Shown in pieces: positions 1 through 56,392 of a DNA stretch of 56,392 bases. The DNA comes from Nemertoderma westbladi (Eukaryota > Animalia > Xenacoelomorpha): contig JAUCBJ010003928.1 in assembly GCA_032718475.1 (NCBI GenBank), positions 1 through 56,392 of the forward strand, read 5' to 3'. Position numbers and translations under genes: made by a program. Position 1 is the stretch's first letter; each line of letters begins with the position of its first letter. Under the pieces are notes generated by a model. The model was not told the DNA's origin, did no database searches, and saw only the letters and a program-made list of their open reading frames with translations.

Positions 1-2109
1 CGGATGTTTACCCTATAGTTGTTACGATGTAGGTAGTGTACTGTATATATGAAAGACGACTACAGTTATTTTCCCTCAAAGATCCCAGCTAGGAAGCCTC
101 AACCTGCACCCGTAATACCGGAAACTTTGTATTACCAACCCCGCTTTGTGCATTGTGGTATTATGGCATATTGATATAAAACACGAATTCATGTTATATA
201 AACTTACTCAATGTTAAATAATAGTGTTATCGAATATTTACTACGTAACAAGAGAGCCGCTTAACTACATAAACTAATATTGGATATTGAGTTCCGTTTT
301 GGAGTAACCAGGGAAGGCTTGCAGACACTAAAGTTGCAATAACTTTTTGAGTGTGTGCATGGACTTTGTTCAAATTACTTGCATAATAACGCAAACCTGT
401 TCTAATTCGATGCTCTTCCAACACATGTAATAAAATCTAAGACAATTTTATCTGACAATAAAGTAAAATAAATTTTTTGGTCTATTTCCTTTCTATTGAT
501 CTAATGTTATATATACTTGGAAAGACTCTAGAAAATATATAATAATTTTCTAAAAACAAAATTATTTTATTGTATATTTTCTATATAGAAAACTAAGTTT
601 AAACATTACAGGATAATAACGTCTAAGCAAGTCCAGAACATTGGCAAATGGGGTTTCTTTGTGTAGAATCGCCGTGTCATTGCTATAATCTTCATAGTAG
701 TAAAAATCTTAGCTAAAGAAAAATATTGTAATCTTACACTGTTCTAGAAAATGTAATTCCCGTGACATCTCAGGCAACATCATTAATAAAATAAACATTT
801 TTTAAGCTTTTATAAAATTTGTTCTAGAACACATGTATTAGCAAACATGTTCCAGAACATGTGTTTATTGTTTATAAAAGAAATATAAAAAACTATCTAC
901 CGGTATCATAAAAATTTTTCAGGGTGGGGGGGGGGGGGGGGGGGGTGTACCTATAACACACCAACTACCCATATTGTAAAATTGTAAAGCCATCACAAAA
1001 GATTAGGATATATTTTAATTTTTAAAGTACTGTACCTGCAAATTATTTTATAAACAGAACTGAACATTAAAAATACTACATAATAATAAAGTGGTTGTAG
1101 TGATTTGTCTAAAAAGTAGCTAGCTACTGTACACATCACTATCAATAGGAAATTGTTCTATTGAGCAGTTACCAAGCAACTTGTGTTATAATTAAGCAAA
1201 CAAATAGCTCAATTATCAAAAAAGAGCAATTATTGGGTATTGCAAAAATAGGACATATGTTTGCATGAAATTTAATGTGTTCCGCAACATATTTTTTTAT
1301 AGACTTTTTTTTGGGCAATAACAAGATAATATAGAACCTAAAAAATTTGGTTTTGGTTGATTGCGAATTTCTTATGTGTTTTTTGCTAGATTGACTCGAC
1401 TAATAGTCAACAGAAGTACAACTCTGTCTAACAAAATTCATTCAGCTGGCGTGCCGGTGAGTACCTTGTAGATATTCCCATAGGATTCACTGGAAAGAAC
1501 TATCAGCTGGGTAACAGTTGATATTTGCTAACAGTCTCGGATAGAGTGGCTGAGTAAACACAACCTTACTAAACTTGGCAACTTGGCATACTTCTCTGCA
1601 GTTTGGTCCTATTCAATATTAGCATTCATTACTAGGCCCTCTCTGTCATTTCTTTTTCATGAGCACACCAGCTGGTGTTTCTATCGTTGAGTCTATGGCA
1701 ATTCTCGTGTTATGGGGCTATTTTCTCGAAATAAAACAAGTTGAGATATTTCAATTTATTTCACAAGTACCCATATAAATCTATTTTCATGGTTCATGCA
1801 AAATGTCATCAAAATCGTTAGAGCCGTTTTTGCTCTAGGTAGGTAGCCAGTAGTCAGTAGCTTTTTTTTCTTACAGTAATCAAGTCTAACGACTTGCTAA
1901 TTTTAATTGTTTGTTGTAGCTAAATATATCGAAAATTGAAAAATCCGGCCAAGCCAGCTAGCAGTAGGAAAAAGCTTTATGCCTATCATGCTACCTAATA
2001 ATCATTCTTTATCAATAATCAATAATTGGTCGTATAATTGCTGTAATTTGGTCTCTCATAGCTTGTAATTTCATAATAATTAGCATCGGTTGTTATTTGC
2101 TGCCCCCAA

Positions 2110-2789
2110 TTATCCAATTAGTCGGTGTGGTGCAGGGTGATAAACTATCTCCTCTTCTATTTTCATTATTTATTGCTGATCTACCCGCAGCCATCCCGGT
2201 ATCGGTTTATTTTGTTTATTGTATGCCGATGATTTAGCCATTAATAGTAGCTCGCTCGCTTCATTACAACAGTCTCTAGATAATTTAAGTACCTACTGCG
2301 ATGACAATCTATTAACCGTTAACTTGAGCAAAACTAAAGCCATCAAGTTCCGAAGAGGAGGTCGCATGGCTGCCACAGATATACTCAAATACAAAGGGAA
2401 CGAAATCAAGTTTGTAAATTCTTTTAATTACCTGGGGTTCATTCTAACGTCCAAAAACACTTCGACGGGTCACTATGTCCACCTTCGGAAAAGAGGAATA
2501 AGTGCGTCGGTGCGCATTGCATCTCTCGTAGTTCTCTCTTCGGTTTCGCTGGAAACAGCAAAGAAATTGTGGAATCTGGTAGTTTTACCTTCGTGCACTT
2601 ATGGTTGCTCAACATTTATCCAAAGTGACGACGTTTCAGCGCTAGATCATGTCGTCAAATGCCGCGGGTTTTTCTTCAAACTCTGGTGTGGCCTGAGCAA
2701 ATTTGCTACAACGACGCGGTTACTAAATGCGATTGATAACAATTCAGTACACTAGCTAATCTAACAGCTAAAAGAAGACGTATCGCGGC
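2110..2789 (+). pseudogene. Decayed non-LTR retrotransposon reverse transcriptase, 5' part (interrupted by the LTR element)
   Basis: GVVQGDKLSPLLFSLFIADL near 2124, then YADDLAI, N.SKTK and FNYLG in ORF 2219-2755; frameshifts present. Confidence 0.85.
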
Positions 2790-4005
2790 TGTTCGCGCTT
2801 TTGAAGACCTTTAGCAGTTTAACCTGCCAAAATTTATATGTCTTTTAGTTAATTAAAACAACTTTAGCATACGACAATATTTTATGCTAATACACAAAAC
2901 ATTAGCCGAAGTCAGCCCATGCGCGATCATTCACCCGATGGATCTACACCCGGGAGGCTGAATTCGGATGCTTAAATTTTATTATTGCAGTGTAAGGTTG
3001 CAGTGTAAACTTACTGTATTATTCGACAGATCGTTAATAATTAATTCCTGACAGATATTATTGGCTTTCGGGAAATATTAACAGTTCCTTTAGGACGTGG
3101 CGCTCTATCTATTTAAACAGAACTAGGACTTATACTAAACGCAACGATACTGCTTATGATTAAAGTATAAAGCGTATTCTTTAGGAAATACTTTGTTACC
3201 AATCACAATCATGCACACTATTCTGCCGACCGTCAGTATATTTGATCACACATAAAGAGAGCAGTAATTGACTCATGTAGGGTCTGCTAAATAACATTAG
3301 ATTCAATACACACCACATTAATATAAATCGCAATTGTTATATATAGCCCGCCTCTCTAACCTGTAGTGTATCAAGAAAATTGGGAAATTTGGGTGATTTA
3401 TCCGTATTATCCAAAGAGCAATATTTCCATCAACAAATAGGTACAATTAATAACTGACAGTAAAATAACAGTACAAACAATATGATTAATGCAGTTAAAT
3501 TAAGTAAGTATGTTAAGATGCGTTAAGATTCGTGAGTGAGTTCGTTTGGTAACAGTTTATACTTTCGATAATTTAAGCAGTTTTACTAGAGTTCTTCCCA
3601 AAAAGCCGGTGTTATGGCGAAAAATGGGAACATAACAACAGAATCATATAAAATCATATGACTACTACCACTATACGAGTATACCAAAAACCCTTATTCC
3701 ACGAAGCCCCGTTCAACACAGAGGATGAGCATAGAGATAGGAAATTCAGTTCAGTAGCGCTGGGATAGGTCGAAATCAACGCCTACGCAAATTCTATTGG
3801 CCGACACGAACAGCAAGGCTAAGGCAACCTCTCTAAGCTAGTTGGCCGATTAAACTGAGCCCAGATATCTCCGTACAGCACATCAGCCAATAAGCTGGTA
3901 GCTTGCACTATTTTAGTTATAAATCCCTTTGAGAGTATTCTAGCGACTGGGGGGGAACTGGCCAGCAAAGGCAAACGTATCAGTTATCCCACAAAAGCTT
4001 TTACA
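2790..4005 (-). repeat. 3' LTR (1216 bp)
   Basis: TGTTCGCG...TTTTACA; direct repeat of 13895-15112; preceded on the minus strand by a purine tract. Confidence 0.95.
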
Positions 4006-4013
4006 CCGCTCCC
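4006..4013 (-). other. Polypurine tract (GGGAGCGG) abutting the 3' LTR
   Basis: Plus-strand ccgctccc immediately inside the left LTR; orientation agrees with gag. Confidence 0.7.
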
Positions 4014-4083
4014 AGAAAATGGGATTTAAGTCTATAAAATATACAAAATCACAGTTTCTAAAATATAAAAATACTCTAAACAG

Positions 4084-5533
4084 TTAGTCTTTCTTGCGCG
4101 GACGGCGTTTACGCAGTTTTTTAAAGCTAGCAAGAGTCCTTTTCTCTTTGGGGCGAGCCACTTTACGAGGAGGGCTATAACTCCTGGGTGAAGGGTGCAA
4201 TATGATTGCATCAGAAGGTATGGGATTGCGATCGGTATATCCGCCGGTCGAAGTACCGGGTTGATTGACATCAACGTCCGGGGAGAGGGGTCTAACGGCT
4301 TTGAGAGCTCGTTTCAAGACAGCCGCTCTTACGGGTCCTGTACGAGTGGTCTGCACGAGGGCCGTGGGTGGACCATAGGTAGTTAGAAACTTCCTTGGTT
4401 TAATGGTTCTTTCCAACTCGCGTTCGCGGGCTCGGTACTCGTAAGGCCGTCGATATACTTCTTGTAACTCAGGGTGTGAGTTGACGAATAAGTCTCCATA
4501 GGCAGGGTCTTGACGGATAAAGTTTATTAAGTTGTAAGAATGGATGTCACTCGGATTAATGCTCCTGAGAAATTTGCGTACATATTTGGTTGAAATACAT
4601 TCTCCAACGCGCTTCAGTAGTTCATAACTTGATAGGCGCGATTTCTGCTCGACGGAGGCAAACAAATAAGGATGGAACGCATAAACTCCTTCGTAAGCGC
4701 GTCCAGGGTAATAGCGATGGCGTGAATCACAATGTAAATCAGCGTTCGCTTCCCAAGCTCTGATATAACGTAGTACAATCATTTCATCTACGCTCTCTAA
4801 ATCATGGTTAAAGGGACAATCAAAGCTGGCGTGTCCTTTTAATTGACAATGATGGCATTGAGTCATAAATTGGGGGCAGACAGCAAAAATGTGCAAATTA
4901 TTAAGCCGACAATATGCACAATAGATTTCCATCGACGGTTGCTCGTGGAAATAGGAACAAAGATCGTTGGTGTCCATGGACGTAATATGGTCTCTCGATG
5001 CGCACAGCCGACAACGTTGTCGAGAAACATAATTGGCGTGGCGATAATCATACGCAGTAAGACACTGTGGACCTTGATACCATTCCAATATGTAGTCGCT
5101 ATCGATACTCCGAGACGTGGGGGGCTGAATCTCTTCAGATTCTAAACATATGGGTTCGTCTTCCCAGTCTGTTACGAATATAATTTTCGTGATCTATTCT
5201 CGGTTTATCGTTACGACTCCGCTGGGTATGATATTTAAATAGAACCATTTCCCTTTCGGTGTATACATCGTCCGTATCATGTAAATCGATAGGATGGCCG
5301 GTAGTTAAGAAGTCCATATACGTACCATTACGATTCGTATAGCGAGCGGTGAATTTTCTATAGTCCAATTCGCGCGTAAGTTGTTCCTGGGACATCGGCG
5401 GTTCGATATAACGACCATCGTCCTCCGTAATAGTCGGATCGGCTTCACCGCGTATCAAGCTATCCACAAATGCTTGTAAAGGTAGAGTATATCGCTCTCT
5501 AATACCAAGATCATCTTCTATCAATTCCGTCAT
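4084..5533 (-). CDS. Accessory ORF of the LTR element, zinc-knuckle protein, split into two overlapping frames (5135-5533 and 4084-~5190)
   Basis: CRLC-x4-H-x9-C, CAYC-x5-H-x4-C and CHHC-x4-H-x4-C motifs; basic C-terminal tail; the downstream frame is open back to ~5190 and overlaps the upstream ORF in the +1 frame. Confidence 0.7.
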
Positions 5534-7152
5534 ATCTGTTATCTGAGTTTATTAATATCAATATAAGTTAATATTTTAGGCAAGCGGGCGTCGCTGCCTA
5601 CTAGGCTTTGCCCCCGGACAGTGGGTTTCTCAGCGCCGATGTACCGTTGTCGCAGTGTTTACGCCAACATGTAGCAACAGCACGACAACGATAACCGGCA
5701 CAAGTCCCACCACTGTCCGTCCCAAAGGCTTGAATCCACTTGAGGTTATCTCGGTAGAGTTAGGGCTACTTTACAATTGCGATTAGCTACTGTAAACACA
5801 CTTTAGTAGTAACATTCACCTATAAACGCACAAATTCCATACAATCATTACTTACTGCACACATGCATGCCATTTGTCCGTTAGTCAGTGTCTTCCAGAA
5901 TGTCACGTTATTACTATGTATCCTTGGATACTAATAGTGCGCTATGTATACTCTTATGCTACGCAATGGGGCAAGCTTTTTATTGTTCCTTTAACTTGCT
6001 TCTAATTCTAGCGTGGGTGTTGCCATGGTGACATTATGGAAAACTAGCGGTAGAATTAGGGCAATTCTCATGTATACAGATCTGGGATGTTATTTAATAG
6101 TAATTCTTTAATTGTCAATCTTCTCTTTATGCCTGATTTTATAAATTTTATCGGCTATTGACTATATATTGGAGATTCTCGCACTCTAGTACACTCAATA
6201 TGAATCTCCGCTCCCATGATCTATTAATTACTGTAATTTTGGGAATGTTGTAAATTGCACAAAATGACAATTTATGAAATTCATTCGAATATGAATTTAA
6301 ATTTATTCCCGTGAATTTTATTATTTGATGTTAAAATTGACACAATTTGATTCCAGAGCAGGTCTGGGGACATAGGATCCTTAATTCTATGAATTTTGTC
6401 TTTTAAGAGTATCGGTAAGTGCTACGATATCTTAATCGACTAGAATTGTTAACGGATCTGAATTTTACAGATTTTAATAAATATTAAATTAATATCTAGG
6501 ATGGGCACCGATTTATTCCAGAACTTGTCTGGGGACGTTAACCACTGATTCTAGAATTTGTCTTTCAAGTATATCGGTGGGTGCCACGATATCTTAATCG
6601 ACTAGAATTACAGATGGTCAAAAGTTTAACAGATTTATTTGCGATTTACGCTACTGTTAGAGGGACATCACGCTACTATATGTATTATTTGTTATAAGGT
6701 AGAAGAGCAATATCGCACGAAGCAATGTCAGTGTGAAGAGGCAAGTCGTTTCCAAGGTCTACCCAGAGCTTGGTTTAGCCGAGACACGAGGATCTGAACT
6801 TTGCATTCCTAATACTCTGCCTACCAATAATACTTAAATATAGTAGTGGCTTTATTGTACTTTAAGAAGTACTGACATGTCATCTTACTATAGTCTCGCA
6901 TTTATAATATAATACGGACAGTAAGGAAAGAGAAAATAATTATTTCTTGCCGTCGCACTAAATATATTGTAAGTAATTAAATACGTAATAAACACTAATA
7001 GATTGCACTAATTTACTAAATATTCTAAAATAACATTCTACTAAATAAAATTAAAGAAAACGATTATAATAAAATTACATAATAATACATACATAAATAT
7101 AAAATAAAAACAAATATAAAATGATATAGTCACACGCCCACTCCACATGCTA

Positions 7153-10100
7153 TCATGTTATGGAGTCCCTAGATATTTGTCGGATTAGGGAAGTAGTTTT
7201 AGGAAGAGTATCTTGCCTTCCATTGTTTCCGGATAGTTTTCGGTTTCTTTCCAGTAAACATAAACGACTAGCTGGGCGATTGAGTTGTTGTGTTACTTTC
7301 TCCGCTCCCTTGGCCTGTCTAACCTCCGCCGTGGTAAGATGAGGAGGCCATTCTTCTTCTTCTTTACTTAAGAAGTCGGATCCACCTAACCAGCCTGGAG
7401 TATCTATCAGTTCTTGAGTAGTTGCTCCTCTGGAAGCGATGTCGGCTGGATTAATCGTCCCAAGGCAATGTCTCCATTGATCTACATTGGAGTTAATATC
7501 GTCATTATCTGAGGAGTATGGTGTTCCCTCAGTTGGATCGTCCACATCACTGCTCTCCACTTCCCATTCCTTTACTTGGTATACCTGTTGTTGAGGTAAT
7601 CTCTCTTTGAGAGTTCTACGGGAAGGGCCAGTGAAGTACCAACCTACTCTAGTTCTTACCGCATAGGTTTGCAGTGGCTGCGGTTGAGCAGGCCGTTTCT
7701 CCAATGTCTCGAGCGCCTCATGCGCGTTTTGGCCGATGAGTATTTGCACTCCAGGATAATCTGTCTGGAATCGAGGTATCTTAAGATGTTGGATGCTCTC
7801 ATCCTCGTCCCAATTATAAAGGTCTGCTTGGGTAGTAGCGAAGTTCTTTATAGCCACCATTTTTACTGACCTTATACTTTGTGCTCCTAATTTATCCTGG
7901 GGGGTGGACAACTCACCTACATAGTAATCTGCCGTTAGGGTAGATTTCCAAACCTGCATAATTCCTGACATATTCAATTTAGTCCGGAACTTGGGTTGTC
8001 CAGCAAAGATATCTTCGGCTAGTTCTTGATCGATGAATGTTCCTGTGCTGCCGGAGTCAAGTAGGGCGTTCACTATGTAACTCTTGTTGAGACCATGAAC
8101 TCTCACTTGCACTACAGGAAATTCTCTTATTCCTATGTTGGAAGTTGGAACTTTCCAAGATGGTTGTTTGTCAAAAGGAGTTGGAGTAAACTCGTCAGTG
8201 TCCTTTTCATACGTAAGTGCTCGATACACTGTGGTATTTATTAGATAACAGGATTCGTTGGCATCGGAGAATTCGTCTGTATAGAATCCTTCCCACTCAG
8301 AACCTTGGTCAGTGTCGTTCACATCACTGAATTGGACATGTAGTTCGGGCTCACTTACCTGACTCGGGTTGTCTCGTTCGAACTCACTGTGTAACAAGAT
8401 GTGATGTTTCGCGCCACACTTTGCACACTTTACGTCGGAGTAACAGGTTCGCCGTTGGTGTCCTGATCTGAGGCAATTATAGCATAACCGCTTATTCCAC
8501 AGGACTGTACGTCTGTCTACAGGGGATTTCTTTAGAAATTCAGCACACGCACTCAAACGGTGGGGCCCGTCGCACAGCGCGCATTTTGGTTTGATGTTAC
8601 TCACCTTAACTTGGTTAACGTTATGCACTCTCGTTCTTTCTTCGGGCTTTCTTCCGTGAATTCTCTTAGGAGACGTAGGAGGAGTTGTTGTTACCTGTTC
8701 TCTCCTGTCACTGGTTCGAGACTTGTATTTACTTACGTCTTTATAGGTCTTGTTGTCATAGTAAGATTTTGCTGTGTCTTTCCCGCTGTCCTCTTCTTGA
8801 GAAGCTTGGCTTTCGCCGTCGTCAGTATAACACACTGGTATTATCCTTCTCCTAGAAACGAGTTTCTCACTTACCTTATTTTCTGATGTTTTCTCTCTGG
8901 ACTGCCTTATGAGTTGTAATTTTACTTCACTATCTAAGAAGGACATGAGATCAGCCATGGTAGGGCTTCGGCGTTGTTGTTCATTCATGTACAACACTTT
9001 CTTGTCCCAGCGTGTACATACTCCACCCTTTGGTAAAGTAGAGACTACGGCTCCAATAACCATGGAACTCTGATATTCATGCGACTTACCTAACCAGTCC
9101 AGTTGTCTACAGATCTCTTGAATTTCATCGGAAAACTCTATAATCTCGCTACTAAGGAAGTGTCGGGGGGCTACTAATTTTGCATACAAATACTTAGCTA
9201 TGTTATCCTTGTTACCATACCTGATGTTTAATGTATCCCAAACTTGTCTTAATCCTTCTGGATGTCCAATAAACTTTAACGCCATTAACTTGGGAGGTCC
9301 TTCCAAACACTTGATGAGGAATCTAAGTTTCTCTCCGTTAGATAGTACAGAGTTCTGTATGCTATCTTTGTAATATTCGTTGAAAGGTAACCATTTCATT
9401 TCGTCTCCATTGAATTTGACGATCTCTCCCACTTTGACCACTTGGCGGGCTTCTGTTCTAGCCATCTGACGCGTAAAGCTTTCTTGGGCCATCGTGTTAT
9501 TTAATATCGAATTATCGGTATATAAATTTCTCGGATCATTATCAGGTCTATAAGGAATATCATTAATAACAGGTCTATAATCACCCTTAATAGGGTTTGC
9601 TATAGGAGTTTCAACTTCACTAGCAGTATAGATGCGTGTAGGCTCTACACCTTGCGCATGTAATACTTCAGACCTAACAGGTTGACACAATGTTACAGGG
9701 GGTATTGGTATGCCCTTTTTGATATTGACTAATTTGTCGCATTCTAGCGCGATACTTTGCTGCACTTCTTGCAACTCTGCTCTACCTTCCCTCACTGTTC
9801 CCTTAAGTTGGTAGACAGTCTCCTGCATCTGTCCCAGCAGGAGATTCATCCCCCGCCGTCCCTCCTCCACCCACTCAACCGCCGAAGCGGGAGTCGCCAA
9901 CATAGTAGCGGGCTGACGCGGGACGACGGGAGACAAATTATTGATTTCTCTCTCTGCTATCTGGACAGGGGTATTTGCATGGACTGTTCCACCGGGTACA
10001 GGCAGTGTAGTACTATGTAAAGGGAATTTAGAGTTAAGCTCTGGAAGTGCAGGGGTCTCTAGCACAGAAGTGACTTTGGGAACAACAGGCCTAATTATTT

Positions 10101-11733
10101 CAGGTTCATCGACTATAGTAGGGAGTCTTTTGACCTGGATGAATTGTTCTATGGGTTCTGCACGACCTAAGTCTGTGCTAGTTAGCTGTCTTTTAACAGC
10201 TGGGGGCAAATCAGGCAATTTGCGACGGTAAGATGTTTTTCTACGCCTACTTAGATGAGATCTATTTCCTCCGCCTTCAGGATCGGTGGTCTCGCCTTCC
10301 TCCGAGGATGTGTATCCCTGGCGCTTGGGGGTAGATTTTCTCATCATTTGCATTTGATTAGCAGTAAACTGTTTATTTATACTGTCTTGTGTCTCTTGCA
10401 GATTTTCCAACTCCAGTTGGGTAGTCTGCTCAGCGGCTCTCCGTTCTGCTTCTGCCACTGCCTTTGCTGCTTTTGCATCTGCCGCCGCTGCCTTTCCTTT
10501 TGCTTCTGCTTCTGCCGCTGCTGCCTTTCTTTCTGCTTCTGCTTCTGCCGTAGCCGCCGCCTTTTGTTCCTCTATCCTTCTTTTCTTTATTTGTTCTTCT
10601 CGGACTCTAGTGAGGCGGAGTTTTTCATCACATTCAGCTTGGTTTGCAGCTAACATTTCGGCATCGATTGAGTCCAACACAAGCTTGGTTCCTTCACTAT
10701 TAGGGGAAAGTCCAGACAGCCGTCTCCTCAACTCTTCGTCTCCTAGGAATCGCTGATAGTCGGACAAATAAATGTCAATAGCGTCTCTAGTTCGCGGTTC
10801 CTCGGCGGCCTCTTCGCTTTTCGCTTGAGAAAGGGTGACATCAGTTGGTTCTTCATAGGTTGATCTCTCAGCCAGCTGGGATTTCCACTGGGCCGTTTCC
10901 TGTACTTTGAGATCTACCCGATGTAGCCAAGTTTTGACAGCAACCTGCAGCGACGTGTCCTGTCTTCTTTTGGAAGTTTCCTCAAAGGCTGAGAGGATTA
11001 GTCGTATGCGTAGGGTTCTTTCGCGTATTTGATATAGCAGGTCTTCCTGCTCTTGAGGTCCGTGAGGTTGTCGAAACAGTTGTTCTTCCAATCGATCCAA
11101 GGATCCGAAGAATCCCTGCACATATCCTGCTGCCGACCTCTTCCAAACAGCTGGATCCATTGTATCTTTAGCCACTCCCATCCTGTGTATATCTTCCCAA
11201 GTAGCCTCGGACAGATCCAACGGAAGTCCGAGTCCGGGAAAGTTCCATTGTGATTCAACAATAGATATCAATTCTTCCCTGGCGTATCCCGCGTAATTAT
11301 CTTTGGTCGCTCGCTTATTCCTCGCCCAGTCGGCTTGATGTTCTTCAACCGCAATGAATATAGTAGTTAGCACTGCAGCAGGAAGGGTAAGAAGGGGGTC
11401 CGAGTAGACTGTAGCAGCCATCTGCACTCCGCCTTCGGGGGTCAGCTCTTCAGTATCCGAACTGCTGGAGCTATCGGATCGCTGGGAAGTAGGTCCTTGA
11501 CCAAGATGTTGCTGCGATAGGACAACTGCCTCTTGGTCCCGTTTTACCTGTGCCCGAGTGCCTATGATGGACCTATGGTGGACTAGCCTAGGGTCTGATA
11601 CTACTGGAGGGATGACCTTTTTTACAGTAGGAGGTGAGCCGAACTCCTTTCTTATTCGCTCCACACTCCTATCTGAATCACAGATAGTTGTATCGATCAG
11701 ACTGTCTGACAGGTTTTGCTGAGTGTCAGACAT
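7153..11733 (-). CDS. gag-pro: BEL/Pao Gag-protease polyprotein with pol remnants (no RT, no integrase core), 1526 aa
   Basis: KFNGD..KW..F...Y/EKL.FL..CLEG (DUF1759-like capsid region); CALC..H..C, CYNC..GH..C and CAKC..HH.LLH knuckles; ALLDSGS; AVRTRVGW; then directly WRHC.G..NPADIASRG, W..G..FL, EEWP and terminal RPASRLCLLE. Confidence 0.92.
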   Translation of the reverse strand: MSDTQQNLSDSLIDTTICDSDRSVERIRKEFGSPPTVKKVIPPVVSDPRLVHHRSIIGTRAQVKRDQEAVVLSQQHLGQGPTSQRSDSSSSSDTEELTPEGGVQMAATVYSDPLLTLPAAVLTTIFIAVEEHQADWARNKRATKDNYAGYAREELISIVESQWNFPGLGLPLDLSEATWEDIHRMGVAKDTMDPAVWKRSAAGYVQGFFGSLDRLEEQLFRQPHGPQEQEDLLYQIRERTLRIRLILSAFEETSKRRQDTSLQVAVKTWLHRVDLKVQETAQWKSQLAERSTYEEPTDVTLSQAKSEEAAEEPRTRDAIDIYLSDYQRFLGDEELRRRLSGLSPNSEGTKLVLDSIDAEMLAANQAECDEKLRLTRVREEQIKKRRIEEQKAAATAEAEAERKAAAAEAEAKGKAAAADAKAAKAVAEAERRAAEQTTQLELENLQETQDSINKQFTANQMQMMRKSTPKRQGYTSSEEGETTDPEGGGNRSHLSRRRKTSYRRKLPDLPPAVKRQLTSTDLGRAEPIEQFIQVKRLPTIVDEPEIIRPVVPKVTSVLETPALPELNSKFPLHSTTLPVPGGTVHANTPVQIAEREINNLSPVVPRQPATMLATPASAVEWVEEGRRGMNLLLGQMQETVYQLKGTVREGRAELQEVQQSIALECDKLVNIKKGIPIPPVTLCQPVRSEVLHAQGVEPTRIYTASEVETPIANPIKGDYRPVINDIPYRPDNDPRNLYTDNSILNNTMAQESFTRQMARTEARQVVKVGEIVKFNGDEMKWLPFNEYYKDSIQNSVLSNGEKLRFLIKCLEGPPKLMALKFIGHPEGLRQVWDTLNIRYGNKDNIAKYLYAKLVAPRHFLSSEIIEFSDEIQEICRQLDWLGKSHEYQSSMVIGAVVSTLPKGGVCTRWDKKVLYMNEQQRRSPTMADLMSFLDSEVKLQLIRQSREKTSENKVSEKLVSRRRIIPVCYTDDGESQASQEEDSGKDTAKSYYDNKTYKDVSKYKSRTSDRREQVTTTPPTSPKRIHGRKPEERTRVHNVNQVKVSNIKPKCALCDGPHRLSACAEFLKKSPVDRRTVLWNKRLCYNCLRSGHQRRTCYSDVKCAKCGAKHHILLHSEFERDNPSQVSEPELHVQFSDVNDTDQGSEWEGFYTDEFSDANESCYLINTTVYRALTYEKDTDEFTPTPFDKQPSWKVPTSNIGIREFPVVQVRVHGLNKSYIVNALLDSGSTGTFIDQELAEDIFAGQPKFRTKLNMSGIMQVWKSTLTADYYVGELSTPQDKLGAQSIRSVKMVAIKNFATTQADLYNWDEDESIQHLKIPRFQTDYPGVQILIGQNAHEALETLEKRPAQPQPLQTYAVRTRVGWYFTGPSRRTLKERLPQQQVYQVKEWEVESSDVDDPTEGTPYSSDNDDINSNVDQWRHCLGTINPADIASRGATTQELIDTPGWLGGSDFLSKEEEEWPPHLTTAEVRQAKGAEKVTQQLNRPASRLCLLERNRKLSGNNGRQDTLPKTTSLIRQISRDSIT

Positions 11734-13894
11734 GTTTAGCTATACAGTTGAAGGCTTACTGCTATAGTTACAGTTAAAGCAAGTTTAGTAATTCAGTATA
11801 ACCACTGGCCTAGTACCGGTAATTTATTGCAGTATATTAGAATACCGGTATGCACTTATAATATATATAAGTATTGTGAACTAGGTTTGTCACAGAGTAC
11901 CGGTATATAATTTTAGCACAGATATATATAAATATATAATAGGCCTATCGTGAATACCGGTATACAGTTTACACTTATAGTACTGTAGTATATATAAGTA
12001 TAATTATGACCTAGAATTAATTACAGAGTACCGGTATGATTTCAGCTCAAATTGATAGAAATAAATATAATAAGCCTATGGTAAGTACCGGTATGTCAAT
12101 TATTTTTAGAATAATTGAATTCCTGAATATTTCAGGGTTACTTAGTTACTTTAACGTACTTTATTACCGTTATTTAAGCAGTAGTCCAACTGGTAGTGAG
12201 ACCTAGTTGTTGTATGACAGGCCTACTATTTATAAATCTTTTGAGTTGATTTATAATAGATATATACCCGTTTAAAAGGGGTTTTGTCAATATTTGAAAT
12301 AAATGTTATTATTTCTGGGGGTCACTACACGGAAGCTGTGTGCTCTCAGTGAAGTGCTATTTATTTGACACTAAAACTGATAATTCTAATTTACCTAAGT
12401 TACTTAATACTACAAATTACTTACGATATTGGTGGGATTAATTCTCTAATTAAACACAACAAAATATTACGTACGAAATTTTTAGGGTAATTTTACAGGA
12501 AGTCTACAAACCAGCCTAACAAAGGGTTAGAATTCTGGTTATTACAACGGACAGGGTACTACAGTATTTGAAATAATAAGTAGTAGTAAATATACTGTAC
12601 TGTCCAGATAGGAAAATACCACCGCCTGACGACCTATAACCGTATCGCTATAGGTACTACGTTATGTATCACGGATTGTTCCTACCCAGAAGTTAATAGA
12701 GCTAACGAATGTGCCTATCAACCACTTTACAACATAAATATACTGCCTACACACTAATTACTTCGGAAAGCACTGTACACTAAACCCTAAATTAGGTACA
12801 AGTACCGGTATAACAAATAATCAGTAGTTAAATATACTTGAACAGTTAAAAGAACCACGGCATCTGCTGGAGTGACCGAAGCACAAAATCTCCAGTCTTT
12901 ACCTACGCCGAGCAGCCCTGATGTAGTACCGGGGTTAGTTTAACTATAACGGTATGTATAACAAGCACAATTACTGTAGGAATAAACTTGGGGACATGAA
13001 TGTTGCGAATAATCGCATAAACTCTGAATAATAAATATTACGCTACCCGTACAGAATACTCAAACAAATACAAACCAAACGCTGGCAAACTACTATCAAG
13101 CCTAAACAAACTACAGTATGTGCAGATTCTGAAACTGTTAGTTAGTATGCGTTCTAACATGGTAGTACGACTTACTCTTTAAGAGGGGATTGACCTTACA
13201 GCTTATGGCTGCCCCAACTTACTAACGGCACTTTATCAGACCAACTCTACACACGCAGCAATCCCTTCAGACCTAAAAATAGCTAGACAACAATCCAGCC
13301 TACAAATATTTGAGTAATAACTATTACGGTATCTGAACAGACCACACAAACAAACACAGGCTAAAACACTGGCAGACTACGATCAAGCCTAAATAAACTA
13401 CAGTATATGCAGACTCTGAAACTGTTAGTTAGTATGCGTTCTAACACGGTAGTACGACTTATTCTTTAAGAGGGGATTGACCTTACCGCATATGGCTGCC
13501 CCAACTTACTAACGGCACTTTATCAGACAAACTCTACACACGCCGTAATCTCTCCAAACTCAACACAGTCAGACAGCAGTTCAGCCTACAATTATTTGAA
13601 CAATCTGAGCAGACTTACACGTCTTCAGCTCAATATTAACTTACTAGGAAATAAAACCGACAGAAATAAGTAGAATCTCAATAAAAATTCAGGGCTGCAG
13701 TCCCTGATTAAGTACTAAGACCTACCGGTATACAATAATCAAATCGAATAATACTAAATGTACTTGTACAGCAGTACCGGTACCGGTGATGACAGTTAGG
13801 CCTACTGACCTACAAAAGTACCGGTTCAGTTTTACCAGTCACTACGGTATTTTGCAACCCTATTGCCTACTGCAATAAGATTATAAACTGTTAC

Positions 13895-15112
13895 TGTTCG
13901 CGCTTTTGAAGACCTTTAGCAGTTTAACCTGCCAAAATTTATATGTCTTTTAGTTAATTAAAACAACTTTAGCATACGACAACAATTTATGCTAATACAC
14001 AAAACATTTGCCGAAGTCAGCCCATGCGCGATCATTCACCCGATGGATCTACACCCGGGAGGCTGAATTCGGATGCTTAAATTTTATTATTGCAGTGTAA
14101 GGTTGCAGCGTAAACTTACTGTATTATTCGACAGATCGTTAATAATTAATTCCTGACAGATATTATTGGCTTTCGGGAAATATTAACAGTTCCTTTAGGA
14201 CGTGGCGCTCTATCTATTTAAACAGAACTAGGACTTATACTAAATGCAACGATACTGCTTATGATTAAAGTATAAAGCGTATTCTTTAGGAAATACTTTG
14301 TTACCAATCACAATCATGCACACTATTCTGCCGACCGTCAGTATATTTGATCACACATAAAGAGAGCAGTAATTGACTCATGTAGGGTCTGCTAAATAAC
14401 ATTAGATTCAATACACACCACATTAATATAAATCGCAATTGTTATATATAGCCCGCCTCTCTAACCTGTAGTGTATCAAGAAAATTGGGAAATTTGGGTG
14501 ATTTATCCGTATTATCCAAAGAGCAATATTTCCATCAACAAATCGGTACAATTAATAACTGACAGTAAAATAACAGTACAAACAATATGATTAATGCAGT
14601 TAAATTAAGTAAGTATGTTAAGATGCGTTAAGATTCGTGAGTGAGTTCGGATTTGGTAACAGTTTATACTTTCGATAATTTAAGCAGTTTTACTGGAGTT
14701 CTTCCCAAAAAGCCGGTGTTATGGCGAAAAATGGGAACATAACAACAGAATCATATAAAATCATATAACTACTACCACTATACGAGTATACCAAAAACCC
14801 TTATTCCACGAAGCTCCGTTCAACACAGAGGATGAGCATAGAGATAGGAAATTCAGTTCAGTAGCGCTGGGATAGGTCGAAATCAACGCCTACGCAAATT
14901 CTATTGGCCGACACGGACAGCAAGGCTTAGGCAACCTCCCTACGCTGGTTGGCCGATTAAACTGAGCCCAGATATCTCCACACAGCACATCAGCCAATAA
15001 GCTGGTAGCTTGCACTATTTTAGTTATAAATCCCTTTGAGAGTATTCTAGCGACTGGGGGGGAACTGGCCAGCAAAGGCGAACGTGTCAGTTATCCCACA
15101 AAAGCTTTTACA
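13895..15112 (-). repeat. 5' LTR (1218 bp)
   Basis: Direct repeat of 2790-4005 with roughly 17 substitutions and one 2-bp indel, counted by eye. Confidence 0.95.
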
Positions 15113-15117
15113 GCGGC

Positions 15118-15310
15118 GCAATATATTAGTAACGGATACCATCACAAGCTATGCTCCAAAGCTAACTGCTGGCGTCCCTAAGATGATTGCCATTGTCGGC
15201 TCTGTAATTCTCCAGCAAGAATTGAACACGCTCAGGTCTGCTCTGCGCTTCCACAAAACACACCTGCTTTCAAACTGGCAGTCCATCTTAACAGCCTTAT
15301 TTAATCTATG
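15118..15310 (+). pseudogene. 3' continuation of the interrupted LINE ORF (C-terminal Cys/His motif)
   Basis: Removing the LTR element and one TSD gives ...KRRRIAAQYISNGYHHKLC...CHCRLCNSPARIEHAQVC...*, with one internal stop. Confidence 0.7.
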
Positions 15311-15677
15311 TTTTCTTTAAGTATGTTTTATTTATTTATTAATAATTTTACTGTGCTAATTTTAACAATTACAAATTACAGCTCATCTTCATAACCAATT
15401 TCTAAAGAATTGATGTTAAAATAAATACAGAATGATTAAATTAAGAAAATTAGGGGCGAGGGTGCCTCCGACCTATTAAAATAGTTGTTGTATTACGGAA
15501 TATTGTGTTTAATGTTCAAGCACAGAAACCAAGGAGACTGGCCACGTTCTAGTTTTATTAATTAACAATTTCCAATGTAAAACGTTTACTGCACTTGCGG
15601 TATAGCTCTACTATATGTATGTATCAAAAAATGTAAACTACTATTACCTCATCTAAGATAAATCTCCACATTAAAAA

Positions 15678-16688
15678 ATGTCTCTTCCGCTAATAAGGGA
15701 TTATACGAGGAAAGAGCACCTTTACGAAGACCTGACAAGTTCATCATTCTGGGTATTTTCCGATGATCTAACCAAGGAATATCACGCTTTCCTAGATCTC
15801 CTACAAATATCAAACGAAGATGGGGAAGCCTATTTGGAGGCGATAGATAGGAAACGCGCATATTATTTGAAGGGAAACACACCAGTCGAACAATTATTCA
15901 GATTTGACAAGAAAGAAAAAGGTGAATGTGGAAATAAGACCTGGAAATTTGTCGATCCTATAGATAAAGTGGCTCTGAAGACGCATTGGACATTGTTCGA
16001 TTGGTTAGAGAGATCGATTGATACTCGATATACCCACGTCGAGATGTATAGAACAAATCGTTTCGGAGAAACATTTCTTCGATTAGAAGGGGATGAAATT
16101 CATCACAAAGGCAAGGGCGGTGGGCTTGTAATCATTCGCAAACGCAATGGGATCGAGCAACGAACTACCATACACGCCGCTGATAAAGAGGATGTTGACA
16201 TATTGTTCAACTACTTTCGACAAAAATACAGCGCCAGTATTGTCCAATCTAAAAAAAAACTACGGGAGTTTATAAAGGAGGGATTCATCTTCAAAGAGAA
16301 ATCTGCAAAAATGGTAAGGGACGGATTCACCTTAGAAAAGAAACCTTCAAAAATGAAAGCGAAATGGGGCGAATTAAAATTCAGTGGACCGAAAAATATA
16401 GAGTTATGTTTGAGCGTAAATGGTCAACGGTTGGATAGAGATAAACCTAAACAAAGCATAATCTACGATCTAGCGGATTATAAGTTGGACCCGGTTGAAC
16501 GTAAACCAGATCCACATACTATTTTTTTGATAACATTCGGGATTTGTTTAACCAAAGAATCCAAGAAACAAGGTCGGTTTAGAGACTACCTACCCGGGAA
16601 GAAATCACACGGGAAGAAGTATCTTTGGTTCAGAAGTGCAGAAGTCAGAGACCAATGGCTGAAAATTGCACGTATCTTACATAATTAA
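15678..16688 (+). CDS. Intronless 336-aa protein with a C-terminal PH-like domain
   Basis: ATG to TAA with no interruption; IKEGFIFKE...KW..L...FGICL...KYLWFRSAEVRDQWLKIARIL fits the PH beta-1 strand and C-terminal Trp helix; AATAAA ~40 nt downstream. Confidence 0.65.
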   Translation: MSLPLIRDYTRKEHLYEDLTSSSFWVFSDDLTKEYHAFLDLLQISNEDGEAYLEAIDRKRAYYLKGNTPVEQLFRFDKKEKGECGNKTWKFVDPIDKVALKTHWTLFDWLERSIDTRYTHVEMYRTNRFGETFLRLEGDEIHHKGKGGGLVIIRKRNGIEQRTTIHAADKEDVDILFNYFRQKYSASIVQSKKKLREFIKEGFIFKEKSAKMVRDGFTLEKKPSKMKAKWGELKFSGPKNIELCLSVNGQRLDRDKPKQSIIYDLADYKLDPVERKPDPHTIFLITFGICLTKESKKQGRFRDYLPGKKSHGKKYLWFRSAEVRDQWLKIARILHN

Positions 16689-17036
16689 TTTCATATTAGA
16701 AAAAGGAATTTCTTATTGATTGACAAATAAATAGCGTCACTCAGTTTCGAAATCATTTCGAACGCCCATTATCCGTCATTTCCCATCCAGATTCGTTTAT
16801 GCAGATTACCAACATCAACTAGAACGGCAACTTTATTTTTAACATATAGCTTAATATCTATCCAACTCATGCAAAACAAAATAATTATCTGTTCAGTGCA
16901 ATTGAGACTAATGACCTGCAATTGGGTTATAAGAAGAACCTTAACACTGACATACCATATAGCCTTGCCAGTAAACTGATTCATCATTTTAACCACGGCA
17001 GAGCCAAAGTAGGCCTATATTATGTCACTAGATCTA

Positions 17037-18629
17037 CTACTACTACTAGGTCGAGCGAACTCGGACAGTGGAAATGAGATCCTTCCAGGCTTCCCGATTC
17101 TCCATAGTTGTCGCAATTTCGTTTCTCCCAAGTTCAGTATCCCTTTCAAGTTGATCTATATATGTTATGGCAGGTCGTCCACGACTACGCTTTCCATGGG
17201 TTGGTTGCCAGAGAAGTAGATCTGGTATGACCTCGTCTTTACTTCGCCAGCAGTGCCCACTGAATCTTAATCTGCGTTCACGGAGGGTGGTTGATACAGG
17301 TGGTATTGTACCATAAAGCTCGGCGTTTGTCATGTGTTGTCTCCAGCTGATGTTTAGGGCTGCCCTTAGTAGTCTTGTGTAGCAACCATCAATTCGTTGT
17401 TCAAGTGATTTAGTCAGTGTCCAGGTCTCACCCCCGTATAAAAATACACTTTCCACTGTGGCTCGAAAGAACTTAGTCTTCAGGTGCCTGGAGAGATCTG
17501 ATTTCCAGATGGTATCCATTTTTGATAGAGCTACCCAAGCCTTTGCTTCTATGTCCTTTTTGCTACTCTCTATCCATGATCCAAGGTACTGGAAGTCATC
17601 GACCTTCCTTAGTTGATTATTATCAATGGTTGTCAAGTTTCCATCAACATTAAAGGACATGAATTCGGTCTTGGTAGCATTTATATGCAATCCAACCTCC
17701 TTAGCAGCCCTCTCCACTTTATTTAGTAGAAGCTGTGCATCTGCTAGCGTATTAGAGAGCAGGGCGATGTCATCCGCAAAGTCGGTGTCTGTGACTGTAG
17801 TTGCCGGATATCTACTACTTCTGCGTTCTTGAAGTGTGAATCCCAGATCTTCACCCTTTGTGGCCGTCCTCATTGCGTAATCCAGCACAATTACAAATAG
17901 TAATGGTGCTAATGTGTCACCTTGCAGTACGCCAGCCAGGATTGAGAAAAACTCAGTTTCACCATCTGGTGAGAGTACCTGCGCTTCTGTGTCACAATAT
18001 AACAATCCAATGCCAGCAACTTTTTTTACTTCTGCATTACTTCTGGTATTCCATAAGCTCTTAGGATTTCAAGCATTTTACCTCTATGGATGGAGTCGAA
18101 TGCCTTCTTGAAGTCCACAAAAGTCATGACTGCGGGGAGATTCTTTGACTTAATTCCTTCAATCAGTCTCCGTAGTGCAAGTATCTGAGCTATTGTTGAT
18201 CTACTTGGTCGAAATCCGTTTTGGCTCTTACGCAGTAGTTTCTCTATGTGAGGCCTAATCCTATATAGAATCATTTTATTGTATATTTTGGCAGCTACCA
18301 CAAGCAGACAGATCCCACGATAGTTTGTTGGTATGCCGAGGTCTCCTTTCTTGGGGAGAGGCTTTAGTTGACCTTTAGTCCAAATTGGTGGTGGCTTTTC
18401 CCCTTTTAACATCCGGTTGCAAACATTCAATAATGGTCTATTTAGCACTCCGGTTTTCCATACCTCCGCTGGGATTTCATCTAATCCACTCGCTTTATTA
18501 TTGGACATGCTTTTAATGCTTCTTTGGAGTTCGGCAGGTGTGAAGTCCCCTGTTTCTATAGGTAGTGTCTTGTCATATATTTTCCTTGTAGGGCTGACCT
18601 CGATGTTTGGTGGCTGCCCAAGCAAGTTG
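17037..18629 (-). mobile_element. 5'-truncated RTE-clade LINE (RT, frameshifted) with a (TAG)n tail
   Basis: ORFs 18026-18625 and 17046-18005: PKKGDL, NYRGI, QNGFR, DFKKAFDS, GVLQGDTLAP, FADD, YLGS, RLRFSGH, RSRGRP; TAG-repeat tail; TAGATCTA on both flanks (17029-17036, 18630-18637) as a probable TSD. Confidence 0.92.
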
Positions 18630-18879
18630 TAGATCTAACCTAGATCTAACCAGTGCTTTTGACACTGTCAGCTACATAAAGCTTTTTGAGTTGCTTGAAC
18701 GAACCAATCTGAGTCGACCTATACTACACTGTTTGTTTTTCTTAGTCCAGAGCATGTCTTTGGATCAATAGCTCAACCTTACTAGAATTCATACCGCTCC
18801 AATAACGTTATAAAGTGCTATTATATGAACAATGACGTATAAAGTTATTACTCTATATTTTGGTCAATTCTTCTTACAG

Positions 18880-19034
18880 GGGTTTAAGATATTCTTCTTC
18901 GTGATCGGCGGGGTCTACCTACTCTATCTAATGTTCCTCATCATTAGAGCATACACGGAACTTCGTAGTCTGCCATACTTCGATATTAGACTGAAATTCT
19001 TGACAGCCCTAATGATTGCTGTTCTAGCTATAAG
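18880..19034 (+). CDS. TMEM181: TMEM181 coding exon (third from last)
   Basis: cag|GFKIFFFVIGGVYLLYLMFLIIRAYTELRSLPYFDIRLKFLTALMIAVLAI|gtgagg; matches the remembered C-terminal TM region of TMEM181. Confidence 0.9.
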
Positions 19035-19806
19035 GTGAGGAAGGCCCCTAATATTTGCTTTTATATAATGTATTAATGCAAAACTGTGCCCAACAAAAGT
19101 TATAATATTTACTGGAACATTAATATGGCTAATAATTCATTCAATAAAGGAGTGATTTAAATTCTAGAACATAATTACAAACATTTTACTCGGCTGTATG
19201 CCACAACCAAGGCGTTCTATAATACTTATAAATACGTTCTATAAATACTTATACTTATAGATCGCCTTGGCCACAACCAAACTAATGAATAGCTATAATT
19301 ATTCTCCAAATCTCTACAAAATCTGGCGAAAACCCCTCCAATATGTATCTTGTTGCTATGTAAAATCCATGTTTCTAAGGAAAAACACATTAAGACTTTT
19401 TTCGAGGGTATTAGCAAGATAATGTAGAATCAAAAAATTTGGTTCCTCCAAATTCCTCCAAAATTCCAAATTTGGTTCAGCGAACCCCCCCCCCCCCCCC
19501 CCCCTCCCTATGTTGTGCTACATTGACTGGACTATTAGGAATATGATGAAATTTATATCCACCACTGCAACTAATTACAGTTACTACAACCATATGGTCC
19601 ACAATCTTACCTTTAAACTCTTATACAACGGCTACAATTACTTGGCGGCGTTCCGTCCTATAAATACCAATCACTTGCTGCGATGGTCTTATCGGATATC
19701 ACCAGAACACTCACTCAGAAATATCACCATTTTAAGTTGATGTAAATGTAAAATATCTCGTTGTTATTATTATAGATCGTAAGATTTCTTTCGATTTATT
19801 TTCTAG

Positions 19807-19976
19807 TATTACTATAGTGATTCTAAGATTCGGAGATAGACTTCTCGATAATCTTATCTTTGAATTCTCCACCAACTACAACAATTCTGCAGAATTTCTC
19901 GCCTTCTACAGTCTGCTCAACTTCTACCTGTATACTATGGCCTATGTTTACAGTCCCGCGAGGAATGCCATTAATG
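19807..19976 (+). CDS. TMEM181: TMEM181 penultimate coding exon (alternative donor at 19982)
   Basis: Phase-compatible; SITIVILRFG...YNNSAEFLAFYSLLNFYLYTMAYVYSPARNAIN. Confidence 0.9.
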
Positions 19977-20943
19977 GTATGGGTAAGTAGTACAACAGTA
20001 GAGTTATTTAAAATATAAAAAGGTTTCGCCTGATTTCGAACGAAAATGCGTACGTGCTCGTTTTTAGTTAGAATCACGTGTCTCTGTAACCTGTTCCTTT
20101 CCCTCTTAAAAAAACATCGTTGGCAAATCTGTTTAATTATATTAATACAGTTTATTACGCAAGTAAGCACATTTATTTGTTAAATAAAATTGCATAGGCC
20201 GATAATACGGCCTTAACATTAGGAAGTAACACCAAGTACATTAACTTAACATATTGCAGTATTTAATTCGACTATAAACCAAACTGCACCTAATAAAAAT
20301 TCTAAATACCGAATAATTGATGGCTATGTAGATTTAATAATGTGGCACGGTGGTTCAATTTAGCATCGTTTAATTACAGCACTATTATTATGGCATGTCC
20401 AAGGCGATAAGGCATTAAAACTGTAACCCTATAAGCTTTTACATTGAGTTTGGGTCCAGCGAGAGTTTCATTGAATATCTAAATATAATTTAAGACAGAT
20501 TTTTCTACCAACGTAGTTAAATTGAAACAAAGAGCGGAATGAGGCTAGATTACGATTTTGACTCTAAAATCATAACGAAAAATTATTTATCCAGATAAAA
20601 AAAGATATTCCACTGGGAATTTATTTATAATTTATTTTCAAACAATATTGTAATAAATATCTGTTTATAAATAATTTCGTATCACTTTATTTTACTACGG
20701 TGTTCAATATAAATTTATATTCATTGAGAATGGAATGTGATGTCGTCATATTAACTCAATAAGTGTGGTGAATGCGGTTTAACTTGCGGAGAGCCGTTCG
20801 TTACTTAAAGACAAATTGTTTATGATAAGAAACTTCGACAACAAATAAACCTGGATGGGCAGCCGGGAAGTAAATAATATGGAAAAGCGTGTGGCAGTAG
20901 AAAGAGATACAATGATAAAAGGTTAACGCCAGTGGGAATACAA

Positions 20944-22767
20944 TCATTGGTTGTCGTCTAGGGCGTTATACAGGTTGTTATGTAGCGAGCCTTCCCGCTC
21001 ACTGTTGTGTTGAGCTCTAGTCCTCACGCTGTACCTCCGGCCAAGGGAATGGAACCTCCTGGACTCGTCGCCGTCTGACTCCTTGTTGCTGGACCCCTCC
21101 GACGTGGAGGACTCATACTCCTCGGTGGAGTCTGCCTGTCCTGTAGGTTCTTCGTCCATTTGGATCCCTCTACACGCGGACATCCTACCCTCCAGGGCCA
21201 ATGTGTCCGGGTGCAGGGCCCACTCGTCGGCGCTGGCCGTGTACCCGGGGGGCCTGAGGGCCAGACGGATGCGGCCTTCCACCGCCAGACGGAGTATGTG
21301 ATTGGCCGCGCGGAATACGTCGACTCTCCCGCCGCCGCGCGCCGTGTAGAACCGCTTCCGGCACGCCCACGCCTCGCAGATGTTCCAGGCGGAGGCGTCC
21401 GCCGGACAGGGCAGCCGGAGTCCGCGCACCAACCCCGCGCGCTGCGCCAGGTAGCCGACGCACGTGTAGGGCTCCTGGACCTGTGCCACCGGGTAGACGC
21501 CGGCCAGCACCTGGAGCTGGCGGTCGGCCACCGAGGGGAACACGAGCCCGGGGCAGTCGCACAGCCGCACCGTCGGGGTCAGGTAGTACGTCTGGAAGTG
21601 TTTGGTGTGGCCCGGGGTCTTACTGGTGCTGACCACCTTGCGACCCACCAGCCCGTTTATCAGCGAGGATTTACCGACATTGGGCGCGCCCACACACCCT
21701 ATGGTGAGCACCCCGTCCAAGGTGCCGCTCGAGGTGCACTTCTGCATCTCGTTCTGGTAGCCGGAGCATTCGGCTTCCCCCGAGGGCAGCGAGTCGCTTG
21801 TGAATCTGCGAAGCCACGAGTCTAGATCTACGACCTGGCCGGCGATCTCCTTACAGGCCTTGTAAAGTTCCAAAGGGCCGACGGGAGTGAAACGACGCAG
21901 TTTACTGCGTTTCTTTACTTTGGCGAGTTTACCGTCGGTTTCTTCAGTGGGATCAACGTCCCATCTATCCGGAAAGCTTGAGAACGGGATCACGTGTGTC
22001 AGTTTGGGGCAGACCGACCGGATGTATGACTTCCATGCGGTGAGCAGCCCCGGGGACACGATGTCTACCTTGTTGAGTACCAGTATCAGTGGCTTTCCTA
22101 AATCGTCAACAACGTGGTGGTAAAAGTGAGGGTTGAAGTGTATGACGGGGTGTCTAACGTCCACTATGAACAGCACCACATCCGACATCTCCAGCACCCG
22201 CCACAGTTGGCGCCATGTCTCCAGGTTGGTCTCGTAGTAGCTGAGGCGATCGTAGGCCGGTTGTCGTCTCATCGAATCCTCAAACTCTCGCATGTATCGA
22301 GTCTCTTTAGCTTCGAGTTGCGCTTTGCTCTGGTTGTAGCTCCAGGGCGGGCGGATGGGGAAGTTGAGCTGTGCCCATTCCGGGTACACGTCTGAGAAGG
22401 CCAGCTCGAGCGCGGTCTCCGGTAACACCTCCAACGGGAGTTGCGCGGACTCCTTCCGTTTACTCAACTCTGTCTTGGTTTCCTTTACAAATTTTAGGTT
22501 AAACCGATTCGGGTCGTATCCCGACGCTACTGTTTGTGTCCGGAGTCGGGCCGAGGTGGTTGAGGTCTGTGTCTCGGTGTTCCAGGCGTCTGTAGGGTCA
22601 CTGCCTCCTCCGGCCTCTCCAGACGAACTCGAGGATTGTATATCGAGACTGGAGTAACGGGGCAGGCGGCCTTCAACTAAAGTCACACGACCAGTGGGTT
22701 TTTTATCCCTCTTCGCCTGGAGTTGGGCTTTCTTTTGTTTACCGCTGTATGGTTTCTTTCGCGGCAT
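20944..22767 (-). CDS. GNL1: Guanine nucleotide-binding protein-like 1 (circularly permuted GTPase), intronless, 607 aa
   Basis: MPRKKPYS.KQKK.QLQ.KR N-terminus, RPPW, E.NLETWRQLWRVLEMSD, G4 NKVD before G1 GAPNVGKSS, TPGHTKHFQT, DCPGLVFP. Confidence 0.93.
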   Translation of the reverse strand: MPRKKPYSGKQKKAQLQAKRDKKPTGRVTLVEGRLPRYSSLDIQSSSSSGEAGGGSDPTDAWNTETQTSTTSARLRTQTVASGYDPNRFNLKFVKETKTELSKRKESAQLPLEVLPETALELAFSDVYPEWAQLNFPIRPPWSYNQSKAQLEAKETRYMREFEDSMRRQPAYDRLSYYETNLETWRQLWRVLEMSDVVLFIVDVRHPVIHFNPHFYHHVVDDLGKPLILVLNKVDIVSPGLLTAWKSYIRSVCPKLTHVIPFSSFPDRWDVDPTEETDGKLAKVKKRSKLRRFTPVGPLELYKACKEIAGQVVDLDSWLRRFTSDSLPSGEAECSGYQNEMQKCTSSGTLDGVLTIGCVGAPNVGKSSLINGLVGRKVVSTSKTPGHTKHFQTYYLTPTVRLCDCPGLVFPSVADRQLQVLAGVYPVAQVQEPYTCVGYLAQRAGLVRGLRLPCPADASAWNICEAWACRKRFYTARGGGRVDVFRAANHILRLAVEGRIRLALRPPGYTASADEWALHPDTLALEGRMSACRGIQMDEEPTGQADSTEEYESSTSEGSSNKESDGDESRRFHSLGRRYSVRTRAQHNSEREGSLHNNLYNALDDNQ

Positions 22768-22862
22768 CTCTGATCTTGGATTAAAACAGCAGTAGGCCTA
22801 CGTTATCCATTATCTACATTTACAGCATTACCGGTACGAAGTTAAGTTACCGGTAGGCTGGT

Positions 22863-23170
22863 ATTTTTTTCTTGAATATCAACTTGAAATTAATATAAAC
22901 CCGGGTTGAAATTATTCATACTGTGAGGCAGAGGGAAATTTAAAATTCAATTAACAGGCGCAAAACACGGTGCAAGGATTCCAAATATGTAAAAATATGT
23001 TTCAACCCGGGTTGATATTATTTTCAACCCGGGTTGATCGTTGATATTAATTTCAACCCGGGTTGATATTATTTTCAACACGGGTTGATATTAATTTCAA
23101 ACCGGGTTGATATTATTTTCAACCCGGGTTGATATTAATTTCAACCCGGGTTGAAATTCAAGAAAAAAAT
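22863..23170. repeat. Foldback/MITE-like element with 15-bp TIRs and ~8 copies of the palindrome TCAACCCGGGTTGA (22-bp period)
   Basis: ATTTTTTTCTTGAAT (22863-22877) and its reverse complement (23156-23170) flank the array. Confidence 0.75.
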
Positions 23171-23274
23171 GTTGATCCAAACAAAAACTATAAAAAAGTA
23201 GTGAATTATTTTGGCCGCTTTCAGCCACCGTACCTACCGTATCTGATATCAGGATATAAAAATAGGCCCTTTTA

Positions 23275-24060
23275 GAATATTGGAGAATGTTGGAGGTGCA
23301 TCAATCAGATCAGTATACGATGGTTCGACAACATTTGTGTCTACTGTTGACGGTGATACTGAACCATTTGAAGTGTTATGGGGCGTCCTCCAGGGAGACA
23401 CACTTGCACCATTCTTGTTCATAATTGTGGTTGACTATGTTCTACGCATGCCCTTAGATCATCACAATGATGATGGGGTGACGATAACTCCACCTACTGG
23501 CTCCAGAAGTCGAGAAAATCCTGCCAAGTACCTAACTGATCTAGACTTTGCTGATGACTTTGGAGTACTCTCAGAATCATTAGAGGGAGCCCAACGGCTC
23601 CTCAGCTCATTAGAACATGCTGCTTCTAGTGTTGGTCTTTTTATTAACTCCAAAAAGAACAAAATTTTGACAGTTAACTTTGAAAGTCCTCAGCAAGTCT
23701 CTGATCGGATGAGCATAAGCTCAAAGGATTATATGCTTGAGCATGTGGACGACTTCTCTTACCTGGGATCATGGATCCGGAAGTCGTAAGGGAAAGGCAT
23801 GGGCAGCCTTGAATAGGCTTTCCAGGATTTGGAAGTCACAGAGAATTAATCAGAAACTTAAGGTCCGATTATTTAGAGCAGCAGTAGTTCCAGTACTCCT
23901 CTATGGGAGTCCATGCTGGGCTCTAACTGCTGAGGACACCAAATCTCTGGATTGCACATTCACAAGAATTCTACGCCGGGTTCATTGTGTCAAGTACAAT
24001 GCACACATCTCCAACCAGATACTATATAACATTGGAGGTGTTGATAATTAGGTTGCTGTA
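23275..24060 (+). pseudogene. Decayed RTE-clade LINE RT fragment
   Basis: GVLQGDTLAPFLF, DLDFADD, FSYLGSWI, KAWAALNRL, LFRAAV.PVLLYG; frameshift. Confidence 0.88.
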
Positions 24061-24173
24061 ATTTCAGAATGTACCATACTGCCAACTGCCATAGTGTCAT
24101 AGACTTAACATTCTGGTTCAAGCAACTTACTAATCTTCACTACTGTCAGACTCAGACTGTATACTGTACTTAA

Positions 24174-25774
24174 GGTGAGAATGTACCCAGTGCAAATTAC
24201 TTTCAAAATAAAGGACATCTATCTCGAAATGTCGTTGGTGGTTTCATCTGAAATTTTTACACAACGTTTATGTCGTCAGTCTTGGGGTAATCTGGTACTA
24301 AACGTTTTCACAGGGTACCAATTTTTCGTATAATATTGCACTTTTTGTGATCTTAAATGTTACTTTTCAGAAAAAATAAGATATTTTTATTTAAAAAAAT
24401 TATGTTAAATAATTATTTATTACATGGGAAAAAAAGTATAACTTTTTTCATTATTCTCGAGGCATTTTATCAGCAAGGTTAATAAAGGTCGAGAGAATAT
24501 TGTTATATATATATATGTTAAAATATTTTAGTCTTCTCGAATATTTATTACGTAACTAGAGAGCCGCTTAACTACATAAACCAATATTGGATATTGAGTT
24601 CCGTTTTGGAGTTCGCCTTGCAGACACTATAGTTGCAATAACTTTTGAGTTTGTGAATGGATTTTGCTCAAATTACTTCCAAACCTTTTCTATGTCGATG
24701 CTCTTTCAATATATGTAATATAATTTAAGAAATTCCACCAAAAATATTTTACTTTAATTTTTTCGCCGGGAAAAAAATTTAAATCAATGCAATCCTTCTG
24801 ATTACCTTTTTTCCCTAGGGAAAAAAGTGAAACTTTTTCTCCCGATTTTGGGGTATATTCGAGCGAAAAGGTAACAATTTAAGAATAAAAAAGAATAAAA
24901 GATGTTAACTTATTATGATTGCCTAGATTCTAGCACCAAACACGGTGGGGATATTAATAGAGTACCACATAAAATTTCAGTCAATTTCATCAAGCCGTTC
25001 CCGAGAAATGTGTACCTTCAAAACCTGTTACCTGCAAAAGACACAAAAAAGTAAATGCTGAGAAAAACCCCTTTAAAGTTTTCAAATCTTCCCGCCAATT
25101 TTATGTAAATGACGGAATTTTCAAAATATAAGGTTAGTTCTTAATTTCTGCCAAATTATAAGGAGGCACACCAGCTATCTAAGATTTCCGATATGAGGGT
25201 TTTCATGGTCGCTGTTTTCATTTCTGTTATCAGTTTTAAAGTTTGACATAATCTAGACTGTCGGTCTGCGTGTATGTTGTCTGTCATTCTGTCAGTCAAA
25301 ATATAAAAAAGGACACTGCATCAATAAAAACAATTGCACTGTACCGAAACGGGGTTTTACTGGACGCTGATATCATTTATGACGTCGACGTCAGTTTTGA
25401 TGTTTGATAAAATCTCGGCTGTCTGTATGTCTGTCTGTCTTGTCTGTCTGTATGTCCATCAAAATATAAGGAAGCACTCTACAAACAGACAAACATACTA
25501 GATTCCGTCAAATATCAAAAATGACACCAGAATTGAAAACACCGAGTAGGAAAACCCCAGAGCGATAAATTGAATTAGGTAATATGTTTCCTTATATAAA
25601 ATGTTAAAAAATAGTCCGTTGTGTAAAAAAAATACCGTGCCTTAAAACAATACGTAAGTCGAAATCAAAAATAGATATTGGAAAACGGTTTTTTCCCGGA
25701 AATTACATCAAATTTGGCATTTAATTCCAACATAAAAAATCAATTTTTTTAAACCCCCTAAGGTACATTCTACC
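24174..25774. mobile_element. Non-autonomous TIR DNA transposon, Kolobok-like (TTAA TSD, GG...CC ends)
   Basis: TTAA|GGTGAGAATGTACC ... GGTACATTCTACC|TTAA; no ORF; an internal segment (24540-24730) recurs at 225-440. Confidence 0.6.
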
Positions 25775-27187
25775 TTAAATTTTACATAATAAATATAGGT
25801 ACTAAACTAAACACTACCCTACATAACTGCACTTAGCCTATGGCCTTATCAATCAATTCAAACAAACATAAGAATGTAATCTTGAAAATGATGCACATTC
25901 AATGTGCCTAAAATAGGTAATCAATTTGTTGTGATCTCCACTGCATGATCTCGCAAATATTATAGCTAGAGTATAAGGTAGTCCTGACATTTTCCTATCG
26001 TTTTCAACTGTATGGTAAGACGTTTTTATTGATAATATGCCCACCTGCTGGCAGTGTTTGTTGGAACTATAGATACAGTACACCGTCCTACCAAACTAAT
26101 TTAACTGCACGCTTTATTTATGAGAGAACAGAGCATATAGCCATCAAGGGAGGCCTGAATCAGCACTGCAATAGTTGGATTATTGATGGTGAATTTTAAT
26201 TTCATCTTTCTGGTTCTGGATATTCCATAAGAATATCGAAATTAGAGACGGGGGCGGGGGGGGGGGGGGGACTGGAGGCAATCCCATATCGGCGAATTAA
26301 TATCCCGCCTCTATGTTTAATTCTCCATTTAGGGAAAGGAGCAGGTTACAGTGGCGCGTTATTCTAACAAAAACAATAAACGAAACACAATAAGACAGGT
26401 TACAGTTTTATTATTGGGAGAGAGAAATCAGCTGTTATTTGCGTCGAATTTCCCCTGGAGAGGGATGGATTTTTATTGCGTTGAAAGTCCCCCCATTTGC
26501 GTAATTCCATAAGCACCTAAAATAACATTAAATAACTGCTGAAACCCGTAAGAAGGAGCCTAAAAGTATGAGAATTTGTTGTTGAATATAGGAGATTGGG
26601 AGACTAACTCTAAAACGTCCTAACGTCCCTCGCAATATGTCTATCTCTGGTCGGTCAATATGTAACCAATGTCTTCTAATATATTTTCGTCACTACAAAA
26701 AATATCTAGAGATTTCCCTGGTTGGTGATTCCATTTCCGATGTCATTTTTACGTTAGACGGAAAATAAACTCTCAGTCGCTTATATTTTTACAGATACTG
26801 TAGGCATATAGATTACATTCATTCAAACATGAAAACTGGAGACAGGGGGGAAACTGCCAATCTTACCTTAAGAAAATCCCATCTTTGCGAATAATATCCC
26901 GCCTCAATGTTAAACTCTCAATTTAGGGAAAGGATCAGGTTACAGTGGCACGTTATTTTAACCAAAACAATAAACTAAACACAATAGAACATGTTACAGT
27001 TTTATTTTTGCTCGTAAACAGCTGTTATTTTCCCCGGAGAGGGATGAATTTTTATTGCGTCCGTTTCCCCCCTATCTGGAAAACTGACATCGGAAATGAA
27101 AAAAGTTTCATTTTTTATATTTGTTGGACAGACCGTCAAATGCAGTAGTCATGGAAACAATTTAGAAACATATAAATTATTTTTTAG

Positions 27188-27339
27188 ATCCCCACTTCAA
27201 GGAGAGCAGTTTCTCTATGCTCCGTAACGATGACTCAGACGATGACACATTATACCGGACCACCAGTCCTAACGGTAAAGCCCACACGTTGCGTGGGAAC
27301 GTCGTTGATGACGTAGACGACGAAGAGGAGAGTGATTAG
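27188..27339 (+). CDS. TMEM181: TMEM181 terminal coding exon
   Basis: tttttag|(D)PHFKESSFSMLRNDDSDDDTLY...EEESD*; phase 1 matches the upstream donor; acidic tail like TMEM181. Confidence 0.85.
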
Positions 27340-29371
27340 GGTAGAGTGCAATCCTCCAATCGCAGTAGACCCAGTAGTGTAATACTAACATATTGCTGCT
27401 ATAGTAACAAACCATGTCCAATGAACATTATTGGTGCGGTATTAGCTCATTCATAACATTGTAGTTTATAGTGTAAAGATGTATTTTTGCTGCAACTATA
27501 AAATTCCATTCATTAATGAATTAGGTTGTTATTTATTTTTCTCGTGTTTCAATGTATTAATTATGTACTTAAAGTCAATATTATATTGGAGATTGTATTA
27601 ATCCAATATCATATATTCGAAATTAACTGTGAAATTGCTCTTATGACCAATTTGACAGTTTTTAGCCGAACACTAATTTCGCATTGACTTCATATGATGC
27701 CGGTAATATTGTGTGCTCGTAATAAATGATTTAGTAGCTGATTGTCACTAATTATTATCACTGTTGCTCCGCCCGGGTTCCTGCAGCTATTATTAGTTTG
27801 TTCGTGGCCGCCTGGGTTTGTGGTTAGAATGTTTGAACGTAAATAAATAATTATTTAATCAGAATTTCTACACACAGACACAGACTTTTACAGTTCCTTA
27901 CTTACTTTTACACTTTAAATTAATTAATTTATTATTTAAATTTCATTATTGCAATTTATTACTTGTGATAATTAGTTGAAAAAATAACTTTCTCATTTTC
28001 TAAAGTTTTCCACAATTCAAAAATTGTGATGTTAAAATAGTTCCGTCAATGAGACGTAGTTATTGGATATAGATGTTGGTGGACAACTTTTTCTCGGCTG
28101 ACAAACAAACAAGCAATGATATTGATAACCGGTAAGTTCTTAAATTCATTGTCCTAATTCTTTTGATTAAATATTAATTAATTAAATTGGCACCGGTATG
28201 CGAAGGAGCAGTGGGACTGAGCTGAATGTTAAAGCGGTATCGTCTAAAAGTGAAAAACCGTTAGTTTATTTCAATATGTCGTTTTATTATATTCAATGCG
28301 AGTTATGTTGCCGTGTTCGTCATTATGTTTGTAACTCACTACTGACGCGGGGATGTGGCGTTATTTACTTACTGTTAGGTCCCACTCAATTCCCACTACA
28401 TTGTGATACGATGGACCGCATCATTCATTACTTTTTTCTTCATTTTTTTTCGTAAAGTTGTTTTTAATTCAGAATTCCAGTCAATGTGAAAGACGCTTGA
28501 TCTCTCATTCGAATTAATTAAAGATCTCCGTATTTCACGCCTGTTTAAGTAGGAATATATATACTTAGAATCAGCATTAAATTTACTTTATTTCACTGAG
28601 TAATCACTATATCGAATTTCTACGTTTATCGAAGTTTAGCCTAAATTTCAAATAATAGATGTTGTTTCCGAACCTAATAATATCTGCAATGTTTCCGGTC
28701 TTATTATTGATATGTAAAATATTATAGCATTCTTTATCATAATTAAATATTACATATGATTATTGTTTCAGGAATGTAAACTTATATTAATTGTTTTATT
28801 TTTGTACGGGTATCATTAACTTTGTAATTATTTATTTATTGGTTTAGGTCATATTAGATTATATTTATTATTTTTGTGAGAATAACCTTATCCATTGGAC
28901 GTATCTCAAAGCGATTTTAGTAAAGATCCACAAATATTAATAATTTATTGTTGACTTATTTAACGTCAAGTGTATGTATACGAATCACAATATCACTGCG
29001 CCCTGTTAGCGGGTTCGTATAATTGTACATTGTGACCCGTAATATATTATCTTTAAGAGATGTCGGCTAATGTGATAAATACACGATACTATTTAAGGAT
29101 GGGTGGGATTTAACAAAATATTATACTTTTATTGAAAACGATATCGGATCTAGTTGTGTTTCAATTTATTATTTATCAATGTGATAAAGAATTGTGTCAT
29201 CTAAATATAGCAGATATATTCCGTGTCATGGTTTATGTGAAATGTATTATTTGTGTGTGAGAGTTTTGTAGTTCAGTACGTCTAATTTGGATAGGTTGAT
29301 GGAAATGGAAGATCAGTATTTTAATTTAATATGTAAATTTTTTAATTCTCGGAAAACCACATGGTGTGCAT

Positions 29372-30690
29372 GGTGGGTTAAATTAGGGAGGCCCACAATA
29401 AACTGATCACTCCCAGAGTCCCAGTGGGTTAAATTAGGGAGGTCCACAATAAACTGATCACTCCCAGAGTCCCAGTGGGTTAAATTAGGGAGGCCCACAA
29501 TAAACTGATCACTCCCAGAGTCCCAGTGGGTTAAATTAGGTAGGCCCACAATAAACTTATCACTCCCAGAGTCCCAGTGGGTTAAATTAGGGAGGCCCAC
29601 AATAAACTGATCACTCCCAGAGTCCCAGTGGGTTCAATTAGGGAGGCCCACAATAAACTGATCACTCCCAGAGTCCCAGTGGGTTCAATTAGGGAGGCCC
29701 ACAATAAACTGATCACTCCCCGAGTCCCAGTGGGTTCAATTAGGGAGGCCCACAATAAACTGATCACTCCCAGAGTCCCAGTGGGTTCAATTAGGGAGGC
29801 CCACAATAAACTGATCACTCCCAGAGTCCCAGTGGGTTCAATTAGGGAGGCCCACAATAAACTGATCACTCCCAGAGTCCCAGTGGGTTAAATTAGGGAG
29901 GTCCACAATAAACTGATCACTCCCAGAGTCCCAGTGGGTTAAGTTAGGGAGGCCCACAATAAACTGATCACTCCCAGAGTCCCAGTGGGTTAAATTAGAG
30001 TGGCCCACAATAAACTGATCACTCCCAGAGTCCCAGTGGGTTAAATTAGAGTGGCCCACAATAAACTGATCACTCCCAGAGTCCCAGTGGGTTAAATTAG
30101 AGTGGCCCACAATAAACTGATCACTCCCAGAGTCCCAGTGGGTTAAATTAGAGTGGCCCACAATAAACTGATCACTCCCAGAGTCCCAGTGGGTTAAGTT
30201 AGGGAGGCCCACAATAAACTGATCACTCCCAGAGTCCCAGTGGGTTAAATTAGGGAGGCCCACAATAAACTTATCACTCCCAGAGTCCCAGTGGGTTAAA
30301 TTAGGGAGGCCCACAATAAACTGATCACTCCCAGAGTCCCAGTGGGTTAAATTAGGGAGGCCCACAATAAACTGATCACTCCCAGAGTCCCAGTGGGTTA
30401 AATTAGGGAGGTCCACAATAAACTGATCACTCCCAGAGTCCCAGTGGGTTCAATTAGGGAAGCCCACAATAAACTGATCACTCCCAGAGTCCCAGTGGGT
30501 TAAATTAGGGAGGCCCACAATAAACTGATCACTCCCAGAGTCCCAGTGGGTTAAATTAGGGAGGCCCACAATAAACTGATCACTCCCAGAGTCCCAGTGG
30601 GTTCAATTAGGGAGGCCCACAATAAACTGATCACTCCCAGAGTCCCAGGGGTTCAATTAGGGAGGCCCACAATAAACTGATCACTCCCAG
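29372..30690. repeat. 51-bp minisatellite, ~26 copies
   Basis: Unit GTGGGTTAAATTAGGGAGGCCCACAATAAACTGATCACTCCCAGAGTCCCA. Confidence 0.97.
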
Positions 30691-31549
30691 TAGGTTATTT
30701 TGACAGTGGATTCTATTTACCGCGGTGTACTCCTTATGGCTTGATGAGAAGTTAAACAATATCCATATTTTTATATAAATGGACGAAAATTATTTATTAG
30801 ATCTATCTTAGCGCAAATTGGTCCATACGAAATCTAGTTGTGTTTATTGTTTTGATTAGAAAACACCGCCACTGTAACCTGATCCTTAATTTTTATAATT
30901 AATTTTTTAAACCCACTAAACACATCTAGTTGGTGTTTGCGACTATTTTGATCCATTAACTCGATTTTTTACAGTAATTCCTTGTGTTGTCTAAATATTG
31001 TAATTATATGTTATCAATTATTATTGTGTTGTACTTTTGATCGATCGTACTTGTGTATCATTGTTTGTTCTATCGGTAAATAATAATGGTAGCTGGGTGC
31101 TGAATAAATCGTGACTTTGTATATAATCTGTGGTCATCGTTCCTTTACTTAATATCGTACGCACAACGAGATACCGTGCGGCTTGGCTTCCCTTGGCATT
31201 TGACTTCGGACGCGAATAAGATATTATTGTGGGGCAGCTTAGCGAAAAAATTGTTACTACATGGCAACAGTTTGTTTTATATACGTGGGAATATATCTGA
31301 CGAAAATCCCTTACCCAAAAACATATGTGTATGAAACAGATAGTCCGGCAGATATTGCATTACACCTTAAGTTTAGGCCGCCTAGTATGGCGTGGGTCGG
31401 AATTTTTAGTACAATATAATGGAATATAATGATAAAATATATCATGAGATAACATACGATCAATATCATAAAATATAATGAATAAAAAGTACCGTAATTT
31501 TAGGTTTATGTTTTATAAAATAAAATTTATTCATCCTATTAGTGGTCAT

Positions 31550-34500
31550 CTAGAGAGAAATTGGGCTGTTTCCATAGTAACGGGTTATCATATCCCTGGG
31601 AGGTAACTTGGGGAAGGATTTCTCCCAGTTTCCTTTATTCCGTTCTGCTTGTGTTGGTGGCCGTACGCGGGAATCTAACGGCGTGCGGTATATCACTTTC
31701 TTAGTATAATTCACCTACAAAAGTTAAATATTTTCTCACAAACAAATCAAAATTAATCGAAAGGTCAATTCCAACAGGCAACTTAAATAAACTTTTACTT
31801 TGTTTAGTTGTTTTCAACTTTACCTGTTTTTGAACAGTACTTGGCTGGTGGGTTGACTCCCATAGCACTAGACCCTGCTTGCTCTGACAGTGGGGACATG
31901 TGATCTCCTTGTTTATTGCCTTGCCAATGGAGACTGGGTGTCCATTTCTTCGGGCTTTCATTATTGGAATATCTCCCTTATTATTTGTTATTTCTAACCT
32001 GTAACAAATTATATTAGTTTTATTAGCAACTTCCAATATTATTTTGCACCTTCTGTGTTCTATAAATGCGGGCTAGCTCAGTTGATTGAGCGCCGGGCCT
32101 GCAATCTATTGGTTGTAGGTTCAGGCCCTCCCGGTTCCACTCAACCTTTCATCGATAAAATGAGTACCAATATAATTACTGGGATCAAAAACAAGGGATA
32201 TGAGTAGCGTCCACCCCAACCCTCGGGTAGCAGCTATCGAAAGAGGAGCCTTCGGGTCGCCTCCGGTCGGCTCCGGGCCGCCTTTGGGTCGGCTCCGGGC
32301 CGCCTCCGGGTCGGCTCCGGGCGCCTTCGGGTCGCCTCCGGGTCGGCTCCGGGGCGCCTTCGGGTCGCCTCCGGTCGGCTCCGGGCCGCCTCCGGGTCGG
32401 CTCCGGGGCGCCTTCGGGTCGCCTCCGCGTCGCCTTCGGGTCGCCGCCGGGTCGCCTCTGCGTCGCCTCCGGGTCGCCTTTGGGTCGCCGCCGGGTCGCC
32501 TCCGCGTCGCCTTCGGGTCGCCGCCGGGTCGCATCTGCGTCGCTTCCAGGTCGCCTTCGGGCCGCCTCCGGGTCGGCTCCGGGCCACCTCCGGTCTCGGC
32601 CGACTGGTTTGCATTGTATTCTATTTAATTTTCGGTATTCTTTCTTTCGTACCACTGTTACTCATTGTCTTGGTAGTCATTAGTTTGTACCGGTGGACTG
32701 GGTTACTGGGATTCCGATGTGCAAATAATGTTGACAATCTGGAAGAGATTTTTTACAGTGAATCTGTTCAATTTCAAAACATTGTATAATTTTTAATATT
32801 TATTATTTATGTAGCCAGACGGGGCTCAGCACGTACACGGATAAAAGCCTTAAGACACTATCAGATAGATTACCCTGTTTACTTTCACTTTCTCGCCAGA
32901 CACTACTTTCGTTCCCTCTCTTTGATTTATTGGTATTTGGTTAAATTTCTTAAATACCGAGTTTGTGATACAGTAGAATCGCTCAATATTAATCTGTATC
33001 TCATAACTGAGCCTCGTGCTGCGCGAAGGCCCGACGAACGTGTTATACATCCCAAGGATTAAGTCAAAGGGTTTAATGGGTTTAACTTCAGACTGTAACT
33101 CCATCAGCCACCACTTACTGTGTCATGCGGACTGTAACCCCACCAGCCACCACTTGCTGTGTCATGCAGACTGTAACCCCACCAGCCACCACTTTCTGTG
33201 TCCGGCAGACTGTAACCCCACCAGCCACCACTTGCTGTGTCATGCAGACTCTAACCTCACCAGCCACCACTTGCTGTGTCATGGAGACTGTAACCCCACC
33301 AGCCACCACTTGCTGTCTCATGCAGACTGTAACCCCACCAGCCACCACTTGCTGTGTCATGCAGACTCTAACCTCACCAGCCACCACATGCTGTGTCATG
33401 CAGACTCTAACCTCACCAGCCACCACTTGCTGTGTCCGGCAGACTGTAACCCCACCAGCCACCACTTGCTGTGTCCGGCAGACTGTAACCCCACCAGCCA
33501 CCACTTGCTGTGTCCGGCAGACTGTAACCCCACTAGCCACCACTTGCTTGGTCATGCAGACTGTAACCCCACTAGCCACCACTTGCTGTGTCATGCAGAC
33601 TGTAACCCACACCAGCCACCACATGCTGTGTCATGCAGACTCTAACCTCACCAGCCACCACATGCTGTGTCATGCAGACTGTAACCTCACCAGCCACCAC
33701 ATGCTGTGTCATGCAGACTCTAACCTCACCAGCCACCACATGCTGTGTCATGCAGACTGTAACCTCACCAGCCACCACATGCTGTGTCATGCAGACTCTA
33801 ACCTCACCAGCCACCACATGCTGTGTCATGCAGACTGTAACCCCACCATCCACCACTTGCTGTGTCATGCAGACTCTAACCCCACCAGCCACCACATGCT
33901 GTGTCATGCAGACTGTAACCCCACTAGCCACCACTTGCTGTGTCATGCAGACTGTAACCCCACTAGCCACCACTTGCTGTGTCATGCAGACTGTAACCCC
34001 CACCAGCCACCACTTGCTGTGTCATGCAGACTCTAACCTCACCAGCCACCACATGCTGTGTCATGCAGACTGTAACCCCACTAGCCACCACTTGCTGTGT
34101 CATGCAGACTGTAACCCCACTAGCCACCACTTGCTGTGTCATGCAGACTGTAACCCCCACCAGCCACCACTTGCTGTGTCCGGCAGACTGTAACCCCACC
34201 AGCCACCACATGCTGTGTCATGCAGACTGTAACCCCACCAGCCACCACTTGCTGTGTCATGCAGACTGTAACCCCACCAGCCACCACTTGCTGTGTCCGG
34301 CAGACTCTAACCCCACCAGCCACCACTTGCTGTGTCATGCAGACTCTAACCCCACCAGCCACCACTTGCTGTGTCCGGCAGACTGTAACCCCACCAGCCA
34401 CCACTTGCTGTGTGCTGCACACTGTTAGTTAACCCCCAACACACGCGTACAGACTGCGTGCTGACTGTACCTCACTGACCTTGCTCCGTGATACAGACAG

Positions 34501-37500
34501 CAACTAAAGCATTCCGCATGTCCCCCTCCCGCCGCTTTATGCGCAGCTGTTTCTTTGTTGTCGTCTGTGTCGTTTGGACTCCATTCATTCTCAAGTAACC
34601 AATGCAAGGTGGTGTTAGCCCCACTTAACGCAGCAATGTGAGTAAGTTTCCTTCCTAAACTATCTCGACAATCTTCTGGGGTTCCTATGTGACAATAATA
34701 TTAATAATAACACACAGATATACAATATAGAATACAAGGGTGGATGGGAAGTACAGCACCAATCAAACCACCCCCCCCCCCCCCCCCCCCCCCTCCCCCG
34801 CCACCCTCCAAATGCCGTGCATCTATGATTCTGTGGCTCAGATGCCATAATTATAGGCATCAATATTCATTCATAATATTATTGTCATTGCAACAAACTT
34901 TGAGTGACTAATAAAAGGTCAACAGTAATAGCAACAATAATAGCCCACTCCATAGCAAATAAATTCTATATTCGCATGAAGAAGCACCGATGAAGCACCC
35001 ATGACTTTGAAACCCGGATAACGGGTTCGACCCCCAATAGGATGGGTTGATATATTTCGTTAAGGAGATCGTCATCATACCACTATTATTCCACACACAT
35101 TTATGTCTTCCGACAAATGTTAGTAACTAACGTCACTAACGTTAGTTTATAGTGATAAATATTATACAATGTGTAATAATTTATTTTTAGGCCTACCATT
35201 TTACTTTTCAGTTTAAGGCTACCGGTACCTTTTTTCAGCAAATATCGCAGACATTTCAGGTGGTCCCTAGAGGCGGCTAGATGTGCCGCCCAGAATCCCT
35301 GTTTATCCAAAGTAAATATACTGCATCCGTGTTTGTGAAGAAACTTTAGAGACGCAAAACTTCCATTTTCTGCCGCTAGATGGAGCGGTGTTTTGCCCGC
35401 CTTATCACGAGTTTCCAAATCACAGTTCTTCTCCAATAACAACCTATAGTATTATATAATTGTTATATGTGTATCTAGGAAACCTATCATCTGGTACTGT
35501 GGGGCGAGCCACGAAGTGAGCGAAGCCTTAGCATATGGGTACCAGTAACGAGATGTCTGTCGTCGTCGTCGTCGTAAATTTTTGATCGCTAATAACTCGA
35601 TTATTTCTTGATGAAATTAAACGAAACTTGGTACGTATGTAGTCCGTCAAAAGTTTAGAAAGAAGACTAGTTAGTTGAAGACTTCTGACTAACGACAGAC
35701 AACTCGTTAATGGTAACCATATGCTAAAGGTTTTGCTCACTTCGTGCTGCGCGAAGGCCCCACGAAATACTTATTTACGAATCCCACAAAAGTACCCCAC
35801 GTGTAAATACTGTATACAGTAAGTAGTCTTGTATTTAAAATATTGATAGATAAATTGAGACTGGTTGGTTCCGGTAGCTTAAAGTCAAATTTATTTTACC
35901 GATATACATTGCAGTATATGATGTGCTACTGCGATACATACAGACATAGGCCTAATAAATAAAACAATTAAGTTTCAAATAACAATGTTAAACGAACTTG
36001 AGGATATGAATATGGTTCTTCTCAGATGCGAAATGAGCACAGGAGCGTCTTCGGAGATCTACTACATTCAAACTTCCGCCATGGGCGAGGAGCAATGCCA
36101 GACAATCTGCCTCACCATGGTAACAGGCGCAATGAACAGCTGTCATTCCTTTGCCGTCTTGCAAATCTATGCTTTGATTCTAATTAATTGATTAATTTAT
36201 TTTGCATATAAGGTATATAAGTAATTACGTATTAACTTTATGACTTATAACCGCGTAATTAACGGTCTCTATTTGGTTTTATAGTTACGGATTGTTTAGC
36301 ATTTGGAGTTAGTGCGGCGCTAACAGCCTACAGAGTTGGAGTTTCGGGTTGCTTCCCGTGTTGTCGCGTTCACCGATAACTGAATGTAACTATTGTATGC
36401 ACGATGTACGATACTAGAGCTTATACTGTATAGTACTGTACAGTACAGTTTTGTCTGACTGTGCGCTGGTTCTTGCATAAATACACCTGAATTGTATTGC
36501 CCCAATCCATACCTTGGATAATAACAGTTTGAGGACATCACAGCGCCCCCCAGCGACTGCTTCATATATAGCGGTTCTCCCAGCCACGGCTGGTACCAAC
36601 GGATCCGATCCCACCGCCAGCAGCTCTGCGACTACCCCGCCTTGTCCGTAACCCGCGGCCCGATGTAGAGGACTTCGGATGTCGCCAACACGAACTAATA
36701 CGGAGAGCGGGTCCCTTCCGCGGAAGTGTTTACGAACCTAACAGATAATAATATGTTCCAGAATAAAGTTTATATCATACTGTAACGGTGTTATAACTTA
36801 TAGCTGGACACATCAATAATTCGCTTCTGTATTTCGTGAGCTGGATCTTTTGTTGTCGCTTTTGTGGTCAATTCATATCTCGTCTCAATTTCAAAATATA
36901 AATTAATGGATAGCAGCAGGTTCATCGATTTATATCTCAATATGTATGTGTATCACCGGCAATTCATGGCGAAATTTAAAACGTATTCGTTATATTTTTA
37001 AAATTGTTATATTTAGTGAGTTAAGTAGTGCTAAATGTAAATTTTTTAACCTCTCGTTCTAGTGAAATAAAATCCGGCCAGGTCAACAGTAAGAGAAGGT
37101 GTACCAAGGAACTCACCCTGTCTAGATCTCCCCGTTCCGCCGCTTCTATTAAATCCAAAACTGATTCGTTGACGGATGTGTTTACCAACAGACTCTTATT
37201 GATTCGCGAAGGTTTACTCCCATCTCCTCTCTTAACCTACAACATAAACAACTTATTTGTGCACGGCGTGTGGTTTCCGTTGTGAGAAATATATGTTGGA
37301 AAATATATTACGTACCTTACAATGAAACCCCTACAAAGAACCAGACGAATAGACAAAGCCACTCAAAATCATTCGGTCAGCCATAAACTTCCCAAGTTAG
37401 TCATCGTTCTCCAGTCGGGTTCTGGTGAAGCCGGCGAACGCAAGTAATTGGCTGGCCACCCCCGCCCCCGGAGTCTTATAGACCATGAGGTGGTCATAGT

Positions 37501-40500
37501 AGTAGCACAAGGTTGTGAACAGGTAGGTTGATGCTCCCGCACATATGGTTTATAATATGGTTTTTATGGATTTTATTACAGAATTAAGCAACAAAACGTA
37601 CCAATTTAAGAATAAAATTAAGTATTAGGCCTGCCTACATGGGAAAAAAACGTAGAACATTTGGTTTTCAATATTATCTTTAACCTTTAACCTTTATTAA
37701 CCTCGCTGATTCTCGGTAAATAAAATGCCTCGAGAATAGTTAAAAATAATTAGTAATTAATTAATTAGCAAAGTAAGAAATAATTAATTATTGCCGGTAC
37801 ATCCCTTTAGTTCATCTCATTTTTTTACTAGCTAATATTTGATAATTTGAGCGATTTTGATAATTTTGAATTTTGATTTTGATAATGATGTAATATTATG
37901 GTTTTTTTGTTCAGAAATGGAAAAAATGAGAAAGCGCGTCACCGGGTGTTGAACCAGCGCTATACGTACGTTTCAGCCTATCAGGCCTCATCAGTAGCGC
38001 TAACCAGTTCAGCCACTTGTACCTGACATTCACTCTCTCACCTAATCCATTTCTATTGAACAGGCAGTCTTAAGTTGCATATCCTATCTCTAACAGTGAA
38101 TCTACCGGCCTCAAGTATGTTAGAATTTTTCCAATTTGTCTAATTCATTTGAAAATAATTGTTGCTTTCTTGAGCAACAAGTGTTCCGCCGTGTTAGGAA
38201 TCTATCAACAAGTTGCAGATACAAGTCAAAATTTTGGTCTTCTTGGAGTTAACAAAAGACCAACTCTAAAAGCAGCCTACTGACCAACACTAAAAGCAGC
38301 CTGCTGACCAACACTAAAAGCAGCCTGCTGACCAACACTAAAAGGAGCTGCTCCAATGAGCAGATGACGGGTTGTTACCAACACCTCATATTTATTAAGA
38401 TGGTCTAAGAACATGCATAGAACATAATCCACCACAATTATCAAATAGAATGGTGCAAGTGTAAGCGTGAAGGAGTTCCTTAGTTCAAATGGATCTGTGT
38501 AACCATCAATGGTAGACAGAAATGTTGATGAGAATTCTTTCAGATATGTGATAGTTGCAATAATTTCCTCAGTAATATGAGCTCCAAACACTCAGGCATT
38601 TTAAAGACATCAGCTCTCAGGTAGGACGCTACACCACTGGCACGAGTGGTTTTGATGCCCTTTACAGCAGTCTTGGATTCAGTAAAGGAGATATTACCAT
38701 GCCTGAACTATAATAATTTACTAATATAATTATAATAAATATACTGCTGCATTACTATTATAATAACTGAGATTCAAATGATTAAAGTATGGTAACTTAA
38801 AAATAAATTAATATGGTTGACAGGTCTATCTACAGGACATCTACAGGTATAAAACCATTCAAGCCTAATATATAATATACAGTACATAGAGGTAACCCAT
38901 TTTCTTAGTATACTTATTCAAGCCATTCAACTCCGTCTCCCGCCCGCGTGTTTAAAATCCTTGAGCTGAGCCCTATGGTACCGGTATCAATCAATCAATC
39001 AAATTATATTTATATAGCGCTAAAAACTTAAATTTAAAATTAGACTCTAAGCGCTTGAAGGAGAACCATACAGCGCTAAGCGCGGTATGGTTCCACAGTT
39101 AGTATTCCCCCAGCAGGTCTTCTACCATTCAGTCTATGGATGACCCGGTTGGTCACGTTGTAAACTTATGCTAACTAGAGTCTTGAGTTCGAGTATCTGT
39201 TGAAGACATCCGAAAACAAAAGCCCAAGACATGATCTGTGTTAAAGGTACCGGAATCACGCCTTCTCTAAGTAAATGTATTCCAGCAGTACTGGAGCCTG
39301 CAGTCGCAGTTGTGCTCTTATTGAGCAATAGTGTCTTCTGATTGTAAGTTATATTGATCTACTGATGGTAAGTAAGTATACACCAGGGGCCGTATTCGTT
39401 AAGGTCATACAGTAGTACCGATCTAAGAGCTAACACTAGCTCCGTGCTCAGTTCTCCGTTTTATCACCGGACTAGGAGGCTGTTAGCTGGTAGTGGGAAT
39501 GAATACCATTCTAACTCGGTGCTACTGCTACATAGCGCTACAACTGCTAAAAATATTTAGCTCCAAACTTTGAAGTTAGTTGGGGTACTAACTTTGCAAC
39601 GCTTCATGAATACCAACCCTTGAAGCTACGCAGTGTTCATAATATGCAAGTCTCACTAAAAAAATTAAGAACAATACAACGTCGTTAGTAACATCTTACA
39701 GCTCAAACCCAGTCCACTTGGCAGACATAAAGGATGCGTCTTTCCGGCAAATGCTCCATGTAGAACTGATTCTACAGTATATGATCTTGGTTTATTATTT
39801 AAATTAATATTTTCTGCCTACCTTGCTTTCATCGTCAATATAAAGGGCATCAACTTCATCTTGTTCCGACGTATCATCCTGCCTAAATGTAGTAAACAGC
39901 TCAACTTTAATCATACAGCTTAACTTTATTACATTCACCTTAGCTTCAATGAACATCCCGCACTACAAAAGAATGTCATTGCATGTTAACAATGCCACAA
40001 AGTTTATATATTTCATGGATAAATTTATTAATATATTTTAGTAATTTATCTTTAAAACACGTAATGTGTGGACGAAAAATAATGTTTGCAATTTTCGGGC
40101 CTGAATTATCAGGTCAAATAATTTTAGATGATTTTAAAGATCTGACATCATGCTACGGAGCCAATGGAATAATTCCACTAAATTACGAGATTTGCGTTGC
40201 GATGCTTAAAAAAATACCTGGAAAAAACACTGATTATTATTAATCTGCGGTACCTCTCTCTGGTTCCAAATGTTTGTGATTTTATTACTATTTACAGTAG
40301 CAGAGGGGTGTTGAAACCATACTCAGTGGGGGTATCTGAAATTGTAACTCAAATTGTACAAAGGTGGGTTTTATTAGAACATATCCAAACACCAAAACTT
40401 TTCACAATTAGTGTTCATGAAAAAGTAATTATCTTTTTGTCACCAATTTTAATTGATCGAAATTCAATTTTTCTGTCCGAGTATAGAGTTGGCAGGTTTT

Positions 40501-41408
40501 TAACACGATCGATACGAGTGCTAAATGCTATCGAGGGCAGAATATCTGAATTTCGGTTACATGAAATTAGTTGTAGAGATAATAATATTGCGCAAAAGCA
40601 CACTGTACGTACACACTACTTCTTGAATTGTTTCCTACAAAAATTAGTGAAAAAAAGTCGATAACTTTTGTACTCATATATGGCATTAACAATGTCTAAT
40701 AAACATTCAAAAAATTATGAATCGCAATATGTATTTTTTATGAATAAACGGTAAGGATTTTTTTAAATTAGCGTAGTAAACGTAAACGTAAACGTAAAAG
40801 TTACAGTAATTACCACAGTTGATAAGTAAAATACCAGAATAAGAAAGTTAAGTACTTCAGATACAGATCAAAAACATTAAAACTATTTCTAACCTAAATG
40901 AATCTTTAGTTTTGGGTGTCCGAGGCGTCACTGGTTTGTCCATATTCACGTGTCCAGGAGACGGACCAACCAGAGCTAAGTTCCTGCGGAACATTCCAGA
41001 ACGAATAGGCAGAGCGAAATCTTCTTCAGGAAAATCCACCTAGTTTAATTATCACAAGTTGTCAAATATGAATAATAAATGACTTATAGAAAGTTGATAA
41101 TAATAAACATTGCTGTCGCCTGCTGACCTTTCTTTAATTTCACTCGACGTCCACTCACTCAATGGGCTGATGTATAGGACAATACTGATGGGACGTGTGA
41201 GCCTAAAAGGATTCCAAATCTTAAATATAGCTTTAAACTAGTCTCAATATATTTCACCTTACCATAGTCTCTATTTATTTTACTTTACCGTATTCTCTAT
41301 ATATTTTACTTTACCATAATAGTCTCTATATATTTCACCTTACCATAGTCACTATGTTACCTATCTGTCACCTTGTTAGCGGATCCATACCGCTGCACGC
41401 GTGGGGAA

Positions 41409-41441
<33 letters not shown>

Positions 41442-42165
41442 TTTACTAATCACCCAAATATCCAATATGGTATAATATGATATTGCATACCGAGGAATAT
41501 GAGGTGATGCAAGGACTGAGGGAAAATGGGGTGACAGAAGGGGAGGGGGGGGGGGGAAACCAACCAATGGGGGGTGGGGGGGGGGGGTATAACGTGTATC
41601 TATGTAGGTAGGGCTGTGTAATAAGTTTCCCCACAGTTTCCATATATCTGTGCTCCAACATTAATTATGTTCAGTTGGCTATTAACTACTGTGGATGTCG
41701 GACGGTTTTCAACCGTCGCCCGTAGTACTTATTGATTGTGCTGTAATCCGTCTACCGGTACTTATATACATATCAGCTATTATTAAGAACGATAAACCAA
41801 TAACTCTTATATTTCACCGGCCTACGGCCTTTCAACCTTGACAGCGGTGACGCGTAAGAAATACGACAAATATTCACCCGGTCGGGATCCCGCGCCAACT
41901 CGGATCCCGTCACACACCTTACCATAGTCTCTATATATTTTACTTTACCATAGTGAGTCTCTATATATTTCACCTTACCATAGTCTCTATATATTTCAGT
42001 TTACCATATTCTCTATTAATTTTACTTTACCAGAGTTTCTTTTTCCATTAGTTTAACTCTTTCATGGTAATTCATCGTCATCTTTCTATCTTTCGTCATT
42101 GCTCTGGCCACAGCTTCGTCTATAGTTGATACAACGCTTCCAGAATTTGCACAAGTTTCCTCCAT
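31550..42165 (-). CDS. Ankyrin-repeat protein gene, 10 coding exons, ~542 aa
   Basis: Exons 42165-42031, 41039-40894, 39882-39822, 37236-37117, 36737-36513, 36179-35998, 35443-35229, 34684-34480, 31998-31824, 31714-31550. All introns GT-AG with compatible phases, 1629 nt in total. Repeats include SPLHRAA, TAVHCAC, TPLHLAA, AAHLAA and TAAHKAA; AATAAA follows the stop. The first three exons are supported only by splice sites and phase. Confidence 0.8.
32068..32170 (+). mobile_element. tRNA-derived SINE head
   Basis: A box TAGCTCAGTTGA, CTGCAAT loop, B box GGTTCAGGCCC, then ACTCAACCTTTCATC..GATAAAATGAGTACCA, resembling a common SINE body motif; no intact cloverleaf. Confidence 0.6.
32248..32600. 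repeat. GC-rich ~11-bp tandem repeat (GGGTCGCCTCC variants)
   Basis: Direct inspection; it generates the overlapping low-complexity ORFs in all frames. Confidence 0.9.
33090..34413. repeat. 39-bp intronic minisatellite, ~34 copies
   Basis: Unit GCAGACTGTAACCCCACCAGCCACCACTTGCTGTGTCAT. Confidence 0.97.
35498..35772 (+). mobile_element. Short interspersed element, DINE-1/HINE-like (related copies at ~32818-33045, ~53874-54100, ~54790-54830)
   Basis: GTGGGGC...GCCCCAC short inverted ends; shared GCGAGC..CTTAGCATA.GGTACCA head, (GTC)n tract, AAACTTGGTAC.TATGTAG core and CGTGCTGCGCGAAGGCCC tail. Confidence 0.5.
37921..38020 (-). ncRNA. tRNA-like Pol III cassette containing a type I minimal hammerhead ribozyme (ribozyme 38001-37956)
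   Basis: Minus strand: TGGCTGAACTGG (A box), TT, AGCGCTA-CTGATGA-GGCCT-GAT-AGGCT-GAAA-C-GTAC-GTA^-TAGCGCT, GGTTCAACACC (B box), ...TTTTTT. Confidence 0.85.
38200..38630 (-). pseudogene. Highly decayed RTE LINE fragment
   Basis: STFLSTIDGYTDPFE...TLAPFYLIIVVDYVL, similar to the 23280 copy. Confidence 0.7.
39385..39620. mobile_element. Possible MITE
   Basis: Imperfect TIRs AGGGGCCGTATTC / GAATACCAACCCT; no ORF. Confidence 0.35.
41374..41914. mobile_element. Solo LTR (541 bp)
   Basis: TG...CA termini; imperfect terminal IR TGTTAGCGGATCC / GGATCCCGTCACA; 5-bp TSD CACCT at 41369-41373 and 41915-41919. Confidence 0.8.
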
Positions 42166-42889
42166 TTTAAATTATAAAATCCAATGAAGATTTCAAGCAA
42201 AGATTCTAAACATATCGAATAGTTTATATTCCCTTAATTTATGTAATAAAGTATCCCATATATGAATAAAGTAAATTATTTAAAGAAAAGCTATATAATT
42301 ACGCACCATCTATCGATTTGTTATGTATAATAAATTTAATACCTTTGTTACGTTTATCTGAATGTACATTCGTTGTGCTTTTAAATTGAAAATAATGAAT
42401 TACCTACAAAAAATTAAGATTAACTAAATTAGACTAGGGCAGGTAGGTGTTAATTAAAATTATACGGAATATTTCAAATTTGGTTAATGGAAATATAGTA
42501 GTAAATTAGAACGAAAAGTATAAACGCTTAGAAACTAAAATTTTGGCAAAGACATCATATTTCGAACATAATAAATAAACACAGGGACTAGGCAACTTAA
42601 TATTTGATATTGCCAAATAGTCTCCAATGCCAAACAAAGTTCCAGCAGTAGTGGAGCTTATTTTAATGTCACGTTTATTTATTCCAACGCCTATCGGCCT
42701 ATCGGCACATTGCACACGCATTACGGGATTACGAGCGGCCTTACGTCCAAACTGCAATTTTACTACAGTATACTGTATATATATAATATATTGTTTCATT
42801 TTATTAGGAATATATATATATATATATATAATTAATTGTACCGGTATAACGGATTGAAAACAACCGTGAGGGTAAGATCCGGTTTGTAA

Positions 42890-43112
42890 ATATAACAACA
42901 ATAATATGCTATAAAGCAAAATAAAAACCAATATCTTACAAAACGAAAATATTTATTTTACAAATTTTCGACTCGACATGAGTCTTATTCAGGTATTTAT
43001 AATAAATACATGAATAAGACTCATGTCGAGTCGAAAATTTGTAAAATAAATATTTTCGTTTTGTAAGATATTGGTTTTTATTTTGCTTTATAGCATATTA
43101 TTGTTGTTATAT
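42890..43112. repeat. 223-bp near-perfect palindrome (one mismatch, centre 43001), possibly Penelope-derived
   Basis: Arms were paired base by base; each arm has TGAATAA-GACTC-ATGTC-GAGTC-GAAA. Confidence 0.9.
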
Positions 43113-43411
43113 ATAAGTTTAAATTAAGTAAAAGAAAGTTATGGAATATGACTGTAGGGTGTGAGATCAAGTTGTTTTAGTATAATAATATTTTAAGAAT
43201 TAAATTATATTTTATAATTAAAATTAATTAATTTTAAAATTTAAAATTTTATTAAATTTGTAGTGATTGATCATATGAGTTGTCACTTTTTGAATTCTTA
43301 AAATATTATTATTATATATATTAATATATATATATATACTAGGTAATCTATGTAGGTATGCAATCTATGTAGGTATGGGTATGCAATCTAGGCAATCTGA
43401 AATTTAAATAA

Positions 43412-44465
43412 CCCACCATAACTTACAGTGGGCACGGTAACTCCTACACAGACGTTATTACTGCCAGGACCTACCATAACTTACAGTGGACACGGTAACT
43501 CCTACACAGACGTTATTACTGACAGGACCTACCATAATTTACCGTGGACACGGTAACTCACAAAGACGTTATTACTGACAGGACCTACCATAATTTACCG
43601 TGGACACGGTAACTCCTACACAGACGTTATTACTGACAGGACCTACCATAATTTACCGTAGACACGGTAACTCCTACACAGACGTTATTACTGAGAGGAC
43701 CTACCATAACTTACCGTGGACACGGTAACTCCGACACAGACGTTATTACTGACAGGACCTACCATAATTTACCGTGGACACGGTAACTCCTACACAGACG
43801 TTATTACTGACAGGACCTACCATAATTTACCGTGGACACGGTAACTCCTACACAGACTTTATTACTGACAGGACCCACCATAATTTACCGTGGACACGGT
43901 AACTCCTACACAGACGTTATTACTGAGAGGACGTACCATAACTTACCGTGGACACGGTAATTCCTACATAGACGTTATTACTGACAGGACCTACCATAAT
44001 TTACCGTGGACACGGTAACTCCTACACAGACGTTATTACTGACAGGACCTACCATAATTTACCGTGGACACGGTAACTCCTACACAGACTTTATTACTGA
44101 CAGGACCCACCATAATTTACCGTGGACACGGTAACTCCTACACAGACGTTATTACTGAGAGGACGTACCATAACTTACCATGGACACGGTAACTCCTACA
44201 TAGACGTTATTACTGACAGGACCTACCATAATTTACCGTGGACACGGTAACTCCTACACAGACGTTATTACTGACAGGACCTACCATAATTTACCGTGGA
44301 CACGGTAACTCCTACACAGACGTTATTACTGACAGGACCCACCATAATTTACCGTGGACACGGTATCTCCAACACAGACGTTATTACTGAGAGGACCTAT
44401 CATAACTTGTAACTTACTGTACCATGGACACGGTAACTCCTACATAGACGTTATTACTGACTACC
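43412..44465. repeat. 58-bp minisatellite with an internal hairpin, ~18 copies
   Basis: Unit GGACCTACCATAATTTACCGTGGACACGGTAACTCCTACACAGACGTTATTACTGACA. Confidence 0.97.
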
Positions 44466-44469
44466 ATAC

Positions 44470-44990
44470 CTCTTCGTGGCTACAAATTTATCCCCCAAGC
44501 AAACCAACTAGGATACTGCATACGTAATATAGCTTCAGTAGCAGCCACCTTTCACAGGAACAACTGGACAGTGCGATGGCTGAACATACGGACACGGACA
44601 CTGAGTTATATGTGGAATGCGATCGCAATACCAATACTGACTTACGGAATGAAGTTCATCATTGGGTCCTTGTCTCAGACCGAGATTTCACAGCTTGATA
44701 TTTTCTACCGCAAGACACTGCGAGGCATTATTCTTCGCTTAGGAACATATGCGAGCAACCCAATAGTATATAACCTGCTCAGCTGCCGCCCCACTACCAT
44801 TTCCGTAATCGGTACAATCATAAGAAGCACAAAATGCCCTAATATTATTCTTCAACCTATCTTGCGAACCGCATGGCCACCAACTTAGCTGCTGGACATA
44901 CCTATGCCGTCCTTGCCAGCTCCTACTCCAAATGCAGTGTACAAGTCGCCAGGCCGGACATCTCTTCCATACTAACCTATACTTACATAC
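44470..44990 (+). pseudogene. Decayed non-LTR retrotransposon, post-RT region
   Basis: W.AIAIPILTYG...LDIFYRK.LR.IL.L...ASN..VY resembles the LINE ORF2 region after the RT core. Confidence 0.55.
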
Positions 44991-47705
44991 TTACATATTA
45001 TAACATATTATAAGATAAATTGCATTTAATGTTGCTCCAACCTTCCCCAATATTAAGTTACATTGGAAAGTGTACCCCTCTAATTGTGAACTTATGTCAT
45101 GTCGATTGGTGTTGGGGTGATACACACTTATTCTCACCCATACAGTAGTTTCACTTACAGTTTTTTGCGATATTTATCGGGGCACTACAATCCGTAGCAC
45201 AACGTTCTACCACTTACTTACAAAACTTTACTACAAAACAAAACTTACTTTATTTATTCTTGATTATCATGATCGACCATGATCATTCGATGATGTTTTA
45301 TTTGATGCTCGTTTTCAGTGCCAATATTGACTAATATCATTTTAAGTGATTAAATATACGAATGAATGAATGAATATGGTGGGCGTGGTAATTAGACCTA
45401 CTTTAGATCCCGCGGGACTACAGATGTCACAGAATTTAGTATAGTTACCGGTAGTCCTACTGTAGACTGCCCACGTATTGGGTAAGTGGTACTGTAGGTT
45501 TTCTTAGTCAGGTCCTACAACCTCTAATTAATTGTCATGTATCCTATGCATCATATGCATCATATGTGTCATGCATCATAATCTATAAAAAATTTTAAGA
45601 GGAAATTGTTTCCATTATTGCCCAATTTAAATTCGTGGTTGGAACGTAACTCCTTAATCTGCAAAAGCTGTCAGCTGGAATCTAACGTCTCGCTTTTTTA
45701 TGAGGCGGGATCTAGGTTTAACCATCCGAGAACGACCTGGTATACCCGCATTTATGGAACAACAATGCGACCCTATACAATATAATTGGATTGTTTCAAC
45801 AAAATACAACCCACTTTCTTATATATTAAGAATGATGAATATGTTCGTTATGTGTGTTCTAATACAGTATTAATAATAATCATATAAAAAAAAAGTAACA
45901 CCAATGACGCTTAAATCAACTCAATAAATTAGTGTATTGTTAAAACAGAAACTCCAACAAGCAACCTAATGCCATTGTTGTAAATTGCACATAAGAATGA
46001 AAAGAACAACAACCGTCACCGTCACTAGGACTACAAGGATTTAATTACTAGCAAACTTGCGAACCGGAACCGCATTAATAACACAAAATAATCACAAAAA
46101 TACTGTAAAGATCGGAAATAAAGTGTAGTGCCTACATTGGTATGCACTAGGGCGGTGCGTTTTTTACTTTTTTTCGATTTCATTGTTCTACCGGTGCGCA
46201 AAAGTTGCCAAATGGTAAAAAAATAAGGCAACAAAATTTCTATAAATTTCGTCTATATCTTCACGGATTCCAAGGGGGTTGAAATTTTGAGCCATCGTGA
46301 TGCACCACATTGAAATTTATAACAATATTACACATTGATGAAAGATCAATGACCCGAGAAAACATTTCCTGCATGCATCAAATGAGTCCAAACTTAGATA
46401 GATACCAAAATTTTAATTTTGGGATCAAGGGTAATAGTGCCACAGGCACATGGCCAGTTCTCGCGATTTTTTCGCGATGGACAACTATTATTTATTCTAC
46501 TGCATTAATATTATGCTCATTAGAAAAGCAATGACCGATTTAGTTGGGGTGGACACCGTCAAAACAAGCGTAGAGCGAATAGTTCTTGAGATATCGCAGA
46601 AAATGTGAAATGTTTAACTGAAAATGGTCTGGATCCATTTAAACTAAAAAGGCCCAAAAAAAGGCTTTTTTGGGCCTTTTTGATGAAAAAGGGCTCCAGG
46701 GCATTTCCAGCCAAATTTTATCAGAAGAATTATGGACAAGGGTATTCTGAACAAGTCTACCAAATTTCATTTCAGTTAAAATTAGCGGAGAAATAGCCTT
46801 TGTCATGAAAAAACGTCATTCTGAGATAAAGGTGTTTAAAGTTTAAGGAACAATTCAAACCTTCCTGCTATTTTAAATAATACCAATTTTTCAGACTAGT
46901 TATTACGTTTTGGCTACTAACTTGAGTTTGGAAAAAGATATGAGAAAACTGCTTGAAAATTTGAAATCTCCATTAAATTCGGCACATGATTTATCCAATC
47001 ATGATCAAAGTTTTTCTGACAATTTTCAAAATATGGGTGGGGGGGGGGGGGTAGCAAGACACACGGCATGCAGCATGCAGCATGCATCAAACTCGTGCGT
47101 ACAGAGTAAAACGTACAAAAACAAAACTACTTTTGTAATAAATGAATCATGAATTGTAATACCCAAATAAATAAAATGATTGACATTATTGTCAAAAAAA
47201 ATTATGGATAATTATTTATTATTTTATAGGGAGTCTCGGCTTGCTTGGCAAATTGTACATCTTATTAAAAAAAATTAAGTTATTCTCCATATATCAAATT
47301 AGTTATATTTAATATATTTAATTTACAATCAAAGCGGAATAAATTTATTATATAAGAGTTATTTCAGTTTAGTTATATTATTTTATATATTTTAGTTACT
47401 TCACATTGATAAAATCTTGTTGAAATGCGGATTTATTTTAGTTTATTTTTTAATATTATGTCATTAAGTATTAATTTAATATAATAATAATAAAAATAAT
47501 TATATCAATATGTATTATATCTTAAGTACTTTTTTATTTTGTTAATTCTTATTATTTATGAATATACAATTTATTATTTAGGGTCTTTAAAATTTTTGTG
47601 TATCTAGCTTATTACTTATATTCTAAGTCATCAATATATAATAAAAATATATAAATGATAGAATATATTGATGAACATAAAGTAAACCAGCCAACCCTCA
47701 AAGTC

Positions 47706-48887
47706 TCATCCATCATGATCGCCGGCATTGGGATCTATTTTTAGACTTTTACTCTTCCTGCATAATTTAGCTACTATTTTAGGAACAATATTCGCCCGAA
47801 ATAGTAGAATCCAGAGTAACTCAAAGAATTCAAATAGTGTAAGCAGACTCATTCCGATCCAAAGGCCTAAAGCGCCCCCAATGTTGCTAAGTAGATCCTG
47901 CCACAAGTACTTCGGGGACTCCGTTATAGTATCAACATCCATTGTCTTTATTGCAACCTCTAGACTTGCCACATTATTTCTAAGCGATTTTAAAATGTTC
48001 TCCTGAAATAATTTGATGTCTGATTTGGATTTAAAGTTCTCTATGCATTCGTCATAAAGAAATTGATCTTTAAAAGTATTACGACATGCTTTCTTTGTTT
48101 CATCAATAAGCCATTTTGTTAAACCATCATTTTTTTCGCTTAAAAGTTTTATCATGACGTGTGCGAAATATTTTTGTGCTGGCCATAATGATTGGCTAGA
48201 AGTATCAATATCATAATGGGTTTGATTACATGATCGCAGACATTGGTGGCATGTGTAGTTGTCAGCCGAAGCGATAAACATTTCTCTTATACGTTTTGGA
48301 CAGTCCATATTATTTATTGAAAATTCAGTTTTCACGAAACTGCAGACAGGATGTCCATTTATGAAGTAATCGTCAACACACCCACACTCTTCCAACATCT
48401 TCTTTTGCACACAATATTGCCTACATAAGTGAGATGAATAACCATATTTCATGTTATTATATTTAGTGTACTCGTGAAGGACTTTAATGATATTTGTTTT
48501 ATCTAAGCACTGAATGTATGGTGGTGGTTCTAGTACAGTGATGGTTTTCGTTATAGACATATGGGTATGTCTTCCAGGTAGAATAGTAATACCATCAGAA
48601 AAAGGGTTAGGATGTTGTGAAGGTGAGTGGACTGACACTCGAATACCTGTAGTATGTGACATTAGCCCAATATATTCACTGGGTTCCACATTCAAGGTCA
48701 GCTTCAATCTTTGTTCAAGGTATTTTGTTTCGTGTGGATTTGTTCTAGGGCTATCTTCTGATCTGGCATTGAAGGTGAAACAGTTGCCATAATTCTTGTC
48801 TTGGAATGTTTGGAAGTCATGGCATGGTTTATCGTCAAAGCTGCAATGCAAAACCATGTCCTTAAATTGATGGCCCATTCCTTTAAT
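47706..48887 (-). CDS. ENaC/DEG family sodium channel, exon 2 (extracellular domain, TM2)
   Basis: ag|IKGMGHQFKDMVLHCSF, YGNCFTFN, Cys-rich thumb, LLSNIGGALGLWIGMSLLTLFE (GxS filter). Confidence 0.93.
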   Translation of the reverse strand: MKGMGHQFKDMVLHCSFDDKPCHDFQTFQDKNYGNCFTFNARSEDSPRTNPHETKYLEQRLKLTLNVEPSEYIGLMSHTTGIRVSVHSPSQHPNPFSDGITILPGRHTHMSITKTITVLEPPPYIQCLDKTNIIKVLHEYTKYNNMKYGYSSHLCRQYCVQKKMLEECGCVDDYFINGHPVCSFVKTEFSINNMDCPKRIREMFIASADNYTCHQCLRSCNQTHYDIDTSSQSLWPAQKYFAHVMIKLLSEKNDGLTKWLIDETKKACRNTFKDQFLYDECIENFKSKSDIKLFQENILKSLRNNVASLEVAIKTMDVDTITESPKYLWQDLLSNIGGALGLWIGMSLLTLFEFFELLWILLFRANIVPKIVAKLCRKSKSLKIDPNAGDHDG

Positions 48888-49381
48888 CTAAAAGGCAAAC
48901 ATTAAAAGTTATTGTTGATATGTTTTCTATCCACGGCATTTATATAAAAAAAATTTAAAATAAATATTTTTTCAAAATCTCTATGAAATACATGACATGT
49001 TGTTTATGTAAAACAATATGGTATCCATATTGGTAAATTTAATGATTCGTGGTTGGTATTTGATAGTTGTGTTGAAATATCAATGGCATATGCAGTCATG
49101 GGAAATCCAAATAACACTGTAAGTGAACGTCAGTTATTGAATACCAGTACAGAAACCACAGAAACCGATGGTGGTATAAATTAGTATTATTCACTATTAA
49201 TATCAGTATTATTACTATTGTACTCTTCTATTTATTCTACATGTTCTAGAACTACTCGGATTAGTTTAGTTACTAATGCTTGTGGCTAATGCCATGCATT
49301 ATCAAATCTGGCCCAATAGTAGAATAAAGTAAATGTTACTGTGGAATTTGTAACCTTTGACCTCTTATGTTTTCACCTTAC

Positions 49382-50230
49382 CTGAAATCCTGGCATCATT
49401 ACAATATTTGACACATCACTAAAATCAAATATTTTTGAATTTAGCCATGCATCAAGGAATATTCTCGAACTAACATCAGTTGCAGTACAGTCAGATTCAT
49501 CTGCCCTGTTACCACAGTCATCATGTGTATCACATTTTTGTCCAACCGGGTAGCAAATATCTGTGTCTGGTAAGTTGCATGGCAGCAAATCAACCATACC
49601 TGTTTGCACATCCATAAACGATACATCACCACCATTTGCTTTCAGGTTTTGAAGAAAGGTATTGCCAATTAGCTCCTTGGTAGAACATTTGAATAAACAA
49701 CCACGTTCATCGGCATTTGTGGTGCAGTCACCAAGCCCATTACAGACAGAAGAAGGATCCTTACATTCCCCTGTTCCATCGGCACAATCAAATTTATCTC
49801 CCATACAAGGTGCGTGAGAATCCACATTCATGTTTTCATTATCCAATTCATAAAGAAAAAGTGAAAATGCTAGCTGATCCACGTTAAGAAGATCTCCATA
49901 TGGCCGGATGCTTTCTGATATTTCCGCTGATTGTTTCAATGATGTCATTTTGATATTATTTTCATTGCAGATTGTTACTCCTGGAAATTCAATTGAAGTT
50001 GATGTCTCAGTTTTTGTGGAGAGAGTTGTCGGTAACTGACTGTAATCCATAAGCAACAAGCCGACTTGGTACAAATAACCACTAAATCCCCCCATAAGTA
50101 GAAACATCCAGACAACACCCCACACCCGATTAGGGGAGTTGATAATTCTAGGAGCGCCATGAAGAGTGACTCCCTCTATGAATTGTCGGCAAATGTAGGC
50201 TACTGAGAGTTTTGAATTGTTTTCTGTCAT
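49382..50230 (-). CDS. ENaC/DEG family sodium channel, exon 1 (HG motif, TM1, two LDLa-like modules)
   Basis: TLHG, TM1, FPGVTICNEN, C..DKFDC...G.C.....VCNG..DC...ADE..C and C.....KCD...DC...ADE.DC; the phase-0 donor gtaagg joins exon 2 (~676 aa in total). Confidence 0.92.
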
Positions 50231-52089
50231 TCTTATCGTTTTCTGCTTATATATTCGCAAAGTTATACAAAATAATATATTAAATATTAAACAGAATACT
50301 TGGGCTTCAAATCAAAATTTAAACGGATTATACGATAAGTAAGTTAATCTAGAGAAAACTGGAAAAACTAATATATTTAAATCTATCTACTCTTACAAAT
50401 ATTAATCCAAGTAGGACTTACGATTTATAATTAGTATATTTATGTTAAATAATAATATTATAAATACACCCCCAAGCGGGGTAAATCGGTACCGATTAAA
50501 ATGTGTAAAAATATGGATTCTTTATAAAATTCATACATGATGTTCATTCATAAAATAGTATTATAATAAATATCTTAAAAGTTATATAAGGCAGATAGGG
50601 AGGGACATTGTGAGCAACTAAAGTCGTGGTATCTATCATTGGCGGGGTCGAAACAGAATCTGCAGATGCATCCGGTTGTAGAGGGCTGGAAAGAATATTT
50701 ATGTTTCATGGAGCCGTAATCGTTTGGGATGAGAAGTATGTTTCTACCTTCCCTATATTGCCGATTATGTGGGCATGTGTGAGCAAACCTATGTACAAGA
50801 GTGCTGCTACATTGACAGGGACAGCACTATAGTGCCATTCTGCAAAGCAGAATGGTACATAATGCTTGCAGAACTAGAAATAAAGCCACCCCAAATCACT
50901 TTGGCGGCGATGTTCACAAGAGCAGCAGCGGGTAGCGGAATGTCCACAAGGTCACAAACATGATGTCACTGAATGGATCTGTACGTTTTCAGTTTCTGCT
51001 ATATGGGGTTTTATTGATAATTATGAGTACATGATAATTATAACTATAAAGTTTTATTATTTTTTAAGTTTTAATGATTTAATATAATGAATATGGCAAA
51101 TTTCTATCATGTTTTATAAAATAATAATGTTTTTTTATTGGGAAACGCTGGACCCTCTTAATGTTATTTATTTATGTTGTTAGTTGTGACTTTTAGAGTC
51201 GAGTGAGTGCGTGCGATAACTAACTAGCTCTCAATATTTAATTTAAAAAAGCAAAAAATAATTTTGCATCTCCCTCCGAGGTTGTGCTGTGAGCTTTTAC
51301 GGTTTTAACCGTAAAGAAGCAGGATCCTCCGTGATGTAGTGATGATAAACTTGCCTTCAGAGAAGGTTTGATTCCATACTCCTTGATGGAATATTCTTCT
51401 ATACTGCTAAGTAATATACCATCCAATGTTTCTAACATTAAACTCAGATCATCAGCAAAGTCAAAGCCCATCAAGTTTATTGGCGGTTTACTTTACTGAG
51501 AAATATTAAACTAGGTAGTAAATTACGGTCTCACTACAAGCCATAGGGGTTCATTTATTAATTCTACCCCCACCAACCCCCCCCCCCCCCCCCGTATCAG
51601 ATTGATGCATTTAATTTGATAATAAAAAATTATTCTTTTGATAATTTAATCAATAAAACCCTTTTAATACTGTATATTAAAATTCACATAAACGACGAAA
51701 ATAATGAACTCGTTGAATAAGTTAGTAGTTATATAAAATCGTAGTTAAATAAAATCGTCATATGACGCCTATAGATTGGTACCTAGCTATAGTAGGTCAC
51801 GCGACATCGCATTCAATATTACCTTTAACTATTTTCCTACTGGACTCATTATTACCGTGGATTCAAATCAACACACTGGACAAGCGATAGCCACTAATAA
51901 GACAGTTAATAAATTGTAGCGTAAATTCTTATTATGTGGTTACAGTCCAATAAATGCATCAGAACCAGAGCAAGCAGTCAAGTTTTAATAAGATCTGAAC
52001 GGACATTTAAAGGACATTCCGAAACACAAAGTAGCTGGACTCCTGACGCGAAAATTCTACAAAAGTCTTCAAAATGCCCCAATGCAGCG

Positions 52090-52560
52090 GGCGTGCATTA
52101 AGTGTGCTATGCCGGCTTATCAACAAAATTGCAACGCCACAACTCCCTATCTTGACATTCGCGAAATTATCCGCTTCTGTAAAGCCAGTGTCCTTTAGGA
52201 GGCGTCTCACAAAAGTCATAGGTTGTCCACCATGCTTGTGTTCTCCATGGGGCTGCTAAAGCACAAGATTGTGCACAGGCTGGTCCTAATGGAGAAAACA
52301 ATGTCCTGCAAAGCGGAGGCGGCTTTATTCTACGGTCAAGCTTGGGGGAACCAATGAGACACCTCCAATGTTATATAGTGTCTGGTTGGAGATGTGTGCA
52401 TTGTACTTGACACAATGAACCCGACGTATGCATTCCTAAACTACATCCTTATCAACAACAATTTTGGGATAATCACAATTACAGTAACTGCGAGGCAGAA
52501 AGCTCGTTCAACCTTATTGGTTCGGACCACCGAAACAAACATGGCACTGAAGGGCCATTT
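52090..52560 (-). pseudogene. Decayed RTE LINE 3' fragment
   Basis: RLRFAGHC and QPHG....G.P.TF...L.KDTG, matching the C-terminus of the 17046 element. Confidence 0.65.
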
Positions 52561-53402
52561 AGGCAATATTTTTTTTTATTTTTAAAAAACTTAAACTTCG
52601 AAATACGAAGTTTAAGACAAAAAACAAAAAAGCATTACACTTCGTAATACGACGTTTGTGACCAAAGAAAGGTCTTAAAATTACGAACTTCAATTAAGAA
52701 CAAATAAATAATCTAAAAATTAGATATTGGACAAAAAAATAGGCCCATGTGAAGTATACCAGACTTTCTGCCGTTATATTTCACTTTGCAGTTACCCCCA
52801 TGTGAAGAATACCAGGTTTTCACCAAAAATACAGGTTACAGAAGGGCGGAATCTAACCAAAACAATAAACAAATTAGTATATGTACAGGTTATAAGACAG
52901 AAATAAGCGCTATAAAACACTTAATAAAGATAAATTAAAAAAAATAAAAAATCTTCATACAGTATATAAAATTCCAATATAAAGTCGACCGAAAAGTGAA
53001 ATCCTGGTATTCTTCACATGGGCGAAAAAATATCGTTCGGGTTGTTCATGTTCATGGTGATGTGGTCAATGGAATAAAAACAACCCCATTCGGACCCACA
53101 CAAAAAAATTGTAAAGGTTTTAAAAAGATTTTAAAAATTGGTGCTAATTGTCTTATATCCCTCGAGAATAAATTAATTGTTGTGGGGTGAGTGACGGTGA
53201 ATTAAGTATATATTGTAATAGGACAATGTGATAATGGCATCAGGTAATACGGTAGTGCTTAGGCACCAGGTACTACAGTACTATGGTAGTATTAACCGCC
53301 TAGGCAACTGGAACTACCCTCAGGCACCGGTACTACTACCCTAAATTTATGACAAATTAAACTTTTGCACTGCATGTACGCGTACGGTCATACTAAACTC
53401 CC

Positions 53403-53498
53403 ATAAGAACCCAATAGAACCCAAAAGAAGCACCCAATAGAACCCAAAAGAACCCAAAAACACCCAAGAGAACCAAAAAGAACCCAAAATAACCAAAT
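53403..53498. repeat. 10-bp tandem repeat (GAACCCAAAA variants)
   Basis: Direct inspection. Confidence 0.8.
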
Positions 53499-55669
53499 AT
53501 GCGTGTATGTATAATGAATGCAGTTATGCCGATTTGTTCAACTTAACTGTAATCAATAATCTCATACTGTAGCATAAAATCATTGAAAGTATTTTCACCA
53601 TGAAATTGGTTAATATTATTGCCTTGCGCCAGCTAGATTTGTAATTAATTTAAGTAGGATTAGGGATACTTTTATTAAACTAAAATATTAACATTATACT
53701 GTAATAGGCCAATTGAAAAGAACAAAAGGAATATAATTGCACAATATTATAGGACAACATCAAAATAGCGACAGGTTTCAATTATTGCACGGAGAGGAGA
53801 AAATTACGTAATAGAGTGTTGCTACATAGCACAATACAAATGAATCAAGCACAATGGGCAATAGTTAAAGTTTGTGGGGCGAGCGACGAAAGTAAGCGAG
53901 CTTAGCATACAGGTACCACTAACTCAATCGGTGTGTCTGTTGCTCTGTTGTTCTGTTGTTCCGTTGCTCTGTTGTGTCCAATTTTAAACGTTAATAACTC
54001 AGCCAAATCTCGATAAAATATATCCAAACTTGGTACATATGTAGTCTGGCAAAAGTTTAGAAATTTTCCAAGTTGAATTTGCGTGGGGTCTTCGTGCAGC
54101 ATCTGTGTAACTGTCTTGCAGTTATAATAAATTTATCTACCCAAAAATTATTAGGCTTGGCACCAGCTGGTTGCTAGGAGACTGCAACACTGCAGGATAT
54201 ATCAGGTGGGTTTGAAATTCAGCAATACCGGTACAATGCAGCAATAATGTGGCCTTGGGAAGTGTGGTAGGCCTATTTCACTTTCAGCCATTCCAGCATT
54301 TCCAGATTGCAGAGTTCAGAGTACGACACCGGTACCATGAGATGCCTGTACTCAGTACCGGTACTGCTCACTGATGTTGCTGTATGTGGTTGGTCTAGCT
54401 TTCTAGGCTGGTTTTCAGTCTGTCAGTGTGGTACTGCTAGGTGCCCCAACAGCCCAATACTGCAATACCCAGCAACGTTTGGAATTGTACCGGTACTCAA
54501 ACAACTCACCATCAAGGCCACCGCCTCTGTCTGTCGCAGTGTCGTTGGCGACCTCGACTTTTGGTATCGCTACTGCGCTAGCGTTACGGGCAAACTGGAC
54601 TAACCAATGAGCGAGACCCGAGGACTGAAGAATGCATTGAATTTTTTGAGTAGTTTGACATCGATGCCAAGCAGTCAATGCGAAAAATTTTTTTAAGTAA
54701 AAGTTTGGTTAAATTTTCTTAATTATTTATTTAAATTTCTTAAGTGCCGATTTTGGGATAGAATTTCTCAATTTTAATCTGTATCTAATAACTGACCCTC
54801 GTCCTGCGCGATGGCCCCAGGAACGTGTAAGGTAATTTCTAATTGCAGTATGTATCCCCTATAGTACAGCATTGCAATGTCCTATCCGCATGTCAGTTCT
54901 TTATCGACGAATCCCAGGGTGTGCCTTGATCGCCGGCCGCCACGAAGGTACATTGAACTCTTCTGGAGGAGCACGAATTGCAGACGCCGCCTCACTCTTC
55001 CCATAACTCTTTCAAGGCCCCTCTCCCACTTCCCTTAGTGTATAGCGACGGCAGCCTTTATGAACGCTAATGACTTTGATTCTTGCATTGTCTAATAAAC
55101 AGCCCCGGATCAGGATCACTTATTTTCATTTGACCTGAAAGGGTCCCACCATGGATTCGAGTAGGTCCACTAATACCTCGCGGCCTTCATCATGTCGCTT
55201 TACGACATGCCCCCCCCTGGCCTATTTACAGCACAGCGCATGTGATGTAGAGAATTTATCCCCACAACCCTTATGGCATTGGCACCATTGGGGGGTGGGT
55301 GTATTGGAAGGCCATATTTTGCTAGGTTGTTAGGTTTATAGGGGCCTCGGGGATATTTTTACAGAATAAATTTTATTTCCTATTAAATCACTTATATGTC
55401 CGTTTATTTAGACTTTTGGTCCATTTTTTTAGTTTTATTTTACCGATTTAAGTTCTCTGGTACTACTGAGCTGTTCTCTTAGGCCATCATTACCAGTATC
55501 AATATAAGGAAAGAGTGGTGTAAAAGTAATGCCTAAACCCTAGAAAGAATAATATTGCGGAACTGCAATGCTTAGGCCTACTGATACTGTGAAATTTACT
55601 ATCACTATTATTTATATTTACTAAAAAATGAATTTACTAATTATTTCAGAATTTTAGTACTGTAGTCTA

Positions 55670-56392
55670 TTTTAACGAGGCGCTGAAGAAGAAAGTGGTT
55701 AGACCTTCGTTCCAAGGTTGTGGAACAGATTCTGCATCCGATCTCCTCCAGGAATACCGCCATTTCTGGGCTGGACCATCCAAAGGTCTCAAAAGCTACA
55801 GGGCAGAATATGTATCCTCACTTTACCAACTCCTCATATTTGCGGGATTTAGCAACTTCCGCTTCCACGCGACCTCCACCGGATTGACTTGTGGCGATAT
55901 GGCTGGGTGCGAGCAAATCCCACACTGTGGCGTCCCAACAGAGCATGCAGCCACCCATGGTTCTATGAAATAGCAGTTACCCAATCAACCCGCGTCCCAT
56001 TGCCTCGACAAAGACCTTACGGTTCCAGTTTAGCCGGAACTCCACAGCTGGCCAATGACCACTTTACAATGTCATTGATCATCGTGTGTCTGGGGTGTCA
56101 ACCAGCACTTCACTGACACAATAAACCATGTAATCCAACCGACTCTGGTTTACCACAGCGAGTGCAACTGTGGGGTTTGGTAGCCTTGCATCCGAGTTGC
56201 GTGACGATGGAGATACGAAACTGCGACTTGCTGAGTTTCAGCCCGAGGGAAGCTGCCAGGACTGCGTCAAGACAACATCCAACAACACTGCAGTTGATCG
56301 AGTTCAGTTGCGCGACTTCAGATGGAGTGGACGATGAGTGCAGGTTCATTAGGTTTTCCTAGATGGAAGGGCGCAACCACACACTCTGTAGG
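55670..56392 (-). pseudogene. Decayed CRE-clade non-LTR retrotransposon (zinc knuckle plus restriction-like endonuclease), runs off the window end
   Basis: LGLKL...PHSC.RCG....GLHGLLC...RH..IN.IV...LEP.GL.R...WDATV...K.RKY..L...Y.F.PVAFETFG...FLLQRL, with stops and frameshifts. Confidence 0.8.

What the first reader, a model, noticed from the sequence alone, without database searches (positions are those of the whole stretch)
37921..38020. tRNA-hammerhead chimera: Pol III cassette whose anticodon arm is replaced by a complete hammerhead ribozyme, sense within a host intron
Seen: the minus strand reads A box (TGGCTGAACTGG), 7-bp stem I AGCGCUA/UAGCGCU, core CUGAUGA, stem II GGCCU/AGGCU, GAAA, palindromic stem III ACGUACGU, a GUA cleavage triplet (predicted cut between 37963 and 37962), B box (GGTTCAACACC) and a T6 terminator, all within ~100 nt. 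The stem I strands overlap the would-be D-stem (AGC) and T-stem (GCUGG), so the tRNA-like and ribozyme folds compete. It lies in intron 37237-39821 of the ankyrin gene in the transcribed orientation. Known: minimal type I hammerheads with a short palindromic stem III occur in Penelope-like elements and retrozymes and are thought to cleave as dimers; Schistosoma Sm-alpha repeats combine Pol III boxes with a hammerhead. Inference: a self-cleaving SINE or ncRNA family with the ribozyme placed between the two promoter boxes, able to yield defined halves or circles, trans-cleave through dimers, or cut the host pre-mRNA.
Basis: partly seen in the sequence, partly recalled or inferred. Interest (0 to 1): 0.85.

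Follow-up and report, generated by a model that had tools for sequence, protein, structure and literature searches.

The report
Ribozyme inside a repeat's tRNA promoter
This is one front-truncated copy of a very abundant animal repeat in which a minimal self-cutting (hammerhead) RNA motif lies between the two boxes of a tRNA-type promoter, at the tip of a long predicted hairpin; it is likely a non-coding passenger of Penelope retrotransposons, and its predicted cut would split its own promoter sequence in two, unlike the schistosome repeat it most resembles.

Summary
The motifs are real and not chance (0 matches with both boxes in 300 shuffles). But the 100 bases are only the middle of a high-copy dispersed repeat: 1,196-2,164 contigs per DNA run lie on it. 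The family covers 38124-37883 and goes on upstream in other copies. The hammerhead is minimal and predicted to work only as a dimer; this copy has a weaker G-U pair where most of the family has G-C. It tips a predicted rod of about 60 pairs (z -5) that reaches past both the A box and the T6. It is not a tRNA and not a classical SINE, since about 100 bp of family sequence precede the A box and 40 follow the terminator. Unique 3' flanks, an AC-rich end before ATT, 5' truncation, inversions and one tandem joint point to Penelope-type copying; no Penelope gene was linked. In Schistosoma Sm-alpha both boxes precede the ribozyme. An unrelated, probably fungal repeat also has a hammerhead core between box-like motifs. 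Cleavage and Pol III use are untested. New variant of a known kind; interest 0.57.

The parts
37883..38124 (-). The copy of the repeat family in this window, truncated at its 5' side (38124)
   Evidence: Depth rises over this span in all 4 runs; loose ends beyond 38124 agree among contigs (0.74-0.98), loose ends near 37905 do not (0.51-0.60)
38063..38124 (-). Upstream family sequence of unknown role
   Evidence: High depth; a 23-residue frame has no Pfam match at E up to 1; no convincing match to the window's LINE proteins
38002..38062 (-). 5' arm of the predicted rod (includes the A box)
   Evidence: Fold of 38070-37900, -60.8 kcal/mol, z -4.97, 0 of 200 shuffles as good
38004..38015 (-). Pol III A box
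   Evidence: Matches the recalled consensus TRGYNNARNNGG; one common variant at 38008 stays a purine
37956..38001 (-). Minimal type I hammerhead: stem I, core, stem II, GAAA, palindromic stem III, GUA
   Evidence: homodimer predicted at -38.6 against 2 x -14.5 kcal/mol for monomers, with the 8-pair stem III duplex formed between molecules
37962..37963 (-). Predicted cleavage site (after the A of GUA)
   Evidence: Position follows from hammerhead numbering (established knowledge); not observed
37945..37955 (-). Pol III B box
   Evidence: Matches GGTTCRANNCC; this copy's private letter at 37947 lies in a free position
37909..37955 (-). 3' arm of the predicted rod (includes B box and T6)
37921..37926 (-). 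T6, the only run of four or more T in the element; candidate Pol III terminator
   Evidence: no variant or deletion row listed there among the rows shown
37883..37910 (-). AC-rich 3' end of the family, fading after ATT into unrelated flanks
   Evidence: Loose ends from 69, 57, 72 and 10 contigs in the 4 runs share about 18 letters and then disagree
37237..39821 (-). Host intron of an ankyrin-repeat gene
   Evidence: GT-AG ends; ankyrin exons downstream; a contig of run X4 matches only 37115-37238

Best explanation
This is a solitary, front-truncated copy of an abundant non-coding repeat that holds a minimal hammerhead between Pol III A and B boxes, and the family is likely copied by Penelope-like (PLE) enzymes, as animal retrozymes are. 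Shown: the motifs, the high copy number, dispersed 3' ends, truncation, some inversions and one head-to-tail joint. Predicted by folding: a rod of about 60 pairs with the ribozyme at its tip, and a stem III that forms only between two copies. Inferred: new copies are made from a transcript longer than the Pol III unit (read-through, tandem or circular RNA), because the family includes sequence upstream of the A box and downstream of the T6; reverse transcription starts in the AC-rich 3' end and usually stops early. Inferred: the boxes drive a second, short RNA of about 105-125 nt ending at the T6. Cleavage needs two copies and puts the A box and B box on different pieces, so only uncut, re-ligated or tandem RNA can hand on a whole promoter. 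This copy is most likely a passive passenger in the intron.
For: 1,196, 1,398 and 2,164 contigs laid in three DNA runs; summed depth at the core 1.2e5, 3.7e5 and 2.8e5 against 16, 24 and 25 on unique intron sequence (the tool warns this is no copy number). 3' flanks differ, 5' continuation is shared. Of 15 joints listed (12 more not shown), 4 join opposite strands and 1 is head-to-tail. No shared word of 7 or more letters between the flanks. 5' truncation, inverted partial copies, tandems and hard-to-see duplications are described PLE traits (PMC8557442, passages); a PLE enzyme cuts ATT and starts in an AC-rich stem loop (PMC11167929, passages). Minimal hammerheads with palindromic stem III mark metazoan PLE repeats and are mostly solitary (PMC4209133, parts 1-2 of 4). 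The common variants inside the ribozyme spare it: G-U to G-C in stem II (60-85% of depth), a loop II change, a palindrome change that leaves a U-G pair.
Against: No PLE reading frame was linked to the repeat, none was recognised among the window's proteins scanned (10 of 52 ORFs), and no genome was available. The frame that starts inside the core closes after about 26 codons (read), unlike the anole PLE, whose gene starts in the ribozyme. The full 5' end is unknown. Joints come from single contigs at a likeness where repeats can mislead, and one of the four inversions may reflect the rod itself. Variants do not show the rod to be selected: of 22 variant rows tested, 16 fall on paired positions and only 8 keep the pair, against 56% expected for random transitions. 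The plus strand also folds well (z -3.4). With about 15% of positions varying, an unvaried 13-base core is not significant (my estimate, about 0.12). A strong T6 is awkward for a tandem read-through model. Related minimal hammerheads cleave poorly even as dimers, and cleavage was dispensable for the anole PLE in vitro.
Confidence: 0.55

Rival explanations
1. It is the terminal repeat (pLTR) of an autonomous Penelope-like element that took up a tRNA-type promoter; the short copies are its usual truncation products.
For: The family goes on upstream of 38124 in 11, 14, 10 and 2 contigs with a shared sequence; depth falls towards the 5' side; PLE hammerheads lie in pLTRs. Unchecked notes from other genomes describe PLE ends with tRNA-like heads (leads only).
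Against: The 23 residues readable upstream match no Pfam family; the frame after the core closes early; nothing links the repeat to a reverse transcriptase.
Confidence: 0.17
2. It is a truncated or solo LTR of a small non-autonomous LTR element that combines a Helenus-type internal tRNA promoter with a retrozyme-type ribozyme.
For: Helenus LTRs carry internal A and B boxes without a working tRNA fold (PMC10886601, passages). A CA lies close to the family's 3' end. The probably fungal parallel ends in CA before four different flanks.
Against: No short duplication at the flanks; inversions and ragged ends; LTR retrozymes are described with type III ribozymes and in plants.
Confidence: 0.12
3. 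The boxes are vestigial or by-products of an old inverted duplication; the element is an ordinary retrozyme monomer or a DNA palindrome, and Pol III plays no part.
For: In the rod the A box pairs with the B box; both strands fold; two contigs of the cDNA-like run, which may be one locus, suggest RNA that goes on upstream of the tRNA-like start.
Against: Both boxes and a T6 in the right order and spacing; chance about 4e-5 for the boxes alone; the common A-box variant keeps the consensus.
Confidence: 0.09
4. It is a classical tRNA-derived SINE moved by a LINE from its own Pol III transcript.
For: A box, B box and terminator; RTE-type LINE pieces are in the window and one lies about 100 bp upstream.
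Against: About 100 bp of family sequence upstream of the A box and 40 bp beyond the T6; no shared poly(A) or simple-repeat tail in the loose ends; no target duplication; no LINE-derived tail.
Confidence: 0.07

Closest known systems
Schistosoma Sm-alpha / Sj-alpha SINE-like repeats (seen through PMC6765202 passages; PMC2770079 passages; PMC8490949 passages and supplement part 7; the original 1998 and 2000 papers were not read)
   Same: High-copy animal repeat of about 300 bp with Pol III boxes, a type I hammerhead and a short palindromic stem III.
   Different: In the Sm-alpha sequence printed the B box lies about 35 bases before the ribozyme core (read by eye), and the review draws 'promoter followed by ribozyme'. 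The cut leaves that promoter whole. Here the cut falls between the boxes, and a T6 follows. No sequence likeness was evident by eye; no alignment was run.
Metazoan non-LTR retrozymes (PMC7229834, passages; bioRxiv 10.64898/2026.07.22.740005, part 1 of 5 and passages)
   Same: Non-coding units of 150-450 bp, type I hammerhead, highly self-paired RNA, solitary monomers common, proposed PLE origin.
   Different: Defined by tandem arrays and circular RNA; here one tandem joint was seen and no circle could be tested. Neither main text contains the term 'polymerase III' or 'Pol III' (first paper) or 'promoter' and 'tRNA' (preprint).
Minimal hammerheads of Penelope-like element pLTRs (PMC4209133, parts 1-2 of 4; PMC8557442 and PMC11167929, passages)
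   Same: Palindromic stem III, dimer dependence, mostly solitary truncated copies, inversions, AT-rich targets.
   Different: Stem I is longer (7 pairs, extended by a rod) and stem II shorter than in the schistosome PLE motifs; no PLE gene linked; Pol III boxes bracket the motif.
Helenus TRIMs (PMC10886601, passages)
   Same: tRNA-derived A and B boxes in the interior of a repeat, without a functional tRNA fold.
   Different: LTR elements with PBS, PPT and short duplications; no ribozyme reported in the passages seen.
Engineered tRNA-embedded hammerheads (recalled; not confirmed)
   Same: A hammerhead placed between the A and B boxes and transcribed by Pol III.
   Different: Laboratory constructs that cut other RNAs; this is a natural, self-targeted, mobile version.

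Membership tests
Type I hammerhead ribozyme (minimal, dimer type) | Core CUGANGA, GAAA and NUH with stems I and II | tested here: met
Type I hammerhead ribozyme (minimal, dimer type) | Short palindromic stem III that pairs between two copies | tested here: met
   8 of 8 palindromic, 2 pairs as monomer; duplex -9.8 kcal/mol and formed in the predicted dimer
Type I hammerhead ribozyme (minimal, dimer type) | G10.1-C11.1 pair at the base of stem II | tested here: inconclusive
   G-U in this copy; C in 60-85% of family depth
Type I hammerhead ribozyme (minimal, dimer type) | Match to an Rfam hammerhead model | tested here: not met
   No hammerhead hit at E up to 10; whether those models cover minimal forms was not checked
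Type I hammerhead ribozyme (minimal, dimer type) | Mg-dependent self-cleavage | not testable with these tools
   No bench data; contigs cannot show RNA ends
tRNA gene | Cloverleaf with acceptor stem and anticodon loop | tested here: not met
   ARAGORN 0 genes; no Rfam tRNA hit; D and T stems possible but minor
tRNA-derived SINE | Internal A and B boxes | tested here: met
tRNA-derived SINE | tRNA-like head at the 5' end of the element | tested here: not met
   At least 109 bp of family sequence upstream of the A box
tRNA-derived SINE | Poly(A) or simple-repeat tail and target duplication | tested here: not met
   No shared tail in loose ends; no shared word of 7 or more letters in this copy's flanks (one copy only)
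Sm-alpha family | Whole Pol III promoter upstream of the hammerhead | tested here: not met
   B box is downstream here, upstream in Sm-alpha
Non-LTR retrozyme | Non-coding unit of 150-450 bp with a type I hammerhead | tested here: inconclusive
   At least 242 bp plus about 30 more seen as loose ends; full length unknown
Non-LTR retrozyme | Head-to-tail tandem copies | tested here: inconclusive
   1 of 15 listed joints, one contig in each of 3 DNA runs; short contigs could hide more
Non-LTR retrozyme | Unit-length linear and circular RNA | not testable with these tools
   Only contigs available
Penelope-like element (autonomous) | RT plus GIY-YIG reading frame between pLTRs | tested here: inconclusive
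   None found beside this copy; the copy is truncated and no genome is held
Penelope-like element (autonomous) | 5' truncation, inversions, partial tandems, AT-rich target | tested here: met
   with the caveats given under Best explanation
Helenus / LTR retrozyme | TG...CA LTRs, PBS, PPT, 4-6 bp duplication | tested here: inconclusive
   5' end missing; no duplication of 7 or more letters, 6-letter matches are AT-rich and unplaced

The most novel reading that the evidence does not exclude
A kind of mobile RNA, arisen separately in animals and fungi, builds its ribozyme into the middle of its own Pol III promoter. Cutting splits the promoter, so only re-ligated or tandem RNA can found an active copy. 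The short Pol III RNA, made from a few master loci, pairs through the palindrome with thousands of solitary copies in host pre-mRNAs and switches on their cleavage in trans: a genome-wide, RNA-only way to cut introns and UTRs.
Probability: 0.12. Interest if true: 0.85.

Novelty: new variant of a known kind. Interest (0 to 1): 0.57.

Why it matters
Thousands of minimal hammerheads in animal genomes stand alone although they need a partner to cut, and their role is described as unclear (PMC8557442; PMC4209133). A family with its own Pol III cassette around the ribozyme offers a source of abundant partner RNA and a small, clonable system to test that. It would also be a natural case of a ribozyme that cuts its own promoter sequence, and of a SINE-like promoter on a PLE passenger. 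If the boxes are silent and no cut occurs, it is one more retrozyme-like repeat.

Tried and rejected
Rfam and ARAGORN: nothing relevant. No genome held, so no direct copy count, full-length copy, orientation bias or PLE search. No second copy in the window. Descriptor scans for core plus downstream B box: 2 viral, 63 metagenome and 46 prokaryote loci; 0 of 111 form a type I hammerhead with stems of 4 or more pairs; 4 of the 63 are the type III repeat noted below. No RNA holder was listed; this is no evidence on expression. No empty-site allele among the joints shown (15 shown, 22 not), so insertion ends and duplication were not fixed. Idea that the upstream 100 bp is LINE or endonuclease coding sequence: not supported. 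Covariation in the rod: inconclusive; 22 of the 40 variant rows shown were tested, chosen for support in DNA runs, 18 mostly X4-specific or low-share rows left out and 6 more not shown. Some contigs stop at 37963-37967, next to the predicted cut; rejected as evidence, since contig ends may be branch points and lie 1-5 bases off. Depth in X4 was not used to rank expression: the neighbouring repeat at 37536-37803 is as deep or deeper there. Host lineage: the GNL1 protein has only 38-49% identity to its best 120 hits, nearly all named ones animals; no closer placement was made. Earlier scan notes held no look-alike stretch and no hammerhead note in this genome. Ten literature searches listed no paper whose title, abstract start or read passages describe a natural hammerhead between A and B boxes; most subscription papers, Repbase and Dfam were not searchable, two key papers were not held, and the preprint's supplements were not seen.

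Full report
Observation. A type I hammerhead descriptor finds one site in the window, this one, with both boxes beside it. In 300 dinucleotide shuffles it finds 1 site at looser stems, none as good as this, and none with both boxes. The intron has GT-AG ends at 39821 and 37237 and lies on the strand of the ankyrin exons. ARAGORN and Rfam see no tRNA and Rfam no hammerhead. Stem III makes only 2 pairs in one molecule. Two molecules are predicted to fold together at -38.6 kcal/mol against 2 x -14.5, with stems I and II kept and the palindromes paired. The ribozyme is therefore of the minimal, dimer type.

It is a repeat, and larger than reported. No genome is held, so I laid public contigs on the site. 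At 80% likeness 1,196, 1,398, 2,164 and 85 contigs lie on 37800-38150 in runs X1-X4 (X2 and X3 are one sample). Summed depth at the core is 1.2e5, 3.7e5 and 2.8e5 against 16, 24 and 25 on unique intron sequence. The tool warns that this is not a copy number; I read it as hundreds to about ten thousand copies, most likely thousands. The family spans 38124 to about 37883. Beyond 38124 other copies continue with a shared sequence (agreement 0.74-0.98), so this copy is cut short at its front. At the 3' side copies share about 18 AC-rich letters ending in ATT and then disagree (0.51-0.60), so they are dispersed. Of 15 joints listed (12 not shown), 4 join opposite strands and 1 is head-to-tail, the last in one contig in each of the three DNA runs. 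This copy's flanks share no word of 7 or more letters. A decayed RTE-type LINE fragment lies about 100 bp upstream but does not extend into the element.

A long predicted rod. The 100-mer folds like its shuffles (z 0.18). The 171-mer 38070-37900 folds into one hairpin of 60 pairs with the ribozyme at its tip (z -4.97; z -3.25 for the whole 242 bp). Leaving the core and palindrome open costs 1.2 kcal/mol. The rod starts about 47 bases upstream of the A box and runs past the T6, so it belongs to an RNA longer than a Pol III transcript, or to the DNA. The evidence that it is selected is weak: the opposite strand also folds (z -3.4 against -4.8), and of 16 variants at paired positions 8 keep the pair, no better than the 56% expected for transitions (22 of 40 shown rows tested). 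Two of the 8 breaks would be repaired by a variant at the partner position, but linkage cannot be seen. Inside the ribozyme the common DNA variants are a G-U to G-C change at the base of stem II (60-72% in DNA runs, 85% in X4), a loop II change and a palindrome change that leaves a U-G pair; none is in the core or stem I. With so few variable sites this is compatible with function but not proof.

tRNA versus ribozyme fold. Over five trial 5' starts ending at the T6, most stem I pairs have probability 0.5-0.9, the D stem 0-0.17, the T stem 0.01-0.41. I found no acceptor stem by eye. The tRNA-like part is best seen as promoter boxes, not a tRNA body.

RNA. No run is on record as RNA. X4 behaves like cDNA: one 2,248-base contig matches only 37115-37238, unique intron bins are empty, and a loose end resembles a template-switch adaptor (recalled). 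The 2-base overhangs at both ends of that match are the letters the neighbouring exons would supply, which supports normal splicing. Family contigs are present in X4 and some run through the predicted cut site. One variant with a 4-base insertion just before an intact core has single-copy depth in the DNA runs (16-20) and depth 1,108 in X4. A change at 37961 with the same depth would, by eye, restore stem I pairing around a 4-base bulge. That is a weak hint of an expressed master-like locus. A second X4 contig of depth about 725 covers 38023-38041; if it is the same locus, its RNA starts upstream of the tRNA-like start. Contigs show neither ends, strand nor level.

A parallel. A descriptor scan of metagenomes gave 63 loci. 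Four (L013, L016, L024, L051; one contig-name prefix) share about 125 identical bases at a contig start and then diverge. They hold A-box-like strings, a hammerhead core matched by Rfam Hammerhead_3 at E 0.0095, below the gathering score, a B box and a T-arm-like stem. One flank has WD40 exons separated by a gap of about 50 bases, which looks fungal. The sequence is unlike the animal repeat by eye, the ribozyme type differs, the A-box-like strings overlap the ribozyme's first stems, stem I is irregular and the fold is unremarkable (z -1.63). I found it after the fact among 111 loci, so it is a lead. The viral and prokaryote scans gave chance-like hits only.

How it likely works. The family cannot be copied from a single Pol III transcript, which would lack the upstream 100 bp and the last 40 bp. 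Its traits match those described for Penelope-like elements: truncation, inverted pieces and partial tandems (PMC8557442, passages), cutting at ATT and priming in an AC-rich stem loop (PMC11167929, passages), and solitary minimal hammerheads (PMC4209133, parts 1-2 of 4). A preprint argues that animal retrozymes are non-autonomous PLE derivatives with many solitary copies, 42-44% of them intronic in Xenopus (10.64898/2026.07.22.740005, part 1 of 5 and passages). I infer a PLE-copied passenger whose boxes also yield a short RNA. A cut would need two copies and would separate A from B. No PLE was linked, and neither cleavage nor Pol III use is shown. Related motifs cut poorly even as dimers. This copy is solitary and carries the weaker pair, so an effect on the ankyrin message is unlikely. 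An intronic, sense position is ordinary for so abundant a repeat.

Comparison and novelty. It works most like Sm-alpha and the non-LTR retrozymes. It is not a Sm-alpha member: there the B box precedes the ribozyme core (by eye) and a review draws the promoter before the ribozyme (PMC6765202, passages). It fails the SINE tests for head position and tail. Retrozyme and PLE membership are inconclusive. Helenus shows internal tRNA boxes in LTRs (PMC10886601, passages). Ten searches turned up no natural hammerhead between A and B boxes, within a library that lacks most subscription papers, Repbase and Dfam; the 1998 Sm-alpha paper and the 2017 dimer paper were not held. Unchecked notes from other genomes describe PLE ends with a tRNA-like head ahead of the ribozyme; they show the pairing of Pol III boxes with PLE hammerheads may be common, which lowers surprise, and none listed puts the ribozyme between the boxes.

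Verdict. Real, high-copy, with a layout I could not find described; mechanism inferred, function untested. New variant of a known kind, interest 0.57.

Noticed in passing
L013:20-125, L016, L024, L051: A different dispersed repeat, probably fungal, whose 3' end holds A-box-like strings, a type III hammerhead (RF00008, E 0.0095), a B box and a T-arm-like stem, ending in CA before four different flanks; a possible Helenus-retrozyme hybrid.
   Followed up: partly
family variant mapping to window 37905-38019 (run X4, record 26): Single-copy depth in three DNA runs but depth 1,108 in the cDNA-like run; 4-base insertion before the core with an apparent compensating change in stem I.
   Followed up: partly
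window 37536-37803: Another high-copy repeat next to the element, deep in DNA runs and in X4; part of it recurs near 24406-24470.
   Followed up: no
window 38225-38591: Decayed RTE-type LINE fragment (52% identity over 64 residues to the copy at 23247-23789), with short tandem duplications near 38280-38345.
   Followed up: partly
window 47706-50311 (-): ENaC/degenerin-type channel gene in two large frames with an LDL-receptor class A match inside the extracellular part.
   Followed up: no
window 20944-22797 (-): GNL1-like GTPase in one unbroken frame; best database hits only 38-49% identical, so the host has no close relative in the protein collection.
   Followed up: partly
window 7153-11739 (-) and 4084-5548 (-): BEL/Pao-type retrotransposon frame (DUF1759) and downstream frames with no Pfam match for the one scanned, near a 1.2-kb direct repeat at 2789-4008 and 13894-15115.
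   Followed up: no
window 29373-30690, 33089-34441, 43411-44461, 42887-43115: Three minisatellite arrays (steps of about 51, 39/78 and 58 bp) and a 229-bp near-perfect palindrome.
   Followed up: no
window 15675-16688 (+): A 337-residue frame with no Pfam match.
   Followed up: no
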